Source of the DNA: Minisyncoccota bacterium
GTDB lineage: Bacteria; Patescibacteriota; Minisyncoccia; Phycocordibacterales; PALSA-1337
Assembly: GCA_041671485.1 (NCBI GenBank)
Contig: JBAZBL010000004.1
Location: 14,445 to 78,444 of the forward strand
Reading direction: 5' to 3'
DNA: 64,000 bases
Shown piece by piece: positions 1 to 64,000 of the stretch. Made by a program: the position numbers and the translations under genes. The notes beneath the pieces are model-generated. The model made no database searches and had not been told where the DNA came from. It saw only the letters and a list, made by a program, of their open reading frames with translations. Within the stretch, counting starts at the first letter, position 1; each line of letters opens with the position of its first letter.

Positions 1-330
1 TTCAAAAAGATAGAAATAAGGGTGGGGAAGATAATCTTAGCTGAAAAAATACCTGATACAGACAAGCTTTTAAGACTATCTGTTGATTTTGCCGAGAAAG
101 ATGATCTTGGCAATACAAAACCACGACAAATAGTATCTGGTATTTCTCTTTTTTATCCAGATCCGCAAGTGCTGATTGGTAAAACATGTATGTTTGTCGC
201 AAATCTAGAAACAAGAATTATTCGTGGTTATGAAAGCCAAGGAATGATATTGGCAATACTGACACCAGAAGGAAATTTTTCTTTACTAGAACCAAATGCT
301 TCGATACCAGTAGGGGCAAGGGCGTCTTGA
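1..330 (+). CDS. tRNA-binding (EMAP/CsaA-type OB-fold) domain. 5'-partial, likely the C-terminal domain of methionyl-tRNA synthetase or a standalone tRNA-binding protein
   Basis: The frame is open from base 1. The VGKI...E...KL..L.VD motif and length fit the Myf/EMAP tRNA-binding fold. The annotated GTG at 22 is probably internal. Confidence 0.5.
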   Translation, partial: FKKIEIRVGKIILAEKIPDTDKLLRLSVDFAEKDDLGNTKPRQIVSGISLFYPDPQVLIGKTCMFVANLETRIIRGYESQGMILAILTPEGNFSLLEPNASIPVGARAS

Positions 331-342
331 ATTATGACATCA

Positions 343-365
343 ATACCGAGATCGGATCTCGGTAT
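343..365. repeat. 23-nt perfect palindrome ataccgagatcggatctcggtat. A second copy lies inside rsmE at 6705-6726
   Basis: Direct reading: 11-bp arms around a single central base. The same sequence recurs at 6705-6726. Confidence 0.8.
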
Positions 366-423
366 TCCGTTAGATCTTGTTACAGTAGAAAATACTTGCT
401 ACGATTGATCGTATCCATGAAAA

Positions 424-494
424 GCGGGATTAGTTAAATGGTATAATAACAGTTTTCCAAACTGTGGTCAGGAGTTCGATTCTCCTATCCCGCA
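424..494 (+). tRNA. tRNA-Trp (anticodon CCA)
   Basis: Cloverleaf by eye: acceptor GCGGGAT/ATCCCGC, anticodon stem CAGTT/AACTG with loop TTCCAAA, T-arm GGAGTTCGATTCTCC, discriminator A, and an encoded CCA at 495-497. Confidence 0.85.
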
Positions 495-505
495 CCATAG
501 AATAA

Positions 506-763
506 TTATTCATAGATATCGTGTCCACCTGCGGAATAAAACCTAAATATATTTTTATTTAATATTTTAAATATTATTCGATATTTTTGATCCAATGAAA
601 AAGCATAGAAATCACTAAATTTACCGTGTAATTTATGAGATTTCAGACTTGGATGAAATGGGTCTTTCCTGAATATTTCTTCTTTCTTTTCTGCAATGCG
701 TTTAATTCTATCCGGAAGCTTACGATATGAGCGCTCGAATAACGAAGAATACTCAATTATCAT
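506..763 (-). CDS. Type II toxin, RelE/ParE (YafQ-like) family mRNA interferase
   Basis: 85 aa; the KLHG...F..R..YRIIF...I.F...G.HDIY pattern is typical of RelE/YafQ. It sits immediately downstream of a small RHH-like ORF. Confidence 0.65.
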   Translation of the reverse strand: MIIEYSSLFERSYRKLPDRIKRIAEKKEEIFRKDPFHPSLKSHKLHGKFSDFYAFSLDQKYRIIFKILNKNIFRFYSAGGHDIYE

Positions 764-764
764 T

Positions 765-980
765 TTAAACGAGTGATTTTAACGACGTAAGAACCTTACC
801 TTTGCCTTGCTTGAATTCTAATTCGCTTCTTTCCAAAGCACGAAGCAAACGATCTTCTTTATAAGAACGAATAAGATGTCTGATGTATTCACTAACAGAT
901 GCAAAACCACCACTTTTGGTTTCATCTCTAATCTCTTCAGCCATAGAAGCTGGTAGGGAAATGTTTATGATATTTCTCAT
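765..980 (-). CDS. Antitoxin (ribbon-helix-helix/ParD-like) partnering the RelE-like toxin
   Basis: 71 aa. The N-terminal ISLPASMAEEI beta-strand motif is RHH-like. It sits 1 nt upstream of the toxin in the same orientation. Confidence 0.5.
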   Translation of the reverse strand: MRNIINISLPASMAEEIRDETKSGGFASVSEYIRHLIRSYKEDRLLRALERSELEFKQGKGKVLTSLKSLV

Positions 981-1072
981 ATTGAATATGTGTATTACTT
1001 ATTATTACTATATGTTACAGGATTAAATAATATTGTCAATAACTATATATAGTAATCTATATGTCACACAGT

Positions 1073-1100
1073 AAAAGACCGCCCTAGGGCGGTCTTTTAC
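1073..1100. terminator. Bidirectional intrinsic terminator downstream of hup
   Basis: aaaaGACCGCCCtagGGCGGTCtttt: a GC-rich 8-bp stem flanked by an A run and a T run. Confidence 0.7.
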
Positions 1101-1123
1101 TACAGAAAATAACTATTCTGGTG

Positions 1124-1396
1124 TTATTTCACTGCGTCCTTGAGTGCCTTTGCTGCTCGGAACTTTGGAACCTTCATGGCAGGGACTTTGATGGCCTCAC
1201 CTGTGCGAGGATTGCGTGCCTCACGAGCTGCACGCTGTTTTACCGAGAAGATACCGAGACCAGCTATAGAAACCTCTTCACCTTTCTTCAGGCTGTCAAC
1301 TATTGAGTTAATCACTGTTTCGACCGCCTGTTCGGCTTGAACCTTTGTTCCGCCGAGAACACCGTGCACTACATCTGCAATTGCTGCTTTGTTCAT
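1124..1396 (-). CDS. hup: DNA-binding protein HU
   Basis: 90 aa. The GFGxF arm and R..R.GRNP.TGE..I.A motifs are diagnostic of HU/IHF. Confidence 0.9.
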   Translation of the reverse strand: MNKAAIADVVHGVLGGTKVQAEQAVETVINSIVDSLKKGEEVSIAGLGIFSVKQRAAREARNPRTGEAIKVPAMKVPKFRAAKALKDAVK

Positions 1397-1563
1397 TGTT
1401 TTTATTATTAATTCTTATAATATGGTCTCGGCTCGCCTCACACTTTCGTTTATTGGTTACGAAAGGGTTATTCGAGTTTCCAACCTATAAGACTATTATA
1501 TAGTAAGCCATATATTACGCAATGGCCTAAAAACAAGACTGTGAATTACTCAAACTTGTCAAA

Positions 1564-3093
1564 TTACCTTGCAAATTCTATTGTTCTCATTTCGCGAATA
1601 ACAATAATTTTGATTTCACCAGGATATTTGAGATCTTTTTCTATCTTCATAGCCAAATCTCGCGCTAGATTGCGTGCCTCTACATCGCTTATTTCTTCTG
1701 GCTTTACAAATACTCGTATTTCACGACCTGCTTGTAGAGCATATGACTTTTCGATACCAGGAAAAGAGTTTGCAGTAGCTTCTAGATCGCCAAGACGTTT
1801 GAGATAATTTTCTATGCTATCACGGCGTGCGCCAGGACGAGCTCCCGATATAGAGTCTGCAGTTTGTACAATACGAGATTCAATTGTCTCATAAGGATAT
1901 TCTTCATGATGAGCTTGCATTGCTTTTATGATCTCTTCTGGAGCTCCAAATTTTTGTAGGATTCTGCGACCAATCTCTACATGTGTGCCACTTACTTCAT
2001 GGTCTAATGCTTTGCCTATATCGTGTAGAAGAGCACCAGCTTTTGCAACTTGGACATTTGCACCCAATTCTTCGGCTATCATACCAGCTATATGAGACAT
2101 TTCTATAGAATGTTGTAAAACATTGTGTCCATAGCTCGTCCTGAAATGAAGTCTTCCCAATATGAGTAGTATCCTAGGATCAAGGCCCAATACACCACAT
2201 TCATATGCAGCCTGTTCGCCTCTTTCTTTTATAGTCTTATTGATATCTTGTTTGGCTTTTTCGACTACCTGTTCTATCCTAGCTGGCTGAATACGGCCGT
2301 CTTTGATGAGTTCTTCCAGTGCATTCTTTGCAATATGACGTCGAACGGGATCGAATGAAGAAATGGTTATTGCGCCAGGAGAATCATCAACCAAGACTTC
2401 TGTACCACTGATACGCTCAAATGCTTTGATGTTACGACCTTCTTTACCGATTATTTTTCCTTTTACATCATCACTTGGTATAGGAACAACAGTAGACATA
2501 ACATCAGAGGCAACAGAAGTAGCAAGCCTCTGAATAGATACAGCCAAAATATCTTTTGCTTTATCTTCTAGCATCTCTTCGCCTTGTGTTTCCAGTTTCT
2601 TGATACGAATCATCAAATCTTCTTCTGCTTGCTTCTCAATAAGCTTAACAAGCTCTTCTTTTGCTTCATTTGAAGTCATCTTGCTTATCTTTTCTAATTC
2701 TTGTTTCCTATGCTCTTCCAATTTGTCTGCTTGTTCACGAATCACTTTTACTTCTGCTACACGTTGTTTGACTATTTCAACTTCTTTATCAAGATCTACT
2801 TGTCTCTTGTCCAACATATCTTCTTTCTTGATAATACGCTCTTCAGATTGACGAATCTTATTTTCTTTTTCACGAATCTCTACTCTAGCTTCTTCTCCTA
2901 GTTTTTGACTCTTTGCCTCGGCATCGGTAGTGATCTTCTTTGCTTCTTCTTTTGCAGAGAGAAGCATCTCTTTGATTTCCAATTCCATAGAACCTTTCTT
3001 GCCGAGAGAAATGATAAGTCGCAGATAATAACCTACGGCTATACCGGCAACTCCTGCTATGGAGAGGAATAATGCTACTAATTTTAATGACAT
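1564..3093 (-). CDS. rny: Ribonuclease Y
   Basis: N-terminal TM helix, long coiled coil, KH motif (GKEGRNIKAFE) and HD domain (HDIGK). Confidence 0.9.
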   Translation of the reverse strand: MSLKLVALFLSIAGVAGIAVGYYLRLIISLGKKGSMELEIKEMLLSAKEEAKKITTDAEAKSQKLGEEARVEIREKENKIRQSEERIIKKEDMLDKRQVDLDKEVEIVKQRVAEVKVIREQADKLEEHRKQELEKISKMTSNEAKEELVKLIEKQAEEDLMIRIKKLETQGEEMLEDKAKDILAVSIQRLATSVASDVMSTVVPIPSDDVKGKIIGKEGRNIKAFERISGTEVLVDDSPGAITISSFDPVRRHIAKNALEELIKDGRIQPARIEQVVEKAKQDINKTIKERGEQAAYECGVLGLDPRILLILGRLHFRTSYGHNVLQHSIEMSHIAGMIAEELGANVQVAKAGALLHDIGKALDHEVSGTHVEIGRRILQKFGAPEEIIKAMQAHHEEYPYETIESRIVQTADSISGARPGARRDSIENYLKRLGDLEATANSFPGIEKSYALQAGREIRVFVKPEEISDVEARNLARDLAMKIEKDLKYPGEIKIIVIREMRTIEFAR

Positions 3094-3331
3094 TGCGGTT
3101 TACGGATCCGCCTCTTTCAAACTAAGGTGAAATGCAAACTTTATGAGTCTTTATGTGAAACTCTGGCTCTATCCTTACGTTTTTTTCTAGCCTTTTTGGA
3201 ATCATAATTTTTATATTCACTAAGTATCGAAAAGGGTGAATCAAAATTTAATTTGGTAACACCATCATCTTATAACAGAGAAAGATATTTGTCTAGCGAA
3301 AGAGACGGTAGTTCTTATGGGATATTTTTGT

Positions 3332-4126
3332 TTAGCCTTCAGAAGGATTGTTTACTTTATTATCGAGCCTTTTGGCTTCCGACCAAGCTAACTCATATAT
3401 TTTTTTCATAACATCTGCGATTTCTTCACTTTCTATAATGATACCAAGCTTCTCACGCCATGAAGCGATCATAACTTTGTTATCGTAAATATTAATTTCT
3501 GGAGTGAATCTATATTTATCATATGGAACAAGAAGACTTTCTCTTTTTTCATCTTTATCCAGTGCTGAACGTTCATGTGCCAGGGGTGTTTCCGGAAAAA
3601 TTGCACGAATATGTATATTTTTCGATGCCCTTCTTTTGAAATATTCTGGAAAATAATTTGGAATACCGCTATTTACATCTTCTACTGATGCATATGCAAG
3701 AATTGTCTCTGAACTACTTAGTGTATCCTCATAAGCATATTTCAAACCATCAACTCCCTCATAGAAACGAATCTTTGGTCTATTTTCAAAAGTATAGAGT
3801 AAGTTTAATTCTGGAATAATATTTTCAGCCCTTTTAATGTTTTCTGTAGCTTGTGTAGCTTGTCTCTTTAAGTATTCAATAATAGCAGTTGGAGGCTCGG
3901 CTACGTATTCTTGCTTGGGTTCTTTTCCTGAAATACTAACAAGCTTCTTATTAACTAGGGAATTGAGGATATCGTAGCCAGTAGTTCTGTTTATACCAGC
4001 TTTATAAGAGATTTTCGTAACCGTTTCTCTACCTAATTCAAGAAGTGCGATATAAACATCGGTTTCTTTGGTACTAAGTCCAAAAGACAAAAGGTTTGTC
4101 TTTAATTGAACTAATTTATTATCCAT
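3332..4126 (-). CDS. TrmB-family transcriptional regulator
   Basis: N-terminal winged HTH resembling TrmB (LS.KE.DVYIALLELG..TV..IS..AGI.R...Y..L..L..K.LV). Confidence 0.55.
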   Translation of the reverse strand: MDNKLVQLKTNLLSFGLSTKETDVYIALLELGRETVTKISYKAGINRTTGYDILNSLVNKKLVSISGKEPKQEYVAEPPTAIIEYLKRQATQATENIKRAENIIPELNLLYTFENRPKIRFYEGVDGLKYAYEDTLSSSETILAYASVEDVNSGIPNYFPEYFKRRASKNIHIRAIFPETPLAHERSALDKDEKRESLLVPYDKYRFTPEINIYDNKVMIASWREKLGIIIESEEIADVMKKIYELAWSEAKRLDNKVNNPSEG

Positions 4127-4242
4127 GTATCAAGTCTATACTCAACTATTCATTGTGTCAATACTTTTCCACAAAAATATGGCTAATACTATAAATATGT
4201 TGGTAAATAAGGCTCTTTCGCTATGTTAATTGACGAATAGTA

Positions 4243-4271
4243 TTGACATTGAGTAAAAAAGATGATATACT
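4243..4271 (+). promoter_or_regulatory. Sigma70-like promoter (TTGACA-17 nt-TATACT) upstream of the 4347 ORF
   Basis: Perfect -35 hexamer and a near-consensus -10 with 17-nt spacing, about 75 nt upstream of the ATG. Confidence 0.45.
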
Positions 4272-4346
4272 GTTAGCAGGACGATAAGGTAAGTTCTTTG
4301 AGAACCTGCTTGCGTCATAACAGTAAACAATTAAAAAAGGGAAATT

Positions 4347-4823
4347 ATGAAGACTAAACTCATGATTTGGACGACGGTGAGAATCGGAACAATTAAGAGT
4401 CTCGAAAATGTGGATGATCTACTAGATGGGTTTGTGTCGATAAGGACATGGTTTAAGGATCAAACAATAGGTCTTGCCCAGTCCGAGCTTGAACTTGACC
4501 TGGTTAAGATCAAAGGCGGAGATCTCTTCATGACGGACCGTTACTCTAGAAGAGAAATCTGCACAATGGCGTTGACACTTGGTCTTGAATTGTGTCCAGC
4601 CGAGGTTGCTCTGGCCTTAGTAACACAAGACAAAATTCCGTCCAGGTCAACCGAGATCAATATTGGTTCGGAAGAATCTGTCGGCGGGCGTTCTGATGTA
4701 TTCATGAGTGTAAACTCAAGACTTGGTGCTATCTGTCTTAACTCCTATGTTGATCCATCCGAAGGATTTGACGATTACTCAGATTGGGTCTTCGTCAAGC
4801 CTCGCAAGCAGGAACGGCAGTAG
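4347..4823 (+). CDS. Hypothetical protein, GC-enriched relative to its flanks and probably horizontally acquired
   Basis: 158-aa ORF with its own strong promoter and terminator. Its composition is visibly more GC-rich than neighbouring genes. Confidence 0.45.
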   Translation: MKTKLMIWTTVRIGTIKSLENVDDLLDGFVSIRTWFKDQTIGLAQSELELDLVKIKGGDLFMTDRYSRREICTMALTLGLELCPAEVALALVTQDKIPSRSTEINIGSEESVGGRSDVFMSVNSRLGAICLNSYVDPSEGFDDYSDWVFVKPRKQERQ

Positions 4824-4872
4824 GTCTGCCAAACGCTTTGGAGTTCGCCACGGCGAAAGCGTCAAACTTCAA

Positions 4873-4902
4873 CCCTACACGAGAAATCGTGTGGGGTTTT
4901 AA
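4873..4902 (+). terminator. Intrinsic terminator after the 4347-4823 gene
   Basis: CCCTACACGAgaaaTCGTGTGGGG hairpin followed by TTTT. Confidence 0.5.
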
Positions 4903-4923
4903 CTTTTCAATGTGAAATATTTC

Positions 4924-5469
4924 CTACTTTTTACTAAACCCAATTGGTGCTTTCATGGGTACTGGTTCGTCAAGTAGGTGTTTGAGGATATTGAGAACTT
5001 TTATCAGTTGCTGGCCTTGTTTTTCTTGTTCAGATTCTAAAACTTTCATCTTTGCTGCCAATTCCTTGTGGGTAGCAAGCATTTCGCGTAATTTGATAAA
5101 TGCACGGACTACAAATACACTCACTTGTACCGCGCGAGGACTTTTCAAGACGGCAGACAACATCGTAACACCGTGTTCAGTGAAAGCATATGGCAAATAA
5201 CGGACACCTCCCCAACTTGAGGTCGCAAATTGCGACCTCAAGTTTTTGTATTCTTCATTTGTCAATTGAAACATGAAATCCTTGGGAAATCTATCGATAT
5301 TTCTTCGTACTTGTTCATTCAATCTCTTTGCACTCACACCATATAATCTAGCAAGGTCAGAATCTAACATTATTTTCTGTCCACGAATCAGAAAGATTCT
5401 ATGCTCAATAGATTCATCGGGAATAATCTGTAGATCCTTGGAATTATCAGACAATTTTAACTTTTTCAT
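4924..5469 (-). CDS. ORF6N-domain (KilA-N-like) protein, phage or mobile-element associated
   Basis: The IRGQK.MLDSDLA.LYGV..KRLNEQV.RN..RFP.DFMFQLT..E motif matches the ORF6N domain. Confidence 0.6.
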   Translation of the reverse strand: MKKLKLSDNSKDLQIIPDESIEHRIFLIRGQKIMLDSDLARLYGVSAKRLNEQVRRNIDRFPKDFMFQLTNEEYKNLRSQFATSSWGGVRYLPYAFTEHGVTMLSAVLKSPRAVQVSVFVVRAFIKLREMLATHKELAAKMKVLESEQEKQGQQLIKVLNILKHLLDEPVPMKAPIGFSKK

Positions 5470-5577
5470 GGCGACATTATAGCACAGAGAAAATCCACAT
5501 TATGAAAACTTGATTTTTTCGGTAAAAGTGTTATTATAGCGGTGTAGTATATAATAAATAAGACAAACTAAAATACT

Positions 5578-6168
5578 ATGTCAATATTAATACCAACAGT
5601 TATAGAGAAGAGCAATTTTGGCGAGAGGGCATATGATATCTATTCGAGGCTCTTGAAGGAGAATATTATATTCCTAGGCGGACCAATAGATGATCATATA
5701 GCCAATCTAGTTATTGCCCAGTTACTATTCTTGCAATCAGAAGATCCAAAGAAAGAGATCAATATGTATATCAATTCTCCGGGCGGAATGGTATCTGCTG
5801 GACTTGCAATAATAGATACAATGAATTCGATCAGGAATGATATTTCAACTCATTGTGTCGGTATTGCCGCATCTATGGCAGCAGTCATCGTTGCATCTGG
5901 TACAAAAGGGAAGAGATATGCATTGCCAAATGCAGAGGTTATGATACATCAGCCACATGGTGGGACAGAAGGACAAGCAACAGATATTGAAATTAGCGCA
6001 AAACATATCATAAAAATGAGAGAAAATCTGAACAAAATATTGGCAAAAGCTACAGGTCAAACATTGGCAAAGATAGAGAAAGATGTTGACAGAGACTTCT
6101 TCATGAGTGCAGAAGATGCAAAGAAATATGGCATTATAGACGATGTCTTGTCTCCAAACAAAAAATAG
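5578..6168 (+). CDS. clpP: ATP-dependent Clp protease proteolytic subunit
   Basis: Ser/His/Asp triad context (GxAASMA, HQP) and strong family similarity across 196 aa. Confidence 0.95.
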
Positions 6169-6173
6169 TCTGT

Positions 6174-6887
6174 ATGAGACTTCATAGATTTTATTATAGA
6201 GAATTGATAGGGAATAGAAGTGAGATAACTATCAATTCTCTAGAAATTACGAAACAGATTCGTAGGGTTTTCAGATTGAAGACAGGAGATCTGGTTATAA
6301 TCTTTGATGGTTCTGGTTTTGACTATGTTTGCAAGATAAATAACTTCACAGAAGATACAATGAAGCTTTCTATCAATGAGAAGAATAGCAGTCGATACAT
6401 ACCAGAGAAAGATATTGTATTGTGCGTAGCAATAGTAAAGAAAGATACTTTTGAATGGATTGTAGAGAAAGCAACAGAACTAGGAGTAACAAATATAATA
6501 CCGATCATATCTGAAAGAAGTGAGAAGAAATCCTTGAATATAGAAAGACTAAAAAAGATATCAATAGAAGCTAGCGAACAGAGTGGTAGAGGACGTGTGC
6601 CAATAATTGAGCCTATTGTGTCACTAATAGAAGCAATAAATACCTATAAGGATCAATACGGAGGTCAGACCTCCGTATATGCGTTTCACACAGAAGGGGA
6701 TACTATACCGAGATCGGATCTCGGTAATGATAGAAAAATTGTCATATTTATTGGCCCAGAAGGCGGTTGGTCTCCATCTGAAATAGATATGTTTCACAAA
6801 GATAAAATATCCATACATTGTCTAGGTAAACAAATACTGCGCACCGAAACGGCTGTAATCGCTGTATTATCTAGATTTGTATTCTAA
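6174..6887 (+). CDS. rsmE: 16S rRNA (uracil1498-N3)-methyltransferase RsmE. It carries an in-frame ~70-nt GC-rich double-palindrome segment (6657-6726)
   Basis: PUA-like N-terminal domain plus SPOUT C-terminal domain with a GPEGGWS.E motif. Confidence 0.75.
   Translation: MRLHRFYYRELIGNRSEITINSLEITKQIRRVFRLKTGDLVIIFDGSGFDYVCKINNFTEDTMKLSINEKNSSRYIPEKDIVLCVAIVKKDTFEWIVEKATELGVTNIIPIISERSEKKSLNIERLKKISIEASEQSGRGRVPIIEPIVSLIEAINTYKDQYGGQTSVYAFHTEGDTIPRSDLGNDRKIVIFIGPEGGWSPSEIDMFHKDKISIHCLGKQILRTETAVIAVLSRFVF
6657..6677. repeat. 21-nt palindrome tacggaggtcagacctccgta inside rsmE. Its reverse-complement twin lies at 39915-39937, upstream of polA
   Basis: Exact match to the reverse complement of the polA-upstream copy. 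Confidence 0.8.
6705..6726. repeat. Second copy of the ataccgagatcggatctcggta palindrome, in-frame within rsmE
   Basis: 22/23 nt identical to 343-365. Confidence 0.8.
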
Positions 6888-7988
6888 TCACTCTTTCTTC
6901 TCCAAGAATTGGAAAACCATTTCATTGCTTAGCATGGTTTCGACATATACTCTTACACTATCACGATCTGCATCTTTGTAATGCTCTAATATATGTTCCA
7001 CTTCATGTTCAATATCCTTATCTGAAGCAACAATCTTTTCTTTCCTAGCAATAGAGTTGAGTATCAATTGTATCTTTGCCTTCTTTTCTGCATGTGGCCT
7101 CCATTCTCCTCTTATATCTTCTATTGTCTTCTTTGCATGTTTCAAATAATCTTCCATTTTCACATTCATTTTCTCTATATCCGTCTTGAATTGGGCTTCT
7201 ATTCTAGAAAGTTCACTTTCAACTAATATTTCTGGTAAATCTATATTTGTATTTTCTACAAGAGAATCGGCTATCTTTACTCTCAATTTCTGATGTTCTT
7301 CATCTGCCTTCTTCTCTGTAAGCATAATGGAAAGTTTCTCTCGAAAATCTGAAACACTTTCAAAGGCCCCTAATGTTTTTACAAAAGCATCAGTTAGCTC
7401 GGGTAGACCGTCCTTGTCTACTTGCCCTACGTATACCGGCGCCGTATTTTTCTGTGGGTTCTGTCCGCCGGGACTGTCGACGGGAACCTTCTGGGACGAC
7501 GCATCGGATCTGATACGTGTAATTGTATTCTCAATTTCTTCAAAAGTCAACTTCACATCTTCAGGATTTTGTTGTCCAATTTCTTTTTGTGCCAAAGATT
7601 TGTAATCTGGAAGATTTATTTCTGGAACAGTTGCTATCTTTATCATAAACTCCAATGGATTACCTTTTGCGAGCTTTGTGATCTGTATTTGTGGCTTGCC
7701 AATAACATCGAGATTGTTATCTACAATAATATCAATAAAAGCCGGGGATAGAGCGAGTTCTGCCATCTCTTCTAGGATAGACATTTCTCCAATCTTGGCC
7801 AATAAAACATTTTCTGGTATCATGCCTTTCCTGAAACCGTCCATTGAAACTGATTCATTTATATTCTTCAATGCTTTTGCACGATATTTCTCCCAAATAT
7901 CACTTGATATAGAACCCGTAATTTCAACTTGTGATTTTTCGAGCTTTTTTACACTTGCAGAACCATAGTTTTTTATTTGCTCTGTCAT
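6888..7988 (-). CDS. tig: Trigger factor (reduced, no obvious FKBP/PPIase domain) with a GC-rich in-frame segment
   Basis: N-terminal ribosome-binding signature (GFRKGMIPE) and C-terminal chaperone domain. At 366 aa it is shorter than canonical TF. Confidence 0.75.
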   Translation of the reverse strand: MTEQIKNYGSASVKKLEKSQVEITGSISSDIWEKYRAKALKNINESVSMDGFRKGMIPENVLLAKIGEMSILEEMAELALSPAFIDIIVDNNLDVIGKPQIQITKLAKGNPLEFMIKIATVPEINLPDYKSLAQKEIGQQNPEDVKLTFEEIENTITRIRSDASSQKVPVDSPGGQNPQKNTAPVYVGQVDKDGLPELTDAFVKTLGAFESVSDFREKLSIMLTEKKADEEHQKLRVKIADSLVENTNIDLPEILVESELSRIEAQFKTDIEKMNVKMEDYLKHAKKTIEDIRGEWRPHAEKKAKIQLILNSIARKEKIVASDKDIEHEVEHILEHYKDADRDSVRVYVETMLSNEMVFQFLEKKE

Positions 7989-8094
7989 GCGCCACAGTCT
8001 AACGATTTATGGCTGGATGTGCAAGTAAAGTACAATAAAATGCAAAAACCTAGACTCTTTAGTCTGGATTCTCTGTATTTTACAAAAATTGTAT

Positions 8095-8454
8095 TTAGAA
8101 ATTCTGTGCATCGAGCCCATCGACTGCAGTGTTCAAATCTTCTTCTAGAGACTGAACATCGACATCGGTATTTGTTACTGGCTGTACAGACTCTTTTGTG
8201 ATTGTTCTTATTGTATCAGTATTCATGGCAGTATTAGTATTTATGTCTGTATTTTCAACATTGTTGCTTGTCCAGAGTTGTGAGGCAAATATATATAGTG
8301 CAGCAATTATCAAAACAAATACTACAACTAATATTGCTATGGTTGAACCAACTTTCTTATGATTATCACCTTCTGGCGAAGTCATATTTTGACTACTAAT
8401 ATCGATATTATTGATACCTCCTGTATTTGGGGGTATTTGTGTGTTTGGGTCCAT
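8095..8454 (-). CDS. Hypothetical single-pass membrane protein
   Basis: 119 aa with a central hydrophobic helix (AILVVVFVLIIAALYIFA). Confidence 0.35.
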   Translation of the reverse strand: MDPNTQIPPNTGGINNIDISSQNMTSPEGDNHKKVGSTIAILVVVFVLIIAALYIFASQLWTSNNVENTDINTNTAMNTDTIRTITKESVQPVTNTDVDVQSLEEDLNTAVDGLDAQNF

Positions 8455-8484
8455 AATTTTACAATTTAATATTTTAATAAATAA

Positions 8485-9219
8485 TTATTCCTGTGTAGAA
8501 GACGCTATATTGTCGTCTAATGTACCTGTCCCGAGACCCATAGAATGAGCGATTTCTCTTACTACATCTATGAGCGCATCCCTTGCTACTTTTATAGCTA
8601 TTATTGCTTCATCGGCGATTTGTCTTGGCTTCACAAGATCTACTGTATCTTCATTTGAGGCTTTATTTGTATTTGAAACTAATACTGGTTCATAATTTGA
8701 AAGATTTTTTATTGCTTGTTCTGCCAGACTCAACTTTTCTCTTGCAATAAGAAGGGCACCTTTCGCTTTTGTCATATCTCGTCCACTTGTCTCTGCTTTC
8801 TCAATTCTCGCAACTATTCGACTTGTTACTTGTTCTAGATTCTTGAAAGACAATCGAATCTGCCTTATAAGTGTACTATGTCGTATCTTGAAAGCTTGAA
8901 TCTTCATATTCTGAACATTATTCCTTCTTTCTATTGTCGTTGAAGCCCTCTCTGCCATAAGTTTATTTCGCAATTCGCTTTTTTCTTCTATATTATTTTT
9001 TATTTTCTCTTTGACTGGAGCATTGGCTCGTAACTTTTCTTTTATCGTATTTGTGACATTTGTCTGACTAGAGTCTGTACTTGTAGGAGTTTCTGCATTT
9101 ACTTGTCTGTAAATGACAAATACACAAGCTACTATAATTACCAAAAGAACTATTATTTTGAGTGTTTTCTTCATTATTGTTTCATTTATATTGCTAATTG
9201 CCACAATCTGATGTGACAT
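8485..9219 (-). CDS. Hypothetical signal-anchored coiled-coil protein
   Basis: An internal Met (MKKTLKIIVLLVIIVAC) gives a signal/anchor. The rest is Lys/Glu-rich and helical. Confidence 0.4.
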   Translation of the reverse strand: MSHQIVAISNINETIMKKTLKIIVLLVIIVACVFVIYRQVNAETPTSTDSSQTNVTNTIKEKLRANAPVKEKIKNNIEEKSELRNKLMAERASTTIERRNNVQNMKIQAFKIRHSTLIRQIRLSFKNLEQVTSRIVARIEKAETSGRDMTKAKGALLIAREKLSLAEQAIKNLSNYEPVLVSNTNKASNEDTVDLVKPRQIADEAIIAIKVARDALIDVVREIAHSMGLGTGTLDDNIASSTQE

Positions 9220-9283
9220 GGCTATTGTAGCACCGTTCTGTGATAAATAAAAAGGGCGGTATCATGTGATGAATTGACCAAGT

Positions 9284-9310
9284 ACAAAAAAAGAAGGGTT
9301 ACCCCTTCTT
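9284..9310 (-). terminator. Intrinsic terminator (minus strand) for the hppA-proximal transcription unit
   Basis: AAGAAGGGttacCCCTTCTT hairpin followed by a T run on the minus strand. Confidence 0.5.
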
Positions 9311-9649
9311 TGCGCTTTTGGCCATTCTCTTGTCCAACTTGTTTTGCTTTCTCTGCTTAATGGCTTGGCAATCTGGACACTGATCGGCATGTTTACCGAG
9401 ATATCCAAGTATCACATGGATACCACACAATGCCCTTGAACAGCATGGGATACAATGACTAGTCATTACATCCTTGCTCTTTCCACTCCTATGACATCTG
9501 CAATGGCATTTGTACGGGAATTTCAAGGGTCTAATTCTCCGATAGATGGAAAACTTCCACGATACTAGCATAAAGATCCTTTCTCTTTCTTTATTCCTAT
9601 TCAACAAAACATTAGCACAATAAATGCCAATTGCAATAATTAGGGACAA
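9299..9649 (-). CDS. Hypothetical Cys-rich small protein (possible zinc ribbon). May be spurious
   Basis: CHCRCH...C..CC...C...CPDC cysteine pattern; no recognisable family. Confidence 0.25.
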   Translation of the reverse strand: MSLIIAIGIYCANVLLNRNKERERIFMLVSWKFSIYRRIRPLKFPYKCHCRCHRSGKSKDVMTSHCIPCCSRALCGIHVILGYLGKHADQCPDCQAIKQRKQNKLDKRMAKSAKKG

Positions 9650-9697
9650 AACAAAATACCGGCTTTGAACCGATATTTTGTCTTCGAAAAATAAATA

Positions 9698-11683
9698 CTA
9701 AATAATGAAAGCCACGATCAACAATGCAACAATGTTCAATATCTTTATCATCGGATTGATCGCAGGACCAGCAGTGTCTTTGTAAGGATCACCGACAGTG
9801 TCACCAGTAACAGCAGCTTTGTGTGCATCAGAACCCTTGCCTCCGTGTGCACCTCCTTCAATATGCTTCTTGGCATTATCCCAAGCACCACCGCCAGAAG
9901 TCATTGAGATTGCAACAAAAAGACCTGTTACGATAGAACCAACGAGCATCCCGCCAAGTGCTACTGGACCCAATACAAAGCCAACAACTATTGGAGCTAA
10001 AACAGGTATGAGAGCAGGAACAATCATTTCTTTTATAGCAGCAGAAGTTACGATATCTACACATCTAGCATAATCTGGCTTTGCTGTACCCTGCATAATG
10101 CCTTTTATCTCCCTAAATTGGCGACGGACTTCTTCTACGACTTTACCAGCTGCTTTGCCAACTGCTTCCATTGAAAGTGCCGCAAAGTAGTAGGGCAAGA
10201 GACCTCCGATGAATAGTCCAACAATAACTTTTGGATCACTTAGACTAAATGCATAACCACTGCCAACTGCTTCTGTATATGATGCAAAGAGTACTAATGC
10301 CGCTAAACCTGCAGATCCGATGGCATAACCTTTTGTTACAGCTTTGGTCGTATTGCCAACAGCGTCGAGAGGATCTGTAACATCACGAACATTTTGTGGC
10401 AATCCTGCCATCTCCGCTATACCACCAGCATTGTCTGTAATAGGGCCATATGCATCTATTGCTACGACAATTCCTGCCATAGAAAGCATACTCATAGCTG
10501 CAACTGCAATACCGTACAAACCACCAAAGTGGAATGCAGCAAGAATTCCCAAAACTATTGTGATGAGAGGCCATGCAGTAGCTTTCATTGACATTGCAAG
10601 GCCTTGAATAATATTCGTACCATGACCACTCACAGAAGCGAGAGCAATAGACTTTACAGGATGATATCTAGTAGATGTGTAATATTCTGTAATGAATACG
10701 AGTGCTGCTGTAACGACTAAGCCAACAATAGTACAGAAATAAAGGGATAGATAATCATAAACCCCATTTCCATTCATCAATGCCTTTGTAATAGGTTCAA
10801 ATGCAATTGCTGCCAATATACCTGCAACAGCAAGACCTTTGTACATAGCACCCATGATATTTTGAGACTTACCCATACGGACAAACCATGTACCAATGAT
10901 AGATGTGATGATAGCAATACCACCTATAGCAAGGGGATAGATGAGAGCATTAACAAAGCCCGGAAATACTGTGAGTCCTAGAAGCATAGCTGCAATAGTA
11001 GTTATGGCATAAGTTTCAAATAGGTCAGCGGCCATACCTGCACAATCTCCAACATTATCTCCTACATTATCCGCTATAACTCCAGGATTTCTAGGATCAT
11101 CTTCTGGTATTCCTGCTTCAACTTTGCCTACTAGATCAGTACCAACATCAGCTGCTTTTGTGAAAATACCGCCACCGAGACGAGCAAATACAGATATCAA
11201 ACTGGCTCCAAAGCCAAGACCGATGAGAGAAGCAACATCTTTTGTTATGGCATAGAAACCAGCAACTCCTAGAAGAGCCAAGCCGACTACAAGAAGTCCT
11301 GTAACAGAGCCCCCCTTGAAAGCAAGTGATAGTGCAGGTGATAGTCCATCTCTAGCGGCTTCTGCAGTTCTAACATTTGTGCGAACAGATACATTCATGC
11401 CTATAAATCCAGCAAGAGCAGACAATACTGCACCTACGAGGAATCCAGCAGCAATCTCTATACCTAGTGCCCACCACAATATGATAAATAGAATAATTGC
11501 GATAATAGCAATGGTTCGATATTGCCTATTCAAATAAGCTTTTGCTCCATCTTGTATGGCCTTTGCAATTTCTTGCATCTTTGCATTGCCTGCAGGCTTT
11601 TTCATTATTGAGCTTATAAGGAAGGCGCCATAAGCGATGGCTATGACTGAAGATATGAGTGCAAACCAGATGTATGGATTCAT
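9698..11683 (-). CDS. hppA: Membrane-bound H+/Na+-translocating pyrophosphatase
   Basis: 661 aa, polytopic. The [15 protein letters not shown] and GDTVGDP motifs are diagnostic of V-PPase. Confidence 0.92.
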
Positions 11684-11984
11684 TTTGTTTATTTTAATTT
11701 CACGAGGTCGGACCTTGTATTGATAAATAACGATAATAATGGCGATTTTAGCAGGTATTCTAGGTAGTTGATAGTCTTGACAACAGAGATAATATATTAT
11801 AAGTTAATTATGAATAGTAACCGAACAATTCAACAAAGAAAGTATAGAGTTATGAAGATAGATGAGAAAGACCGGGCTTTACTCACCGCCTTCAAAGAGT
11901 AACAACCTAAACCCTGATTCATCATGTCAGCGAACCACCCTCGGTTCGCTGATTTTTTATTATCTATATCAAACATTTACAACA

Positions 11985-12278
11985 TCACACCAACTTTACT
12001 TGCTTACCAAAGGCACCAGCAATCTGATAAAGAGTGTTCAGAGAAAAGTTATGACGACCAGTTTCTAAACGGGCGATGACGGACTGTGGCATGCCAACTC
12101 TTGTGGCAAAACTTTTTTGTGTTAACTTTTTTGATCGACGAAGTTCGCGAATTTGACGTATCAGTCTAAGCCTGGCCAATCTAACATCAAAAATATCTCG
12201 ATATTTGTTTGACCTTAGAAGTTTTCCAAAGACTTCGTCAAATGTATTAAATTTTAATATTACTTGATTTTTTTTCAT
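11985..12278 (-). CDS. XRE-family HTH protein, HigA-like antitoxin
   Basis: LTQKSFATRVGMPQSVIARLETG is a classic HTH_XRE motif. It lies 1 nt downstream of a RelE/HigB-like ORF. Confidence 0.6.
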   Translation of the reverse strand: MKKNQVILKFNTFDEVFGKLLRSNKYRDIFDVRLARLRLIRQIRELRRSKKLTQKSFATRVGMPQSVIARLETGRHNFSLNTLYQIAGAFGKQVKLV

Positions 12279-12279
12279 A

Positions 12280-12600
12280 TTAATTATGTGGCCCTAATTG
12301 TTTCATAAGCAAACCATGCAAGTGTTCGGCGATTTTTATTTCTTTTGATGGAGTCTTTGTACTTTTCTTGAAAAATGCATGCAATATATAAAGCGTATTT
12401 CCATACACACAAAATATTATCCTGACTCTCTTGACTATCAACTCTTTTATTGGCCCTCGCAAAGTTTTTATATAAACTGTTTCAAAATCTCTATCACACA
12501 AAGACTCTATATCAACAGCAATCTTGATCTGGTCAGCAGAAGAGAGTTCGTGAACAAATGCAGTAACTCGACTTAACACTTGTAATACAAGTCTGCGCAT
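12280..12600 (-). CDS. RelE/ParE-superfamily toxin, HigB/Gp49-like
   Basis: 106 aa. The G.IKELIVKR.RIIFCVYGNTLYILHAF.KK pattern is typical of HigB-like toxins. Gene order is toxin-first, as in higBA. Confidence 0.55.
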   Translation of the reverse strand: MRRLVLQVLSRVTAFVHELSSADQIKIAVDIESLCDRDFETVYIKTLRGPIKELIVKRVRIIFCVYGNTLYILHAFFKKSTKTPSKEIKIAEHLHGLLMKQLGPHN

Positions 12601-12700
12601 GTGATATTACAGATGAAATTGTTAATACCTCGACCTTAACAAAGTATAGCAAAACTGCTATATTATTGTCAATTGGTACAATTGCCCATAATATGAATAC

Positions 12701-14776
12701 ATGCCCTCACTCAACCTCCAACAACAAAAAGCCGTAGATACGCATACTGGTCCTGTGCTCATAATCGCAGGAGCAGGGGCGGGCAAAACGCGTGTAATCA
12801 CTCATAGAATATTGAACCTCATCAAAAGTGGTATTGCGCCTGACAGTATTCTCGCAATAACTTTTACGAATAAAGCTGCCAAGGAAATGAAAGAGAGGGT
12901 TTTCGATCTACTAGAGAATGAAAAGAGTTTGAACTTGCCAATTACAGCAGATTGGCAAAATGAAAAACCATTTGTTAGTACTTTTCATTCGCTCGGCGTA
13001 TACATCATACGAAATCATGCGAAAGAATTTGGACTGAATAGGCATTTTACGATATACGATAGAACAGATTCGAAAAGGGCCGTGAAAGAGGCAATGATGC
13101 AAGCATCTGTTGATCCAAAAAAGTTTGATCCTGGTTTTATATTAAATAAAATTTCATTGACAAAGGGTGATGGACTCGGCCGACTACAATATCTAGATAG
13201 TTCGAAGGGATTTGTAGAAGAGATAGTCGCAGAAGTTTGGGAAAAGTATGATGCTATATTGGCGAAAGACAAAGCATTGGACTTCGATGATCTACTGTCA
13301 AAAACGGCTCAACTAATTGGCAGAAATGAAAGCCTGAAAAAATTCTATGGTAATAAATGGAAGTATATCCATGTAGATGAATATCAAGATACAAATAAAG
13401 TCCAATACAATCTCATCAAATATCTAACCGAAGGACATGTCTTGTCTGGACAAGAAAAAAATATATGTGTGGTAGGTGATATAGATCAAAATATATATAG
13501 TTGGCGAGGTGCAACGATAGAAAATATTTTGAATTTCGAAAAAGATTATCCAGAATCACAGGTGATCACTCTCGAGAAAAATTATCGCTCTACGAAGATC
13601 ATCTTGGCAGCAGCAAATGATGTCATAAAGAAAAATGTAATGCGTAGAGAAAAAACTCTTTATACAGACAATGTTGAGGGAGACAAAATATCTATCCTTG
13701 TTTCTTATACAGAAGACGATGAAGCTCGCTCTATTGCAGATAATGCAAGAAAACTGATAGAGAATGGTGTTGAAGCAAAAGAAATAGCTGTTTTGTATAG
13801 AGCCAATTTCCAGTCCAGAGCATTGGAAGAAGCATTTATCAAAAAAAATGTACCATATCAACTTTTGGGTACAAAATTCTTCGAAAGAAAAGAGGTAAAA
13901 GACGTTCTTGCATACATTCGAGCTGCACTGAATCATGGTAGCTTGTTGCAAGAATCACACTCTTCAAAAGGATTGCACGAAGCGAAGCGAGGGGTGGGTG
14001 ATATTTCAGAAAATGAAAGTTGGGGAGATATAGCTAGAATAATAAATATACCAGCAAGAGGGATAGGGAAGGTAACAGTTGCAAAGATACTAAATGCAAG
14101 ATCTGATCTTGTGACTCTTCCCATGCCAATACAAGATAAAGTCAGAGAGTTTTTCAAATTGCTTGAAGATATTGGTAAAGAAATAATAGAGAAAAAGCCG
14201 TCTGAAGTAGTCAAATTTGTGATCAAAGAGACAGGCATGGAGAGGATGTACAAAAAAGGAGATAGTGAAGATGAAGAGCGTCTTTTGAATATGCAAGAAT
14301 TGGTATCTGTTGCAATGCAATACGATAGTGCAACCGTTGCGGAAGTGCGACCTCCGCAACCTCCGCATTTAGAAGGAATCGAGAAAATGCTAGAAAACGC
14401 AGCGCTTGCAACAGATCAGGACGAAATCAAGGCAGATAAAAATGCAGTTAGACTCATGACTGTACATGCATCGAAAGGGCTAGAATTTGAGCATGTATTC
14501 ATTGCAGGAATGGAACAAAACCTTTTTCCATTCAAGCATATGGATGAAGAGAAAGTGAGCAAGTCCGAGGAAGAAGAAGAGAGACGTTTATTCTATGTTG
14601 CACTTACGAGAGCGAAGAAGAGGATATGTTTGAGCTATGCAATAGTCAGAACTATTTACGGTGCACAGAGAGTGAATACTCCTTCAGAATTTATAGATGA
14701 TATAGATAAGGGACTAATCGAAGAGCAGGTAGTAGAAAAACCAACAGGTGCAAAAGCGATATTTATTGATTTTTGA
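12701..14776 (+). CDS. uvrD: ATP-dependent DNA helicase UvrD/PcrA. It carries an in-frame GC-rich hairpin (14336-14360)
   Basis: Superfamily-1 helicase motifs: GAGAGKT Walker A, DEYQDT, and the VHASKGLEF region. Confidence 0.9.
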   Translation: MPSLNLQQQKAVDTHTGPVLIIAGAGAGKTRVITHRILNLIKSGIAPDSILAITFTNKAAKEMKERVFDLLENEKSLNLPITADWQNEKPFVSTFHSLGVYIIRNHAKEFGLNRHFTIYDRTDSKRAVKEAMMQASVDPKKFDPGFILNKISLTKGDGLGRLQYLDSSKGFVEEIVAEVWEKYDAILAKDKALDFDDLLSKTAQLIGRNESLKKFYGNKWKYIHVDEYQDTNKVQYNLIKYLTEGHVLSGQEKNICVVGDIDQNIYSWRGATIENILNFEKDYPESQVITLEKNYRSTKIILAAANDVIKKNVMRREKTLYTDNVEGDKISILVSYTEDDEARSIADNARKLIENGVEAKEIAVLYRANFQSRALEEAFIKKNVPYQLLGTKFFERKEVKDVLAYIRAALNHGSLLQESHSSKGLHEAKRGVGDISENESWGDIARIINIPARGIGKVTVAKILNARSDLVTLPMPIQDKVREFFKLLEDIGKEIIEKKPSEVVKFVIKETGMERMYKKGDSEDEERLLNMQELVSVAMQYDSATVAEVRPPQPPHLEGIEKMLENAALATDQDEIKADKNAVRLMTVHASKGLEFEHVFIAGMEQNLFPFKHMDEEKVSKSEEEEERRLFYVALTRAKKRICLSYAIVRTIYGAQRVNTPSEFIDDIDKGLIEEQVVEKPTGAKAIFIDF

Positions 14777-14784
14777 TTCCTTGA

Positions 14785-14891
14785 AAGCAAGGCGCAATAT
14801 TGTATTTGTATGGAAATTAAAGTGGACGGAAGTACACAAAACACATCTAATAATTTAATTTCCATACAAATACAATATTGCGCCTTGCTTT
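14785..14891. repeat. Large perfect inverted repeat (37-bp arms, ~32-nt loop) between uvrD and rsmA
   Basis: aaagcaaggcgcaatattgtatttgtatggaaattaaa ... tttaatttccatacaaatacaatattgcgccttgcttt. Confidence 0.85.
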
Positions 14892-14902
14892 ACTAGACAT
14901 GA

Positions 14903-15742
14903 ATGACTAATATCAAAGGTAACATGAAGATCCGGCCAAAAAAATCTCTTGGGCAACATTTCCTCAATTCAAAGCATGTACTTGAACGGATTATTGATAC
15001 TGCAAAAGTCGAAAAGGGTGGGGTTGTATTGGAGATTGGACCTGGTATGGGGGTTTTGACACAAGAATTATTGAAAGCTGGTGCCAAAGTTGTTGCTATT
15101 GAAAAAGATTCTTCAGTAATTCCTTTCTTGGAGAAAAAATTCTCTAAAGAGATTGAGAACGGGCAACTGAAATTGATAGTAGATGATATATTGGAGATCA
15201 ATCTGAATAATATTGGCACTAATCTGCAATCGAAAATCATCAATTCATCATATGCAATCGTTGCAAATATACCTTATTACATAACTGGTGCAATATTGGA
15301 AAAATTCCTAGAATATGAACCCCGTCCAGAGAAAATAGTACTACTGGTACAAAAGGAGGTCGCAGAAAGAATCATAGCAAGAAATGGTAAAGAGAGCATA
15401 TTGTCCATATCTGTAAAAGCCTTTGGTACACCGAGGATGATAGCCAAAGTTCCACGCGGAGCATTCACGCCACCCCCAAATGTAGATTCTGCAATTCTTG
15501 AAATATCAGATATTTCAGATGACAGATTTTCCTCGAAAAGTGTTGAAATAAAGCACTTTTTTGACATTTTGAAAGCTGGCTTCGCTCACAAAAGAAAATT
15601 TCTGATACGAAATTTAGAGACTATTTCTAATAAAGAAAAATTAGACTCTGTTTTTACAACATTAAATATCAATAGAAAAGTTAGGGCCGAGGAGATCAAA
15701 CAAGATCAATGGCTTGATATAACTAAATTAATTTTTGAATAA
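14903..15742 (+). CDS. rsmA: 16S rRNA (adenine1518/1519-N6)-dimethyltransferase
   Basis: KSLGQHFL, VLEIGPG.G and NIPY motifs of KsgA. Confidence 0.92.
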   Translation: MTNIKGNMKIRPKKSLGQHFLNSKHVLERIIDTAKVEKGGVVLEIGPGMGVLTQELLKAGAKVVAIEKDSSVIPFLEKKFSKEIENGQLKLIVDDILEINLNNIGTNLQSKIINSSYAIVANIPYYITGAILEKFLEYEPRPEKIVLLVQKEVAERIIARNGKESILSISVKAFGTPRMIAKVPRGAFTPPPNVDSAILEISDISDDRFSSKSVEIKHFFDILKAGFAHKRKFLIRNLETISNKEKLDSVFTTLNINRKVRAEEIKQDQWLDITKLIFE

Positions 15743-15754
15743 TCAATATGATAT

Positions 15755-16090
15755 CTAGAGACTTGAACCGTGATATAAGATAGGCATACCAGCTCCCTTA
15801 ACTACGGTTCCGAGAGTACAAGGGACAGGAACACTTAGAGCCATTCCCAGCAAATATTGTCTAGGATGAGGAACTACTCTCATAAGATATGGTAATTGGC
15901 CCCAATTCCACATAAATTGTTGTGGGCCTCTAAAAGGCACTTGAACAGTTAGAAGTAATCCATTGTTACACGGTTGAGTCATAGTAACCGCGCCACCAAA
16001 AGGCATTATTGCTGCATTTGAAATAACTGGTAATGAAATAGCTATAATTAAAACTAATATGATCAAAGCTAATATAAATTTATTATTCAT
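15755..16090 (-). CDS. Small secreted Cys-containing protein, divergently transcribed from the secretion cluster
   Basis: The internal Met at 16090 gives a signal peptide (MNNKFILALIILVLIIAISLPVISNA), a mature region of ~85 aa and two Cys. The upstream 93 nt of the long ORF looks non-coding. Confidence 0.4.
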   Translation of the reverse strand: MNNKFILALIILVLIIAISLPVISNAAIMPFGGAVTMTQPCNNGLLLTVQVPFRGPQQFMWNWGQLPYLMRVVPHPRQYLLGMALSVPVPCTLGTVVKGAGMPILYHGSSL

Positions 16091-16173
16091 AATACAATCA
16101 TAACATATATATCTTTGCACTATCCACAAAAAATAGGGCTTTGTACTCTTTTCTGCGATATAATTATAACAGT

Positions 16174-17025
16174 ATGCATGCATTTTACCCGCGCAAACAG
16201 ACAGTGGTGATTTTTATACTATGCATAGTTGTCGTAGTTCTAGTTACTTGGTATGCAAAGCCAGACTGGAAAATAGGAGAAATAAATTATAAGGGTCAAA
16301 ATGCAATAGAGAGTGGAAAATACGATCCTGTAATTGCTGATGATAATACAAGCTGGAAAGACCAATTTATATCTAGCTCAACAGGAACAATCAACTTCAA
16401 GTCGGCAAGTTCCGATAGTACTGCAAAGAATGAACCACTTACTTTGACAGATCAATTGGGTAGAGACTTCTTCGCGAAATTTATGCTTATGCAACAAGGT
16501 GGTATCGTGAATGACCCTACAAAGATACAAGAAGTCACAAATCAGTTGATATCAGACAGCATTACAAATGCACCATATCCAGAAACAATTTCAATAAATA
16601 AAATAAAGGTAAACAATAATATAATTACTAGTCAGATGCTCAAAAATTATGGAGACATGGTTATCAAGATACTAAACAATAATATGCCAAAACAAAATGA
16701 AGCAGAGATAGCAGATAGAGCATTGAGCGAAGATGATATGGAAATATTAAAAGAGATAGATACAAATATTTCTGGTTATCAATCGGCTCTATCGGCTATG
16801 TTGAATACCCCTGTACCTAAACCACTTTCGGAATACCATCTAGGTCTAGTAAATGGGGTAAATATTCAACTTTTCAATTCAAAGGCACTTCGTCGCCTAG
16901 ATACAGACCCTGTTTTGGCACTGAACGCCATAAACTATGAGATTTTAGGACTGCAGAAAATAAATGATTCTTTGGCATCTATTAAACAATATTTTATAAC
17001 AGCCGGAATACCATTTGGCTGGTAA
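16174..17025 (+). CDS. Hypothetical signal-anchored protein, first gene of the T4SS-like cluster
   Basis: An N-terminal hydrophobic anchor followed by a Ser/Thr/Asn-rich ectodomain. Confidence 0.45.
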   Translation: MHAFYPRKQTVVIFILCIVVVVLVTWYAKPDWKIGEINYKGQNAIESGKYDPVIADDNTSWKDQFISSSTGTINFKSASSDSTAKNEPLTLTDQLGRDFFAKFMLMQQGGIVNDPTKIQEVTNQLISDSITNAPYPETISINKIKVNNNIITSQMLKNYGDMVIKILNNNMPKQNEAEIADRALSEDDMEILKEIDTNISGYQSALSAMLNTPVPKPLSEYHLGLVNGVNIQLFNSKALRRLDTDPVLALNAINYEILGLQKINDSLASIKQYFITAGIPFGW

Positions 17026-17029
17026 TACA

Positions 17030-18733
17030 ATGAATATTTTCAATTTAACAAAAATAAAGATTCCAATAATTATCCTATGTATCGTTGCAATTGTAATTGT
17101 CACTATACCATTTCCAAAAAATGTAAATGCTCAAGAGGGCGCGGCTAGTAGTGCTGCCACAGTACCAATAAATACAGGTCTTGACTACAACACTACAATG
17201 CAAAAATTGAAGAGTTTTACTCTGGACAAGATTGCATCAATGATTGCAAAGAGGATACTTCATCAAATGACAATAAGTATTGTAAACTGGATCAATTCTG
17301 GCTTTGAAGGCAGTCCTGCATTCCTGACCAATCCTGAATCATTCTTCATGGATGTTGGGGATCAGATAACAGGACAATTCATATCTGAAACGGGCGTATT
17401 GTCCAAGCTTTGTACACCATTTGGCCTAGATCTTCGTCTTTCATTGGCTATTGGACAAGCACAGTTGATGGATAAGAGATATGCTTGTACTTTGTCCACT
17501 GTCATAGACAATGCCATGAATGCAAGAGCAAACGTCTCTATCAATAGTAGTCCTGGTGGTGCAACGATAGGGGATATAGTCAATGGAAATATACTCAACA
17601 ATCCAAATCAATTGAGTGTAAATGGGAGAAGTGCCAATAACACTAGAGATTTTATTGAGGGTAATTTCTCGAAGGGTGGTTGGCCAGCATTTATAGCACT
17701 TACTAGTCAGCCACAAAACAATCCTACAGGTGCATGGCTCATGGCACAAAGTGATTTGCAGTCATCAATTGCTAGAAAACAAAATGCTATAAATACAGAT
17801 CTCAATCGTAGTAGTGGATTCTTATCATGGCCAAAATGCGAAACACTTGAGACTCTCTATCCAGGAGATACACCTAATTATTCTTATGCATCTGATCCTA
17901 GATATACATTGAAATCAGGCTCTGACGGAAGTACAATCGTACAAGTCTGTTCTACACAAACTCCGGGTTCAGTAATCTCCGGAACACTCGAAAATCAACT
18001 TGGTAGTGCTGCAAGAGAATTGGAATTGGCAGACAATATAAATGCAATCATTGATGCTCTAGTTTCCCAAATGGTCACAAAAGTCTTGAGTAATGGTCTT
18101 ACATCTGTAAGTAGTAATACTGGTGGACGTGTCTCTGTTACGAGTCAAATACAGGCAAATTCGGTTTCGACTTACAATCAACAGATAATCTACAATCAAT
18201 CTCAAGCATCGGATATGACCTCTAGGGCATTGACTTCACTCCAAGAATACAAAGCTATATATGATAGGGCAATAGCATTGGTAAGAGATAGTCAACAAAG
18301 GTTTCAAACTGCAAGGTCGTGCTTTGTAAATAAGATAAATATACCATCTTCATCATTAACAATTAATGAAATATCATTTGCACAAAGGCAGATGACAAAT
18401 ATAGATGCTATTTTGAATCAAAGATTTCAACCGACCCTATCTCAATTGACGATAAAGAGTGCAGAAGCTGAAACAAAAATAACAAGTATCAGAAACTTAC
18501 CGAGCAATCAGCTTTCTTATACTACATATAATGTTCAGGGGCAAACAGACAATTATTCAAATGCTGTTGATGCGGCAATATCTGTCAATTCAAATGCTGC
18601 AGAAAATATGGTCTCTGCACAAAAAGATTTGGATGCTGTAGATTTGCAGGTAACTGGATGGAATGCAGAGGCGACATCATATCAGAGATCGTGTGATTTG
18701 TTCCCAGAACGTATCAAAGATCCTAGCCATTAA
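17030..18733 (+). CDS. Large secreted hypothetical protein
   Basis: Signal peptide (IPIIILCIVAIVIVTIPFP...NAQEG) plus a 540-aa Ser/Thr/Asn/Gln-rich region. Confidence 0.45.
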   Translation: MNIFNLTKIKIPIIILCIVAIVIVTIPFPKNVNAQEGAASSAATVPINTGLDYNTTMQKLKSFTLDKIASMIAKRILHQMTISIVNWINSGFEGSPAFLTNPESFFMDVGDQITGQFISETGVLSKLCTPFGLDLRLSLAIGQAQLMDKRYACTLSTVIDNAMNARANVSINSSPGGATIGDIVNGNILNNPNQLSVNGRSANNTRDFIEGNFSKGGWPAFIALTSQPQNNPTGAWLMAQSDLQSSIARKQNAINTDLNRSSGFLSWPKCETLETLYPGDTPNYSYASDPRYTLKSGSDGSTIVQVCSTQTPGSVISGTLENQLGSAARELELADNINAIIDALVSQMVTKVLSNGLTSVSSNTGGRVSVTSQIQANSVSTYNQQIIYNQSQASDMTSRALTSLQEYKAIYDRAIALVRDSQQRFQTARSCFVNKINIPSSSLTINEISFAQRQMTNIDAILNQRFQPTLSQLTIKSAEAETKITSIRNLPSNQLSYTTYNVQGQTDNYSNAVDAAISVNSNAAENMVSAQKDLDAVDLQVTGWNAEATSYQRSCDLFPERIKDPSH

Positions 18734-18735
18734 AA

Positions 18736-20622
18736 ATGATAAATCATTATTTGAAAAAATTTGTTCCAACCATCTTTATCGCACTTTTTGTGTGGTTGTG
18801 GATGACAGATGTGACATATGCAGCAGGCATATTTGACCTCGATCCTTGGAATTTTGCTTGGGCTTTAATGTCAAACCTAATGCAAGTATTCTTGACTATG
18901 ACTTCATGGTTGGTTGGTCTTACTGGAACACTGATGAATGTATCCATAGGTCTCACAACAAACATAGGTAGTTTCGTGAATGATACTCCTGTGATCTATA
19001 CAGTTTGGGAAATCATAAGAGATCTTGCAAGTATGGTTTTGATATTCTTTATACTTTGGGCTGCTATTCAGATGATCGTTGGTATCAAAACTCCAAATTT
19101 CAATAGTTTGATCTTCAGCATCATAATAATGGGTATCCTAATAAACTTTAGTTTCTTTTTCACTAGAGTACTGATAGATGCATCAAATATAGTATCTCTA
19201 CAATTCTTGAATGCTATTGCCCCCGGAAAAGAATACGTGAGTGGAAGTGGTATATCAGACTGGACATTAAAAGGTTTCAAAGATGGTGGTTTATCTGACA
19301 TATTTATGGGGTCTCTTGCAGTGAATAAATGGTATGACAATGCAAAGATAATAAATACATCAGCGTCTGGCGTCAATACAACTTCCAATCAGGATGCGGC
19401 ACCAATCAGAATAGTACTTGTAACACTTGGTGGAATGATCGTAATGATATTTGCTAGCTTGAGTTTCTTGGGCGCAGCTGCTGCAGCAATATTGCGTTTG
19501 GCAATGCTCATATTCTTGCTTGCCTTTTCTCCTATATGGATAGCTTCAATTGCTATGCCACAACTCAAGGATCTTACAAAAGATTGGTTTTCTCAATTCA
19601 AAGCTCATTTGCTATTCTTGCCTGTTTATTTGATGTTCATGTATGTTGCAATAAGAATACTGACAGAAAGCAAATTGAATATGCTGACAACTACAAATAG
19701 TGCTTTCTTGTCTCAAGATAATTTGAATGGGTATATAACTCTATTCGTCGGCTTTGCTATCGTCATAATAATGCTAAATCTGCCACTTATTGCAGCAGTA
19801 AAAGTCGCTGGAGCAGGATCGGCCATGTCTGAAAAGTGGTTCAAGGGTGTAAAAGGTGCTGTGGGCGGATGGATGGGGAGGAGTACTGTTGGTCGTGTGG
19901 GTTACAGTGCTGGAAAATACATTAACAAAACTTTTCCAGGATTCTCAAACACTTTGGTTGGTCAAAGCTTAGTACAGAATACAGCTGGAAGACTTGCTAA
20001 TGCTAGATTTGGTGGTCAAACATCAGCCACTGCGGCTGCCACCGCAGCAAGAACACGCGCATCTGCAAGAACAACTGCAGCTAGAAATCAAAATAATATT
20101 ACCGATCTCCAAAAAGCAGTTAACACAAACGACTCCGCATTAGCTAGATCGGTACTCAATAGAATGACAAACAGTGAAAAGGCTCAGTTGGACAAAGATA
20201 AATTCCTTAAAAAAGATGTAGTCTTGCAACATCTTGATGAAGGCGCTTTCAAGGCAATAGACGGAAATAGTACCCTAACCGATGCAGACAAAGCAGACAT
20301 CTCCAATACTCGTATGGGACTTCTTAAGAGTTCAGTTTCAAGTGGAAATACGGCAGTAATCGCAAACATGATGAAGAATGCCTCAGGGGCAACTCTTGCA
20401 AAACTCGACGATCCTAGCGACCCCACAAACCACGCAACTGTTAGAGATCAAAGGTTTATAACACATATTAGACAATCCCATCTCAAAGATATGGACCACA
20501 TTGACCCTAGTTTGAGAAAAGCTATCGGTGATGAAATTTATAACAATCCAACTTCTGGACCAACGGGAGGTGCCCACCCAGCATTTGATCATGTAAATAA
20601 AAATCGTGGCATATGGGGTTGA
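18736..20622 (+). CDS. Polytopic membrane protein, VirB6/TrbL-like candidate with a C-terminal soluble extension
   Basis: More than six predicted TM helices in the first 350 aa and a hydrophilic tail; position within a VirB4-containing operon. Confidence 0.4.
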   Translation: MINHYLKKFVPTIFIALFVWLWMTDVTYAAGIFDLDPWNFAWALMSNLMQVFLTMTSWLVGLTGTLMNVSIGLTTNIGSFVNDTPVIYTVWEIIRDLASMVLIFFILWAAIQMIVGIKTPNFNSLIFSIIIMGILINFSFFFTRVLIDASNIVSLQFLNAIAPGKEYVSGSGISDWTLKGFKDGGLSDIFMGSLAVNKWYDNAKIINTSASGVNTTSNQDAAPIRIVLVTLGGMIVMIFASLSFLGAAAAAILRLAMLIFLLAFSPIWIASIAMPQLKDLTKDWFSQFKAHLLFLPVYLMFMYVAIRILTESKLNMLTTTNSAFLSQDNLNGYITLFVGFAIVIIMLNLPLIAAVKVAGAGSAMSEKWFKGVKGAVGGWMGRSTVGRVGYSAGKYINKTFPGFSNTLVGQSLVQNTAGRLANARFGGQTSATAAATAARTRASARTTAARNQNNITDLQKAVNTNDSALARSVLNRMTNSEKAQLDKDKFLKKDVVLQHLDEGAFKAIDGNSTLTDADKADISNTRMGLLKSSVSSGNTAVIANMMKNASGATLAKLDDPSDPTNHATVRDQRFITHIRQSHLKDMDHIDPSLRKAIGDEIYNNPTSGPTGGAHPAFDHVNKNRGIWG

Positions 20623-20636
20623 TAAATAATTAAATT

Positions 20637-21173
20637 ATGTCTATATCTACAAACATACCGGACCAAATAAAAAAAGTCGCATCATCTATCGAGTTATCAG
20701 ATAGTATTGTCAAAATTGGAAATCGTTTCAGCCTACATGTAGATCAGATCGGAGAGCTCGGGGCTGAAATCAGAGATATTCTATTTGGCTTTAGTAAGTC
20801 ATCAGATTTCGTCAAACATGTTTCTGAACGACTCGAGGTAAATCGAGACTTGGCTGAAAAGATCGCAATTGAAGTAAATAAAGAAGTATTTGCTGTGATA
20901 AAAGCAAAGCTACAGAAAAATGAATCTTCAAAGGACGAACAAGATAATAAAGACTATTCCCCTCTCGAACGCGCCGGGAATATGGAGATCATTGAGGAAA
21001 ATGAACACGTTGATGCTATTCCTGACCATATGCTAAATGCTCCAGATGGAAAAACAGAAGAAAAACCAGCACTAGTAAAAGAGAACACAGGGGAAGGAAA
21101 AGGGGGTAGGATAGAAGAAAAAAGTATTGATGGAGTAAGTTTTAGTGATAGATATAGAGAACCTGTAGAGTAA
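20637..21173 (+). CDS. Hypothetical acidic soluble protein
   Basis: 178-aa ORF, co-directional and tightly spaced within the cluster. Confidence 0.4.
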   Translation: MSISTNIPDQIKKVASSIELSDSIVKIGNRFSLHVDQIGELGAEIRDILFGFSKSSDFVKHVSERLEVNRDLAEKIAIEVNKEVFAVIKAKLQKNESSKDEQDNKDYSPLERAGNMEIIEENEHVDAIPDHMLNAPDGKTEEKPALVKENTGEGKGGRIEEKSIDGVSFSDRYREPVE

Positions 21174-21213
21174 TACAGTGCGAAAAATGTAATCCATAGG
21201 GTATAATATAGTA

Positions 21214-21651
21214 ATGCGTTTCCAAGTGCCCCAATTTATAGAGGTTGAAGACAAAATATTTGGTCCTTTGACTTTGAAACAGTTCATATACCTGGCGGGT
21301 GGAGGAGGACTTTCATTTGTTGCATATATACTCCTCGGAAGTCTGGCATTGTCACTAATACCAATACTTATAATAATGGCAATATCTGTATCTCTCGCTT
21401 TTTACAAAGTCTACAATCATTTTCCACTAGTAAATATAGCCGAATCAGCATTCAAATATTGGAGAGGTGGTAAATTGTATATATGGAAAAAAGAAGACAA
21501 GATGAAAGCAACAACAAGCGCTGCTGCATCAAAGGATGTAAAAAATTATGCTTCTCTAATGGTTCCAAAAATATCCGATAGCAAGTTGAAAGATCTTTCA
21601 TGGAGTTTGGATATCAAAGAGAGTATTTATTCCGATAAAAATCAAAAGTAG
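21214..21651 (+). CDS. PrgI/VirB3-like small membrane protein of Gram-positive-type T4SS
   Basis: VPQFIEVEDKIFGPLTLKQFIYLAGGG followed by a double TM hairpin matches the PrgI family. Its position directly upstream of VirB4 is canonical. Confidence 0.55.
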   Translation: MRFQVPQFIEVEDKIFGPLTLKQFIYLAGGGGLSFVAYILLGSLALSLIPILIIMAISVSLAFYKVYNHFPLVNIAESAFKYWRGGKLYIWKKEDKMKATTSAAASKDVKNYASLMVPKISDSKLKDLSWSLDIKESIYSDKNQK

Positions 21652-21684
21652 CACTGTGTCAAACAAAATATTAATTGAATAATC

Positions 21685-21712
21685 TTGGATCCCCGCTTTC
21701 GCGGGGATGACA
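21685..21712. repeat. 28-nt GC-rich hairpin repeat tggatccccgctttcgcggggatgacac, identical to the copy at 29800-29827
   Basis: Exact 28/28 match. The ATCCCCGC/GCGGGGAT stem is followed by an ATG that serves as a start codon here. Confidence 0.8.
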
Positions 21713-22354
21713 CCATTGAATATGACAACCAAATCCAAAACAACACAAGACTTTGTACCCATTCAGGAAATACGTGATGGTGTAGTAATACTCCGAAATG
21801 GTGGCATGAGATCTGTCATACTCGCATCATCATTAAACTTTGCACTCAAATCGGCTGATGAACAGGCATCTATCATGTATCAATTCCAGAATTTCCTCAA
21901 TTCACTGGACTTTTCTATACAAATATTTATACAATCAAAAAAGCTAGATATCAGGCCATATATCGCTCTTTTGGAAGAGAGATACAAAGAGCAAGTATCA
22001 GAACTTATGAAGATACAGGTGCGTGAATACATAGAGTTCGTAAGAACATTTGTCGAAAATACAAATATCATGACAAAGAATTTCTTTGTTGTTATACCTT
22101 ATGATCCGCCTATCATAGGTGGTGGCAAGAATCCTATCTCAAGATATTTTCCTGGGAAAGACAATGTTGGTCCAACACCAGATGAAAAATTCCAAGAATA
22201 TCGCACCCAGCTAGAACAGAGGGTTTCTGTTGTGGAACAAGGACTAGTGAGGTGTGGTGTCCGAACTGCAGAACTTGGTACCGAAGAAGTGGTCGAACTA
22301 TTTTATAAATTATTCAATCCAGGAGAGACAGAGAAGCCGATACAAATCACATGA
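21707..22354 (+). CDS. VirB4/TraC N-terminal-domain-like protein (separate ORF)
   Basis: The F.PIQEIRDGVV.LRNGG.R.V pattern resembles the N-terminal domain of VirB4/CagE ATPases. It ends 46 nt before the ATPase ORF, in a different frame. Confidence 0.45.
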   Translation: MTPLNMTTKSKTTQDFVPIQEIRDGVVILRNGGMRSVILASSLNFALKSADEQASIMYQFQNFLNSLDFSIQIFIQSKKLDIRPYIALLEERYKEQVSELMKIQVREYIEFVRTFVENTNIMTKNFFVVIPYDPPIIGGGKNPISRYFPGKDNVGPTPDEKFQEYRTQLEQRVSVVEQGLVRCGVRTAELGTEEVVELFYKLFNPGETEKPIQIT

Positions 22355-22400
22355 ACCATGCACAATTATTACATCATATATCAATAGAGCAATCAATAAT

Positions 22401-24215
22401 ATGAGCATATTCAATAAATTATTTGGTAAGAAAGATCAATCGCCGATTGTTTCGGTTTTGCCCGAAGAAATATATCAGGCGGGTATCTTGGAATTGAAAG
22501 ATGTAATAGCTCCGTCTGCACTCAAGGTCAGTCCAAAAGAATTGAACCTAGGAGAAAAGGTGGGTAGAACACTATTTGTAATATCATATCCACGATTCTT
22601 GCAAGAAAGTTGGTTTGCACCGATCATCAATCTGGACAAAGTATTCAACGTCTCTATCTTCATACATCCCGTTGATACTGCAAAGATATTGCGTCATTTC
22701 CAGAAGAAGGTTGCAGAGGTACAAAGCCAAATATCTAGAAGAGAAGAGAAGGGTTTGGTGCGTGACCCAGGACTAGATACAGCATATCAGGATCTCGAAT
22801 CGTTGAGAGATCAGTTGATGCAGGCTCAAGAGAGACTATTTGATGTAGGAGTATATATAACACTGTTTGCAGATTCCGAAGGAGATCTCGATAAACTCGA
22901 ATCTGAAATCAAATCTATACTTGAATCAAAACTAGTATATGTAAAACCAGCACTTTTCCAGCAAGAACAAGGATTCAAGAGCGTGTTGCCACTTGGAGAC
23001 GATCAATTGAATGTTCATTCAAAGCTCAATTCTTCACCACTTTCAAGTCTATTCCCATTTGTATCATTTGACCTAACGTCAGATAAGGGAATACTGTATG
23101 GCATAAATAGACACAATTCATCACTGGTTCTTTTTGACCGATTCCTTCTTGGTAACTACAACTCTGTAACATTTGCAGTTGCTGGGGCAGGCAAATCGTA
23201 TTGCACAAAGCTAGAGATATTACGCACGCTCATGTTTGATACAGATGTTCTAGTTATTGATCCAGAAAAAGAATATGAATACATGGCAGAAGCAACCGGT
23301 GGCAAATACTTCAATATTTCTCTCAATTCAGAGCACCATATCAATCCATTTGATCTACCAGTACCAAGAGAAGATGAATCTACAAGCGATGTTTTGCGAT
23401 CAAATATAATTAACTTGGTTGGTCTATTCAGGATAATGTTGGGTGGTCTGTCCCAAGAAGAAGATGCGATCATAGATCGTGCAATAACAGAGACTTATGC
23501 ACTCAAAGACATTACTCCTGATTCTGATTTTCGAAATGTTGAACCACCACTACTATCAGATTTTGAAATGGTACTGGGTGGAATGGAAGGCGCCGACTCT
23601 TTGGTTGAGAGATTGTCCAAATATACAAAAGGTACATGGTCGGGCTTTATAAATAGACCTTCAAATATAGATATAAATAAGAAATTTATAGTATTTTCTC
23701 TAAGAGATATGGAAGATGAATTGAAACCCGTAGCAATGTATCTCATAACTCACTATATATGGAATGCTATACGCAAAAATCTCAAGAAAAGACTACTTGT
23801 CATCGATGAAGCATGGTGGATGATGAAGTCCGAAGATACAGCATCATTTTTGTTTGGCCTAGCAAAAAGAGGTCGAAAATACTTCCTTGGTCTTGCAACA
23901 ATAACCCAAGATGTGGATGATTTCTTGAAATCTCCATATGGTATGCCCATCGTCACAAATTCATCTATACAGATACTATTAAAACAGTCGCCATCGGTCA
24001 TTGACTATGTACAGAAAACATTCAACCTTACAGATGAAGAAAAATATTTATTGCTAGAATCAGATATAGGAGAAGGCATGTTCTTCGTCGGACTAAAACA
24101 TGTTGCAATGAAAATAGTTAGTTCATATACAGAAGATCAGATCATCACCACAAATCCACAGCAAGTTATGGATATAAAGAGGGCAAAAAAAGAGCTTGAA
24201 GACGCGGGACAATGA
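22401..24215 (+). CDS. virB4: VirB4/TraE/TrsE-family type IV secretion ATPase (C-terminal ATPase portion)
   Basis: Walker A (FAVAGAGKS), Walker B (LLVIDEAWW) and strong VirB4-family resemblance. The probable start is the MSIFNK Met at 22401 rather than the upstream 22254. Confidence 0.8.
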   Translation: MSIFNKLFGKKDQSPIVSVLPEEIYQAGILELKDVIAPSALKVSPKELNLGEKVGRTLFVISYPRFLQESWFAPIINLDKVFNVSIFIHPVDTAKILRHFQKKVAEVQSQISRREEKGLVRDPGLDTAYQDLESLRDQLMQAQERLFDVGVYITLFADSEGDLDKLESEIKSILESKLVYVKPALFQQEQGFKSVLPLGDDQLNVHSKLNSSPLSSLFPFVSFDLTSDKGILYGINRHNSSLVLFDRFLLGNYNSVTFAVAGAGKSYCTKLEILRTLMFDTDVLVIDPEKEYEYMAEATGGKYFNISLNSEHHINPFDLPVPREDESTSDVLRSNIINLVGLFRIMLGGLSQEEDAIIDRAITETYALKDITPDSDFRNVEPPLLSDFEMVLGGMEGADSLVERLSKYTKGTWSGFINRPSNIDINKKFIVFSLRDMEDELKPVAMYLITHYIWNAIRKNLKKRLLVIDEAWWMMKSEDTASFLFGLAKRGRKYFLGLATITQDVDDFLKSPYGMPIVTNSSIQILLKQSPSVIDYVQKTFNLTDEEKYLLLESDIGEGMFFVGLKHVAMKIVSSYTEDQIITTNPQQVMDIKRAKKELEDAGQ

Positions 24216-24339
24216 TATTACAGATCGCGACCGTCGAGGCGGCGACAAATGTCGACTTGGCGAAGCCAACGAAGACATTTAGTCGCGCCGAGGAGGGAGC
24301 GCTGTGTTTGGAGAAATAGTACTGTGTTATAATTTTGTC

Positions 24340-24774
24340 ATGGAAGAAAAGAAAAAACATCGAATGGGTGTTGGTGCTCTGATATTGCTCACCATAATAG
24401 CTATTATATGTGACACTATTGGGCTAATACCGGGCGTAGAAGATATTGCTGGTACTATATTTTGGGGTATTGCTGCTATCTACTTCTGGGCTTCAGGTAT
24501 GGGAGTGTTCAACGGTCGAAGATTGGCCACAATGTTGGTATCTTGGATCATTGGACTTATACCTATCTTGCAATGGTTGCCACAACTATCTGTAGGAATA
24601 ATAGCAATCTTTCTTATGTTGCGAGCAGAAGAAAAAACAGGTCTTCCAATATCTTCTGTAGCTGGAGGGAAAATAACAAATACAAGTAGTGGGCCGACGA
24701 GACTACCCAACAAAACTGCTCCATTGAATCAAGACGGTATAAGAATGCCAAATAGTGGATTGACAGAGAAATAA
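24340..24774 (+). CDS. Small polytopic membrane protein
   Basis: The probable start is MEEKKKHRMGVG; there are 3-4 hydrophobic helices. Confidence 0.4.
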   Translation: MEEKKKHRMGVGALILLTIIAIICDTIGLIPGVEDIAGTIFWGIAAIYFWASGMGVFNGRRLATMLVSWIIGLIPILQWLPQLSVGIIAIFLMLRAEEKTGLPISSVAGGKITNTSSGPTRLPNKTAPLNQDGIRMPNSGLTEK

Positions 24775-24823
24775 CTCTCCCCAACTATTTTCGCAACTTT
24801 CTCTTATTATTGGTAAAATATAA

Positions 24824-25876
24824 ATGATGAAATCCAAATCTGTACTGACCGTCCTCATATTTGTTTTTTCATATTTACTTTTTCAATTTGCATTTGCACA
24901 AGGGATACAATTGCCCGCACAAGATGTTGATCTGAAAGTTTCCCCAGAAAACCCCATGCCGGGGCAAACACTAACAATAACTGCAGAAAGTTATATCGTC
25001 AGTCTGACTTCATCAAATATTACTTGGAGCTTGAATGGTAATGTATATCAGAAGGGTATAGGTATGACATCCATACAAGTCATTGCACCGGATCTTGGTA
25101 AGAAATTATCAATTGGTGTAAATGCAATAACTGCAGAGGGGGCACAACTCAATGCAGAAATTGATATTACTTCTGGCAATATTGATCTTATTGTTGAAAC
25201 CGATGGTTATGTACCACCTTTCTTCAATGGCAAAATGCCACTTGTATATCAAAATAGTTATAGAATTGTCGCTATACCACATTTGGCCAATTCTTCTGGC
25301 ACTGAATATGATCCAAAGACCCTTGTTTATTCATGGTCAAAAGATACAAAAGTTATGCAGGATGCTTCTGGTTATGGTAAACAAGTATTCTCATGGAAAG
25401 AAGAGATCATACCTAGGTCTAGATTGATAAAAGTCAAAGCAACGACCAGAGATGGTTCGGCACAGGCCGAAAAAACAATAATATTACAAGCAAATAGTCC
25501 TTTTATACAGTTTTATAAAAATGATCCTTTGTATGGACCTATGTATAATAAAGCCATTATAAATAACACCGGTCTTGGTTCTAGTAGGGAATTGTCTATA
25601 CTTGCAGTACCATATGGCTTCAACAAGCCATTTAGTTCAGTTGGTAATCTGCTTTTCTCTTGGTCAATCAATTCTACATCGCAAGATGCTCTATCTACTA
25701 GTCAGTCAATAGTACTTCGTGCTCCAGTAGGAAAGACTGGTTCATCGAATATTGACCTTGAGATAAGGAATGAAAAAGATATACTTCAATCTGCAAGAAA
25801 TGCTTTTTCTATAATGTTTTCTTCTGGAGAAACAGAAATATCAACAGATAATATAAATAATTACAATGGTATATAA
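24824..25876 (+). CDS. Secreted hypothetical protein
   Basis: Signal peptide (VLTVLIFVFSYLLFQFAFAQG) and a 330-aa beta-rich-looking region. Confidence 0.45.
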   Translation: MMKSKSVLTVLIFVFSYLLFQFAFAQGIQLPAQDVDLKVSPENPMPGQTLTITAESYIVSLTSSNITWSLNGNVYQKGIGMTSIQVIAPDLGKKLSIGVNAITAEGAQLNAEIDITSGNIDLIVETDGYVPPFFNGKMPLVYQNSYRIVAIPHLANSSGTEYDPKTLVYSWSKDTKVMQDASGYGKQVFSWKEEIIPRSRLIKVKATTRDGSAQAEKTIILQANSPFIQFYKNDPLYGPMYNKAIINNTGLGSSRELSILAVPYGFNKPFSSVGNLLFSWSINSTSQDALSTSQSIVLRAPVGKTGSSNIDLEIRNEKDILQSARNAFSIMFSSGETEISTDNINNYNGI

Positions 25877-27161
25877 ACATCACAAAAATAAATATTGGTT
25901 GATTTCACTAACAATCGTAATGGCTCTTGGTATCTTTTCAATACAAACAAATATAACAAATTCTCAATCTCTTCCAGAACCTGTCGATCCAAATGCTAAT
26001 ATCTTTGATTATTCTGGTCTTGAACCATTGCCACCGTCAAACGTTTATTTGCCTGCAACCCAACCGACTCAAACATGGCAAAATACTGGAAAAACCTATA
26101 AGCTTCTCGAACCGTTACCGTGTTTGGACTCTCGTATGCCCGACTGTAAAGGCGGACAGATAGAAAACATAGATCTTGGCAACTTCTTTCAATACGCTTT
26201 CAACCTTTTGATAGCACTCTCTGCCGTGGCTGCTGTATTTATGATTGTTTGGGGAGGATTCCAGTATATGACTACAGATTCGTCGCCAGGTAAAAGTGAA
26301 GGCAAAGAGAAATTCAAAAATGCTATTTATGGCCTTCTCATGGTCATTGGTTCATTCCTCATCCTCAAAACCGTCAACCCAAAACTTGTTCAGATACCAG
26401 CTAGCATTCCGCCGGTTAGGGTAGATTCGTCACAGACGCAATCGCCTTTGAGTTTTTTTGATCAGATAAACAGAAAAGCTGAAGAATATAATACCAACCT
26501 GTCAAACATCCAGAATGATTTGATGCAAGCACAAACAAAACTTAATGGTTTATACCAACAAAAAACTGATCTACAGAATCTTTTAAATGGCCCATATGAT
26601 ACAGAATTGGCAGCCACATATGAAGTTCAACTTGAACAAATAAACAGCCAGATAGAACAACAAGAGGCTATAATTATCGGCACAGGAACAAATGAAATGA
26701 TGACACAAAAAGCCATGCAAATAATAAACGCCGACAGTGCCAAAAGAAATTTTCTCGGTGATCCTGCAACACCCAGGGAGATACAGAATAATATTACCGA
26801 GATTGACAACATAAAGACAGATGCGTTAATAGAGCTAGAAAAGTATGGTCAATCTGATATTGTAGAAAAACAAAAACAAGCTGTGATAGATCAGGCAAAT
26901 TATAAAAAAGCAGACATTGAAATAACTACTAGTATTAATGCAATCAATCAAATAAGTGAGACCTGGAAGACAACGGATACTGGTAAATTATTGAGTCCAA
27001 TGCCAGCTTGGACAAAAAACGAAGCTGAAACTGCTTTAAATAATGCTTTGATATTAAAAGGGCAGATGCAAGATCCTGTTCTGCAATCTAAATTGCAAAC
27101 ACAAATAAAAGACCTGAATACTCTACTAAATGAGAGGCTGTATGGTAAACCTTCAAGTTAA
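25866..27161 (+). CDS. Membrane protein with a double-TM hairpin and long coiled-coil tail (weakly pilin/VirB2-like)
   Basis: Two adjacent hydrophobic helices (LLIALSAVAAVFMIVWGG ... LLMVIGSFLILK) followed by a Gln/Asn/Leu-rich coiled coil. Confidence 0.4.
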   Translation: MVYKHHKNKYWLISLTIVMALGIFSIQTNITNSQSLPEPVDPNANIFDYSGLEPLPPSNVYLPATQPTQTWQNTGKTYKLLEPLPCLDSRMPDCKGGQIENIDLGNFFQYAFNLLIALSAVAAVFMIVWGGFQYMTTDSSPGKSEGKEKFKNAIYGLLMVIGSFLILKTVNPKLVQIPASIPPVRVDSSQTQSPLSFFDQINRKAEEYNTNLSNIQNDLMQAQTKLNGLYQQKTDLQNLLNGPYDTELAATYEVQLEQINSQIEQQEAIIIGTGTNEMMTQKAMQIINADSAKRNFLGDPATPREIQNNITEIDNIKTDALIELEKYGQSDIVEKQKQAVIDQANYKKADIEITTSINAINQISETWKTTDTGKLLSPMPAWTKNEAETALNNALILKGQMQDPVLQSKLQTQIKDLNTLLNERLYGKPSS

Positions 27162-27169
27162 TTATTGCC

Positions 27170-28465
27170 ATGAAAAAGCTCATAATCATAATCACAATAC
27201 TGATTCTCGTACTCGCTGGTGCTTTTGCTTATTGGTATTTTTTCTTTCGTATTTCAATTGACACAATTCCAGATGATGGTTCGGCAAATCCAGCAGATTC
27301 TGGTTTTATACCCTTTGACAGGCCAGGAATAGGTACTGGGCGAGGGACGGGAGGTGCAACGACAACAGGTACAGGTACAACACAGGGTGATGTGCCGATG
27401 AGAATACCAGCACTCCGACAGTTGAGTGCAACACCTATTGGAGGATACTCTGCAAGCACTACAGCAAGCACAACCGTTGTTAGGTGGGTAGATAGAGGTA
27501 GAGGCAATATTTATGAGGCTGGGATGGATTCTGTGACAATAAAGACTATATCAAATACACTCCTGCCAAAAGTATATGAAAGTTGGTGGAATAAGAATAA
27601 TACAACATTCATTGGTCAATATATGGCAGGAGACAGTGATGCCGTAACAACTGTTATAGCAAACATAATAAAAAGGCCTTCTATTACAACATCTTCTGGA
27701 ACATCATCACCGAATATACAAAATCCCAGTGAAACTATCTATGAATTGAAAGGTAAGATTGTATCTGGAAATGTAATAGGCACAGCGTCTTCTCCAAAAA
27801 GAGATAGGATATTAGTGATCACAAATGAAAATAATAATGCTGTCGGTTATATCTCAAACTTTGATGGCAGTAAACAAGTTCAAATATTTAGCTTGCCATT
27901 TGTACAACTCGTAGTTGAATGGCCAGAAGAGAATACAATAGCAATAACTACAAAAGCCGGTGCTTCATATCCTGGATATTTGTACTTTATCAATACAAAA
28001 ACTGGTGTAGTCAAATCTATTCTCGGAAATATACCCGGCCTAATCACCAAAGTTAGCAAAGATGCAAATAAAGTTCTTTATTCTTCTGGAGACAACAATA
28101 ATATAAGTACAGCATTATTTGATGTAAAAACCAAAAAAACTAGTCTTGTAATATTCAAAACACTGGCTGATAAGTGTGTTTGGTCAAGTACTTTCAAAGA
28201 AAATATCTATTGCGGAGTATCTTCACAAATACCAAACGGTACATATCCAGATACCTGGTATCTAGGAATAAACTCTTTTATAGATAGCGTATGGGCCTTG
28301 AATTCAAAAGATGGCGACGTTAGACAGGTGGCAGATCTCTTGAATCAAAACAGCGTTATTATAGACATAATAAATCCTAGTCTTAGTGAAGATGAGAATT
28401 ATCTTTTCTTCATGAATAAGAACGATATGTCACTGTGGTCGTTGGATCTGGTGGCATCAAACTAA
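27170..28465 (+). CDS. Signal-anchored protein with a Gly/Thr linker and a beta-propeller-like domain
   Basis: N-terminal anchor, a GTGRGTGGATTTGTGTT low-complexity linker, then repeated strand-rich segments. Confidence 0.4.
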   Translation: MKKLIIIITILILVLAGAFAYWYFFFRISIDTIPDDGSANPADSGFIPFDRPGIGTGRGTGGATTTGTGTTQGDVPMRIPALRQLSATPIGGYSASTTASTTVVRWVDRGRGNIYEAGMDSVTIKTISNTLLPKVYESWWNKNNTTFIGQYMAGDSDAVTTVIANIIKRPSITTSSGTSSPNIQNPSETIYELKGKIVSGNVIGTASSPKRDRILVITNENNNAVGYISNFDGSKQVQIFSLPFVQLVVEWPEENTIAITTKAGASYPGYLYFINTKTGVVKSILGNIPGLITKVSKDANKVLYSSGDNNNISTALFDVKTKKTSLVIFKTLADKCVWSSTFKENIYCGVSSQIPNGTYPDTWYLGINSFIDSVWALNSKDGDVRQVADLLNQNSVIIDIINPSLSEDENYLFFMNKNDMSLWSLDLVASN

Positions 28466-28487
28466 TAGGATAGACGGGGTGTCAAAA

Positions 28488-29240
28488 TCAAACTTTAGAA
28501 GTCATCAAATATTTTCTTTTGACGAATAATTCTTGTCCGAGGGTAAATAATGCACTTACTGACCAGTAAAGGGCAATAGTTGATGCTGCTTGTGGGAATT
28601 TGGCTGGTATAAGCCAATATATAGAAGCAAAAGCCAATATTGGCAACATATATTTCATCTGTTTATTCATCGAAGCTGCAATGTCTGGCATACCTTGGTT
28701 CTGCTTACCGGTATTTGATGATGTCTGAAATTGTTTTCCAGCCAAAGAATAATGTAGCTGAATATATTGTGCTATTGCAGTCAAAATAGCCAGTATCAAA
28801 CTTGGTTTTGTCAGGTCTATCAAACCAAGAAACATTGTATTTACTATTGGTATATCTATAAATGAATATAAATATTCTGGATTTATAGTAGGAATAATCT
28901 TATAGAAAACAGACAGTAGAGCTAGAAGTATAGGCAATTGAATAATAATCAAAAGAATACCAGCAAAAGGTTTAACGCCTTTGGCTTTGTACAATTCCAT
29001 TGTCTTTAGTCCTTGATTTTGACGATCATTTGCATATTGTTCTTTGATTCTCCTTGTCTCTGGCTCTATTTCTTTCATTTTTATCTGTGTAATTATTGAG
29101 ACTTTGGAAAGATGAAATAGTGCCAATTTTACAATAAGTGTAAAAATAATAACTGCGACACCTAGATCTGCCCACGGCAAAAAATCCATAATACCGACGA
29201 GGCCATTGTAAAGTGGTAAAAATATAAGATTGTGGTACAT
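28488..29240 (-). CDS. yidC: YidC/Oxa1-family membrane protein insertase (short form)
   Basis: 250-aa polytopic protein in the conserved rpmH-rnpA-yidC position. Confidence 0.75.
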   Translation of the reverse strand: MYHNLIFLPLYNGLVGIMDFLPWADLGVAVIIFTLIVKLALFHLSKVSIITQIKMKEIEPETRRIKEQYANDRQNQGLKTMELYKAKGVKPFAGILLIIIQLPILLALLSVFYKIIPTINPEYLYSFIDIPIVNTMFLGLIDLTKPSLILAILTAIAQYIQLHYSLAGKQFQTSSNTGKQNQGMPDIAASMNKQMKYMLPILAFASIYWLIPAKFPQAASTIALYWSVSALFTLGQELFVKRKYLMTSKV

Positions 29241-29247
29241 ATTTTAA

Positions 29248-29601
29248 CTATACACTATTTGGCTTTATAGTTCGACTTTGGGGTTTTGCAAAAATTGAGA
29301 TCAAGTCTTTTTTCATTTCTTCCTGTTTTATGCCAGAAATATCGCTTTTTGCAATAATGATTGCGTGTAAATTGGTTGGAATAGTATCAAAAATGCTTCC
29401 AACGGCTTCATACATCACCCTTCTTGATCGGTTTCTCTTTGATGCTTTACCTAGTATTTTCTTTGGCATAACAACTGAAACTTTGGTGTATTCTGCATCT
29501 TGTAGGACTCTTATAAGAAAAAACTTAGACGGAGTCAGTTTACCCCTCTTTATAACCTCGTCAAATTGCTTGGTATTTAACCTTTGGGATTTTTTTAGCA
29601 T
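29248..29601 (-). CDS. rnpA: Ribonuclease P protein component
   Basis: 117 aa, basic, with a conserved RNR motif; immediately follows rpmH. Confidence 0.8.
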   Translation of the reverse strand: MLKKSQRLNTKQFDEVIKRGKLTPSKFFLIRVLQDAEYTKVSVVMPKKILGKASKRNRSRRVMYEAVGSIFDTIPTNLHAIIIAKSDISGIKQEEMKKDLISIFAKPQSRTIKPNSV

Positions 29602-29602
29602 A

Positions 29603-29737
29603 CTAAACAGAGATCTTCCTCCTTCCTTTGGCTCTACGTCTAGATATAGCCTTCTTTCCGCCAGGAGACTTCATCCTCATCCTAAATCCGTGCTTTTTTG
29701 CTCGCTTTCTTCTATTTGGTTTATACGTAAATGACAT
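29603..29737 (-). CDS. rpmH: 50S ribosomal protein L34
   Basis: Hand-translated 44 aa: [44 protein letters not shown]. Below the 60-aa ORF-track cutoff. Confidence 0.85.
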
Positions 29738-29915
29738 AGTGAGATAAGTATTGCATTTTTATTATCTCCATGCAAATTAGAGAATCAATTCTCTAGACGT
29801 GGATCCCCGCTTTCGCGGGGATGACACAATAAAATAGTTCTCCACAGCTTATCAACATACTTTTGATGTCTCCACAAGTTCCCAAAATTATAAACAGGTA
29901 TATAATGCAAACAAT
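29738..29915. promoter_or_regulatory. dnaA upstream region with three co-oriented DnaA-box-like 9-mers and the 28-nt hairpin repeat; candidate oriC part 1
   Basis: TTCTCCACA (29838), TTATCAACA (29849) and GTCTCCACA (29868) against the TTATCCACA consensus. Confidence 0.5.
29800..29827. repeat. Second copy of the 28-nt hairpin repeat (see 21685)
   Basis: Exact match to 21685-21712. Confidence 0.8.
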
Positions 29916-31262
29916 ATGAATGACCATGAACAAATATGGCAAACAGCTTTGCTTGAGATGCAATCTATTGTTTCTTCGGCAAATTATTCTACATGGGTAA
30001 AGACAACAAAGATTGTACGCGAAGAGGGTGGTACTATTTTCTTGGGTGTTCCAAATGAATTTACACGACAGTGGTTATTGAAAAAGTGCCACAACTCTAT
30101 TTTGCGTATATTGAGACAATTGAATGAACACGTGAGGGCTCTTGAATACGTCGTTCTGCGAGATGAGGAGCAAAAAAGAGAAGAGGCCAGAAAGAAATCT
30201 TCATTGGCCCCGACAATGGCAATGCCTCTTGAAAATTACTATATCAATAAAGAAGATAATCTAAATTCTAGATATACTTTTGAGAATTTTGTTGTTGGCC
30301 CATTCAATGAGTTGGCCCATGCGGCTGCACATACGATAGTAAAAGCGCCTGGTCAGACGTACAATCCACTATTTATATATGGAGGTACAGGAAGGGGCAA
30401 AACTCATTTGATACAAGCAATAGGGAATAGAGTGAAGGAGCTTTTCCCAAATAAAAAAGTGTTTTATCTCACAGCCGAACGGTTTGGATCCGATTTTTTC
30501 GACGCACTTCAGACAAACAAGGCTCAACAATTCAAAGAAAAATACAGAAAGTACGATGTTTTGATAATGGACGATATCCAATTCTTTTCTAGTAAAGATA
30601 AATTCCAAGAAGAATTCTTCCACCTATTCAATGTTTTTCATGATAGCTCTAGACAATTGGTATTTTCGGCCGATCGCCATCCAAATATCATACCCGACCT
30701 CGAAGACCGTGTACGTGGCAGGTTCAATGCTGGTATGGTGATAGATATATCCGAATTGGACAAAGAATCACGCATGGCCATAATCAAGGCCAAATGTGCA
30801 ATGAGTAATATCACCTTGCTTGAAGAGATAGTTGACTATCTGGCTGTTGAAATTGAGGATAATATAAGAGAAATTGAAGGTATTATAAATATAATAACCC
30901 ATAATACTTTCCACAAAGGACGAGTTTTGAATCTAAATGAGATAAAGACTATACTAAAGAACAGCATAAAACCCAAAAAGATGCTCTCTGTAAAGGATGT
31001 AGTCAAAACTGTTTGCACTTTTTATAATATAGAGGAGGACAATATATATAGCAAAACTAGGAAAAAAGAGGTGGTTAAGCCACGTCAAGTGATTATGTAT
31101 ATTCTTAGAGAAGATTATAATATTTCATTCCCTTCAATAGGTGATAAACTTGGTGGTAGAGACCATACAACGATAATACACTCTTATGAAAAAGTTAAAG
31201 ATGATTTGAAAAGTGATAATTTACTAGCACAAGAAATATTACAATTAAGAACCATGCTTTGA
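29916..31262 (+). CDS. dnaA: Chromosomal replication initiator protein DnaA
   Basis: AAA+ motifs (GGTGRGKTHL; Walker B LIMDDIQF) and the C-terminal DNA-binding domain. Confidence 0.95.
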   Translation: MNDHEQIWQTALLEMQSIVSSANYSTWVKTTKIVREEGGTIFLGVPNEFTRQWLLKKCHNSILRILRQLNEHVRALEYVVLRDEEQKREEARKKSSLAPTMAMPLENYYINKEDNLNSRYTFENFVVGPFNELAHAAAHTIVKAPGQTYNPLFIYGGTGRGKTHLIQAIGNRVKELFPNKKVFYLTAERFGSDFFDALQTNKAQQFKEKYRKYDVLIMDDIQFFSSKDKFQEEFFHLFNVFHDSSRQLVFSADRHPNIIPDLEDRVRGRFNAGMVIDISELDKESRMAIIKAKCAMSNITLLEEIVDYLAVEIEDNIREIEGIINIITHNTFHKGRVLNLNEIKTILKNSIKPKKMLSVKDVVKTVCTFYNIEEDNIYSKTRKKEVVKPRQVIMYILREDYNISFPSIGDKLGGRDHTTIIHSYEKVKDDLKSDNLLAQEILQLRTML

Positions 31263-31507
31263 TTTATATAACTTAATGTTGGTAACCTGTTGATAAGATG
31301 TTAATAAAATTGTTAATAATTTATTAAAAAACAATATTATAAAAGTTATTATAAAAATAAATACAAGTTATCAGATAAATATAATGTTTCAAATATAGAA
31401 AATAGTAAGATAAACATAAACATATAAACAATCACTTTAACTTCTCAACATATCCACACTACTAATAATAAATATGTGTATATATTTTAAAAAATAATTT
31501 AACTATT
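31263..31507. promoter_or_regulatory. Very AT-rich dnaA-dnaN spacer with DnaA-box-like motifs; candidate oriC/DNA-unwinding element
   Basis: ATATCCACA (31451) and TGTTGATAA (31289, reverse orientation), both 8/9 to consensus. The 245-nt spacer is almost devoid of G/C. Confidence 0.5.
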
Positions 31508-32617
31508 ATGAAAATGGAAATAGGATTCCAAGAGTTTAAAAAGTCTATCATATCAGTAGATCATGTAGCGGGTAAGCATATGACATTACCAGTTTTATCA
31601 TGTCTTCTTTTTGATGTGAAAAAGAATTTCTTGACAATAAAAGCAACAAATTTGGATATTGGAGTAGAAATCATTATTCCAATAAAATCCGACAAAGAAG
31701 AACAAATTGCTATTCCAGCCTCTGTTTTATCTTCATTTATATCTCAAATTTCTGATTATGATGGTATTGTAAAAATTGAATTAGTATCAGGTAATCTACA
31801 AATAAATACAATAAAATCAAAAGGTATTGTAAAAACAGTGCCACATGAAGATTTTCCTAGTATTCCTACGGTTCAAAATGGACAAAAAACTGTTATTTCT
31901 CCTAATATGATAGTCAAAGGTCTTCGAGCAGTTTGGTATAGTGCCTCTGTTTCTAGTGTAAAACCAGAATTATCTAGTGTTTATATTTATTCCAAGGACA
32001 ATCAACTAGTCTTCACTTCTACAGACTCTTTTCGTTTGGCAGAAAAGAAAATACAATTGAGTTCAAAGTCAACAATTGGAGATATATTGATTCCGTTCAA
32101 AAATGTAGGTCATATTATAAGACTTCTAGAGTCATTTTCAGATAATGTAGATTTAGAAATAAGCAAAAACCTGATTTCTTTTGAAATAGCCAATAAAATA
32201 AAGGTAACATCTAGAGCTATAGACGGAGTTTTTCCTGATTATAAACAAATAATTCCAAAAAGTTATACAACAGAAGTTATTTTATTGAAACAAGACCTAC
32301 TTAGTGCCTTGAAGGTATCAAACGTTTTCTCTGATAAATTCAATCAAGTTCACTTTACAATAGATCCAAAAGCAAAGATATTTGAAATTCAAACAAAAAA
32401 TAATGATATTGGAGAAAATAAAACAACAGTAGACGCCGCTATAACAGGGGAGAAAATAGAGATAAACTTCAATTATAAATATATTGTTGACTGTTTCCAA
32501 TCTGTCGAGTCAGACAGCATGTCTTTGCAACTCTCCGGATCCAACCGCCCAATGGTTATCCGCCCAGTTTCTGGAGATCAATCATTTATGTATCTTGTAA
32601 TGCCGATGAATAGATAA
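31508..32617 (+). CDS. dnaN: DNA polymerase III beta sliding clamp
   Basis: 369 aa with a three-domain clamp pattern; the conserved C-terminal MPMR-like motif is present as LVMPMNR. Confidence 0.9.
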   Translation: MKMEIGFQEFKKSIISVDHVAGKHMTLPVLSCLLFDVKKNFLTIKATNLDIGVEIIIPIKSDKEEQIAIPASVLSSFISQISDYDGIVKIELVSGNLQINTIKSKGIVKTVPHEDFPSIPTVQNGQKTVISPNMIVKGLRAVWYSASVSSVKPELSSVYIYSKDNQLVFTSTDSFRLAEKKIQLSSKSTIGDILIPFKNVGHIIRLLESFSDNVDLEISKNLISFEIANKIKVTSRAIDGVFPDYKQIIPKSYTTEVILLKQDLLSALKVSNVFSDKFNQVHFTIDPKAKIFEIQTKNNDIGENKTTVDAAITGEKIEINFNYKYIVDCFQSVESDSMSLQLSGSNRPMVIRPVSGDQSFMYLVMPMNR

Positions 32618-32631
32618 TTATTTTTTCACAG

Positions 32632-32895
32632 ATGTTCAATATAAGTAATTTTCTAAAAAGGATTCAAAGTACTAGAACAAAAGAACTATATACAAGATCA
32701 CAAATTATAGACGTATTGAAGAAGCTTTTGCCTATAGATTTAGCAGAAGAAGGTATTATTATTAAAAATAATACAATAAAAATAAAAAACATCTCTCAAG
32801 GCGCAAAAACCACTATCTTTATGAAGAAACAACAAATTCTTGATGAAATAAACAAAACAGCAGGATCAAACTTGAAAGATATTTTATTTTTCTAA
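32632..32895 (+). CDS. DUF721/DciA-like small protein downstream of dnaN
   Basis: 87 aa. Its pattern (L.P.DLAEEG.I.KNNT.KIKN.SQGAKTTIFMKKQQILDEINK) resembles DUF721, and its position matches the conserved dnaA-dnaN neighbourhood. Confidence 0.4.
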   Translation: MFNISNFLKRIQSTRTKELYTRSQIIDVLKKLLPIDLAEEGIIIKNNTIKIKNISQGAKTTIFMKKQQILDEINKTAGSNLKDILFF

Positions 32896-35412
32896 TGAGA
32901 AATTGACGACAGCTTGGCCTTTATTGGAAACTTTATCATAAAGAATGACAGACAAAGTGTTGTTTTCACTCGTAAGATTACCAATATCATTTGGTATGAA
33001 AGAGAAGGTGAGTGGATTTGATACGGATGTAAGTATCAATTTTCCATTGACATATACTTCTGTTTTTTGTGGAGGGTAACTTCCTTCAGACTTCAATTCT
33101 ACGGATAATATTTGATTTGGATTGATTGGAGAATTGTTTATTGGTTTTACAATAGTTATTTTTGGTGATTTTTCTGGAGTATGCACGTCATCAGTTTCTG
33201 TTGGTATTACAATATTTGTCACTTCCTGAAGCTCTGGATGTGATACTTGATATTCTTTGAACCAGTTTCTAACTCCATATTCCCAACTTTCATACTGTGA
33301 GTCATTTTCAGGATGTTCTGGTATTGGGCCTGTGGGGTTATCTTTATTAACCCAGTGCAAAATTGAATGAACACTTGGGAAAATAACTTCTTCTTGTAAT
33401 TCGGCCGGAGTGTATTCGGTTGCAACCTTTCCAGAAACCTTGTCTTTCCAATAAGAGACTCCGCTCTGCCATATGCCACGCAGCGCCGGCTTTGTTTTTT
33501 CTTGTTGCGGAGCTGGCGGTACAAAAGATTCTTGTGGAAATTTCTTGATAACCTGGGACGTAAAAGAACCCCATAAAGGTGAAATGATAAGGCCAGCAAT
33601 ATTATGTTGCATCGGTGTATTGTCACTATTTCCAGCCCACGCACCAACGACCAAACTTGGTGTATATCCAACTGTCCAAACATCACGATAGTCATTTGTC
33701 GTACCTGTTTTTATTGCTACCTGGTTCCCAACACTATCGGCTATTGGTTTTAGACTATTCATCCTGATATTTTTATCAGATAGAATATCAGAAATTTGTC
33801 TTACAATCTCTGGATCTATGACCTGTGATGGATTTGTAGTACTCTTTTCCATCACATTTCCGTTGGAATCATAAACTTCCAATACTGAACGATATGGATT
33901 TCTTATACCATCGTTTGCAAATACACCATATGCACTCGTAAGGTCTAGGAGAGAAACCTCTCCACCGCCCAATACAAGTGTCAATCCATAACGATTGGGA
34001 TCATTTAGAGATGTTATGCCCATATCTTCTGCTGTTCGTATAGAATCATTTATTCCAGATAAATAAAGTGTCTTTACTGCAGGAATGTTCCTAGATTGAG
34101 CAAGAGCCTGCCTTATGGTGAGCGGACCCATAAAAATCTCATCAAATTCATCAGGAGAATAGCAGACTTTTTCTGGATCAGAGCCAGAGTTTTTTGGTGT
34201 TCCGTCTGGATTACATAGGGAAGAAAACTCTGTTCTTACATCAAAGAGCACAGTTTCTGGAGTATATCCTTTCTTGAATGCTGTTGCATATACAAATGGT
34301 TTGAAAGTAGAGCCGGGTTGTCTTTTTGCTAGGGCAACGTTGTAATTGCCATCAATAGAAGCGTCAAAATAATCTCTCGATCCAACCATTGTCAAGATAT
34401 CTCCAGTTTTTGGATCTATTGCAACCATTGCAGTATTGCTTGCATTGAAATTTGTAGACAGTGTTGGAGCAAACTTCGCAATAACTTCCTCTGCCTTTTG
34501 TTGCATTTCAAAGTCCAGCGTTGTTATTATCTTTAGTCCACTACCGTTAACCATTTCTTCACCATATTTTTGTACTAGATAATCTTTTACCATCATTACA
34601 AAGTGAGGCGCTCTTATACCAGAAGAATTTTTTGACAAGAATTGAACCTTTTCTTCGATAGCCGTTTTGTAATCAGCATCAGATATCATATTTTGTTCTT
34701 TCATGCGCAAAAGAACGGTCTTTTGTCTTGCATTCAAATCTTCTCTATGTGTTCCATAAGGAGAAAAATATGTTGGTGCTTGTGGTATTGCTGCTATATA
34801 TGCCGCCTCCGCAAGACTCACTTCTTTTGCTGGTTTACCAAAGAATGACATACTTGCTTCTTCGACCCCATATACTGTTCCTCCATAAGGGCTTTCATTT
34901 AGATATACCTCAAGAATTTGATCTTTCGTCATAATTTTTTCCAGTTTGACCGCCAATACCATTTCTTTGAGTTTCCTAGTAATTGTTTTGTCTTTTGTGA
35001 GAAGGGAGTTCTTTACCACCTGTTGTGTGATCGTTGACCCGCCCTGTTTTACAGATGCAGAAGTAAAGTTTGCTATAGCCGCGCGTACCATAGAGAGGGG
35101 TCTTATGCCAGAATGGGAATAGAAGTCAGCGTCTTCTATTGCTATTGTTGCTTTTTGTATGTATGGAGATATTTCGGACAAAGAGACGATAGTTCTTTTT
35201 ACATCGGTATTCAGATCATATAAAAGTATTTCACCTGTTCGATCGTATATTTTTGTTGATTGTGTGACTACACGATGTTCAAATGCATTCAGGTCAGGCA
35301 TTCGGAGAGTTGTAATCCACAGTGCAGATATACCAGCAATAATAAACATTATTGAAAAGACAAACATGATTAGGCCCCATAAAAAGCGCCTTTTCTTGGA
35401 ACGGTGAGACAT
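32884..35412 (-). CDS. Class A penicillin-binding protein (bifunctional transglycosylase/transpeptidase)
   Basis: GT51 motifs (EDADFYSHSGI, GGSTITQQ) and transpeptidase motifs (STFKP, SxN-like, KTGT); long C-terminal extension. Confidence 0.9.
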   Translation of the reverse strand: MSHRSKKRRFLWGLIMFVFSIMFIIAGISALWITTLRMPDLNAFEHRVVTQSTKIYDRTGEILLYDLNTDVKRTIVSLSEISPYIQKATIAIEDADFYSHSGIRPLSMVRAAIANFTSASVKQGGSTITQQVVKNSLLTKDKTITRKLKEMVLAVKLEKIMTKDQILEVYLNESPYGGTVYGVEEASMSFFGKPAKEVSLAEAAYIAAIPQAPTYFSPYGTHREDLNARQKTVLLRMKEQNMISDADYKTAIEEKVQFLSKNSSGIRAPHFVMMVKDYLVQKYGEEMVNGSGLKIITTLDFEMQQKAEEVIAKFAPTLSTNFNASNTAMVAIDPKTGDILTMVGSRDYFDASIDGNYNVALAKRQPGSTFKPFVYATAFKKGYTPETVLFDVRTEFSSLCNPDGTPKNSGSDPEKVCYSPDEFDEIFMGPLTIRQALAQSRNIPAVKTLYLSGINDSIRTAEDMGITSLNDPNRYGLTLVLGGGEVSLLDLTSAYGVFANDGIRNPYRSVLEVYDSNGNVMEKSTTNPSQVIDPEIVRQISDILSDKNIRMNSLKPIADSVGNQVAIKTGTTNDYRDVWTVGYTPSLVVGAWAGNSDNTPMQHNIAGLIISPLWGSFTSQVIKKFPQESFVPPAPQQEKTKPALRGIWQSGVSYWKDKVSGKVATEYTPAELQEEVIFPSVHSILHWVNKDNPTGPIPEHPENDSQYESWEYGVRNWFKEYQVSHPELQEVTNIVIPTETDDVHTPEKSPKITIVKPINNSPINPNQILSVELKSEGSYPPQKTEVYVNGKLILTSVSNPLTFSFIPNDIGNLTSENNTLSVILYDKVSNKGQAVVNFSLEK

Positions 35413-35435
35413 AGACTATATTATAGCAGAGTTTA

Positions 35436-35633
35436 TTATTGCTCCCATCTATCGTTAAATGGATCCAGGTCTCCGTCATCGAATCCAGCAACATCAGCAG
35501 TATCGGCCTCAACATCTTCTGTTTCCAGAGACGGATCATCAACTAGGACATCATTTACTTCTGCAATATCGCTCTCTAGTATAGCGATTTCATCTGTAGA
35601 TATTTTTCTTATATCATCTTTTACACTAGACAT
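35436..35633 (-). CDS. Small highly acidic hypothetical protein upstream of the PBP gene
   Basis: 65 aa rich in Asp/Glu; co-oriented and abutting the PBP start. Confidence 0.3.
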   Translation of the reverse strand: MSSVKDDIRKISTDEIAILESDIAEVNDVLVDDPSLETEDVEADTADVAGFDDGDLDPFNDRWEQ

Positions 35634-35719
35634 AACACTTTTATTATTTAACTAATAATCAAGTGTCTAATTTGTACCAAAGCTAATGGAAATTGGCAAG
35701 AACAAAGGGCTGTGGATAA

Positions 35720-36193
35720 TTATTTCCTTATCCTAGCACTATGGGTGAGAGCAACAGCTATTGCATCGTATTCATCATCGTGTTTTTTGTCTGAAATATC
35801 TACCAAGAGGTGTACCATCTTTATCATCCTTGTTTTATCACTTGTACCGTCGCTCGTAATGGCGGTTTTTATTTCCATAGGACTATATTCAAATACGTCC
35901 ACACCCATTTTTATTGCTTCATATATTATGATACCTCTTGCTTCGGCCACGCGCATGGCAGTTTTTTGATTCTTGGTTATAAAAAGTGTTTCTATAGCAA
36001 TTGCTTCTGGACTAAACTTTTCCAAAATACGAACAATCTCATCGCCTATCATTGATAGGCGTTTGTATATAGTGTCCTTCGAAAGGGTAGTGAAGCAATC
36101 TGAATACAGCACTACCTCTTTCTTTTTGGGCAGTTTTTCTATTATTGCTATACCGAGCCTGTCATAACCCGGATCTATTCCAAGGATTTTCAT
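35720..36193 (-). CDS. ruvC: Crossover junction endodeoxyribonuclease RuvC
   Basis: N-terminal ILGIDPG motif and RNase H-like fold signature. Confidence 0.9.
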   Translation of the reverse strand: MKILGIDPGYDRLGIAIIEKLPKKKEVVLYSDCFTTLSKDTIYKRLSMIGDEIVRILEKFSPEAIAIETLFITKNQKTAMRVAEARGIIIYEAIKMGVDVFEYSPMEIKTAITSDGTSDKTRMIKMVHLLVDISDKKHDDEYDAIAVALTHSARIRK

Positions 36194-36249
36194 TTTTTAT
36201 TGTTTAATATTAGTATCGTGATTATTTTATCAATTAGAGACAAACAATA

Positions 36250-36550
36250 GATACTAGACAAATCTTCTCATCTGTGCTAGGCTTGTTTTTGGACTTAAGT
36301 AACTGTTATGGTATAAACACAGTTGCGCCAAGAGGTTGTTCTTTAATGAGGCCCTGTGTGGCTGGCCAGTGCACAAGATCTGTCGAGAACATTGGTTAAT
36401 AAGTTGGGGTGGATCGGTACTTCCGTGACTCCACTATACCTTAGTTTGCGTTTTGTTACGTGGTATTCGGGACGCAATTCGTTTGGTGAAAACGAGTGTC
36501 AGACCACTGCATACTCTTTTGGAGCGACCTACCATCGCTCCTTTCTTTTT
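36250..36550 (+). ncRNA. Candidate structured ncRNA of unknown class in the ruvC-ruvB gap, ending in an intrinsic terminator
   Basis: 355-nt non-coding gap, GC-enriched relative to the genome, with multiple stems. The GGAGCGAcctaccaTCGCTCC+T9 terminator at 36521-36550 is on the plus strand, convergent with ruvB. Confidence 0.3.
36521..36550 (+). terminator. Intrinsic terminator (also usable by convergent ruvB)
   Basis: 7-bp GC-rich stem, 7-nt loop, TTTCTTTTT tail. Confidence 0.55.
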
Positions 36551-37559
36551 ATAATAGCCTTGCAGCCCCCTTGATACCCAAATGACCATATGCTCTATCG
36601 GTTGCGGTTCGGCCTCTAGGAGTACGCTCTATAAGTCCCAATTGTATCAAATATGGTTCATATACCTCTTCAACGGTTGCTTGTTCTTCAGACAGAGCGG
36701 CTGAGATAGTATTTAATCCGACTGGTCCACCACCAAACTTTTCAATAATTACTCTTAATATCTCTCTATCTGCTCGGGTAAGTCCAAGTGTATCAACACC
36801 AAGCATTGTTAGGGCCTTCTCGACAATGTCTTTGGACAGTGGAACTTTGTTTATTTGCGCATAGTCACGACAGCGCTTCAAATGGAAGTTTGCTGTGCGT
36901 GGTGTGAAGCGTGAACGAATAGATATTTCATCTACAGCGTGTTCGTGAATATCTACATCAAGTATTTTTGCAGAACGACGAACAATATCAGATATTTCTT
37001 CATTGGAATAAAACTCAAGTTTAAATACACCACCAGAAAATCTCGATCGCAAAGGTGCAGATATCATAGCAATCCTAGTTGTTGCGGCGATGAGAGTAAA
37101 TGGTGGCAGATCGAGCTGTATTGTTCTCGCAGAAGGACCTTTGCCTATGATGATGTCTAGAGTTCCAGATTCTAGACAAGGATATAAGATTTCTTCTATT
37201 GCTTTGTTTAGGCGGTGAATTTCGTCTATAAATAATATGTCACCAGCGGACAGGTTTGTTATGATCGCTGCCAGATCGCCAACCTTTAGTATTGCAGGAC
37301 CGGAAGTTATTTTCATTTGCGCACCAGTTTCTCTTGCTATTAGATGGGCAAGGGTAGTCTTACCAAGTCCTGGAGGACCATAAAATAGCATATGTTCTGG
37401 AGGGTGATTGCGCTCTTTTGCTGCGGTCAATAGAATATGAAGATTGTCTTTTATTGATTTTTGACCAATATAGTCATCCCAACGACGAGGACGCAAGGTC
37501 TGGTCGAGGAATCCAGCCTCTTTTTCGGTGGAATCATTGTTTTTTTGGCTTCTTGACAT
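36549..37559 (-). CDS. ruvB: Holliday junction branch migration helicase RuvB
   Basis: AAA+ motifs ([11 protein letters not shown]; DEIHRL) and overall family resemblance. Confidence 0.95.
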
Positions 37560-37832
37560 TTCGGTTTGAATATGATAGCATAGTCATAAACGAGCCTGTG
37601 AACCTCTAAGCAATGGCCTTCCGAGGTTTGGGCATGGTGCTAAGGACATTCTGGTTTTCTTTTTTATAAAGAAGTGACTGGAATCATCCTCGGGACCCTG
37701 CCTCGCTTGTCGCATCACGCGACAAGATATTGCTTAGAGATTTATGGGCTCGTTTTCTCTCTTTTGCAACACTAGCGCCACGACAATAAAAAAGCAATTT
37801 TTTCTGTGGATTACTTTTATGATATATTGGAT

Positions 37833-38165
37833 CTAGTGATAATCTAAACCTTTTACTCCAGAGGAATGGAGTTGTTTTGTGTAATCACTCCTGATATCTT
37901 CAAGTTTTGTGTGCATTTTTACTTGTTCAAGCCTGATCCGATTTATTTCAGACTTCAGTTTTGGTATATCTCTATTATTTTCTGAAATTTTACGTTTATT
38001 ATCATCTATTTTTCTTTGAAAATCTCTATTTTCTTGCTCTAATTTTGTATTTAGAGCCTCTTTTTCTTTTAATTCCATTTCTTTTGCCTTCATTTCACCA
38101 GTTTCTTTTTGCATTTGTGCTTCAAGTTCCTTTAATGCACTAGCAAGATCTTTTGTATTTAACAT
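37833..38165 (-). CDS. Hypothetical coiled-coil protein downstream of pilB
   Basis: 110 aa, Glu/Lys-rich heptad-like sequence. Confidence 0.35.
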   Translation of the reverse strand: MLNTKDLASALKELEAQMQKETGEMKAKEMELKEKEALNTKLEQENRDFQRKIDDNKRKISENNRDIPKLKSEINRIRLEQVKMHTKLEDIRSDYTKQLHSSGVKGLDYH

Positions 38166-38195
38166 ATTGATTAGAATTAATTTGAAATTAATTGA

Positions 38196-39869
38196 TTAAT
38201 CTTGTAATGATATAACCCTCTCCAATTCTTCTAGTGAAGTCACTCCTTGAAGTACTTTTACTATACCATCTTGTCTCATTGTCATTATTCCCTGACCTTT
38301 TGCTGCAAGCCATATTTCACGATCGCTAGAATTTGCTTCTACTACATCCTCTATATTTCTATTCATGATAATTGCTTCATATATACCAATGCGACCTTTA
38401 TAACCAGTGTGATTGCATTTGTCGCAACTGCCAGGCATCCACATTTTTGAGCGATCAATGGGTACTGCTGATTTGTCTTCTATAGACTCTATAATAGATT
38501 CGATATTTTGTTTTTGATTTTCTTCTACGGCCACCTCTTTCTTGCATTCACTACACAACACTCTGACCAAGCGTTGTGCCATAGATACACGCAGAGCAGA
38601 TGGAATAATGTTTGAACTAACACCAAGCTCTATAAGACGTGGGAAGGTACCTGCAGCATCGTTTGTGTGCAATGTAGAGAATACCAAGTGACCAGTAAGG
38701 GCAGAATTGACTGCAATATTTGCAGTTTCTCCGTCTCTTATTTCACCAACCATTATTATATCTGGATCCTGACGAACTGCCGCGCGCAGGCCCTCTAAGA
38801 AATTGTAACCCTTGTCATTAACTTGTGTTTGGACAATACCAGGCAAATGATATTCGATAGGGTCTTCTATGGTAATTATTTTTACTTCTGGATTGTGAAC
38901 CTTTTTCAGAAATGCATAAAGCATTGTAGTTTTGCCAGAACCAGTTGGACCAGTAGTTAATATCATTCCGTCTGGACGAGAGATTTCTTCTAGGAGAATG
39001 TCTAGTAATTTCTTATTGATACCCATTTCTTCGAGAGGAATGCTTATTGATTTTGGATTTAGCAATCGTAAAACTATTGATTCATTGTATGCTCCGGGCA
39101 AGATCGATGCACGAACCTCCATATCTCCATCTGTTAGCCGGATACTAAATCTTCCGTCTTGTGAATCTTTCTTTATATTCAATTTCATTCCCGACAGAAG
39201 TTTTATCCTAGAAAGGAGCAAGTTATATGTTTCAAGATCAAATCTTATAATATCTTGTAGCACGCCGTCCAGACGATATCTTAGACGAATGTAGCCTTCT
39301 TCTGGCTCCAAATGAACGTCAGATGCATTGACTGCAAGTGCTCCGGCCAAGACTGTTTCCAATATACGAGAAACTCTATAGCTTTTCTTGGCAGAAATAG
39401 TATTTTCTAGTATTGAAATAATACTAGGTAGGCTTTTGGCTTGTTCGATGATGGAAGCAATATCTTCACTAGATATTTCGAGCGAGCCGGCCTTGCTAAC
39501 ATATGCAAAAGAAAGATCTTTATACATTCCCCAAGCCTTTTCCAAGCCCTGTGTTGATGTAATATATATTATCGGCTCATAATTCTTGCTCTTCAGATCA
39601 TTCACAACAGCATTTACTTTTTCATCGTCTGGATTTCTAGCCGCAATCTTTATTTTTTTGTCTATAAGTGCAAATCCTGCTACTTTTGCGTCGCGAGCAA
39701 CTTGTTCGGGGATCAGTCTTATTGCGTCAAGATTTATAGGATTGCCCAATAGATTTATATATTCTACTCCGTACTTTACTCCGAGAATTTGCACCAAATC
39801 ATCCTCCTCTTTTCTGTGAATCTCATCTAATTTGCGATTTTGTTTGTCCTCATCAAAAGTGATTGTCAT
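38196..39869 (-). CDS. pilB: Type IV pilus assembly ATPase PilB (GspE family)
   Basis: Walker A (GPTGSGKTT), Asp box, His box and the tetracysteine CSEC...CDKC motif. Confidence 0.9.
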   Translation of the reverse strand: MTITFDEDKQNRKLDEIHRKEEDDLVQILGVKYGVEYINLLGNPINLDAIRLIPEQVARDAKVAGFALIDKKIKIAARNPDDEKVNAVVNDLKSKNYEPIIYITSTQGLEKAWGMYKDLSFAYVSKAGSLEISSEDIASIIEQAKSLPSIISILENTISAKKSYRVSRILETVLAGALAVNASDVHLEPEEGYIRLRYRLDGVLQDIIRFDLETYNLLLSRIKLLSGMKLNIKKDSQDGRFSIRLTDGDMEVRASILPGAYNESIVLRLLNPKSISIPLEEMGINKKLLDILLEEISRPDGMILTTGPTGSGKTTMLYAFLKKVHNPEVKIITIEDPIEYHLPGIVQTQVNDKGYNFLEGLRAAVRQDPDIIMVGEIRDGETANIAVNSALTGHLVFSTLHTNDAAGTFPRLIELGVSSNIIPSALRVSMAQRLVRVLCSECKKEVAVEENQKQNIESIIESIEDKSAVPIDRSKMWMPGSCDKCNHTGYKGRIGIYEAIIMNRNIEDVVEANSSDREIWLAAKGQGIMTMRQDGIVKVLQGVTSLEELERVISLQD

Positions 39870-39914
39870 ATTGATATTATTATATCAGAAAAAGATATAT
39901 AGGTCAGAGACCTA

Positions 39915-39937
39915 TACGGAGGTCTGACCTCCGTGTA
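39915..39937. repeat. Palindrome tacggaggtctgacctccgtgta, twin of the rsmE-internal copy, 10 nt upstream of the polA ATG. It is preceded by a second palindrome, aggtcagagacct
   Basis: Direct reading; reverse complement of 6657-6677. Confidence 0.8.
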
Positions 39938-39947
39938 GAATAATGAT

Positions 39948-42521
39948 ATGGATAAAAATAATGATCGAAATAGACTAGTTCTTCTAGATGTACATGCAAT
40001 ATTACATCGTGCATATCATGCTTTACCAGACTTCATGACAGCGAAAGGTGAGCCAACAGGAGCATTATATGGTCTTTCTTCTATGCTTATCAAGATTATT
40101 GACGATTTGAAGCCAGACTATCTCATAGCTTGCTATGATGTAAAAGGTCCAACTCATAGGCATGAATTGTATAAAGCTTATAAAGCCGACAGGAAAAAGG
40201 CTGAAGATGATCTCATAAAGCAGATAATCAAGTCTCGCGAAGTATTCATTTCTCTCAATATTCCTATATATGATAAACAAGGCTTTGAAGCGGATGATAT
40301 TTTGGGGACGATCGTTGAGAAGATCAAAAATCAAAAATCAAAAATAAAAGATAAAGGACAGAACGCGGGATTAGAAATAATTATTGCATCGGGAGATATG
40401 GATACGATGCAATTGGTAAAAGGGGATGATGTAAAAGTATATACTCTCAAAAAGGGTATAAATGACACAATTATTTATAATGAAAATGCTGTAAATAAAA
40501 GATTTGGTTTTGGTCCAGAATTGATACCAGATTACAAAGGATTGCGCGGAGATCCGTCTGACAATATTCCCGGTATCAAAGGAATTGGTGAAAAGACAGC
40601 AACTATACTTATTCAAAGATTTGGAAAGATTGAAAATATATTTCATGAATTGGAATTGGGTCATAAAGAAGAATTTGAGAAAATTGGTATTACACCTAGA
40701 ATGATAAAGATTATCGAGGAGAATAAAGAAGAAGCGGAATTTAGCAAAATGCTTGCCACGATAAATAAAGATGTGCCTATAGATTTTGAATTACCCACCA
40801 AAACATTCAAAGAAAATATTGATTCGAAGAAAATAGGGGATCTGTGGCGCGAATTAGAATTTAGAACATTGCCACAGAGGTTTGAGAAAGTTATTGGGGG
40901 ACTGTTTACAGGACGAAACCTTGAAGATATGGTTCCTTCACCCACTTCGCCCCGCGACTCCGCAAATATGGCTTCCTCACCCACGATCGGCCTCGCCGAC
41001 ACTGACAAAACGCTCGGCGAGGCCGTCTTTTCTCGGCGGGGATTGTCGGGCGATAGAACTATTGGTCTCCACCCCGCCTCCGAAGAGGGTTCGGAAGCCA
41101 TATTTGCGGAGTCGCGGGGCGAAAACGACAAATCATTCAAACAAACAGCAATTGCATTGTGGCTTCTGAATTCGAATACTACGAATCCAAAAATGGAAGA
41201 TGTGTTAAATTTTGCAGGCACAAATGATTTTGATCAAGCTAGTAAGATCATATTCAAAGAAATAGATCAAAAGGGATTGAGAAAAGTTTATGATGATATA
41301 GAATTGCCACTTATCGACACAATAGACAAGATGGAAAAGAGAGGAATCAAAATTAATAAGAGTATATTCGGAGAATTATCAAAAAAATATCATATAGAAC
41401 TTGAAATTCTAGAGAAAAAAATATGGGATATTGCTGGGTGTGAATTTAATATCAATTCACCCAAACAATTGGGAGAACTATTGTTCGATAAACTTGGTCT
41501 CAAGATAAAAAATGCAAAGAAAACAGGAGGAGGAGCGCGCTCTACGAGAGAATCAGAATTGGAAAAGATGGTGGATATGCATCCGATAATTAATTTTATA
41601 TTCCAATATCGTGAATTAGCAAAATTATTGTCTACATATATTGATGCAATACCACCACTTTTGGATGCAAATAACAGATTGCATACACATTTCTTGCAAA
41701 CAGGCACGACAACTGGACGAATGGCATCGCAAGATCCAAATATGCAGAATATTCCTATTAGATCGGACTATGGTAAAGCGATAAGAAAAGGGTTTGTTGC
41801 GGAAGAGGGTTTTAAATTAGTCGCTTTTGATTATTCACAGATGGAATTACGAATATCAGCATTTCTTTCTCTGGATGAAAAATTGATTGAAATATTCAGA
41901 AACGGAGAAGACGTACATACTTCTGTGGCATCTTTTGTATTTGGTGTTGATCATTCAAGTGTTACTAAAGAGATGAGGAGAAAAGCAAAAGTAATTAATT
42001 TTGGAATTTTGTATGGTATGGGAGTAAATGCATTGAAACAAAATTTAAAGACGAGCAAAGAAGAAGCACAAAAATTCATGGATGATTATTTCAGAACATT
42101 CAGTGGACTTGCAAGCTATATAGATAAAGTAAAAAGTGAAACTGCCAATCGTGGTTATACAGAGACATTTTTTGGACGCAGGAGATATTTCGAAGGTATA
42201 AAATCTAGAATTCCATATATCAAAGCGCAAGCCGAGCGTATGGCCATAAATGCACCCATTCAAGGCACAGAAGCAGATGTGATAAAGCTTGCAATGGTAA
42301 AAATAGAAGAATATTTTAGGCGTGAGGATATAGAGAATGATGCATTTCTCTTGCTTCAAGTGCATGATGAACTCATATGTGAGGTAAAAGAAGATATTAG
42401 AGAGAAAGTTTCTAGGGACATTAAAAATATCATGGAATCTATAATAGATCCAAAAGATATTTCTGGAATTGTTTTGTCTGTTGAGGTGGCGATCGGCAAT
42501 GATTGGGGAGAACTCAAATGA
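39948..42521 (+). CDS. polA: DNA polymerase I (5'-3' exonuclease plus polymerase domains), carrying a 174-nt in-frame GC-rich palindromic element
   Basis: N-terminal FEN/5'-nuclease motifs (LLDVHAILHRAYHA; EADD) and C-terminal pol motifs A/B/C (DYSQMELR; KAKVINFGILYG; QVHDEL). Confidence 0.9.
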   Translation: MDKNNDRNRLVLLDVHAILHRAYHALPDFMTAKGEPTGALYGLSSMLIKIIDDLKPDYLIACYDVKGPTHRHELYKAYKADRKKAEDDLIKQIIKSREVFISLNIPIYDKQGFEADDILGTIVEKIKNQKSKIKDKGQNAGLEIIIASGDMDTMQLVKGDDVKVYTLKKGINDTIIYNENAVNKRFGFGPELIPDYKGLRGDPSDNIPGIKGIGEKTATILIQRFGKIENIFHELELGHKEEFEKIGITPRMIKIIEENKEEAEFSKMLATINKDVPIDFELPTKTFKENIDSKKIGDLWRELEFRTLPQRFEKVIGGLFTGRNLEDMVPSPTSPRDSANMASSPTIGLADTDKTLGEAVFSRRGLSGDRTIGLHPASEEGSEAIFAESRGENDKSFKQTAIALWLLNSNTTNPKMEDVLNFAGTNDFDQASKIIFKEIDQKGLRKVYDDIELPLIDTIDKMEKRGIKINKSIFGELSKKYHIELEILEKKIWDIAGCEFNINSPKQLGELLFDKLGLKIKNAKKTGGGARSTRESELEKMVDMHPIINFIFQYRELAKLLSTYIDAIPPLLDANNRLHTHFLQTGTTTGRMASQDPNMQNIPIRSDYGKAIRKGFVAEEGFKLVAFDYSQMELRISAFLSLDEKLIEIFRNGEDVHTSVASFVFGVDHSSVTKEMRRKAKVINFGILYGMGVNALKQNLKTSKEEAQKFMDDYFRTFSGLASYIDKVKSETANRGYTETFFGRRRYFEGIKSRIPYIKAQAERMAINAPIQGTEADVIKLAMVKIEEYFRREDIENDAFLLLQVHDELICEVKEDIREKVSRDIKNIMESIIDPKDISGIVLSVEVAIGNDWGELK
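40948..41121. mobile_element. 174-nt GC-rich element with perfect 29-bp terminal inverted repeats, in-frame within polA (RPE/MITE-like)
   Basis: Left arm cgccccgcgactccgcaaatatggcttcc (40948-40976) is the exact reverse complement of the right arm (41093-41121). The length is a multiple of three and inner palindromes are present. Confidence 0.7.
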
Positions 42522-42979
42522 AAAACACCGTTTCAAATTCACTCGAAGAAACACAAAACATTGCCAGAAAATGGTTATTGTCAATTTCTGATAATTCAAA
42601 TAATACCGAAGCTGTAATTATCGGCCTTTTGGGCCACCTCGGATCTGGGAAAACCACATTTACGCAAGCAATTGCAAAAGAATTGGGAATTGAAGACCAT
42701 GTTACAAGTCCAACATTTGTGATTATGAAAACATATGAGACCAAGAATAAAAGATTTCCAAGACTTGTTCATATAGATGCATATAGACTTGAGTTTGGTC
42801 GAGAATTGGAAGTATTGGATTTCGAAGAAGTTGTATCAAACCCTAATAATTTGGTTTTGATAGAGTGGGCAGATAATGTCAAAGAAATATTGCCAGTTAA
42901 TGTGAGGTTTATTGAATTTGAAGCAATTGGAGAAAATGAACGCAGTATAAAGTTTATTTCAAATAGTATATTTGAGTAG
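42518..42979 (+). CDS. tsaE: tRNA threonylcarbamoyladenosine biosynthesis protein TsaE
   Basis: P-loop GHLGSGKTTF plus the TSPTF motif. The ATG overlaps the polA stop (ATGA). Confidence 0.75.
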   Translation: MKNTVSNSLEETQNIARKWLLSISDNSNNTEAVIIGLLGHLGSGKTTFTQAIAKELGIEDHVTSPTFVIMKTYETKNKRFPRLVHIDAYRLEFGRELEVLDFEEVVSNPNNLVLIEWADNVKEILPVNVRFIEFEAIGENERSIKFISNSIFE

Positions 42980-42993
42980 TTTCTATAAATATT

Positions 42994-43737
42994 ATGCTTT
43001 ATGTTTTTTTTGGTTCAAATATTGGGGTTAATGCGAAAAAAGCGCATTCACTTCTTGCATCTTTGAGGGACAAAAGACCTGATGCTGCATTTATATCCAT
43101 TGATGCAGATAGTTGGAGTGTGCAATTGATAGAAGAAAATTTGGGTGGACAAGGACTCTTTTCTAGTAAATATATAATATTTCTTGATCGCATCACAGAA
43201 AATGCAGAAGCAAAAGAAAAAATCCTTGACTTTATTCCTGCCATGAATGAATCTGCGAATATTTTCATTGTCTTGGAAGGAAAGCTGAATGCAGAACTAA
43301 AGAAATCATTTGAAAAGCATGCAGAGAAAATCGTTGAATCGTCTGATGACGGAGATGGTGCTTCGATGAAAGGGGAAGAATTGAATATCTTCACTCTCGC
43401 AGATGCCTTTGGTGCAAGAGACCCTATACGGTCATGGTCAATATATCGTAATGCAATTGATATTGGCATACCTGTAGAAAGTATTGTTGGTACGCTGTTT
43501 TGGCAGATAAAGTCTATGATCATAGCTTCAAAGACCAAGAATGCAGGAGAAGCGGGTTTGAATCCATTTGTTTTTGGCAAATCAAAGAGATATGCAACAA
43601 ATTTTTCGGACAGGGAATTGCAGAAATTATCGAGAGACCTTGTAGTTTTGTATCATGAAGGTCATAGTGGCACCGTAGATATTGAGATTGATTTAGAAAA
43701 GATGCTTCTTTCACTCAAACAAGATAGAACAAAATAA
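42994..43737 (+). CDS. Possible DNA polymerase III delta subunit (HolA-like), short form
   Basis: Weak resemblance to the HolA N-terminal and middle domains; low certainty. Confidence 0.35.
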   Translation: MLYVFFGSNIGVNAKKAHSLLASLRDKRPDAAFISIDADSWSVQLIEENLGGQGLFSSKYIIFLDRITENAEAKEKILDFIPAMNESANIFIVLEGKLNAELKKSFEKHAEKIVESSDDGDGASMKGEELNIFTLADAFGARDPIRSWSIYRNAIDIGIPVESIVGTLFWQIKSMIIASKTKNAGEAGLNPFVFGKSKRYATNFSDRELQKLSRDLVVLYHEGHSGTVDIEIDLEKMLLSLKQDRTK

Positions 43738-43775
43738 TTGTCAACAAAGCCAGCTTGATGTATCATCTTAATCAT

Positions 43776-43849
43776 GCGCCCATAGCTCAGCCTGGTAGAG
43801 CACCTGCCTTTTAAGCAGAGGGTCGAAGGTTCAAATCCTTCTGGGCGCA
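43776..43849 (+). tRNA. tRNA-Lys (anticodon UUU)
   Basis: Acceptor GCGCCCA/TGGGCGC, D-arm GCTC...GAGC, anticodon loop CTTTTAA, T-arm GAAGGTTCAAATCCTTC, discriminator A; CCA is not encoded. Confidence 0.85.
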
Positions 43850-45424
43850 CCCTTCGCTAGATTTTATAAACATGTTGGAAGCTATAGGTTTCTTCGTATT
43901 TTGGCTTTTTTGTGATGCATGTTCTAGCTTCAAAAGTTGGTCAAAAAGTAGGGAGGGATTTGATTTTATTATAAGTCCATCGGTAACTTGGAAATTGTTC
44001 CAAAAGAATCCGAGATATTGTCTTTTGAGAGCGTCTGAAGCTTTTTGATATGCGTCATAAATATTTCTTGTGAGGTTCAGGATTTCTTGGGCAATATCGA
44101 CATTCACATTCTTCTGTTTCTCAAGTTCTATCAATCTATCGTCTATGTTTTGGATTTCTTGGTCTATTTCGGTCTTTACTCTCGTGAAGTCATTATCGGA
44201 AATGATATTTGAAAATAACTTTTCCTCCGCCACCTTTCTTTTGATTTCATAAGCCGTTCGTTGATTGATACATTCCTTTCTTCTGCTGTCATACGCCTTG
44301 CGCCGTTCATAGAAGATAACTTTTGCTTTGCTTATTACCATATCAATGAATGTTTGGCTGAATTCTATGGTCTTGAATTTCTCCGCGACCATGTCTTCTA
44401 GCTTGCCGACTTCAATGTATTTGCCACAACCCGACTGATTGGTGCAATGATAGTATGCTTTGCTCTTATTCAAATGCCATTCTGCGGAGTAACGACATTC
44501 ATGTGTATAACAACGGATGAAACCGCTCAAAAGCCAAGAGTATTTCCTCCTACGACAAGCGTGTTTGTTTTTCGCCATGATTACTTCTTGCACCTTGTTG
44601 AATAACTCCTCGCTTATAAGAGGTTCATGCTTTCCAATTTTGATGTGAATATCGCTCCAATGTACTTCGCCAATGAAAAACCTATTTTTCAGTGTGTTAT
44701 AGAGCTGGGCGTCAGATCGTTTACCACCATGTTTTGTCTGTAACCCTTTCTCAAACATAATGTCGTTTAGTTCGTAAACATTGTAATTGCCCGTTGCGTA
44801 CAGTTTGAACGCTTCCTTGACCAATGGTCCGTCATGTGGGTCAACGATAATACTTTTCTGACCAAAACGTCCGATAGATAAATTGGGGGTGCTGACATTT
44901 TTGTAGCCGACTGGAGCCATGCAAGGGTAGTAGCCCGCTTTGGCTTTTTCTTTCATTGTCATACTCACTTTTTCGGAAGTAATATCTCTATGAAATTGAT
45001 TCATTGACGCCATGACAGTGCCGACCATTTTGGAAGTCGCGGAATCATCCATATCTGGTTGCTGAATACACTTAACCAACACCCCATTTTTACGGAACAA
45101 ATCCATGAGGTTGAGATGGTCTAGGGTGTTACGAGCCAATCGGTCGCTGTGGACGACATAGATAGCGCCGATAGACTTTGCCAAGACAAGTTTGATGACT
45201 TGCTGAATGCCTGGTCTTTTCAAAGTACCAGCACTTTTGCCTTCATCTTTTATAACTTCTAATATTGAATATCCGTCATTTGTAGCGTCTTCGGTACAAA
45301 TATTTTCCTGTGATTCAATCGAAAGTCCTGTACTAGCTTGGTCATCAGTAGAAACACGGCAGTAAATTACTGCAGTCTTTTTGACGGCTTCTGATTGGTT
45401 TTCAACTCTTTGTATTGGTGTCAT
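43811..45424 (-). CDS. Large serine recombinase (resolvase/invertase N-domain, recombinase domain, zinc ribbon, coiled coil)
   Basis: N-terminal catalytic-Ser region (AVIYCRVSTDDQ) and a long C-terminal extension. The last 13 codons run antisense across the tRNA-Lys 3' half. Confidence 0.85.
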   Translation of the reverse strand: MTPIQRVENQSEAVKKTAVIYCRVSTDDQASTGLSIESQENICTEDATNDGYSILEVIKDEGKSAGTLKRPGIQQVIKLVLAKSIGAIYVVHSDRLARNTLDHLNLMDLFRKNGVLVKCIQQPDMDDSATSKMVGTVMASMNQFHRDITSEKVSMTMKEKAKAGYYPCMAPVGYKNVSTPNLSIGRFGQKSIIVDPHDGPLVKEAFKLYATGNYNVYELNDIMFEKGLQTKHGGKRSDAQLYNTLKNRFFIGEVHWSDIHIKIGKHEPLISEELFNKVQEVIMAKNKHACRRRKYSWLLSGFIRCYTHECRYSAEWHLNKSKAYYHCTNQSGCGKYIEVGKLEDMVAEKFKTIEFSQTFIDMVISKAKVIFYERRKAYDSRRKECINQRTAYEIKRKVAEEKLFSNIISDNDFTRVKTEIDQEIQNIDDRLIELEKQKNVNVDIAQEILNLTRNIYDAYQKASDALKRQYLGFFWNNFQVTDGLIIKSNPSLLFDQLLKLEHASQKSQNTKKPIASNMFIKSSEGCAQKDLNLRPSA

Positions 45425-45677
45425 GTTGTTTTTCCTCTTTAACGATATCTAACTTGTCTTCAAGCTCCTCAAAGTTTGAATACATCTTGTCCTCAATATC
45501 TGCGAGGCGTGAATATATCCTACTTTCAATGGCGTCCATTCGTTCCTCAAGTCGCTCAAAGCTACGACCGATAGCGACAGCGACTTCATCGGTACTCTTG
45601 TAAAGAATGTGCTCGATTAATTCCAAGTCCTTTTTTGTAAGGTTATTTTTGTCTGTGATTATATTTTCTTTGTTCAT
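45402..45677 (-). CDS. Hypothetical small coiled-coil protein upstream of the recombinase
   Basis: 91 aa, co-oriented, overlaps the recombinase start. Confidence 0.35.
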   Translation of the reverse strand: MNKENIITDKNNLTKKDLELIEHILYKSTDEVAVAIGRSFERLEERMDAIESRIYSRLADIEDKMYSNFEELEDKLDIVKEEKQHDTNTKS

Positions 45678-45807
45678 TGAAGTATTTTTTAATCTAGTAA
45701 TACCTACATTTACCCCATATCTGCCCTATATTTTTATGGTGAATTTGACATGATAGTAAGCTAGTGTCTTTATATTTTATAAACTTACAAAGTAATATCA
45801 ACCATAG

Positions 45808-45816
45808 TTATCCACA
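45808..45816 (+). promoter_or_regulatory. Perfect consensus DnaA box TTATCCACA within the element's intergenic region
   Basis: 9/9 match, in a 345-nt non-coding spacer that also carries iteron-like repeats. Confidence 0.5.
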
Positions 45817-46023
45817 CTTGGTGGCTCAACAGAGCCGTATTATTAGATGAATTATTAGATTCTAATAACCATACTGAGCCTTTAGGTCTTCCTCCTTTAT
45901 GATTTGTTCCTGCTCTTGCCATAGATTGATTGAAAACAATAAAACATTATTCTTAGATTCTAATAATTCATTAAATGTAGGAAACTATTAACACACAGGG
46001 CTGTCTTTACTTTATTGATTCAA

Positions 46024-47646
46024 TCAATAAAGGGAATCAGCACCTGTGTCTTCAGTCGTTGTATCCTCTGAAACAGTAGGCGGTAATGTTGGGAGTCCTC
46101 GAATAGCTCTACATTCTTCGCTTAGGAACCATGCAAAGTCCTTGGATAGATGGAGTTTCTTTTCAGGTTCACCAACAAAACCATCACTTTCTGCTGTAAC
46201 ATTTGCGATATGAAGTATTTTGAGAGTCTCCATCTCTGTGTGAGCAGTGGGTGTGGAACATTGTAGCGATGCTTTAACTTCATGAGTTCTCATAAGACCG
46301 TTGTTCAAAAGCAAAGCTCGAAATAATTTCGCTCGCGTAGTCGGCGCACTTTCGATTGCAAGCTCAACAGCCAAGCGCAAATCGTCAGGCGATATCTGTT
46401 TTCTACCACATAGCACGGCGTGTCCTCTGCATAGGTTGTATAGTAACTGAGTAATTCGGTCAGGATTTTCGATAGTGGGAGGGTGATATTTATAAGATAC
46501 TTCGTTTGAACCAGAGGTTTTTTCCTGTACATAAATTACGCCACGCAGTTTTGCTAGTAATTTTGCACAACGTGCGATTATCTTTATATACAGGTGATCA
46601 TCTCTTTCTCTATTCCACTCCACACCATCAGGGTTTTTAGACCAGAGAGTGTGTAATAAATCTTTGGTTGCCTCTCTACACACCCTTTCCTTATCCTTAG
46701 TGGAACGGGTAATAATCTGCTCTGCAAGCTCATCCTCACTTTTTTCTTTTGTTCCCATGTTTAGGAAAAACAGTCTTGAACCAATATTACCCATCACTTT
46801 CCATACTCGTGGCTGGATTGGTGTTGACGCCGCCAACATCATGAATAGGTAATCACCAAGATAACCACGTTGTCCGTGAGTTCCTGAGTCAGTACTTAGA
46901 CCTTGACCATCAAGCACTCTGGTCAAAAGTCCAAGCGATTCGTTGAGAGAGTCATCACTCTTGGAAAAAATTGTTGCCAAATCTCGAATGAGAAGTGCTT
47001 TATATCTGATACGAAGTAACAAATCTATCCCAGCCAAATCCTCCTTTTTGATATTTGATGCATTTGAGACGAAAGATGCAGGTGTAAACTTATCGGTTGA
47101 GTAAGTGATGCCTTCAATTTGGTCAAAAAAGTTTAGTGTGATGGTTTTCCCAGATGAGGGCACATCAACAAGTACTAATGCGAATGGATTAGTTATTTCT
47201 GTAATGAGAATCTGCACAATAACGGACGCGGCGACTTCTGCTGGGAACATCAAGCCATGGAAATTTGTTTCTATCGTACTACTCCACTCATCGAATGAGA
47301 CTTCACGAGTAGGTTTATCAATTTTTATAATTCGTTTAGCTGGCGGAGGTGGCTCTTGTTTGGAAGTCTCCTCACTATTGTTTCTTTTTCCTTTGGAATA
47401 CTTTTTGCGTGGCTCGCTTACTTCTTCCTTATCTGATATTCCTAATTTTTCTAACCATACCTCTTTACCAACTGTTATTTGGCATTCACCACATTCACCG
47501 CGACTTGTATCCGGGTTAATCATAAAGGTCATGTCTAGATGTTTTGGTGCGCATTCCTGATCGCGATACGGACAATCGATATAAATCAAGCCTTCTGATA
47601 TAGCATTGAGTATATTATTGTCATTTAGTAATTTAATGATATTCAT
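46024..47646 (-). CDS. Mobile-element replication-associated P-loop NTPase (primase/helicase-like) with an N-terminal Cys-cluster
   Basis: CPYRDQEC...CGEC zinc-finger-like N-terminus and a P-loop (VDVPSSGKTITL). Its context, next to an integrase and iterons, supports the call. Confidence 0.4.
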   Translation of the reverse strand: MNIIKLLNDNNILNAISEGLIYIDCPYRDQECAPKHLDMTFMINPDTSRGECGECQITVGKEVWLEKLGISDKEEVSEPRKKYSKGKRNNSEETSKQEPPPPAKRIIKIDKPTREVSFDEWSSTIETNFHGLMFPAEVAASVIVQILITEITNPFALVLVDVPSSGKTITLNFFDQIEGITYSTDKFTPASFVSNASNIKKEDLAGIDLLLRIRYKALLIRDLATIFSKSDDSLNESLGLLTRVLDGQGLSTDSGTHGQRGYLGDYLFMMLAASTPIQPRVWKVMGNIGSRLFFLNMGTKEKSEDELAEQIITRSTKDKERVCREATKDLLHTLWSKNPDGVEWNRERDDHLYIKIIARCAKLLAKLRGVIYVQEKTSGSNEVSYKYHPPTIENPDRITQLLYNLCRGHAVLCGRKQISPDDLRLAVELAIESAPTTRAKLFRALLLNNGLMRTHEVKASLQCSTPTAHTEMETLKILHIANVTAESDGFVGEPEKKLHLSKDFAWFLSEECRAIRGLPTLPPTVSEDTTTEDTGADSLY

Positions 47647-47927
47647 ATTATTTAATTATTTTTAATAAGTTTTCCTTCTTCTCCTTTTCCATTTCGTCAA
47701 TGTGAGCAACTAAAATTTCTGACAATGTTGATATAGCCGTCTCAAAAATATTGTCCGTAGTCTTATCGACCTCTTTATTTTTTATTTGATTTTTTTCCAT
47801 AAAGAAAAGTACCCTTAAACAATAGGGTACTTGACTATGTATTACAACTATGGTGTGGTCAGTTAAACACTTCTTATGTGTCCTATGTGGATAAGACGAT
47901 TTTGTAAGATTATATAGTTATTCATGG

Positions 47928-48866
47928 CTAAAAAAAGACTATATCTTTTGGTTCATTTAGCCCAATATCATGTCCATAGACTATTTGTTTTTTAATATTA
48001 TCTGGTATCTGTTTTCCTGTTCCTAATAATTTCCTATACTTACTTCCAGCTCGTGATGATGCTCTTCTCAAACTGTCAGGAAGTCTTTTTATCTTATCTG
48101 AATATGCCCTGACCACATCTTCTATTCTTAGCCTCTGCCCTTGTTTCCCATATATGCTATTTTTCAAATCTTTAATTTCTATCCACCTATGCACGATTTC
48201 CTCTTTTGTTGTAAGACCTGAAATCTCAAAAGAGATGGTTGGTTCGTAACCGCCTCTATTATTTTTTAACTGTAAATTAATAACTGATGAATGGCGGGGC
48301 AAGTACCAGTCACCCGTTAGCAATAGAACAACTATTGATTCATACCAACAATATTCAAGACCATAATCTTTCATAAGACTAAGAAGATTTTTATTAAATC
48401 TATATGGCATATAGTCAATTGTTATTTTATTGTTTTTATATTTCTGCTCACATGCAATTAGCCAAAAAACATATTCTAATTTTGCATGCCAGACATTAAG
48501 TATGGGTAGGAAAGCAAAACCAAAGTCGAACCTGTCAAACTTGTATTTGAATCTTAGCAAATCATTTGCTTCAGCAAACTTTAACAGATCGCGGATAAAT
48601 CCTTTTTTATTTAGGACAACGACAGCTACATTTAAAAAGAACTTATTTAATTGTTTTCTATAGTCTTTATCTTTTTCGAACTCAGGCAGAATAGATGGTC
48701 TGATCAATTGTTTAATATCTTTATCTATAAGATTTTTGAACTTTTCTTCCTTTGTTGTGGGTATTTCATAAATACTATACATCCATTTTAGGGAGTTTAG
48801 TTGTGATTTTGTTGGAATTCCTGAGATTGACATGATAATGGGTATGTTTATACTTGGTTCTTTCAC
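47928..48866 (-). CDS. Hypothetical protein (element cargo)
   Basis: 312-aa ORF with no recognisable family. Confidence 0.35.
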   Translation of the reverse strand: MKEPSINIPIIMSISGIPTKSQLNSLKWMYSIYEIPTTKEEKFKNLIDKDIKQLIRPSILPEFEKDKDYRKQLNKFFLNVAVVVLNKKGFIRDLLKFAEANDLLRFKYKFDRFDFGFAFLPILNVWHAKLEYVFWLIACEQKYKNNKITIDYMPYRFNKNLLSLMKDYGLEYCWYESIVVLLLTGDWYLPRHSSVINLQLKNNRGGYEPTISFEISGLTTKEEIVHRWIEIKDLKNSIYGKQGQRLRIEDVVRAYSDKIKRLPDSLRRASSRAGSKYRKLLGTGKQIPDNIKKQIVYGHDIGLNEPKDIVFF

Positions 48867-49304
48867 GTAGAACTAAGTTATAACACATTCAAACTCGCTT
48901 TTGTATGGGTAACACTATTCTATCAAAATATTGTTTAAAAACATTAAAACAATCTTTTCTTAGAATCTAATAACTCGCTTTATCCGACATATATCATAGC
49001 TCTATCATAGGTCTTTCCAGTAACATCCAGTAACATTCATGGTTTTTTTATCTTTGAATCTTAGGTTTTCTTAGGTTCTTCAGAGTTATTCACAAAATAC
49101 TGTTTAGTGCTATTATAAGGCTACAACTGAATATGTAAGTAACCTAACCCAGTAAGCAATTGCTGGTATGGTGAAAAAGTCCTGACACGGATAAAGAACC
49201 CATCATATGGGGTTGCCGTGTCAGGCTATATCAGGAAACTGGTATAGAGGGCTTCGGTCCTCACCCATGTGGTGGGCTTTTTGCGTTCACTTCTTTAAAT
49301 ATTT

Positions 49305-49901
49305 ATGAAAAAGAAAAATCTAAATATACCAAAACCGTCACCAGAAGAAGTCCAGTACTATCTGAATTTTTGGGATTCTAATGCTGATCTTAAATTATCT
49401 GATAGTAGTCTAAAATATTTATTTTCGAAAACCTATCCGCAGAACAATAATCTTGAAGAAGTACTTATAAAGGTGTGTACACTGAAAAGTTTGTTTGGTT
49501 TGATTATATTTTCACCAATCACAGTTGCTAAGCATATCATATCCCTAGAAATAGACAGCAAATTTTTGAAAGACGACCTAATGATAGTAAATGAAATTGC
49601 TTCGGTTAATATCAGTACAAATAGAATCATTAACTTCTATTCATTTGCAACAAAATACTGTAGTTTTCATAAGCCAAATATATATCTTAAATATGATTAC
49701 CATGTATCAAAACTACTTAAGCATCATGAACAGACGGATAAATTTGATGAATTTACAGAGATGGAATTAAGATACTACGATAAATATCACGAAGTCTTCA
49801 TAAATTTTAGAAAAAAATATGGACTAGATCTATTTAGTTTAGAACAGATTGAAAGATACTTATATTTAGCAGGTAAAAAATATTTTCCTCAAAATTATTA
49901 G
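49305..49901 (+). CDS. Hypothetical protein (element cargo)
   Basis: 198-aa ORF, preceded by a structured leader with a terminator. Confidence 0.35.
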   Translation: MKKKNLNIPKPSPEEVQYYLNFWDSNADLKLSDSSLKYLFSKTYPQNNNLEEVLIKVCTLKSLFGLIIFSPITVAKHIISLEIDSKFLKDDLMIVNEIASVNISTNRIINFYSFATKYCSFHKPNIYLKYDYHVSKLLKHHEQTDKFDEFTEMELRYYDKYHEVFINFRKKYGLDLFSLEQIERYLYLAGKKYFPQNY

Positions 49902-49908
49902 AAATTTT

Positions 49909-50418
49909 ATGAATCCTAAAGAATACTATTACAACCGCTTTCGCCCCCAGTTTGATGAATGGATAAGTAAATTATCTTTACAGGGTTTTGTATTGGGTAT
50001 TTACAGAAATATTCCTATTCAATTCCTGCGAAAAGAAAATCTCTCGCACATTCCTCCAAAAGACTATATGTCGTTCTATCATGCACTTGCATACACTGTT
50101 TTAATTGATCAGGTCATGTATACCTACTTTAGGAAAGATTATCCGAAATTTGAGCAAATGACACATTATCCGAAAATTGAGTACGGATTAAGCAATACAT
50201 ATGCTCGCCCCTGGGATATTTCACATGGTAGCGGTGGTATTACAACATTTGAACAGTTTGCTGAATTTTTTGTTGTAGATATTAAGCAGTTTTTTACTGA
50301 TTACAAGTTTGAAACAGCGACATGGAACACAGTAAAGAAAGCAATGCTTAGTGATGAAGATGTTGTAGGTGGTTCACAAGGAGAAATCTTTAGAAAAACG
50401 TTAGAGAAAATAAAATGA
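49909..50418 (+). CDS. Hypothetical protein (element cargo)
   Basis: 169-aa ORF, 8 nt downstream of the previous gene. Confidence 0.35.
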   Translation: MNPKEYYYNRFRPQFDEWISKLSLQGFVLGIYRNIPIQFLRKENLSHIPPKDYMSFYHALAYTVLIDQVMYTYFRKDYPKFEQMTHYPKIEYGLSNTYARPWDISHGSGGITTFEQFAEFFVVDIKQFFTDYKFETATWNTVKKAMLSDEDVVGGSQGEIFRKTLEKIK

Positions 50419-50493
50419 TATCCACACAAAGGTTGATGTTTCTAATATAAGTATTTAATATATAAAAATGTGGATAACCTTACTTGAAATTAT

Positions 50494-51009
50494 ATGAATG
50501 AAAATAACAACATAACAAATGAACACGAAAAAATAAAAAACCTTGAATCAAAGATTTGGTTTCGTCTTCTAAAGGTAATTTTTATTTTTGTGTATCTAGC
50601 TATATTTTTATTTCTATTAGTTTTTGCGTACTCTAGTAAACCCTATGCTATCATTGATGAGTATAATTCAGTGATTGTGTGTGATAATGGAACGAGATAC
50701 AAAGCTGGAGATAATGGTATTAATGCCGAAGAAGCATGGGCTGAACAATTAGGTGCCACAAGGGTAGACCTAAATGGACTTACTCCAACAAAAATACAAG
50801 CAACACATTTATGCCTAGGTTATTCTGAAGGAAAGATTGGCTTTATTCCTGATATACCTCCCTATAAAGTAGAGATAGTGAGAAAGACTGTAGGGGATTG
50901 GAGTAGTTTTATTGGGTATACCGCTTTAGTATTATTCGTTACTATTATTGTCTTTGAGTTAGTCAAGCGATCTTTCTTCTATATTGTACTTGGGAAAAGG
51001 TTTTTTTAG
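50494..51009 (+). CDS. Hypothetical membrane protein
   Basis: 171 aa with two hydrophobic helices. Confidence 0.35.
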   Translation: MNENNNITNEHEKIKNLESKIWFRLLKVIFIFVYLAIFLFLLVFAYSSKPYAIIDEYNSVIVCDNGTRYKAGDNGINAEEAWAEQLGATRVDLNGLTPTKIQATHLCLGYSEGKIGFIPDIPPYKVEIVRKTVGDWSSFIGYTALVLFVTIIVFELVKRSFFYIVLGKRFF

Positions 51010-51018
51010 ATAATTAAT

Positions 51019-51927
51019 ATGCACCTCTGGACTTACATAAAATCTCGCAACGAAACGCTACTAGTAGTGGTTATTGCTGTAGTCGTGGTTATATCACTAA
51101 TAATTTGGTTTTTCCAAGATAAGGCACCAATACAAGAGATATCCGAACAATCAATCACGAATCAAAAAGAAATCACACAAAATGATAATTTCCAAAATAG
51201 TATGTTTATTAGAATTAGAGATAAACTTACCTTTAATAACGAACCCTATCATGGTCTTGAAGACGGGAGCTACCTTCCAGTTCTACGATTACCCATAAAG
51301 TATTTCCATAAGGATGATTTTCGAGGTGGGATATGGAATACTGCGGAAATAAAAGATAGCGATTATACCAATGCTACCCTTACTGGAAATGACGCATACC
51401 AGTCATTCCCAACAACTACGATAACTTTCCATAGTTGGTCATCAGATGCTGAACCCATACTACCAATAAAAACAAAAAGTCAAATAAGAGAAATCATAAA
51501 CACATATCCCGAACTCTATGAAGACAATCTGAAACAATACGGAGAATTTACCACTCGCTTTTGGCCTAATAGATATGTTACGGAAAAACAGTACTTTGAT
51601 GTTGATAATGATGGGAAAGACGAATCAATTATCTCCCTCTGTAGTAACATGGGTGGAAATATGGATTGCCCTGATAAAATCAATATCATAAAAGGAAATC
51701 AGATTATTTTCACAGCATCGGGTGAAGGAATAGGTATTTCGTCATCGAAAACAGACGATGGATTCTATATTGAATGGACAGATCGAGATACTCCTCCGAA
51801 TTTATTTATGGGCTATTGTTGTTCCGCTGGTAATAAGAAGACAAGGTTCATATTCTATAATAATGAATTTAAACCATTATACGAACAAGAGATACGATAT
51901 TTTGAGGTAATTGATACTCAATTTTGA
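51019..51927 (+). CDS. Hypothetical signal-anchored protein, paralogous leader family member 1
   Basis: N-terminus MHLWTYIKSRNETL plus TM. Its first ~40 nt are nearly identical to those of the next gene. Confidence 0.45.
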   Translation: MHLWTYIKSRNETLLVVVIAVVVVISLIIWFFQDKAPIQEISEQSITNQKEITQNDNFQNSMFIRIRDKLTFNNEPYHGLEDGSYLPVLRLPIKYFHKDDFRGGIWNTAEIKDSDYTNATLTGNDAYQSFPTTTITFHSWSSDAEPILPIKTKSQIREIINTYPELYEDNLKQYGEFTTRFWPNRYVTEKQYFDVDNDGKDESIISLCSNMGGNMDCPDKINIIKGNQIIFTASGEGIGISSSKTDDGFYIEWTDRDTPPNLFMGYCCSAGNKKTRFIFYNNEFKPLYEQEIRYFEVIDTQF

Positions 51928-51944
51928 ATCCCTAACAATCAAAC

Positions 51945-53147
51945 ATGCACCTCTGGACTTACATAAAATCTCGCAACGAAACATTACGGTTGGCAGTTAT
52001 TGCTATGGTCATAATTACCTTCTTAATCATTTGGTCTTCAATACATAAGACGCAAAATTCAATTTCTTCTGATTTCAAATGTCCCAATGACTACAAAACA
52101 ATTGAGGAGTATGTTGAGAGTCTCGCTAAATGGATTCGAGTTACAATGGATGAAAATCCCAAAATAACACCTGATGAGATACAGAAATTAAGAGATGAAG
52201 AAATTGCAGAACATAAATGCAGTTTAAGTAATTGGCTATCGGAAGATGATATGGCTATGTTAGATAAATCAGTAACTTCTTTGACAGAAAGCACGACTAC
52301 TACAAATGAACAGATTTTCAACTTGAATATTACGATAGCTAGAACACCGTATGAGCTTTCCGATTATTCACCAAATGGAGATTACTGGATAGCCAATTAT
52401 TATTCAGCAACCACATCATCCAACCAATTTAATCCTAAAATTATTGTTTTATATGTTCCAATCTATTCCACCTACGCAAACTCTGATGGAACAGAAGTTA
52501 CAGCGAAAAATGTAGCAGATAATTTTGCTTATCACACAAAAGAAGACGGTTTCACACTTCTCAACCCACTTTCATTTACTGACCCCAAAAAACCTGATAC
52601 AGATATTTATGTACTTACATCCTATAAATTACGCATGGATGAAGATTACAGCCCAATTTTCTTCACAGTTATTCGAAAGACCAAGTCTGGAGTTTTTGCT
52701 GTGCTTTATGATAAGGAAATTGAAAATGGTATAGATGAAACTTTAACAAGACAGAAAATACTAGAATGGCTAAATATCCATACAAAATACATGGAACAAA
52801 TTGAGAAATTCGATCCATTTGATTTCCTCCATGAAGACATGACATCATATTCTAATATCTCACAACATCAAGAAGTTAATATAACTGGAAGAGTTGTAGA
52901 TTGGATGACCTATGGAAGAATCTTGGTAAAAAATTCAGTTTCTGACTATCCGTTTATGTATTTTATAGCAGAACCAGATGATGTAATTTCTGAGGGTACT
53001 TCACGGTATAGTCCAACAACCAATGCAATCAAAAATGAAGCTACTATTAAAATAATTGGAGAGATAATTGATGGATGTTTTTGGAATGAAAAAAAATATG
53101 ATGGCTGTGTGCCATGGGTTACAATAAAGAGTTTACAACAAATATAA
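51945..53147 (+). CDS. Hypothetical signal-anchored protein, paralogous leader family member 2
   Basis: Same MHLWTYIKSRNETL leader with a different 380-aa body. Confidence 0.45.
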   Translation: MHLWTYIKSRNETLRLAVIAMVIITFLIIWSSIHKTQNSISSDFKCPNDYKTIEEYVESLAKWIRVTMDENPKITPDEIQKLRDEEIAEHKCSLSNWLSEDDMAMLDKSVTSLTESTTTTNEQIFNLNITIARTPYELSDYSPNGDYWIANYYSATTSSNQFNPKIIVLYVPIYSTYANSDGTEVTAKNVADNFAYHTKEDGFTLLNPLSFTDPKKPDTDIYVLTSYKLRMDEDYSPIFFTVIRKTKSGVFAVLYDKEIENGIDETLTRQKILEWLNIHTKYMEQIEKFDPFDFLHEDMTSYSNISQHQEVNITGRVVDWMTYGRILVKNSVSDYPFMYFIAEPDDVISEGTSRYSPTTNAIKNEATIKIIGEIIDGCFWNEKKYDGCVPWVTIKSLQQI

Positions 53148-53320
53148 AGAGTGATGGAGTAAACTGCATTTAAACACCCTGTTCTTACCGCTTATCTTCG
53201 CGTAGGACTGATTCATTCTCGAGATTGGTGTACTTTATGGCTGAAAATGAGGGCGCCTGTTATCTTAGGTTTTCTTAGGTTCTAGTTTTTAGATTTTTAG
53301 CGTATATAAGGGAGATAAAA

Positions 53321-53653
53321 CTATAAACTATTTTTCTGGTCAGAATGCCCATATATCTTATTGATTGAAGATGTCAGCACTGCGTTTAACTTTGCATTTA
53401 GTTGAAACTGTTTATTTTCAACATTTCCTAACTCTATGGTCTCTTTCGGTTTCCCAACTGAATATTCAAGCAACATCTTAAATGCTGATGTATTTGATTT
53501 CTCTGCTAATACAGTCTTAATCTGCGCATCTATCATTGGTCCGATCTGTTCATGGACTCTTTTTGTAATCTCCTCATTTATGCGTTGAGTTAGAAGTGTC
53601 TTTGTAGCAAGCGGTCGTCCCGCCCCTTCCCTTTTTCCTCCTCTATTTTCCAT
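53321..53653 (-). CDS. Hypothetical small basic protein (phage-like GGKREGAGRP N-terminus)
   Basis: 110 aa. The Gly/Arg-rich N-terminus is reminiscent of phage small DNA-binding proteins. Confidence 0.35.
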   Translation of the reverse strand: MENRGGKREGAGRPLATKTLLTQRINEEITKRVHEQIGPMIDAQIKTVLAEKSNTSAFKMLLEYSVGKPKETIELGNVENKQFQLNAKLNAVLTSSINKIYGHSDQKNSL

Positions 53654-53769
53654 GATACTTTAAGTTAGTTTAAATTCTCATACTTATTCAAACAATCAAA
53701 CTAATATTTAGATTATAAAGTAAGGGTGGGGATAATCAACCGAATAACAAAAATGTAGAATTCTTTGAT

Positions 53770-54273
53770 ATGATACTGTATATGATAAGACTTTGGTTTT
53801 TGGTTAGATATTTTGTCTATTTTCCAGCCACAAATGGTTATTGGGCGAACCAAAATGATGCGATAGAGAGGGATAAATTCATATGGTATATTGTTACGGA
53901 TAAGTTACTTTTTCAAAATATTATAGATACTATTAGAGAGTTCTATTTTAGAAAAATACAAGGACACTATAACAATGAGACAGATGAGGTTGTTATGGAG
54001 AGATTGCGTAGGCGTCTAAAAAAGATTGATGATCTTATTGATAGAGCTATTTCGAAAAATTACTTGGTACCCATAAATAAGAATGGATATCATCAAAATC
54101 TAAAAATTGAGTGGCAGGGAAAGAATTTTATTAAACTGTTACCGTTCTGTGAGGCGTGTCTAAAAGAATATGGGCAATCCGTGACTATCATTATTGCTTT
54201 GTTAGGATCTGGAATAATTTCGGTGATTATTACTAATTGGGGTAATATAATTTCATATTTTCATTCATTATAA
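53770..54273 (+). CDS. Hypothetical protein with a C-terminal TM helix
   Basis: 167-aa ORF. Confidence 0.3.
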   Translation: MILYMIRLWFLVRYFVYFPATNGYWANQNDAIERDKFIWYIVTDKLLFQNIIDTIREFYFRKIQGHYNNETDEVVMERLRRRLKKIDDLIDRAISKNYLVPINKNGYHQNLKIEWQGKNFIKLLPFCEACLKEYGQSVTIIIALLGSGIISVIITNWGNIISYFHSL

Positions 54274-54330
54274 AAAGTATATTGATTGATTTGCTGTTTT
54301 AAAATAAAGTTGTATAGTTAAATTACCAAA

Positions 54331-54612
54331 ATGCTAGAAGAAAAAATAATAAAAATTATCTTGAAAGTTGCTGGAATTTGTTTGATTTTCTTAATCATAT
54401 CTCCTTTCTTTATTACACCAGAAACGGGAAGTACACTTGAAACTATTATGCTTATACCTGTCATTCCAGTAATAATGGCAGGCGTGATTTTGGTTGTGCT
54501 TAGTCGTTCTCGTCACGATACAATACTTCCTCCATATCTTCGTGTAGTTGGTCTTATTCTCTTTGGACTATGGATTTTGTCATTCTTCATTGATAACCCT
54601 TTTCGTGGATAG
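54331..54612 (+). CDS. Small membrane protein
   Basis: 93 aa, three hydrophobic helices. Confidence 0.3.
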   Translation: MLEEKIIKIILKVAGICLIFLIISPFFITPETGSTLETIMLIPVIPVIMAGVILVVLSRSRHDTILPPYLRVVGLILFGLWILSFFIDNPFRG

Positions 54613-54619
54613 GATAATA

Positions 54620-54910
54620 GTGACGAAGTTATCTAAGATCTGCTATAGTTTATTCGGAGTAGTGAGAGTTGGTGTTTTTCGGTCTTAGATTGAAAACAAT
54701 GTTGTGTACTAAGTCCGTCATCCGCCTTTGTGCGGTGGATTTGCCCATTAGGGCGAAAGGTGCGGTTAAAAGCAACAGTGACCTACTGGGTACATCAAGA
54801 GTTCAGCCGAGCATAATGGGAGCATAAATGAGGGCTGAAAGGCGCAAGAGGATTTATCCTCCCGCTTGCTACTCCCACAAAGGACTTCTCTGACGAGGAG
54901 TTTTTTGTTT
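54620..54910 (+). ncRNA. rnpB: Candidate RNase P RNA-like structured RNA (reduced), or another GC-rich ncRNA
   Basis: Three motifs appear in the order CR-I, CR-IV, CR-V of bacterial RNase P RNA: AAGUCCG (54711), AGGGCGAAAGGUGCGGUUAAAAGC (54750) and ACAAAGGACUU (54887). It also has several perfect hairpins and ends in a T6 run. Confidence 0.35.
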
Positions 54911-55272
54911 GCTCACTTATTAAATCCTATGTATGGCAGAAAAATAGAGATTGAGATATTTCTCCTTGAATTCCATCTCTGATTGCGAAATCATTTACGC
55001 ATTATTTCTTTTTATGGTGGACCTCACGTTCGGTGGTACGAGGATGCTTAAGAGCGTATGCCTCCCTCACTCTTCTTCCTGTTACTGAACTTCGATAGAA
55101 TATAATCACCTTGTTCATTTTGGTTTTGGATTAAATATTTTGATAATTCATCTATTGATTTTTATCAGAGACGGAATTCAGGGAAAAATTAACAATTTGG
55201 TCCAACACCCATGGTGTATTATACCATTTTTATCTATTTGCGATAAGTACAAATTTGTTGTAATGTTGCTTT

Positions 55273-56193
55273 ATGTCTATTTTCCAGATCCAAAATTCAA
55301 AGCTGATCGCTATAAGGGATAAAGATGTAGAACTTGAGAAAGATATTCAGAAATTGACGGAAGAAAATCTTGAAACCGTATTTGGTTTACAATTTATCAG
55401 AACGGAGTTTCCTCTTGGTGATTTTAGAATCGATACTCTTGCTTTTGACAATGAGTCAAATTCATTCGTGATTATTGAATACAAACGAGATAGGAGTTTT
55501 AGTGTTATTGATCAAGGATATTCTTATCTTGCTCTAATGCTTAATAATAAAGCAGACTTTATTCTTGAATACAACGAAAAACTTCAGACCAATCTTAGAA
55601 AAGATGATGTAGATTGGTCTCAGTCCCGTGTTATTTTTCTGGCAAAGTCATTCAATCGGTATCAGCAAAATGCTATCAATTTTCGCGACCTTCCAATTGA
55701 ATTGTGGGAAGTAAAGAACTATGACAATTCAACTATTCTTTACAATCAACTTCTTTCTCCTGAAGCGAAAGAATCAGTAAAATCTATCACTAGAAATAAG
55801 ACTATAGAAAACGTAACCAAAGAGGTAAAAGTTTATACTATTGAAGATCATACTAATCATATAAATAAAGATACTAGGGACCTTTTTGAAATGATTCGTG
55901 AAAAGATTTTAGCTTTAGGTGGTAATATTGAAGAGAGACCTAAGAAAAAATATATCGCATATAGAACACATCAAGCATTTTTATATGTGCACATTCAACA
56001 GTCACAAATAAAATTACATATCATTATTGGTAAATCAAAATTAAACGACCCCAAAGGAATCACTAGGGATGTTTCAAAAGTTGGTCATTATGGTGGGGGG
56101 GTAACTGAAATTGTTCTAACTAAAATGGAAGAAATTTCATATATAATGACGTTAATTGAGCAGTCTTTTAATTCTTCTAAAAGTAGTTTCTAG
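55273..56193 (+). CDS. PD-(D/E)xK nuclease-fold protein with a C-terminal DUF5655-like domain
   Basis: The RIDTLAFD...VIIEYKRD motif places D...E.K in a restriction-endonuclease-like core. Confidence 0.45.
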   Translation: MSIFQIQNSKLIAIRDKDVELEKDIQKLTEENLETVFGLQFIRTEFPLGDFRIDTLAFDNESNSFVIIEYKRDRSFSVIDQGYSYLALMLNNKADFILEYNEKLQTNLRKDDVDWSQSRVIFLAKSFNRYQQNAINFRDLPIELWEVKNYDNSTILYNQLLSPEAKESVKSITRNKTIENVTKEVKVYTIEDHTNHINKDTRDLFEMIREKILALGGNIEERPKKKYIAYRTHQAFLYVHIQQSQIKLHIIIGKSKLNDPKGITRDVSKVGHYGGGVTEIVLTKMEEISYIMTLIEQSFNSSKSSF

Positions 56194-56235
56194 TGATAAT
56201 AGGAATTTCAGCTAGAGAGCTTTTTAAATAAACCT

Positions 56236-57285
56236 ATGGCTACTAAATCATTAAATAGTAATCTACATAAAGCAGGTAGAGCAAAGCAAGACGAGTTTTA
56301 TACCCAGCTTATTGATATTGAAAAAGAATTAAAGCACTACAAAGAACAGTTTCGAGGTAAGGTGGTGTATTGCAACTGCGACGATCCGTTTGAAAGCAAT
56401 TTTTTCAAATATTTTGCCACCAACTTTAATGCGCTTGGTCTCAAAAAGTTAATCACTACCAGTTTTACAAAGTCGCCAATTGCCGGAGGGCAGTTGCCGC
56501 TCTTTGAAGTCAAAGGTCTAAAACCGAAAGGTAAAGAGCCGTTTAAAATTGAGCTTAATGAAGTAACCGATAGCAATGCCGACGGCGCTGTTGGGATTGC
56601 CGATGTGAAATGGCTTTTGAAAAACGATGCCAACATCGCCACTGCTCTAAAGGGCGACGGAGATTTTCGCAGTGATGAGTGTATTGAACTGCTTAAAGAG
56701 GCAGATATTGTCGTAACCAACCCGCCGTTTTCGCTCTTTCGTGAGTATGTAGCGCAACTTGTGGAATATAATAAAAAGTTTTTGATTCTAGGCGACCAAA
56801 ATGCAGTAACCTATAAAGAAACCTTCGGTTTTATCAAAGAAAATAAATTATGGCATGGTTACGATAATGGTGGTACAAAATGGTTTCAGGTTCCTAATGA
56901 TTATGACATTGAAACAGAGTCAAGAATAAAAATTGAAAACGGTACAAAGTTTTTCAGTATGGGTAGAATTGTATGGTATACAAACCTCGACACTACAAAA
57001 CGTCATGAAAAAATAGAATTATATAAGAAATATTCGTCAGAAGAATTTCCTAAATACGATAACTACAACGTAATAAATGTTGATAAGGTAGCCGATATAC
57101 CAATGGATTATAAGGGAGTAATGGGCGTACCGATTACCTTTGTTGATAAATATAGTCCAGCACAGTTTGAAATATTGGGCGTTGCAAATTCTGCAAGATG
57201 GATCGGTTACGAATGTTTTACTTTAATTGAAGGTAGAAAAATATATAATCGAATTTTAATTAAAAATAAGAAGGTAAAAAAATAA
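56236..57285 (+). CDS. N6-adenine DNA methyltransferase, M.EcoRI family
   Basis: The IVVTNPPFS catalytic motif, plus N-terminal KQDEFYTQ and VVYCNCDDPFESNFFKYF regions typical of EcoRI-type methylases. GC-rich relative to the genome. Confidence 0.75.
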   Translation: MATKSLNSNLHKAGRAKQDEFYTQLIDIEKELKHYKEQFRGKVVYCNCDDPFESNFFKYFATNFNALGLKKLITTSFTKSPIAGGQLPLFEVKGLKPKGKEPFKIELNEVTDSNADGAVGIADVKWLLKNDANIATALKGDGDFRSDECIELLKEADIVVTNPPFSLFREYVAQLVEYNKKFLILGDQNAVTYKETFGFIKENKLWHGYDNGGTKWFQVPNDYDIETESRIKIENGTKFFSMGRIVWYTNLDTTKRHEKIELYKKYSSEEFPKYDNYNVINVDKVADIPMDYKGVMGVPITFVDKYSPAQFEILGVANSARWIGYECFTLIEGRKIYNRILIKNKKVKK

Positions 57286-57286
57286 T

Positions 57287-58396
57287 ATGAAAATTGATTT
57301 ACATAAAATTTCTGTGCGCGAAGTATTTGGTGGCTACAAAGACAGTGCCGAAGAAGGAGTGGTAGCTTATGGAGGTAAGCTAGATATTCGCCCAAAATAC
57401 CAGCGGGAATTTGTCTACAAGCCCGAGCAACGTGATGCGGTCATGCATACTGTTCAACATCAATTTCCGCTTAATGTCATGTATTGGATAGAAAATAGCG
57501 CCGGAAACTATGAGTTGCTTGATGGTCAACAGCGTACACTAAGCATTTGTCAGTACGTGAGCGGCGACTATTCCATTCATGACCGCTATTTCCATAATCT
57601 CACCAAGGAAGAAAAAGACCAGATACTCGACTACGAGCTCATGATCTACTTTTGTGACGGCACCGATAAGGAGCGCATTGAATGGTTTGAAGTTATAAAT
57701 ACAGCTGGTGAAAAACTTACCCCGCAGGAGTTGCTTAACGCCGTCTACACTGGACCATGGCTCTCGGATGCAAAACTCAAATTCAGTAAAACGGGCTGCG
57801 TATCCTATCATTTGGCAAATGATGGCGGAGCATTAGTCAGCGGATCGCCAATTCGGCAAGAGTATCTGGAAACCGCACTTTCGTGGATAAACAACGGTGA
57901 AGTGGCGGGCTACATGGCTAAACACCAGCACGACAAGAACGCTGACAAATTGTGGGACTATTTCCAAAATGTAATTGATTGGGTACGGAAAACATTTACC
58001 AATTATCGTCGAGAAATGAACAGCGTGGGGTGGGGTGAGTTGTATAACGAATTTAAAGACAAAAAACTGAATGCCGAGAAACTGGAGACCGAAATCAAAG
58101 AGTTGATGCAAGACGAAGATGTAACGAAAAAATCTGGTGTTTATCCGTATGTATTGACGAGACAAGAAAAATATCTTTCAATTCGTGCCTTTACCGATAA
58201 AATGAAGCGCGAGGCATACGAGCGACAAAACGGTATCTGTACAGATTGTAAAAAACAGAAAAAACAGAAAATAAAGTGGGATATTTCTGAAATGGAAGCT
58301 GATCATATAAAACCGTGGCATGAAGGAGGAAGAACAATTGCAGAAAATTGCAAAATGTTATGCAAAGACGATAATCGAGATAAATCAGGAAAATAA
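57287..58396 (+). CDS. DUF262 (ParB-like, DGQQR motif) plus C-terminal HNH nuclease protein
   Basis: The LLDGQQRTLSI hallmark of DUF262/GmrS-like N-domains, and a C-terminal CTDCKK...ADHIKPWHEGGRT...NCKMLCKDDN zinc-finger HNH. Its start is 2 nt after the MTase stop. Confidence 0.7.
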   Translation: MKIDLHKISVREVFGGYKDSAEEGVVAYGGKLDIRPKYQREFVYKPEQRDAVMHTVQHQFPLNVMYWIENSAGNYELLDGQQRTLSICQYVSGDYSIHDRYFHNLTKEEKDQILDYELMIYFCDGTDKERIEWFEVINTAGEKLTPQELLNAVYTGPWLSDAKLKFSKTGCVSYHLANDGGALVSGSPIRQEYLETALSWINNGEVAGYMAKHQHDKNADKLWDYFQNVIDWVRKTFTNYRREMNSVGWGELYNEFKDKKLNAEKLETEIKELMQDEDVTKKSGVYPYVLTRQEKYLSIRAFTDKMKREAYERQNGICTDCKKQKKQKIKWDISEMEADHIKPWHEGGRTIAENCKMLCKDDNRDKSGK

Positions 58397-58410
58397 AATA
58401 GACCAAGATT

Positions 58411-59103
58411 ATGACAGGAATATTCTTTGCACATCCACATACACTTCTAGATCAAGTAGGTAAGGTTATGGACAGAGTCGGTTCTGAAAAATTCTTTTCA
58501 AGTTCAGATGAAAAGGTAAAGAAAGCCAGAGAAGGATTTGTGGCATATTTCTTCACTCTTGCCTTAAAGAAATATACGAGGAGAGATTGGTGGTTGGCGC
58601 AGTATGACCAAGCCACAAGGGCTTACCCAGATTTCGATTTTATATCTTTTGCAGAAAATCCTGATGATATGAAAATGGAACCAGTGGAGCTAACTGGTAT
58701 TTATCCTCACTTCAAATCTTTTGACGAAGCTCTAAAAGTTGTTGAGAAGAAACAGAACCAATATGGTGATAAGTCAGTGAAGTTCAGTTTGTTAGTCTTT
58801 GTTAATCACGAGAAGAGCGAAGAATGGATCAGTCTACTTAGACAGAAAGTAAGTAGTGAGCATCCATTCTTGAGTATATGGACAATACACTTGCGTTTTA
58901 AAGATGGCAGAAAGGAAGTTGGCAAGGCAGTTGCCCAAAGGATTGTGCCATTACCATATCTAAGAGTCGAAGCCAGAACCGATGACCCTGAGATGCATAA
59001 AAGACAACCCCTTCCAACTTATATAGAACAACACCAAGACGGTGAAAATATTTATATTACATTCAAAGCTGAGTTTATTAATAAAATGCGAAGGACTAAG
59101 TAG
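58411..59103 (+). CDS. Hypothetical protein, fourth gene of the defence-like operon
   Basis: 230-aa ORF, co-directional, 14 nt after the HNH gene. Confidence 0.35.
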   Translation: MTGIFFAHPHTLLDQVGKVMDRVGSEKFFSSSDEKVKKAREGFVAYFFTLALKKYTRRDWWLAQYDQATRAYPDFDFISFAENPDDMKMEPVELTGIYPHFKSFDEALKVVEKKQNQYGDKSVKFSLLVFVNHEKSEEWISLLRQKVSSEHPFLSIWTIHLRFKDGRKEVGKAVAQRIVPLPYLRVEARTDDPEMHKRQPLPTYIEQHQDGENIYITFKAEFINKMRRTK

Positions 59104-59365
59104 TAAATACTTACAATCCGATAGATTAATCAATAAAGTAAATCAATCCGTGTGTGCCATCTCCAACTCCGCCTTAATCCCCACAAAGCTTGTATACAAC
59201 GATTCCATATATTCCCAATCTTCTAGTATACTTATAATACCATTTGGACAAGGACTCTTAAACACACATCGCCTTAATAAACATCAACCGATTGTACAAC
59301 CCCTGCATATAATCCCTATCCGAGAAAATGGTTATAATAATCTCTTGTTCGGGGCACCAACATAT

Positions 59366-59740
59366 TTACAACGGCATATCAAATGCAAAGAAACCTGCTC
59401 CTGTTACGAGAAGTGAAATTGCCATGATGAGTAGTAGGAGATAGTAATTGACTCCGTCTGTGAGGAAGGCTTTTCCTCGGATGCGATCTATGAGGCGAAC
59501 AATAAGGTCAATGAGAATAATTAGGGCGGCTAGTTGAGTCCATAGGCCGATAATGAGCATGATTCCCAACAGACCTTCTATGATCTGAATTATTTTAGTA
59601 TTGAGAGAGACATTGTTTGACGATTTGTTTGCACGAAAACTACGATATGCCCAGAATAGAAATACGGCACCGAGAGAAAGGCGGATCAGAAATGGAGAAA
59701 GTTGTTCATATGTAAGTAGTGAAGGGAATATTGAAAGCAT
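59366..59740 (-). CDS. DoxX-family membrane protein
   Basis: 124 aa, four TM helices with the DoxX-like pattern (RL.LG..F...G..K). Confidence 0.45.
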   Translation of the reverse strand: MLSIFPSLLTYEQLSPFLIRLSLGAVFLFWAYRSFRANKSSNNVSLNTKIIQIIEGLLGIMLIIGLWTQLAALIILIDLIVRLIDRIRGKAFLTDGVNYYLLLLIMAISLLVTGAGFFAFDMPL

Positions 59741-59790
59741 ATTGATGTATTTATTATTTTTAGTTAATGTCTATACGTCAAGGTTAGTCC

Positions 59791-60297
59791 TTGATGTGCA
59801 TATCTATGATAACAAAAAAACGAGACATACGCTTGTTGCTCGACAATATACGGAGTGTTCACAACGTAGGTTCCATATTTCGTACAGCCGAAACACTAGG
59901 TATATCAAAGATATATTGCCTAAATACTACCCCTACACCAAAAGACCGCTTTGGTCGTAAAAGAAATGATTTTGCAAAAGTTTCTCTAGGTGCAGAAGAA
60001 ATGATCGATTGGGAAAAGATAAATGATGAATTGTTAGCTATAAAATTGATCAGAACATTGAAAAGGGAAGGATTTGATATTATTGCATTGGAGCAAGCAT
60101 CAGGTTCTATTGATTACAAAAAAGTAAAAATTGGTTCAAAGGTCATGATTATTCTTGGAAATGAAGTCAATGGTATATCAGATGAATTACTAAAAATGGC
60201 TGATACAATTGCCGAGATTCCAATGAAAGGAGAGAAGGAATCTCTCAACGTCTCTATTGCTAGCGGAATATTCTTGTATAGGATTCTCGATAGATAG
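59791..60297 (+). CDS. SPOUT (SpoU/TrmH-type) RNA 2'-O-methyltransferase, TrmL-size
   Basis: Short SpoU fold with GNE..G and the C-terminal IPM.G...SLNVS..A.I motif. The true start may be the Met at 59806. Confidence 0.65.
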   Translation: MMCISMITKKRDIRLLLDNIRSVHNVGSIFRTAETLGISKIYCLNTTPTPKDRFGRKRNDFAKVSLGAEEMIDWEKINDELLAIKLIRTLKREGFDIIALEQASGSIDYKKVKIGSKVMIILGNEVNGISDELLKMADTIAEIPMKGEKESLNVSIASGIFLYRILDR

Positions 60298-60340
60298 TTA
60301 TCCATTCTAGGCTTGGCAAAAATCTGCTAAAATATGGAGG

Positions 60341-61597
60341 ATGAGACATCTCATAATCGCTTGTTTATTGTTTGCTCTTATCGGGGCTCCTTGGATAGTC
60401 AATAACTATCCTCTTCAGTCTCAATATATAACTGATGCAATCGCAAATATTGCTAGTCAACTTGCCGCGGTTATCATGCACAAGCCAAAAACTGTCGCTG
60501 GATTGCAATCAAAATACAATATTTCTGCTACTCGTGGTACAGATAAGATTCACATTCTCTTGGTTCCTGGACATGAGCCAAATTATGGTGGTGCAGAATA
60601 TAGAGATCTTAAGGAAAGAGATATGAATATTGAATTAGCGAATAATTTAGCAGACATACTGAGAAATAATAATAGATATGAAGTTATTGTTGTTAGAGAT
60701 GATAAGTCTTGGTTGCCAGAATTATCAAAGTATTTCAAAGATTCTTGGGGAGAGATAATTGAATGGAAAAATCTATATAAAGAAGAATTTCTTCGTCTCC
60801 AATCAATAGTTGGTACCAATTCGACGAAGCCAAAAGTATATCATAACAGTGCCCCAAATAATGTTGCTTTGCGCCTTTATGGCATCACAAAGTGGGCAAA
60901 TGAAAAGGATATGGATATTGTTATTCATATTCATTTCAATGATAATCCTGGACATTCATCGAATAGTCCTGGGGACCACAGCGGTTTTGCTATATATGTT
61001 CCAGAAGAACAATTTGCAAATAGTACAACCACAAAGACAATTGCAGAATCTATATTTCAAAGATTGGCCAAGTACAATGCAGTAAGTGATCTAAAAGGTG
61101 AAAGTGAAGGGGTAATAGAAGAATCAGAATTGATCGCTATAGGTGTGTACAATACTTCTGATGCACCAAGTATGCTCATAGAGTATGGATATATATATGA
61201 ACAACAATTTGCAAATGAAAGTACAAGAGATCTTGCAATCAAAGATCTTGCTTTCCAGACATATCTCGGAGTACAAGATTTCTTTGGTTCTGGCAATGAC
61301 TATAGTCTTGCTTATGATACGCTTATGTTGCCATATAAGTGGCAAAGGGAGATAAAAATAAATGATGGTCCGAGCAAAGACATTCTCGCATTGCAGACGG
61401 CATTACAATCAAAAGGATGGTACCCACCATCTTCAAGAAGTAAAAATGATTGTCCGAGAACTGGTACTTTCGGTTCATGTACAAAAGCTGCGCTTACTGA
61501 ATTTCAAAGCAAAAAGGGTATAAAAAATGAAAATGGAATAGTTGGCCCAAAGACACTTGATGCACTAAACATAGAATACGGCAATAAAGTTATATAG
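60341..61597 (+). CDS. N-acetylmuramoyl-L-alanine amidase (Amidase_3) with a C-terminal peptidoglycan-binding domain
   Basis: ILLVPGHEP...GA and DIVIHIHFN zinc-site motifs; a C-terminal PG_binding_1-like repeat (LQTALQSKGWY...GIVGPKTLDAL). Confidence 0.75.
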   Translation: MRHLIIACLLFALIGAPWIVNNYPLQSQYITDAIANIASQLAAVIMHKPKTVAGLQSKYNISATRGTDKIHILLVPGHEPNYGGAEYRDLKERDMNIELANNLADILRNNNRYEVIVVRDDKSWLPELSKYFKDSWGEIIEWKNLYKEEFLRLQSIVGTNSTKPKVYHNSAPNNVALRLYGITKWANEKDMDIVIHIHFNDNPGHSSNSPGDHSGFAIYVPEEQFANSTTTKTIAESIFQRLAKYNAVSDLKGESEGVIEESELIAIGVYNTSDAPSMLIEYGYIYEQQFANESTRDLAIKDLAFQTYLGVQDFFGSGNDYSLAYDTLMLPYKWQREIKINDGPSKDILALQTALQSKGWYPPSSRSKNDCPRTGTFGSCTKAALTEFQSKKGIKNENGIVGPKTLDALNIEYGNKVI

Positions 61598-61600
61598 TTT

Positions 61601-62902
61601 CTATTTATTTCTCTTACTCAATTCGTCCTCTATCTCTTCTCTAGCAATACGTGCATCGCTCCATGGTGTTTTGGTGCCACGTAATCCCATAATATATGGA
61701 TCTGTACCTTTGCCTGTTATAAGTATAGAATCTCCTGATTGTGCTCGGTGAATTGCTTCGCGTATCGCTTCTCTACGATCCATCATAATGGTTGGTGTTT
61801 GTGAAGTTATACCATGCGCAACATCGTCAACTATCTTTTTGGGGTCTTCATCATATGGATCTTCATCTGTTAGTATAATCTCATCACAATACTGGTCGGC
61901 AATTCTTCCCATTTCTTTCCTTTTCCAAGAATCTCTACCACCACCAGTACCACCAAGAACGCATATGTTTTTTGATGATTGGAATACCTGATATAGCTTT
62001 TCCAATGAATCTGGTGTATGAGCATAATCAACTATTACAGTAAAGTCTTGTTTGGCGAGATTGGATCTTGCCATATCTGCCTCGATCTTTTGTACTCGTC
62101 CTGGAATACCATCAAACTTTTCTATTGCACGAATTATTGTTTCGTCAGATACTCCCTGACTCTTTGCAGTTGAAGTTGCAGCCAAGATATTGTACAGATT
62201 GAAGAGACCAGACAGTTGCGAATTGACTATCCTATCGTTCAAAGCAAATGATATGTTTTCTCTTTTTATCTCATATGGTCGTGCATCATTTACAGAATAT
62301 GTAATCTTTCTATCGGCATTATATTCTAGGAAACGATAACTTTCTTTATCATCCGCATTTACTATAAGAGCCTTGTTTGGCTTCTTGGATTTGACCAACC
62401 TATCTGCAATAGAAAGTTTGGAGGATACATAATTCTCGTATGAGCCGTGTGCTTCTATATGTTCTGGAGCAAGATTTGTAAATATAAGAGCGTCTAACTG
62501 TATGAAGCGATGACGATATAGTAGGGAACCTTGGGATGTCATTTCTATGATTATATAGTCACATTTATGGTTTACAGCTTTTCTTATGAGTTTCTGTATT
62601 GCAAACCTGCCCGGCATAGTCATTTTGTAGAGATTCTCCGACGAAAGTTCACCAACCTTGAATCTGATTGTACTTGAAAGTGCTGTTTTGTATCCAGACT
62701 CTTCTAGGATTGCATTTAGTATTTCAACCGTTGAGCTTTTGCCTTTTGTTCCAGTAACACCAATAACCTTTATTTTGCGAGAAGGAAATCTATACCAAAG
62801 AGCTGCAAAAAAAGATAGTGTCCAGTGATATATTGGTTGAAAAGTCTTGAAGACAGAAAACGGTATTATACGACGAATTTTTTCTAGTGTATTGTCTATC
62901 AT
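61601..62902 (-). CDS. murE: Mur ligase, UDP-MurNAc-tripeptide synthetase (MurE-like)
   Basis: GVTGTKGKSST P-loop, DYAHTPDSL motif and C-terminal GKG..PY motif. Confidence 0.7.
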   Translation of the reverse strand: MIDNTLEKIRRIIPFSVFKTFQPIYHWTLSFFAALWYRFPSRKIKVIGVTGTKGKSSTVEILNAILEESGYKTALSSTIRFKVGELSSENLYKMTMPGRFAIQKLIRKAVNHKCDYIIIEMTSQGSLLYRHRFIQLDALIFTNLAPEHIEAHGSYENYVSSKLSIADRLVKSKKPNKALIVNADDKESYRFLEYNADRKITYSVNDARPYEIKRENISFALNDRIVNSQLSGLFNLYNILAATSTAKSQGVSDETIIRAIEKFDGIPGRVQKIEADMARSNLAKQDFTVIVDYAHTPDSLEKLYQVFQSSKNICVLGGTGGGRDSWKRKEMGRIADQYCDEIILTDEDPYDEDPKKIVDDVAHGITSQTPTIMMDRREAIREAIHRAQSGDSILITGKGTDPYIMGLRGTKTPWSDARIAREEIEDELSKRNK

Positions 62903-63492
62903 AGTTTTGAAGATGATTGCCCTAGAATTTTTAGAGCAGCTTTTAATTTTGCACTTGTATCATCTGTTGGACCAATATTAACCTTTTTCAAAGCTTGTCT
63001 CGCTTCATCAAGATCATAACCAAGAGATTTGAGAGCATCGAGTACATCGGCATTGCTAGACATTTCTTCACTCATTTCTTCATTACTATCGAAAGTACCG
63101 AGCTTGTCTTTGAGTTCCAATAATATCTTTTCTGCAGTTTTCTTTCCAATTCCAGAGACTTTTACCAAATGATTTATTGAACCAGTCCTTATTGCATTTG
63201 TTAGCGTATCACTCGATACAAGAGATAAAATGTTTAAAGCAGATTTTGGTCCGATACTAGAAACAGTTAAAAGAAGTTCAAAGAAATCATGATCTTTCTT
63301 TGTTGTGAAGCCATACAAGTCTTGTGTATCTTCACGTACCCTGAAGTGAATCCATAGAGATACTTCAGAATCTTTTTTGAAATCATGAATAGTACTTGGA
63401 GTTATATAGATTTTGTATCCAACTCCATTTGTATAGAGCACTATATCTTTTGTATTGATCTCTAGGATTTTACCTCTAAGAAATGCAATCAT
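62899..63492 (-). CDS. ruvA: Holliday junction DNA helicase subunit RuvA
   Basis: N-terminal OB-fold (MIAFLRGKI...GVGY.I), a double HhH (GIGKKTAEKI) and a C-terminal domain III. Confidence 0.9.
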   Translation of the reverse strand: MIAFLRGKILEINTKDIVLYTNGVGYKIYITPSTIHDFKKDSEVSLWIHFRVREDTQDLYGFTTKKDHDFFELLLTVSSIGPKSALNILSLVSSDTLTNAIRTGSINHLVKVSGIGKKTAEKILLELKDKLGTFDSNEEMSEEMSSNADVLDALKSLGYDLDEARQALKKVNIGPTDDTSAKLKAALKILGQSSSKL

Positions 63493-63534
63493 ACTTGCAT
63501 AATAGCATAGATTTGTGCTAATTTGAGAGTCGTT

Positions 63535-63798
63535 ATGGCTATTACTTCTTCTGCCAAAAAAGCATTACGCGCATCAGAAAGAAAGCGCATATTCAACCTA
63601 CGTAGTAAAGCATCTATAGAAAAGGCAATAAAAGCCTTTCGAAAATTGGTAAAAGTAAAAGACAAGGACGGAGCAATGAGTATTACCCCAACTCTATACA
63701 AAGCGCTAGACAAAGCCGCCAAGACTGGATATATCAAGAAGAATACTGCAAGCAGACTGAAGTCTCGGGCTATGGCATCTCTCAATAAGCTAAATTGA
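63535..63798 (+). CDS. rpsT: 30S ribosomal protein S20
   Basis: The N-terminal SAKKA.R.SE.KR. basic helical pattern of S20. The start is probably the internal Met at 63535. Confidence 0.8.
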   Translation: MAITSSAKKALRASERKRIFNLRSKASIEKAIKAFRKLVKVKDKDGAMSITPTLYKALDKAAKTGYIKKNTASRLKSRAMASLNKLN

Positions 63799-63805
63799 AA
63801 ATTAA

Positions 63806-63838
63806 AATCTTTGATCTTTAATCTTTGATTTATATTCT
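63806..63838. repeat. Upstream arm of tctttgat-unit inverted repeats bracketing tRNA-Arg
   Basis: aatctttgatctttaatctttgattt is complementary to 63921-63958 (aagatcaaagattaaaaatcaaagatcaaagatt). Confidence 0.7.
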
Positions 63839-63910
63839 GCCCTCGTCGTTCAACGGATAGGACTCAGGATTGCGGATCCTGTAATAGAGGTTCGATTCCT
63901 CTCGGGGGCA
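63839..63910 (+). tRNA. tRNA-Arg (anticodon GCG)
   Basis: Acceptor GCCCTCG/CGGGGGC, anticodon stem CAGGA/TCCTG with loop TTGCGGA, T-arm AGAGGTTCGATTCCTCT, discriminator A. Confidence 0.7.
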
Positions 63911-64000
63911 CCCGACTGAAAAGATCAAAGATTAAAAATCAAAGATCAAAGATTGATTCACTGTGGCGAACAAAAATAAGATCTAACAAAAAACATCCCG

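Follow-up and report, generated by a model that had tools for sequence, protein, structure and literature searches.

The reading frame of a serine recombinase ends inside a tRNA-Lys gene in the window, the whole 64-kb stretch of DNA that was analysed, which belongs to a Candidatus Paceibacterota genome. The question was whether this recombinase is the integrase of an element inserted at the tRNA, as the original prediction had proposed, and where the far end of such an element would lie.

The recombinase and its overlap with tRNA-Lys

ARAGORN detected tRNA-Lys with anticodon ttt at 43775-43852 (+), and together with reading of the sequence this placed an intact tRNA-Lys(UUU) at 43776..43849 (+), with the discriminator A at 43849. 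The gene of the large serine recombinase (LSR), which in its integrated form encodes 537 aa, was delimited at 43811..45424 (-) by the ORF list, Pfam and an alignment of homologues. The earlier statement that this minus-strand ORF ends within tRNA-Lys, with its terminal codons antisense to the tRNA, was confirmed: the overlap measured 39 nt and contained 12 sense codons (C-A-Q-K-D-L-N-L-R-P-S-A) and the stop. Within the tRNA, it takes in the T-arm and the variable loop, together with the 3' strands of the acceptor and anticodon stems. TAA (43811-43813), the stop codon, is the complement of tRNA anticodon bases 35-36 plus A37. The element itself encodes residues 1-526 of the protein; the frame then continues into the antisense strand of the tRNA, which supplies residues 527-537 and the stop. 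Because an LSR ORF was found to end in, or to read through, an antisense tRNA gene (His, Asn, Lys or Leu) at at least 31 of the 52 loci with homologues, the overlap cannot be attributed to chance.

In the 537-aa protein, Pfam detected a Resolvase domain (PF00239, 2.8e-31, residues 18-165) and a Recombinase domain (PF07508, 2.7e-10), and the match to Zn_ribbon_recom (PF13408) was weak, at 19.3 bits against a cut-off of 25.3. Residues Y21, R23 and S25 of the catalytic motif YCRVSTDDQ were invariant among 28 homologues, and the Cys/His columns C305, H308, C327 and C333 were also invariant in the homologue alignment. Among PDB sequences, the protein matched the integrases of TP901-1 (catalytic domain, 1.2e-14) and A118. 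The AlphaFold model of a homologue, P0047, which is 54% identical to the LSR of the window, contained long helices at 346-426 and matched the full-length SPbeta, Bxb1 and phiC31 integrases with E values of 1e-18 to 1e-14; in Foldseek, its sequence identity to full-length integrase structures was 12-19%. The best NCBIfam match was CcrB (1.6e-34), which at 119 bits was far under the family threshold of 900. Judging by the domain set, the catalytic residues and the short att sites described below, the recombinase was assigned to the large serine recombinases.

The original prediction had not found the tRNA 3' end repeated in the window, and had suggested a search for a direct repeat with mismatches. 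This search was run: even when up to 3 mismatches were allowed, the window contained GGTTCAAATCCTTCTGGGCGCA only once. A blastn-short search with the whole tRNA and its flanks as the query gave zero matches in the window. [quoted passage not shown] In the examples considered, serine integrases insert inside protein genes and have short cores of 2-8 bp, although some repeats of rumA integrative and conjugative elements (ICEs) reach 21 bp (PMC8092301, PMC4701971). Cores as short as these give no reason to expect that the end of the tRNA would be repeated over a long stretch.

Ends of the element and the split integrase gene

The right end was located by means of a related locus, L082, in which the LSR is 90% identical in protein to that of the window and the host holA is only 63% identical. 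The two elements agree in the left end and, over 94 bp at 89% identity, in the right end (59267-59360), and the homology stops at the core, at 59357-59360. The end motif recurs at five further loci; in L001, L004, L007 and L041, the element side is closed by ATGGTTATAATAATCTCnnGTTCGGGGCAC, beyond which the sequences diverge. On the host side, homology with a relative (L147) starts within ~7 nt of the predicted attR core. The integrative element delimited in this way occupies ~43852-59353, or 15.5 kb, and its flanks share only a 5-bp core, GCACC.

At attL, this core (43847..43851) consists of the last bases of the acceptor stem, the discriminator A and 2 nt of the 3' trailer, and it is common to attR, where the core (59354..59358), placed by comparison with other loci, is followed by the B' arm, AACATATTTACAACGG. 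The crossover falls within GCAC, the core common to L082, L001 and L041. The B arm of the former attB corresponds to the final ~20-25 nt of tRNA-Lys. The P' arm of attP, now in attL (43852..43882), reads CTTCGCTAGATTTTATAAACATGTTGG; it also codes for LSR residues ...MFIKSSEG and is identical in L082. Its motif TTATAA (43864-43869) was invariant at five tRNA-Lys loci and was also present in a natural attP, that of L144. When the loci were aligned, the P and P' arms took the form TTATAA-n-AATCT / AGATT-TTATAA, about 16-17 nt from the centre.

Inverted-repeat scoring from the P' arm alone was tried as a route to attR and was dropped, as the score of 12 obtained for the P/P' repeat was non-significant in AT-rich DNA: nine sites in the 64 kb scored at least 12, and the true site was tied fourth to ninth. 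Because the P/P' repeat alone is unexceptional in this AT-rich window, the case for attR is based on the comparison across loci. Among the reasons that had been offered earlier for the missing attR, a short core site agreed with these results, and an extension of the element beyond the visible boundary or its decay did not.

At 11 loci, the att cores were 4-8 bp long: GTGC/GGTGC for Lys, GGGT for His, TGGTGCCC for Leu and GCTCC for an intron-bearing tRNA. These shared cores were set with narrow windows and by hand, since a wide-window search for the longest common substring picked spurious matches. The crossover thus placed lies at the final bases of tRNA-Lys, so that tRNA-Lys stays whole: the mature tRNA is unaltered, and only the trailer is exchanged.

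A stretch encoding the missing 3' end of the LSR was found at the far boundary. At 59258..59353 (-), 31 codons, PEQEIIITIFSDRDYMQGLYNRLMFIKAMCV, and a stop are present without a start codon of their own; across the reconstructed attP, they continue the LSR frame. The first ~30 nt of this detached tail (59325-59353) double as the P arm, AAAATGGTTATAATAATCTCTTGTTCGGG. At all 11 loci tested, the LSR frame carried on through the shared core into the distal tail. Of the tail codons, 9 differ between the window and L082, 7 of them synonymously and 2 not, which was taken as a sign of selection on the detached tail; at the protein level, the tail is conserved. The same arrangement occurs uninterrupted in nature: a natural contig, L144, carries ...GTTATAATAACTTCTGGTTCGGGGCACCAGTTATTAGATTTTATAAAC... 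within an intact 547-aa LSR gene, the product of which is 54% identical to the LSR of the window, and its attP architecture matches that reconstructed here. The homologues P0082 and P0110 carry the tail too; at three tRNA-Lys loci (L003, L005 and L009), the tail segment was absent from the available DNA. In the P0047 AlphaFold model, the attP stretch is a disordered linker, and the conserved C-terminal tail forms two helices.

Taken from these sequence comparisons, attP appears to sit inside the LSR reading frame, with the P and P' arms doubling as codons, and integration would therefore split the LSR gene. The claim that the 3' end of the integrase gene abuts the att site was correct in placing this end at the site. 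Mere abutment did not hold, since the gene spans the att site and its last 12 codons are host tRNA. Because the LSR gene spans the recombination site, insertion would exchange the tail of the enzyme for an antisense stretch of tRNA.

Gene content of the element and its host locus

Upstream of the LSR, a gene for a 91-aa acidic coiled-coil-like protein (45402..45677, -) overlaps the LSR start by 23 nt. It had only sub-threshold family matches; going by inference, this protein may be a regulator or a directionality factor. Two copies of an 18-bp palindrome, TTATTAGAWTCTAATAA, lie at 45852..45967, upstream of the operon of these two genes, and a third copy is at 48957-48974. An iteron region had been proposed here; the repeats exist and match these palindromes, which are presumed to be operators instead. 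Three genes follow at 46024..48866 (-) according to the ORF list and family searches, encoding proteins of 540 aa (P-loop, weak AAA_lid), 50 aa and 312 aa. The description of the 540-aa protein as primase/helicase-like was unsupported by Pfam, PHROGs, NCBIfam and PDB sequence searches, and because it had no above-threshold match, this label was not adopted. More generally, the 540-aa, 312-aa and 230-aa proteins and other cargo proteins gave nothing above threshold in Pfam, PHROGs, NCBIfam, PADLOC or PDB sequences.

The ORF list placed further hypothetical cargo at 49305..54612, with genes for proteins of 198, 169, 171, 302, 400, 167 and 93 aa on the plus strand and of 110 aa (53321-53653) on the minus strand. 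Conservation with the element of L082 was seen at 48857-49178 and 52871-53333. Defence cargo occupies 55273..59103 (+). According to Pfam and PADLOC, it consists of PDC-S18/DUF5655, a candidate defence gene (55273-56193), a type II methyltransferase (56236-57285) and a GmrSD_N+HNH restriction enzyme (57287-58396), and the ORF of a hypothetical 230-aa protein follows at 58411-59103. The methyltransferase and restriction enzyme pair was also present upstream of the LSRs in L033 and L051. By sequence similarity, the cargo was thus classified as a type II restriction-modification pair, the PDC-S18 candidate defence gene and hypothetical genes. Genes of replication, transfer or directionality were not identifiable among the ORFs of the element, and no ORF of the element matched a relaxase, coupling protein or type IV secretion family in Pfam or NCBIfam, searches that remote homologues may escape.

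The first core gene past the element encodes a host DoxX-like membrane protein (59366..59740, -) and is followed by SpoU at 59791, in synteny with L084, L087 and L001. Compared with relatives, the island is bracketed by the host order holA ... DoxX-SpoU-amidase-Mur ligase-RuvA. The content of the interval from tRNA-Lys to the DoxX-like gene and SpoU differs among relatives. Within one species, the tRNA-Lys site was empty in L087 and occupied in L086/L088 by a 5.9-kb insertion with a 7-bp core, GCGCACA, and the LSR of this insertion crosses the junction, its identity to the LSR of the window being only 32%. According to the original prediction, the same gene order in relatives with an intact locus and no integrase would point to a stand-alone resolvase. 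What was found instead was variable content, and one species with both the empty and the occupied state.

In the nearest relatives, no empty site was found: the holA-side contigs L080 and L081 stop in the anticodon arm of the tRNA, and the DoxX-side contigs L147-L149 contain a different insert with a RelE/ParE-like fragment and no attB. The predicted junctions were CTGGGC-GCACC-AACATAT for attB (longer, ...CCTTCTGGGC-GCACC-AACATATTTACAAC...) and GTTCGGG-GCACC-CTTCGC for attP (longer, ...CTCTTGTTCGGG-GCACC-CTTCGCTAGATT...). Exact-pattern searches for attB (TCTGGGCGCACCAACATATTTACA) and attP (GTTCGGGGCACCNNNNNNTAGATTTTATAAAC) gave 0 matches in JGI metagenome contigs, and the predicted proteins of the excised form, of 557 aa for the window and 558 aa for L082, had no exact entry in a collection of 15 billion proteins. 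The orientation of tRNA-Lys relative to the DoxX-like gene is reversed in some relatives, and the locus therefore has a history of rearrangement.

Proposed mechanism, alternatives and known systems

Considering both ends, the split gene and the relatives, the proposal of an integrative element at tRNA-Lys was supported. It is very probable that the 15.5-kb island was integrated by its LSR through recombination of attP on a circle with attB, with attP in the LSR frame and the gene split by integration. In this mechanism, attB would comprise the last ~20-25 nt of tRNA-Lys(UUU) and about 20 nt downstream, strands would be exchanged inside GCAC(C) at the tRNA 3' end, and only 5 bp would be duplicated across the two ends. 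After integration, codons 1-526 would remain beside the tRNA and be extended by 11 further codons off the antisense strand, with the stop in the anticodon loop, and the true last 31 codons would end 15.5 kb off, at attR. Excision would rebuild the 557-aa gene. Integration would presumably be performed by the full-length enzyme made from the circle, and excision by the tail-less enzyme of the integrated copy, possibly with a small partner, for example the 91-aa protein. The element probably still moves between hosts.

The same integration followed by inactivation would have left a dead relic, with a split integrase that no longer works and an island fixed in the chromosome. The scans yielded neither a circular form nor an empty site of this element, the protein of the integrated state lacks the conserved 31-aa tail, and decayed copies occur in the family, such as L002, with a truncated 488-aa LSR and no adjacent tRNA. 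However, the LSR ORF is intact and keeps every invariant catalytic residue, both att arms are conserved, and the detached tail is intact and in frame, with mostly synonymous changes against L082. Moreover, the 90% identity of the LSR stands against an identity of only 63% for holA of the two hosts, which argues for recent transfer. A relic was therefore considered unlikely. A prophage of a Patescibacteria host, using a serine integrase, seemed more improbable still. A serine integrase is a typical phage enzyme, two PHROG families of unknown function are matched by the 110-aa protein, and in L086 this site is occupied by a more distant element with a rolling-circle Rep of the G2P/RepSA type, which is found in small phages and plasmids. 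Yet no capsid, terminase, tail or lysis family was detected by Pfam or PHROGs, an alignment search with the LSR among 2.9 million IMG/VR viral contigs found no relative above 30% identity, and an element of 15.5 kb, about 4 kb of it taken up by defence genes, leaves little room for a virion module.

That the protein is a stand-alone resolvase/invertase or housekeeping recombinase, overlapping the tRNA incidentally and next to 15 kb of unrelated variable DNA, can scarcely be credited. The interval from tRNA-Lys to the DoxX-like gene does vary among relatives with or without an LSR, and most cargo genes are not common to the LSR loci. Against this, the protein has the full LSR domain set, unlike a small resolvase; L082 has both ends of the 15.5 kb in conserved form, and this conservation halts exactly at the shared core; the missing LSR 3' end lies at the far boundary; and the family includes a natural attP and a natural empty site.

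Under integration by the LSR, the C-terminal swap might also serve as a built-in sensor of the integration state, the full-length form, produced from the circle alone, and the truncated, tRNA-tailed form, produced from the integrated copy alone, differing in activity, stability or direction (integration as against excision). This idea is tentative and rather doubtful. If it were true, directionality would reside partly in gene topology and not solely in a separate directionality factor, and convergent transcription from the tRNA gene could lower integrase expression still more once the element is integrated. Control of a serine integrase by its integration state is thus raised here as a testable idea.

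Targeting of tRNA genes is the textbook property of tyrosine integrases. Like the element of the window, tyrosine-integrase islands (P4-type and others) use a tRNA 3' target, have int proximal to the tRNA, leave the tRNA functional and carry accessory or defence cargo. In contrast, their enzyme family is unrelated, and they carry a copy of the tRNA 3' end as a repeat of tens of bp, whereas only 4-8 bp are shared here. In archaeal tyrosine integrases of the SSV1 type, attP lies inside int, and integration into a tRNA gene partitions int between the ends of the element. Unlike the LSR, these are tyrosine recombinases of archaeal hosts with a long core identical to the tRNA, and a larger part of the gene is removed. 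The cores reported for tyrosine integrases are 25-76 bp long (PMC8092301). The arrangement at tRNA-Lys had been called classic; it is so for tyrosine integrases and not for serine integrases (PMC8092301, PMC4701971).

The integrases of phiC31, Bxb1, A118, TP901-1 and SPbeta resemble the LSR in domain architecture, fold, a short core, imperfect inverted arms and the lack of long repeats. In the model serine-integrase phages, attP adjoins int and is not known to lie within it; the window differs in that attB is a tRNA 3' end and attP is inside the int ORF. CcrA and CcrB of SCCmec are LSRs whose island enters rlmH, a conserved gene related to RNA, at its 3' end, but this target is a protein gene and the ccr genes are not known to span the att site. 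Prophages of M. abscessus with serine integrases, and Bxb1 as cited there, insert in and disrupt protein-coding genes (PMC8092301). A precedent for an att site within the integrase gene was found in the single serine integrases of streptococcal rumA ICEs, in which a repeat lies inside the integrase gene and 3' ends are exchanged on integration (Ambroset et al. 2016, PMC4701971). As in the window, these are LSRs with Resolvase and Recombinase domains (and a Zn ribbon), and integration changes the C-terminus. Their target is a protein gene, which is altered, whereas the tRNA 3' end in the window is read antisense and left intact; the window family also differs in its Patescibacteria hosts and small elements (6-16 kb), and no conjugation families were detected in the element of the window. 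The literature searches turned up no account of tRNA genes as targets of serine integrases in Patescibacteria.

By these comparisons, the LSR of the window is one member of a large serine integrase clade that was found mostly in genome bins of Patescibacteria and docks on the last bases of tRNAs (Lys, His, Asn, Leu, Glu and tRNAs with a group I intron). Its members neither duplicate nor damage the tRNA, and attP lies across their own gene. A natural attB consisting of a highly conserved tRNA 3' end may be of interest for genome engineering. Because only 4-8 bp are repeated, island finders based on repeats would miss such elements, and a search for the detached tail peptide could help to mark out mobile DNA and its defence cargo in these reduced and little-understood genomes. 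Near the right end of the window element, at 59143..59265 (-), a degenerate relic of a second LSR 3' end and tail, MFKSPCPNGIISILEDWEYMESLYTSF..., was also observed, which is closest to the LSR tails of the tRNA-His type.

Large serine recombinase gene overlapping tRNA-Lys

Three tRNA genes were detected in the window by ARAGORN, one of which was tRNA-Lys(UUU) at 43775-43852 (+); reading of the sequence placed the mature tRNA at 43776-43849, with CCC next on its 3' side. The 537-aa product of the ORF at 43811-45424 (-) was identified as a large serine recombinase (LSR) because it contained the Pfam domains Resolvase (2.8e-31) and Recombinase (2.7e-10), with Zn_ribbon_recom below threshold, and matched the TP901-1 and A118 integrases among PDB sequences. 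The final 12 sense codons of this ORF (CAQKDLNLRPSA) and its stop codon were the reverse complement of tRNA-Lys from the acceptor end to the anticodon loop, and the stop codon TAA lay opposite anticodon positions 35-36 and A37. The original prediction that the LSR gene ends inside tRNA-Lys and that the tRNA 3' end is not repeated in the window was fully confirmed by ARAGORN, the ORF and a repeat search.

Hundreds of LSR homologues were found, nearly all of them in Patescibacteria, and many C-termini in their alignment were of the type ...CAQLESNQRPYP, which is an antisense T-arm signature. Among 52 genome loci with homologues of 33-71% identity, at least 31 had an LSR ORF that ended in, or read through, an antisense tRNA gene. 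The target was tRNA-Lys in the closest relatives, tRNA-His in many loci and tRNA-Asn or tRNA-Leu in others; in more distant loci, tRNA-Glu adjoined the LSR gene. No tRNA repeat was present within 10 kb in any of 34 such loci. The targets in two relatives (L004, 11609-11884 (-), and L007, 11577-11761 (-)) were missed by ARAGORN because a group I intron (Rfam RF00028, 75.7 and 60.5 bits, respectively) interrupts the tRNA; the core common to both island junctions in these loci was GGAGC.

Ends of the island and the insertion site

The LSR encoded by a related locus (L082, GCA_964532285.1) was 90% identical to that of the window and overlapped the tRNA in the same way, whereas the holA proteins of the two were only 63% identical. 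Since the elements were much more alike than their hosts, these sequences indicate that the element has moved horizontally between hosts. Four regions of the island were aligned with L082 by blastn: 43774-45383 (the left end), 48857-49178, 52871-53333 and 59267-59360. The last of these comprised 94 bp of 89% identity, after which the similarity stopped. The end motif ATGGTTATAATAATCTCnnGTTCGGGGCAC was also present 7-11 kb upstream of the LSR gene in the loci L001, L004, L007 and L041, with unrelated sequence beyond it in each.

In the window, the junction on the tRNA side (attL) was ...CTTCTGGGC[GCACC]CTTCGCTAGATTTTATAAACATG..., and that on the DoxX-like side (attR) was ...TTATAATAATCTCTTGTTCGGG[GCACC]AACATATTTACAACGG..., and the host DoxX-like gene had its stop codon 7 nt beyond attR. 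Judged from these junctions, the element is about 15.5 kb long (43852-59353 plus one core copy). The core common to L082, L001 and L041 was GCAC. The arms flanking the core carried TTATAA-(n)-AATCT in inverted orientation, each approximately 16-17 nt from the centre, and this spacing placed the crossover centre inside GCAC. The reconstructed chromosomal site (attB) was ...GGGCGCA-CCA-ACAT; therefore, CCA was encoded in tRNA-Lys before insertion. For the window's exact element, exact-pattern scans of JGI metagenome contigs and a look-up of the predicted excised-form protein revealed no unoccupied site and no junction of a circle.

A natural pair of empty and occupied sites was provided by the loci L087 and L086/L088, which belong to one species (identical holA proteins, flanks 98.7-100% identical). 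Compared with L087, L086/L088 contained an extra 5.9 kb at tRNA-Lys encoding an RDD protein, a rolling-circle Rep and a 497-aa LSR. The two alignments overlapped by 7 bp, GCGCACA, corresponding to the last five tRNA-Lys bases and CA. Therefore, the crossover fell at the very 3' end of tRNA-Lys, leaving the tRNA complete and the LSR ORF crossing into host DNA. Because the 497-aa LSR was only 32% identical to that of the window, this pair demonstrates the principle and not the history of the window element itself.

The island was flanked by housekeeping genes: polA, tsaE and holA on the left and genes for a DoxX-like membrane protein, SpoU, amidase and Mur ligase, ruvA and tRNA-Arg on the right. 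The holA protein was identical to one in a Candidatus Paceibacterota MAG. Relatives kept the core gene order of the window, and the interval from holA to the DoxX-like and SpoU genes varied between genomes; thus, the foreign DNA of the window is confined to 43850-59365. In a relative whose DoxX-like protein was 94% identical, another insert occupied the position of attR, and homology to the window started no more than about 7 nt from the predicted core. Such different inserts in close relatives mark the tRNA-Lys/DoxX interval as an insertion hotspot. Relatives also differed in how tRNA-Lys is oriented with respect to the DoxX-like gene, which points to past rearrangement of the locus.

In the relative with the other insert (L147, 4628-4777; also L148 and L149), the DoxX-like gene was adjoined by a fragment of a putative RelE/ParE-like toxin gene, judged from the motif ...KGYRVIFQLVKKDF.... 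In another relative, with 90%-identical holA (L080, 4070-4180, and L081), a degenerate tRNA-Lys 5' half (GCGCTCATA...GGTAGAGCAC) lay immediately upstream of the real tRNA-Lys. Both of these Logan contigs stop in the anticodon arm of tRNA-Lys, which may reflect population variation downstream. A Logan contig of the window's strain (L143, SRR6484324) spanned the SpoU and DoxX-like genes and attR and broke off at window position 59297, in the segment encoding the LSR tail; a branch in the assembly graph or low coverage could account for this. In polA (39948-42521), a 37-nt inverted repeat (40946-41123, 95% complementary, arms 104 nt apart) lay in frame between the exonuclease and polymerase domains (Pfam) and encoded similar peptides on both strands (AIFAESRGE...). 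It resembles a small palindromic insertion that the coding region tolerates.

Split integrase gene and the proposed cycle

Joining of the element ends at the core yielded a 557-aa ORF in which the LSR ran in frame into PEQEIIITIFSDRDYMQGLYNRLMFIKAMCV. This detached tail, located at 59258-59353 (-) and in frame across the reconstructed site of the circular element (attP), had no start codon in the integrated state. A tail HMM matched 12 further loci, on the LSR-sense strand and 5-11 kb upstream of the LSR gene, and in all 11 loci with both junctions placed, tail and LSR shared one reading frame through the core, whether the target was tRNA-Lys, tRNA-His, tRNA-Leu or an intron-bearing tRNA. Nine tail codons differed between the window and L082, seven synonymously and two not, which places the tail under selection at the protein level and requires its translation in some state.

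An uninterrupted gene carried the tail in 3 of 120 database homologues (P0047, P0082 and P0110); in the others, the C-terminus was a tRNA-antisense or very short tail. In L144, the contig that encodes P0047, the sequence ...GTTATAATAACTTCTGGTTCGGGGCACCAGTTATTAGATTTTATAAAC... is a natural attP, organized like the one reconstructed for the window. The AlphaFold model of P0047 (mean pLDDT 80) as a whole matched full-length SPbeta, Bxb1 and phiC31 integrases; in it, the attP-encoding codons corresponded to a disordered linker (residues 501-517, pLDDT 33-42) and the tail to two helices (518-546, pLDDT ~70).

It was demonstrated that the island has two junctions, a 5-bp core, an intact tRNA, a split gene, conserved arms and an element-versus-host contrast in identity, and that a natural attP and a natural empty site exist within the LSR family. 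In the proposed cycle, the circular form would produce the 557-aa LSR, which would recombine attP with the tRNA-Lys attB. The integrated gene would then encode the 537-aa protein with an arbitrary tRNA-derived tail, and excision, probably with a partner protein, would rebuild the full LSR gene. The selection on the tail indicates that it does something in the circular state. The tails of integrated LSR copies were arbitrary (2 to >40 residues), which suggests that the product of the integrated copy is independent of a specific C-terminal tail.

The nearest known case is the single serine integrase of rumA-targeting ICEs in streptococci: the repeat lies within the integrase gene, and rumA and int trade their 3' ends on integration (PMC4701971). 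The serine integrases of mycobacterial prophages use cores of 5-8 bp and insert in ORFs, and tRNA sites in these prophages pair with tyrosine integrases (PMC8092301). Searches of open-access literature text did not reveal the combination present here: a serine integrase, an attB formed by the very 3' end of a tRNA that is preserved without duplication, an attP within the integrase ORF and a large clade, chiefly from Patescibacteria genome bins.

Two minor observations concern the tail. P0110 (550 aa, uninterrupted tail) was encoded on a 68-kb contig (L145, 10001-11653, JGI 3300073969; also L146), with an N6/N4 methyltransferase gene and a DEAD/ResIII helicase gene as neighbours; the 68-kb contig may be a large extrachromosomal element, or P0110 may be an unsplit resident copy. 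Directly inside the real tail of the window, a 40-aa ORF at 59143-59265 (-), MFKSPCPNGIISILEDWEYMESLYTSFVGIKAELEMAHTD, was a degenerate second LSR 3' end with tail. It was closest to the tails of tRNA-His-targeting LSRs (e.g., that of L011), which suggests replacement of an older integrase/attP module, with a switch of target tRNA.

Cargo genes and repeats

PADLOC and Pfam identified three defence genes, encoding a PDC-S18/DUF5655 protein (55273-56193), a type II methyltransferase of the EcoRI-methylase family (56236-57285) and a GmrSD_N+HNH restriction enzyme (57287-58396). Two other loci (L033 and L051) also had the methylase and nuclease genes as a pair on the element side of their LSRs. 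Family searches assigned none of the other island ORFs, including that of the 540-aa P-loop protein, whose earlier primase/helicase-like label was thus not upheld. Because no virion or conjugation genes were seen in the island and no close relative of the LSR was found in viral contigs, the element is called an integrative island rather than a prophage or ICE; it is possibly plasmid-like.

Three copies of an 18-bp palindrome, TTATTAGAWTCTAATAA, were found. Two (45852-45869 and 45950-45967) lay upstream of the operon of the LSR and a 91-aa protein (45402-45677 (-)), and the third (48957-48974) lay between the divergent genes of the 312-aa and 198-aa proteins. A regulator encoded by the element probably uses them as operators. 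A perfect direct repeat of 22 nt, ATCTTAGGTTTTCTTAGGTTCT, was located at 49058-49079 and 53262-53283, on either side of the plus-strand cargo block 49305-53147, and both copies fell in stretches conserved with the L082 element. The cargo genes for the 302-aa and 400-aa proteins had a common 115-nt 5' repeat (51016-51130 and 51942-52056, 75% identity); therefore, these proteins are paralogues with a shared N-terminal segment.

Follow-up and report, generated by a model that had tools for sequence, protein, structure and literature searches.

The DNA analysed here, a stretch of 64,000 nt that we call the window, comes from a bacterium of Candidatus Paceibacterota (CPR) and carries an island in which a tRNA-Lys gene (43776–43849) is followed, in order, by a large serine recombinase, three minus-strand genes, a LOOT RNA (RF03000, 49141–49262, found by cmscan against Rfam 15), orphan genes, the structured RNA that is the subject of this report, and a defence cluster in which PDC-S18/DUF5655 stands together with an EcoRI-type methylase and a GmrSD/HNH nuclease (type II RM system). 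The serine-recombinase element lies 5–10 kb from the RNA. An att repeat of tRNA-Lys, sought as the boundary of the island, was not found. Apart from LOOT, the cmscan of the window returned three tRNAs only, and ARAGORN identified just three ordinary tRNAs in it, all of them away from the element. The assignment of the host to Paceibacterota follows the name under which NCBI lists an identical copy of a neighbouring protein.

The RNA occupies part of a 660-nt gap between a 93-aa ORF (54331–54612) and a 306-aa ORF (55273–56193). An initial annotation of the sequence had described the flagged stretch as GC-rich and non-coding, and our measurements bear this out: GC content is 0.44–0.51 over 54660–54880 as against 0.30–0.36 in the flanks, and no ORF of at least 60 aa lies over the stretch. 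The four open frames of the element, concatenated as a protein query, had no protein homologues, and a conserved ORF can be excluded because 1-nt indels among the homologous sequences described below shift the reading frames in the alignment. When folded, the plus strand reaches −97.4 kcal/mol (z = −3.3 against dinucleotide shuffles).

A consensus scan identified a promoter-like region at 54620–54649 on the plus strand, in which a weak −35 element (GTGACG) is followed by an extended −10 element (TG-C-TATAGT), the −10 hexamer itself (54644–54649) lying ~6 nt 5′ of the predicted start of the RNA. At the other end, an intrinsic terminator (54877–54908, plus strand) consists of a 13–14-bp hairpin (ACAAAGGACUUCUC / GAGGAGUUUUUUGU; pair probability 0.99) and a U-tract, the latter being the terminal U-run of the initial annotation, which does end at about 54908. 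The predicted transcript would thus run on the plus strand over about 54656–54908, from the start of a closing helix to the end of the U-tract, and its ~250 nt divide into a folded body of ~230 nt and the terminator hairpin. Within the 81 kb examined from this genome, the element occurs once.

Homologues and genomic context

A search pattern taken from predicted loops and junctions (GAAAGGNNNGGTTAAAANNNACAG), which occurs just once in the window and has 0 matches expected by chance, recovered homologues of the RNA on four metagenomic contigs (JGI) at 81–92% identity, which provide three further distinct sequences besides that of the window. An identical RNA is found in L044 and L039 (86.5% identity over 266 nt); the copy in L026 is 81.5% identical, and that in L036, at 88.9% identity, lacks about 65 nt (about 54803–54867). 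Covariance model R1 scored 286 bits at 54653–54913 of the window and 197–297 bits at the four metagenome loci. Other contigs of this organism carry the element at 100% identity, so no covariation can be drawn from them. The position of the −10 box is kept in all homologues (TATAGT, TAAGAT or TATGAT in the alignment), accompanied by a TTGAAA −35 element at 17 nt in L044 and L036 and by a TGn extended −10 in L026, and in the terminator every homologue has 100% of cells paired, the compensatory changes being two double and two single ones. The RNA is therefore a structured, GC-rich, terminator-ended non-coding element beyond what chance would produce, conserved in four other contigs, and these signals suggest that it is transcribed from its own promoter on the plus strand.

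Wider searches returned no other members. The covariance model built from the homologues gave no further match in ~385 kb of sequence searched, and GAAAGGNNNGGTTAAAANNNACAG, run over 185,579 species genomes, gave ten chance matches and no homologue. The whole intergenic gap had no blastn match among phages and plasmids. In viral contigs, an exact 24-mer was not found, the two-block pattern AAGTCCG...GGGNGAAAGGTGCGG had two chance matches in a G-rich repeat context, and two more patterns had chance matches only. Apart from chance lncRNA matches, no Rfam 15 family matched the element at E≤10, either within 801 nt or as 268 nt alone.

Homology between loci extends beyond the RNA by no more than ~45 nt on its upstream side and ~30 nt on its downstream side, conservation beginning at the −10 box and stopping ~30 nt past the U-tract; outside these limits the loci are unrelated, and in the alignment the unit is not bounded by terminal repeats, whether inverted or direct. 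The homologue loci have a GC content of 30–37% as against 48% for the RNA. Their neighbouring genes differ from locus to locus (the sole comparable protein is 34% identical) and belong mostly to restriction and defence. L044 and L039 carry an Eco57I-type RM enzyme and an AAA_15/AbiEii-like ATPase, along with a truncated DnaA-like ORF whose stop codon falls within the shared promoter segment; L036 has a ResIII/SNF2 helicase, and L026 has small orphan genes. The strand of the next downstream gene is known for the window, L044 and L026, and in all three it is that of the RNA; these genes are themselves unrelated (PDC-S18/DUF5655 in the window, an MFS transporter and a 62-aa orphan) and begin 130–560 nt past the terminator.

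In the nearest relative (L020–L024, ~79% nucleotide identity), tRNA-Lys stands directly before a homologue of the 198-aa gene, and the syntenic locus lacks the block 53724–54957, which is made up of the RNA and two small genes. The 167-aa gene of this block, adjacent to the RNA, is a complete orphan for which no homologue was found. In the window, PDC-S18 has a conserved leader of its own, with an inverted repeat, which lies between it and the RNA; the nearest relative keeps this leader of the PDC-S18 operon, inverted repeat included, without the RNA. A linkage between the RNA and PDC-S18 was considered and rejected, as the loci of an 85%-identical PDC-S18 homologue are devoid of the RNA.

LOOT also occurs beside the RNA in L026, where it scores 82 bits and lies ~90 nt away in divergent orientation, so that it is found near the RNA in two of the four distinct loci. 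Intermolecular pairing between LOOT and the new RNA was no better than that of shuffled controls.

Predicted structure

The 5′ and 3′ ends of the folded body are joined by a closing helix, P1, whose strands on the plus strand are GGAGUAGUGAG (54656–54666) and CUUGCUACUCC (54865–54875); its pair probability is 0.87, and across the homologues 97.6% of its cells are paired and one double change, from A-U to G-C, is seen. A long-range helix pairs a U-rich 5′ strand at 54674–54685 with GGGCUGAAAGGC at 54832–54843. In the three sequences that have both of its strands, 100% of cells are paired and three one-sided changes are seen; its probability is 0.99 in L044, 0.8–0.9 in L026 and 0.31 in the window, and it cannot form in L036 because its 3′ strand is missing there.

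The conserved core domain (54702–54798) is an irregular stem (54702–54721/54778–54798) capped by a four-way junction and includes the AAGUCCG heptamer (54711–54717). Three hairpins complete the junction (54722–54738, 54741–54756 and 54761–54774), the third with a T-loop-like GGUUAAAA loop, and the arms have 5, 6–7 and 3 bp and end in loops of 7, 4 and 8 nt, respectively. Pair probabilities in the core are 0.8–0.95, and the 54717–21/54778–82 helix has undergone a U-A to C-G double change. This is the best-conserved region of the RNA (84–94% identity among homologues), and it is kept in the shortened L036. At its heart, the junction strands and third hairpin form a 29-nt block, GGCGAAAGGUGCGGUUAAAAGCAACAGUG (54752–54780), that is the same in all four distinct sequences and takes in the stretch that had earlier been likened to RNase P RNA. 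The possibility of a tRNA, a tmRNA or tRNA mimicry found no support: ARAGORN was negative, no tRNA-clan model matched at E≤10, and the arm sizes are off.

The variable 3′ subdomain (54803–54867) contributes the 3′ strand to the long-range helix and also contains two small hairpins and a hairpin of variable length (54848–54861), which L026 has exchanged for one 26 nt longer. Identity in this subdomain is 69–80%, and L036 lacks it entirely. The local hairpins listed in the initial annotation, GCCCATTAGGGC at 54743 and GAGGATTTATCCTC at 54848, are both present.

Over the whole model, 96.7% of cells are paired and five pairs are doubly compensated, whereas slid controls gave 42–55% and none. G-U pairs account for 45 of the 241 paired cells (19%), which indicates that the plus strand is the functional one and that the functional molecule is RNA rather than a DNA element. 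A fold that combines P1 and the long-range helix with a four-way-junction core is thus supported by thermodynamics and by limited covariation, which is thin because there are just four distinct sequences, three of them fairly close. The pairing of the core is partly ambiguous: RNAalifold favours another pairing for part of it, with one supporting column pair (A-U/G-C/G-U, columns 20/147) and otherwise invariant pairs; the inner stem of the core is broken in L026; and the ensembles of individual sequences differ around AAGUCC. Four sequences are too few to decide between these arrangements.

Comparison with RNase P RNA

The initial annotation had proposed that the element is rnpB in a strongly reduced form, and the features on which it relied do exist. 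The three motifs occur in the right order (AAGTCCG at 54711, AGGGCGAAAGGTGCGGTTAAAAGC at 54750 and ACAAAGGACTT at 54877), and rnpA is present at 29248–29601 (TIGR00188, 44.7 bits; cut-off 38.35). We take the four-way junction that follows AAGUCCG to be loosely reminiscent of the P7–P10 cruciform, and the element is ~100 nt shorter than the smallest bacterial RNase P RNAs known to us. Of the likeness to E. coli, the alignment itself stood, 21 of 25 columns matching positions 173–197 of the annotated MG1655 rnpB, but its local score (26) is equalled at two unrelated sites in the 64 kb (22095–22113, minus strand, and 49149–49166), and the CR-IV label attached to it did not, this part of E. coli rnpB belonging to the specificity domain (J12/13–P13 region). 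AAGTCCG occurs three times in the window, and GGACTT would be expected by chance ~0.05 times in every 200 nt. The specific resemblances to RNase P RNA are therefore at chance level.

A search with covariance models gave no RNase P match (bacterial types a and b, archaeal, nuclear and type T): none reached the gathering score, none appeared at E≤10 in 801 nt or in the 268-nt element as sole input, and none appeared at E≤5 in the whole window, with the proviso that scans stopped at E≤10 do not descend to the ~5-bit thresholds needed for some CPR rnpB genes. RNase P RNAs of the CPR are diverged, often lack some helices and are missed at default Rfam thresholds; for 10 of 35 complete CPR genomes, Lui et al. 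(2021) needed RF00010 thresholds of ~5 bits to find the diverged rnpB (PMC8172020). Because of this caveat, we sought evidence that is independent of covariance models.

One such line of evidence is the proposed P4 helix. AAGUCC is invariant, but its supposed partner GGACUU (54882–54887) becomes GAACUU and GAAUUC in the homologues, so that when columns 60–65 are compared with columns 260–265 the centre pair is C-G in the window only and C-A in three of the four sequences, another pair is broken in L026, and there are no compensatory changes. The same 3′ bases are 100% paired within the terminator, where they covary with two double changes. The topology is also the reverse of that of RNase P RNA, since the closing helix ends before the putative 3′ strand of P4 (54882–87) and only the terminator follows it. 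The CR-V signature ACNNNANNNNGNNUA is universal in RNase P RNA; the pattern is present in E. coli rnpB at position 347 and absent from the window copy, L044, L026 and L036. The family covariance model, run with filters off against E. coli rnpB, found nothing inside the rnpB body, and L036 lacks about 65 nt where P15/CR-IV would have to be. A canonical rnpB was sought at permissive thresholds in the whole window and its contig extensions (L050 and L052), ~81 kb in all; none was found, a result that is uninformative in itself.

Discussion

We find that the window carries a member of an uncatalogued small family of orphan structured sRNAs in CPR-type genomes; nothing matching it was found among the CPR-specific or defence-island structured RNAs in the literature. 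Taken as a whole, the observations are probably best explained by a stand-alone structured sRNA gene of a CPR accessory/defence island that is mobile, acts in trans and is not rnpB. We have strong confidence in the narrower claim, that a stand-alone gene for a structured RNA does exist here and is not rnpB, in view of the conserved promoter and terminator, the lack of a conserved ORF, the five compensatory pairs and the unrelated flanks. Where the initial annotation had offered a structured RNA borne by a mobile element as a fallback, the homologues, with flanks that are unrelated and mostly of defence or mobile character, favour that alternative over its first choice.

In the mechanism that we envision, transcription would start at the sigma-70-type promoter of the gene and stop at its intrinsic terminator, as the conservation of both signals suggests, and the RNA would fold so that the closing helix joins its 5′ and 3′ ends around a long-range helix and a four-way-junction core with invariant junction strands and one invariant hairpin loop. 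The gene would move horizontally as a ~300-bp unit between otherwise unrelated low-GC genomes or mobile elements, since identity of 81–92% is restricted to the RNA. Through its tertiary fold, the RNA might then bind or sequester a protein or RNA-processing factor in trans, as a scaffold or decoy in the conflict between mobile element and host, a suggestion prompted by its being stand-alone, complex and located in conflict-type neighbourhoods. Considered by itself, this trans-acting binder or decoy mechanism is doubtful, and the invariant junction module is only tentatively put forward as the likely binding site for such a factor.

Alternatively, the element could be a cis-acting leader, a riboswitch or attenuator that acts on the downstream gene by means of its terminator. 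A complex, aptamer-like fold with an intrinsic terminator directly after it would suit such a role, as would a next gene on the same strand in all three loci where it is known. However, those genes are unrelated to one another and lie well past the terminator; PDC-S18 has a separate conserved leader that the nearest relative keeps without the RNA; the sole candidate anti-terminator, AAGUCC/GGACUU, is not conserved; and no riboswitch model in Rfam matched at E≤10. A leader function is accordingly unlikely.

One could also suppose that this is some other housekeeping RNA (a diverged 6S, SRP or tmRNA-like RNA) that merely looks mobile because islands integrate beside it. A conserved RNA with unrelated flanks and with islands and defence genes alongside is the pattern of a tRNA/tmRNA integration hot spot, and structural RNAs of the CPR are often atypical (PMC8172020). 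Against this, Rfam gave no match to 6S, SRP, tmRNA or tRNA at E≤10 and ARAGORN was negative, the invariant motif is present in none of 185,579 species representatives, the RNA is missing, in a block with an orphan gene, from the syntenic locus of the nearest relative, and one member (L036) dispenses with a third of the molecule, all of which makes a housekeeping role quite improbable.

A more specific form of the trans-acting proposal would have the invariant junction and T-loop-like module of a mobile RNA dock a tRNA or a tRNA-processing or tRNA-targeting factor, with the RNA serving as decoy or cofactor, possibly together with LOOT. We regard this as a long shot. Were it true, the RNA would be the first member of an RNA-based conflict system specific to the CPR to be given a functional place, and LOOT would gain a context. 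Such docking would repeat the idea of the RNase P specificity domain, whether by convergence or by borrowing, and put it to defence or counter-defence in CPR bacteria.

An origin as an orphaned guide or scaffold RNA (an omega-RNA of IscB/TnpB, a bridge RNA, a retron msr-msd or a tracrRNA-like RNA) is very unlikely. Although the RNA is apparently mobile, highly structured, about 200–250 nt long and found in mobile-element and defence contexts, with the serine-recombinase element close by in the window, Pfam and PADLOC identified no IscB, TnpB, IS110, RT or Cas gene beside any of the five copies, there is no HEARO or other Rfam match, and no repeats or arrays are found nearby. Nor does the RNA have a variable end resembling a guide, because it has its own promoter and terminator and both ends are sealed in the closing helix.

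Less probable still is that selection acts at the level of DNA, on an att site, MITE or replication origin whose RNA fold is incidental. The discrete ~300-bp unit with sharp homology boundaries, and the L044 junction that truncates a dnaA-like ORF, could be read in this way, but the G-U cells would turn into C-A mismatches if the other strand or a DNA cruciform were the functional form, compensatory changes keep RNA helices while promoter and terminator are kept in position, the boundaries lack terminal repeats, and the unit is single-copy in 81 kb. Least probable of all is a strongly reduced, diverged rnpB: a CPR host with rnpA, no canonical rnpB in the sequence examined, three weak resemblances in the right order and the known divergence of CPR RNase P RNAs beyond default Rfam thresholds (PMC8172020) would favour it, yet the missing P4 and CR-V, a would-be P4 strand outside P1 and the comparative data, including absence from the nearest relative's syntenic locus and from the 185,579 species genomes in the pattern search and an identity of 81–92% with unrelated flanks that ill suits a vertically inherited housekeeping RNA, lead us to reject it with high confidence.

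The stand-alone RNA gene that we favour lengthens the short list of complex orphan RNAs by one uncatalogued family. CPR genomes are tiny and have little non-coding DNA, so a highly structured RNA of 250 nt that is kept at 81–92% identity in unrelated contexts presumably pays its way. Because the rnpB genes of the CPR are hard to detect, look-alikes such as this one can be mis-called, and comparing a putative P4 with the terminator across homologues provides a quick means of telling the two apart. With four sequences to go by, the present value of the family is that of a lead rather than a discovery.

Among known systems, the RNA resembles rnpB (RF00010/RF00011; CPR forms in PMC8172020) in being a GC-rich, multi-helix RNA encoded by a CPR genome, with a terminal helix that joins its ends, and in having both the partial match to E. 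coli 173–197 and the AAGUCCG heptamer, which is followed by a four-way junction that bears two short hairpins. It differs from rnpB in that no covariance model matches it, it has neither a conserved P4 nor CR-V, its candidate P4 3′ strand lies outside P1 in the terminator, its 3′ third is dispensable, and its distribution is sporadic and non-syntenic.

The protein-binding or decoy RNAs that a terminal stem closes, namely bacterial Y RNAs/YrlA and 6S RNA, share with it a stand-alone gene and paired 5′ and 3′ ends enclosing a conserved structured module. In YrlA, the enclosed module is tRNA-like, and we take the T-loop-like hairpin GGUUAAAAGC of the new RNA to be reminiscent of such modules. Unlike these RNAs, it has no Rfam match to Y RNA, 6S or tRNA and no rsr/Ro gene nearby, and protein binding by it is hypothetical; its core hairpins do not match the D, anticodon and T arms in size.

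The LOOT RNA motif, an orphan structured sRNA known from environmental sequences and for which we know of no function, is likewise stand-alone, multi-hairpin and GC-rich. The new RNA differs from it in being twice as long, in being closed by a terminal helix and in having a junction core, and the two have no sequence or model similarity. Since LOOT is found both in the island of the window and beside the new RNA in L026, the two share a type of host and a neighbourhood, and the new RNA thereby ties the orphan LOOT motif to a named lineage, the Paceibacterota, and to serine-recombinase/defence islands.

Genetic setting of the new RNA

The tRNA-Lys gene (window 43776-43849, + strand) is overlapped in its 3' half, by ~39 nt, by the 3' end of a large serine recombinase ORF (43811-45424, - strand). 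This recombinase and three further genes form a block of ~5.4 kb that sets the tRNA-Lys apart from the gene encoding a 198-aa protein; in L021, a locus of the nearest relative, the homologue of the 198-aa gene directly adjoins tRNA-Lys. A search of the rest of the window for a direct repeat of the tRNA-Lys end found none, so no such repeat marks the far boundary of the island. Also within the island lie two neighbouring orphan genes (51019-51927 and 51945-53147), whose nearly identical N-termini (MHLWTYIKSRNETL...) and 41-nt repeat (51016-51056 and 51942-51982, 97.6% identity) suggest a recent partial duplication.

Immediately upstream of the PDC-S18/RM defence operon is an imperfect 20-nt inverted repeat (~54958-55186), the arms of which (CCTTGAATTCCATCTCTGAT at ~54962-54983 and ATCAGAGACGGAATTCAGGG at ~55165-55186) match at 18 of 20 positions and are separated by ~180 nt containing a GC-rich patch (55017-55080). 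The PDC-S18 loci of the relative keep both arms together with several leader blocks. The repeat could act as an invertible promoter, fold into a long hairpin in a 5' UTR or be what is left of a MITE.

In two metagenome loci carrying homologues of the new RNA, L044 and L039, an ORF with only the AAA+ domain of DnaA (7722-8267 and 1681-2277, respectively; 34% identical to the DnaA of the window) lies beside the RNA. Its homology to DnaA ends ~20 nt before the conserved promoter segment of the new RNA, and its stop codon falls within that segment, such that the dnaA-like gene looks to have been cut off by a recombination junction.

Two further structured elements matched Rfam models. One, in the intergenic gap 14776-14903, is a match to the plant microRNA precursor mir-5014 (14786-14889, - strand; E 4e-10) that at 59 bits falls below the gathering score of 101; the match almost certainly reflects nothing more than a hairpin that is long and near-perfect. 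The other is the orphan motif LOOT RNA (RF03000), found at 49141-49262 (+ strand, 85 bits), at the far end of the serine recombinase block, and again in metagenome locus L026 (674-793, - strand, 82 bits), where ~90 nt separate it from the new RNA. The copy in the window assigns the LOOT motif to a Paceibacterota genome, apparently on an integrative element.

Follow-up and report, generated by a model that had tools for sequence, protein, structure and literature searches.

The window analysed here, a 64,000-nt stretch of DNA, contains four open reading frames (ORFs) on the same strand between nucleotides 55273 and 59103, all of which were found where an earlier note on this sequence had placed them. 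The genes, together with the extent of the mobile element recognised among them, are as follows.

55273..56193, plus strand: protein 1 (306 aa), ORF call; N-terminal PD-(D/E)xK-like domain and C-terminal DUF5655; PDC-S18 match
56236..57285, plus strand: protein 2, or M (349 aa), EcoRI-family N6-adenine DNA methyltransferase
57287..58396, plus strand: protein 3, or R (369 aa), predicted DUF262/GmrS-N plus zinc-finger HNH restriction nuclease
58411..59103, plus strand: protein 4 (230 aa), small unnamed family, tentative PD-(D/E)xK-like fold; a "rider" gene
56216..58412, plus strand: extent of the mobile M-R cassette, from nucleotide similarity to 80 related loci

The domain assignments of the earlier note were confirmed, with Pfam identifying DUF5655 in protein 1, EcoRI_methylase in protein 2, and GmrSD_N/DUF262 plus HNH in protein 3, and giving no match for protein 4. 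The four genes are separated by 42, 1, and 14 nt, with nothing resembling a plus-strand terminator between them, so that it is plausible, judging from the sequence, that they share one transcript. The M-R gap had previously been given as 2 nt; the methylase stop codon (TAA, 57283-57285) is followed by a single T, and the nuclease ATG starts at 57287.

The description of the locus as a GC-rich four-gene operon proved inaccurate. The GC content of the window is 0.367, and that of the background ORFs (n = 43) averages 0.365 ± 0.032. GC is elevated in the nuclease gene only (0.418; z = 1.6, GC3 z = 2.9), whereas the methylase gene is average as a whole (0.361; z = -0.1), with values of 0.39-0.42 confined to its 5′ half. 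The genes for proteins 1 and 4 have GC contents of 0.315 (z = -1.6) and 0.383 (z = 0.5), respectively. The proposal that the methylase and nuclease genes are foreign because they are GC-rich thus keeps its compositional basis for the nuclease gene and loses it for the methylase gene. The foreign origin of both is better shown by their best DNA match, a Candidatus Andersenbacteria cassette (L001) that is 87.4% identical over 56235-58399. Rfam searches of the window, and of the non-coding sequence preceding protein 1, returned nothing relevant to the operon. The four genes are not one evolutionary unit; the region is a small defence island, consisting of a two-gene restriction-modification (RM) cassette and two separate flanking modules.

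The methylase and its DUF262-HNH partner

Protein 2 matches the Pfam EcoRI_methylase family (4.9e-134) and, over its full length, the PADLOC MTase_II profile (PDLC03297; 2.5e-123). It has the SAM-dependent core and the NPPF/NPPY-type amino-methyltransferase motif that characterise a type II methyltransferase; the catalytic NPPF (residues 162-165, nucleotides 56719-56730) lies in a residue block that is 99% conserved across 70 loci. Comparison with the 326-aa methylase encoded by small E. coli plasmids, which we take to be M.EcoRI, gave identities of 47.9% (tblastn) to 51% (alignment), and the plasmid enzyme nests inside the diversity of HNH-partnered methylases. The methylase family is therefore common to this locus and to the EcoRI system. 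However, the partner of M.EcoRI is a PD-(D/E)xK endonuclease, whereas here it is a DUF262-HNH protein, and the gene order is R then M in the EcoRI system, as in a genuine pair of this kind on a Leuconostoc plasmid with an EcoRI-family endonuclease (L144), compared with M then R at this locus.

Protein 3 consists of a GmrSD_N/DUF262 domain (4e-19; residues 34-154, nucleotides 57386-57748), a helical middle region, and a C-terminal HNH domain (PF01844; 3.2e-9, residues 318-367). The DUF262 part contains the motifs YQREF (57398-57412) and DGQQR (residues 79-83, nucleotides 57521-57535), and the zinc-finger HNH (58238-58387) follows the pattern CxxC...DH...NCxxxC...N over residues 318-363 (C318, C321, D339-H340, N354-C355, C359, and N363). 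The DUF262 motifs, the HNH catalytic residues, and the zinc ligands were all invariant among 34 homologues. The PADLOC REase_II profile (PDLC03418; 3.8e-127) aligned with residues 1-369 of the protein over positions 1-372 of its 372, which places protein 3, as a separate endonuclease, in a recognised type II family. Structural modelling with AF2 from a 34-sequence alignment gave a low-confidence model (pLDDT 45.4, pTM 0.27), which was left unused.

Both proteins therefore match the two components of the PADLOC-DB type II RM system over their full lengths, and their genes lie side by side in the same orientation and are strictly linked. The earlier note had regarded the pairing as unusual and had set a match to an already-described defence family against its own account; the MTase_II and REase_II matches constitute just such a match. 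A named, biochemically characterised DUF262-HNH type II prototype was not found in the searchable literature, and the "type II" label thus rests on the profile name and on gene context. Homologues in RefSeq and GenBank are named only "DUF262 domain-containing protein" or "HNH endonuclease", and no specific NCBIfam model exists for the DUF262-HNH nuclease.

The architecture of protein 3 resembles that of GmrSD, BrxU, and SspE, which likewise combine an N-terminal DUF262 domain bearing DGQQR, a helical linker, and a C-terminal His-Me finger nuclease. However, those enzymes carry DUF1524, for which protein 3 gave no Pfam match, its nuclease domain being a classical zinc-finger HNH, and the profile match to this group is confined to the N-terminal domain. 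The NsnA profile of the Menshen system (NsnABC) also covers the DUF262 part only (residues 30-158; 5.9e-22), with no other Nsn profile matched by any of the four proteins, and the PADLOC PD-T4-2_A match is similarly limited to the N-terminal domain. A profile search against PDB sequences recovered HNH domains only, aligning the HNH part with McrA (6ghc) and Gme HNH (4h9d), and found neither SspE nor BrxU.

In the published descriptions, the DUF262 domains of GmrSD, BrxU, and SspE sense modified DNA and bind or use NTPs, so that protein 3 may differ from a simple type IIP enzyme. One can envisage an SspE-like mechanism, in which DUF262 would read the m6A of the host and license the HNH domain, through NTP hydrolysis, to nick or cut the unmarked invader; besides blocking cleavage, methylation would in this case serve as a self signal that activates the enzyme. 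The QR and DGQQR motifs are intact and invariant, which speaks for this mechanism, and the strict co-occurrence with a modification enzyme is in keeping with it, although that linkage fits either model. Self-mark sensing is nevertheless quite unlikely: the full-length match is to REase_II, the NsnA and PD-T4-2_A matches stop at the N-terminal domain, SspE and BrxU were not recovered among solved structures, and a methylase gene placed first, with a 1-nt gap to its partner, is the arrangement expected for a nuclease that would kill the cell if methylation were absent.

Palindrome avoidance was used to look for the recognition site, both in the window and across 843 kb of carrier loci, but revealed no convincing signal; for GAATTC, the observed/expected ratio was 0.51 in the window (z = -2.4) and 0.84 across the 80 loci.

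Linkage and mobility of the cassette

The cassette is very widespread, all 8000 candidates that were scored being significant relatives and 380 matches coming from species-representative genomes. The 80 related loci closest to this one, taken from species-representative genomes and chosen by nuclease similarity, all encode an EcoRI-family methylase that precedes the nuclease and shares its strand, with an M-R gap of at most 10 nt in 44. Copies with 36-58% identity, carried on plasmids from Bacillota, Actinomycetota, Pseudomonadota, and Bacteroidota and by a Flavobacterium phage, keep the pairing; a cross-check of listed plasmid records found the methylase beside the nuclease in 23 of 25, as well as in the one phage checked. 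Adjacent, co-inherited methylase and endonuclease genes are a defining feature of type II RM systems. The earlier note had asked whether the two genes co-occur elsewhere, which they do, and the first of its alternatives, that the methylase shields self-DNA from the adjacent DUF262-HNH nuclease, is supported by this linkage, by the methylase-first order, and by the persistence of the pair on plasmids and phage.

Its second alternative, a type IV or SspE-like sensor whose neighbouring methylase serves another partner, fared poorly. In the type IV version, protein 3 would be a GmrSD-like, modification-dependent nuclease lying beside an unrelated or orphan methylase that perhaps serves protein 1. 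The GmrSD-like combination of DUF262 with a His-Me finger nuclease points in this direction, as does a weak PADLOC mREase_IV match (0.0015), which spans residues 307-364 only. However, type IV enzymes stand alone, whereas the nuclease was never seen without the methylase in the 80 loci, a pairing that extends to 23 of the 25 plasmid records and to the phage; the C-terminal domain is PF01844 HNH and not DUF1524; protein 1 is missing from 78 of the 80 loci; and a nuclease that cuts m6A-marked DNA would turn against its own host if encoded beside an adenine methylase. This explanation is already contradicted by the linkage data and is highly improbable. SspE, for its part, works with SspABCD, and Pfam searches of 10 neighbouring ORFs (49909-61597) found no Ssp/Dnd-type or other DNA-modification genes near the cassette, nor did the four proteins themselves give any Ssp/Dnd-type match.

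The boundaries of the pair at the DNA level are sharp. A blastn comparison of window positions 53000-61000 with the 80 loci (L001-L080) yielded 145 HSPs, all of which fall inside 56216-58412, that is, exactly the M and R genes, and no similarity was found outside this interval. Exchange of the cassette at this site is shown by a close relative (L145, L146): an 85%-identical protein 1 lies in a syntenic backbone in L145, and in L146 it adjoins a different M-R allele (M 51%, R 64% identical), the junction falling within M, in its conserved 5′ end. The cassette also receives genes, as 13 of the 80 loci have extra ones wedged between M and R, encoding T5orf172, Bro-N, Fic, RhuM, DUF4145, DUF2130, and unknown proteins; the embedding of other genes in RM operons has been documented and described as multi-level defence (PMC3710099).

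Mean pairwise identity among the sampled loci was 79% for the nuclease and 65% for the methylase, with a Spearman coefficient of 0.13, these loci having been chosen on nuclease similarity. A nuclease more conserved than its methylase is atypical for type II pairs and may be a sampling artefact, and the weak co-divergence was not built on, because of the way in which the loci were selected.

The core of the region is thus an ordinary, mobile two-gene type II RM system, already labelled by PADLOC profiles; for nucleotides 56236-58396 as a horizontally mobile, two-gene type II RM cassette, we estimate a probability of about 0.8.

The flanking genes

Protein 1 carries DUF5655 (9.9e-16; nucleotides 55843-56175), and it matches the PADLOC model PDC-S18 end to end (2.9e-118; residues 1-299 against positions 1-301 of 302). 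Its N-terminal domain is read as PD-(D/E)xK-like, as suggested by the motif that it contains (D54...E69-Y-K71), by weak NucS and HSDR_N_2 matches, and by YhcG_C/HSDR_N_2 matches of its relatives in precomputed annotation. To our knowledge, PDC-S18, a single-gene PADLOC phage defence candidate, is a candidate defence gene only, and no mention of it was found in the literature searched. A protein 1 relative lies beside M-R in only 2 of the 80 loci, at 30-35% identity. These counts, together with its place in the backbone of L145 while the adjoining M-R allele is swapped in L146, argue against protein 1 as a third component of the system; by sequence comparison, it is an independent neighbour belonging to the host backbone, outside the RM cassette.

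Protein 4 belongs to a small, unnamed family found mainly in Patescibacteria-type assemblies, of which a profile search recovered 64 representatives. Its structure model is confident and gives a weak PD-(D/E)xK-like fold signal, so that such a fold is tentatively assigned. Invariant residues include E41, P73-D74, E93, and K114, and T95 is nearly so, in a PD...ExT arrangement in which this threonine occupies the lysine position of the D...(D/E)xK motif; the invariant K37, K38, E41, and K114 are located on helices. With the model as query, Foldseek gave no significant match among PDB or viral structures. Eight of 10 relatives scanned against Pfam had no match, and the two longer ones matched SEC-C or MFS_1 outside the part aligned to protein 4. 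These scans and the Foldseek search gave no link to a named family.

None of the 80 closest loci has protein 4 alongside the M-R pair, which speaks against a single four-gene system. Protein 4 does, however, ride on a DUF262-HNH-type RM operon in 22 of 43 informative loci, once lying exactly between M and R. From these sequence comparisons, it is best described as a rider that is often attached to such operons, outside the conserved cassette. Two other origins were considered and rejected. A homing-type gene that co-converts the nuclease 3′ end was discounted, as divergent nuclease genes had an identity of 0.64 over their final 108 nt with protein 4 downstream (n = 18) and of 0.63 without it (n = 2); the apparent extension of similarity at this end arises because the HNH-coding region is conserved. 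The protein 4 gene showed neither terminal repeats nor shared flanks. A host gene at an insertion hotspot was likewise discounted, since, whatever the context, similarity to the window stops where the ORF begins and where it ends.

In its position, protein 4 resembles the toxin and abortive-infection genes embedded in RM operons (PrrC, RloC, Fic/DOC, RhuM, DUF4145, and Ymh HEPN): like the M-R inserts, it lies on the same strand, tightly packed in or after the operon. It shows no sequence relationship to these families, and the descriptions of such embedded toxin genes concern mostly type I RM loci. A role as a second effector is possible. Protein 4 might be an accessory of the RM pair, making a three-part system, either as a PrrC-like second-line nuclease freed when a phage disables restriction, or as a further nuclease from which the same methylase shields the host. 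We consider this arrangement unlikely.

Proposed working and significance

As a type II RM cassette, the pair would work as follows. The EcoRI-family methylase would mark the host copies of a short recognition site, possibly GAATTC or a relative, and the zinc-finger HNH of the nuclease would cut DNA without this mark. The nuclease start, 1 nt past the methylase stop, suggests that the nuclease is probably translationally coupled to the methylase, in which case no nuclease would be made without a methylase message. DUF262 and the helical middle region may serve to bind or recognise DNA, and may also bring nucleotide-dependent control. Protein 4, lodged in or behind the RM operon as the Fic, RhuM, DUF4145, and T5orf172 genes are elsewhere, probably borrows RM transcription.

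Two bolder proposals may be made: that the DUF262-HNH enzyme is a nucleotide-gated nuclease whose ParB-like domain reads methylation, which would bridge type II systems to GmrSD/SspE, or that protein 4 founds a nuclease-fold effector family specific to DUF262-HNH RM operons, acting as a PrrC-like back-up against phage that neutralise restriction. That at least one of them is true seems a minority prospect.

As found, the cassette adds another copy to a very widespread RM type, and in that respect it matters little. Yet the abundant nuclease type that it represents, DUF262 plus a zinc-finger HNH obligately paired with an EcoRI-family methylase, is apparently without biochemistry in the open literature, and it bears on whether DUF262 can serve ordinary methylation-sensitive restriction. 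One methylase family partnered with two unrelated nuclease folds offers a clean example of partner exchange. The M-R operon is, in addition, a landing pad for diverse rider genes, including the unnamed family of protein 4, which is relevant to the "RM-guard" idea in Patescibacteria, whose genomes are tiny.

Four genes and their profile matches

Four open reading frames, all on the plus strand, were present at the coordinates at which an earlier note had placed a GC-rich, four-gene defence-like operon:

55273-56193, plus strand: protein 1, 306 aa, Pfam DUF5655 (9.9e-16)
56236-57285, plus strand: protein 2, the methylase (M), 349 aa, Pfam EcoRI_methylase (4.9e-134)
57287-58396, plus strand: protein 3, the nuclease (R), 369 aa, GmrSD_N/DUF262 (4e-19, residues 34-154) and HNH (3.2e-9, residues 318-367)
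58411-59103, plus strand: protein 4, 230 aa, no Pfam match

The earlier domain assignments agreed with Pfam, and the NPPF, DGQQR and zinc-finger HNH motifs were all found in the sequence. The genes are separated, in order, by 42, 1 and 14 nt, the M-R spacing being 1 nt rather than the 2 nt previously stated, and no terminator-like sites were seen between them on the plus strand. Elevated GC content was borne out for the protein 3 gene only (0.418; GC3 z = 2.9); the protein 2 gene, also described as GC-rich, is at background (0.361 over the whole gene, compared with 0.365 +/- 0.032), the protein 1 gene lies below background, and the protein 4 gene is ordinary. Proteins identical to proteins 1 and 4 have been recorded on an 88.6-kb contig from a 'Candidatus Paceibacterota' assembly, which places the host in the Patescibacteria.

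In PADLOC-DB, protein 2 matched MTase_II (2.5e-123), and protein 3 matched REase_II PDLC03418 (3.8e-127), with residues 1-369 aligned to positions 1-372 of the 372-position profile. The DUF262 defence proteins NsnA and PD-T4-2_A matched protein 3 in its N-terminal domain only, and the match to the type IV model was marginal (0.0015, residues 307-364). Protein 1 matched PDC-S18, a single-gene candidate, from end to end (2.9e-118), and protein 4 gave zero matches in this database. For M and R, the proposal of an undescribed system is not supported by these searches, in which the pair fits a known family, the outcome named beforehand as refuting it.

Judged by profile, gene order and linkage, the M-R pair is predicted to belong to type II RM. 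It differs from the GmrSD-type type IV enzymes, in that R is without DUF1524 and never solitary at the loci examined; from Ssp, in that modification genes were absent among the neighbours tested; from Menshen, in that its partners are absent among the four proteins; and from the EcoRI system proper, in both the nuclease and the gene order. No named or biochemically characterised prototype of the pair was found in the searchable literature, and ParB-HNH fusions were still listed as novel in a survey of the ParB-CTPase fold from 2025, in which DUF262 is unmentioned.

The M-R pair across genomes

A one-genome-per-species scan revealed 380 relatives of protein 3, of which the best 80 loci were retained (L001-L080). 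These are mainly from Patescibacteria, the other assembly labels being Gammaproteobacteria, Bacteroidota, Elusimicrobiota, Omnitrophota, Fidelibacterota and Atribacterota. Among these best 80 of 380, an EcoRI-family methylase lies upstream of the nuclease on the same strand at every locus (80/80), relatives of protein 1 occur at two (30-35% identity), and protein 4 occurs at none; the four genes are thus not supported as one system. M and R are at most 10 nt apart at 44 loci, 11-250 nt apart at 23, and further apart at 13. More distant nucleases (36-58% identity) again adjoin a methylase on plasmids of Chryseobacterium, Macrococcoides, Aeromonas, Variovorax, Gordonia, Enterococcus, Lactobacillaceae and others, as does a nuclease of 37.7% identity in the Flavobacterium phage laban6-1. 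No nuclease without a methylase was found among the 80 loci, the plasmid copies and the phage examined. The Chryseobacterium taklimakanense plasmid NZ_CP034172.1 carries an intact, annotated nuclease gene preceded by an unannotated methylase that matches in two pieces, which could reflect a frameshift beside an intact nuclease or a sequencing error.

When window positions 53000-61000 were compared with the 80 loci at the DNA level, all HSPs (145/145) fell inside 56216-58412, indicating that the mobile unit is exactly M plus R. The best match was a Candidatus Andersenbacteria contig (87.4% over 56235-58399). A 2.6-kb contig binned as Methanobacterium sp. (PLXT01000004.1) also carries an M-R pair, with a nuclease identity of 84%; the place of this pair in an archaeal assembly represents either cross-domain transfer or a binning error. 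Across 70 of the loci and the window, mean pairwise identity was 79% for the nuclease and 65% for the methylase, divergence of M and R was barely correlated (Spearman 0.13), and methylase variation was concentrated at residues 111-140, 221-240 and 311-340. This pattern may be partly an artefact, because the sample was chosen on nuclease similarity.

Protein 2 shares 47.9% (tblastn) to 51% (alignment) identity with a 326-aa methylase of small E. coli plasmids, which, from its N-terminus, we take to be M.EcoRI. In the tree, the plasmid methylase falls among the HNH-partnered methylases, whose mutual identity is 44-66%, and a Leuconostoc plasmid carries the classical EcoRI-family order, endonuclease then methylase. 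Two unrelated nuclease folds are thus partnered with one methylase family. GAATTC, a possible recognition site of the pair, ranks second in depletion among 6-mer palindromes of the window (O/E 0.51, z -2.4) and is not likewise depleted across the 80 loci (O/E 0.84).

Neighbouring genes and riders

The closest relative of protein 1 (85%) was found on two contigs, L145 and L146. On L145 it lies near SpoU_methylase and Amidase_3 genes, families that also flank the window island, in a relative orientation differing from that of the window, and the DNA in common with the window extends from 54958 to 56238. On L146, protein 1 is followed by another M-R allele (methylase 51% and nuclease 64% identical to those of the window), and DNA identity, 79% from protein 1 to ~180 nt into the methylase gene, is 64% beyond. 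The L145 context and the L146 allele difference indicate that protein 1 belongs to the resident genome and that the adjoining RM cassette was exchanged by recombination where the methylase gene is conserved at its 5′ end. Further relatives of protein 1 have a Shedu-type nuclease gene or dnaX as their neighbour. A role for protein 1 as third component, raised in the earlier note, is not supported, given its presence at 2/80 loci, its residence in the relative and the swapped M-R allele next to it; its adjacency to M-R is defence-island co-location. At L146, the slot 3′ of the nuclease holds unknown ORFs of 49 and 265 aa where the window has protein 4, and thus is also variable.

Other features lie upstream of protein 1:

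49141-49262, plus strand: full-length LOOT RNA (RF03000; Rfam 85.4 bits, gathering 46.4, E 1.1e-14), ~6 kb 5′ of the four-gene region
51019-51927 and 51945-53147, plus strand: adjacent ORFs (302 and 400 aa), function unassigned, no Pfam match
54613-55272, plus strand: 660 nt with no ORF of at least 60 aa and no Rfam match

The two ORFs share their first 14 residues (MHLWTYIKSRNETL) and diverge thereafter, the common start suggesting local duplication. The 660-nt region, especially 54640-54960 (plus strand), has a GC content of 0.39-0.41, compared with ~0.33 in its surroundings. The plus-strand fold beats 100/100 shuffles (z -3.1; minus strand similar, z -2.9), with a stem-loop followed by a U-run at its 3′ end, and the 660-nt region shares DNA with L145 only from 54958 onward. 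A structured RNA that has escaped annotation may lie here.

The M-R junction serves as a bay for cargo, since at 13 of the 80 loci (L008, L009, L017, L021, L033, L034, L039, L041, L042, L047, L054, L059, L067) M and R have one or two same-strand genes packed closely between them. These riders include T5orf172 (4 loci), Bro-N (2), RhuM (2), Fic, DUF4145 and DUF2130 families, as well as several membrane or coiled-coil proteins of unknown family. Fic/DOC, RhuM, DUF4145, Ymh and PrrC genes embedded in RM operons have been described as multi-level defence (PMC3710099). At L084, a T5orf172/MUG113 gene (2025-2693) lies immediately upstream of the methylase.

The unnamed family of protein 4 has few members (143 clusters; 64 representatives at the 50% level among 1.84 billion proteins) and no match in Pfam, PADLOC, NCBIfam or PHROGs. 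The upstream gene was surveyed at 46 distinct loci, 43 of them informative.

Gene upstream of protein 4 at the informative loci
DUF262-HNH nuclease, immediately upstream (subfamilies 35-89% identical to protein 3): 18
EcoRI-family methylase, immediately upstream: 3
M-R pair, then one gene: 1
NPPF-motif protein, roughly 590-860 aa: 5
Type IIG enzyme end: 1
Full-length PDC-S53 candidate: 1
Ymh protein: 1
Assorted unknowns, housekeeping-like genes or no ORF found: 13

Protein 4 is thus attached to M-R-type RM at 22/43 loci; at L128, it lies between M (115-1212) and R (1909-3015), at 1218-1907. Nucleotide similarity between contexts begins no more than 3 nt from the start codon and ends just before the stop, with no shared flanks seen. 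The varied contexts and gene-only similarity indicate that protein 4 is one rider among many on M-R operons. A functional link between protein 4 and the RM enzyme seems unlikely. A test for co-conversion of the nuclease gene 3′ end with protein 4 was negative. The large NPPF-motif protein ('ILFENPPFRD'; L103, L108, L117, L123, L135/L136) had no match in Pfam or PADLOC, and may represent a fused methyltransferase or restriction enzyme not previously described.

Proposed working of the M-R pair

The methylase would mark host DNA, and the nuclease gene, 1 nt 3′ of M, is probably translationally coupled to it, such that R would not be expressed without the methylase message. R is predicted to be active as a His-Me finger nuclease and to keep its ParB-like nucleotide-binding signature intact, since its HNH residues (C318, C321, D339-H340, N354-C355, C359, N363) and DUF262 residues (Q39-R40, D79-G-Q-Q-R83) do not vary among 34 homologues. 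In GmrSD, BrxU and SspE, the DUF262 domain binds NTPs and senses modified DNA; a minority reading is that this domain of R might take the mark of M as a licensing signal, rather than the mark serving as a block alone. What draws attention to the region is a very common nuclease architecture whose biochemistry is uncharacterised, together with the rider family of protein 4, the sole part with some novelty.
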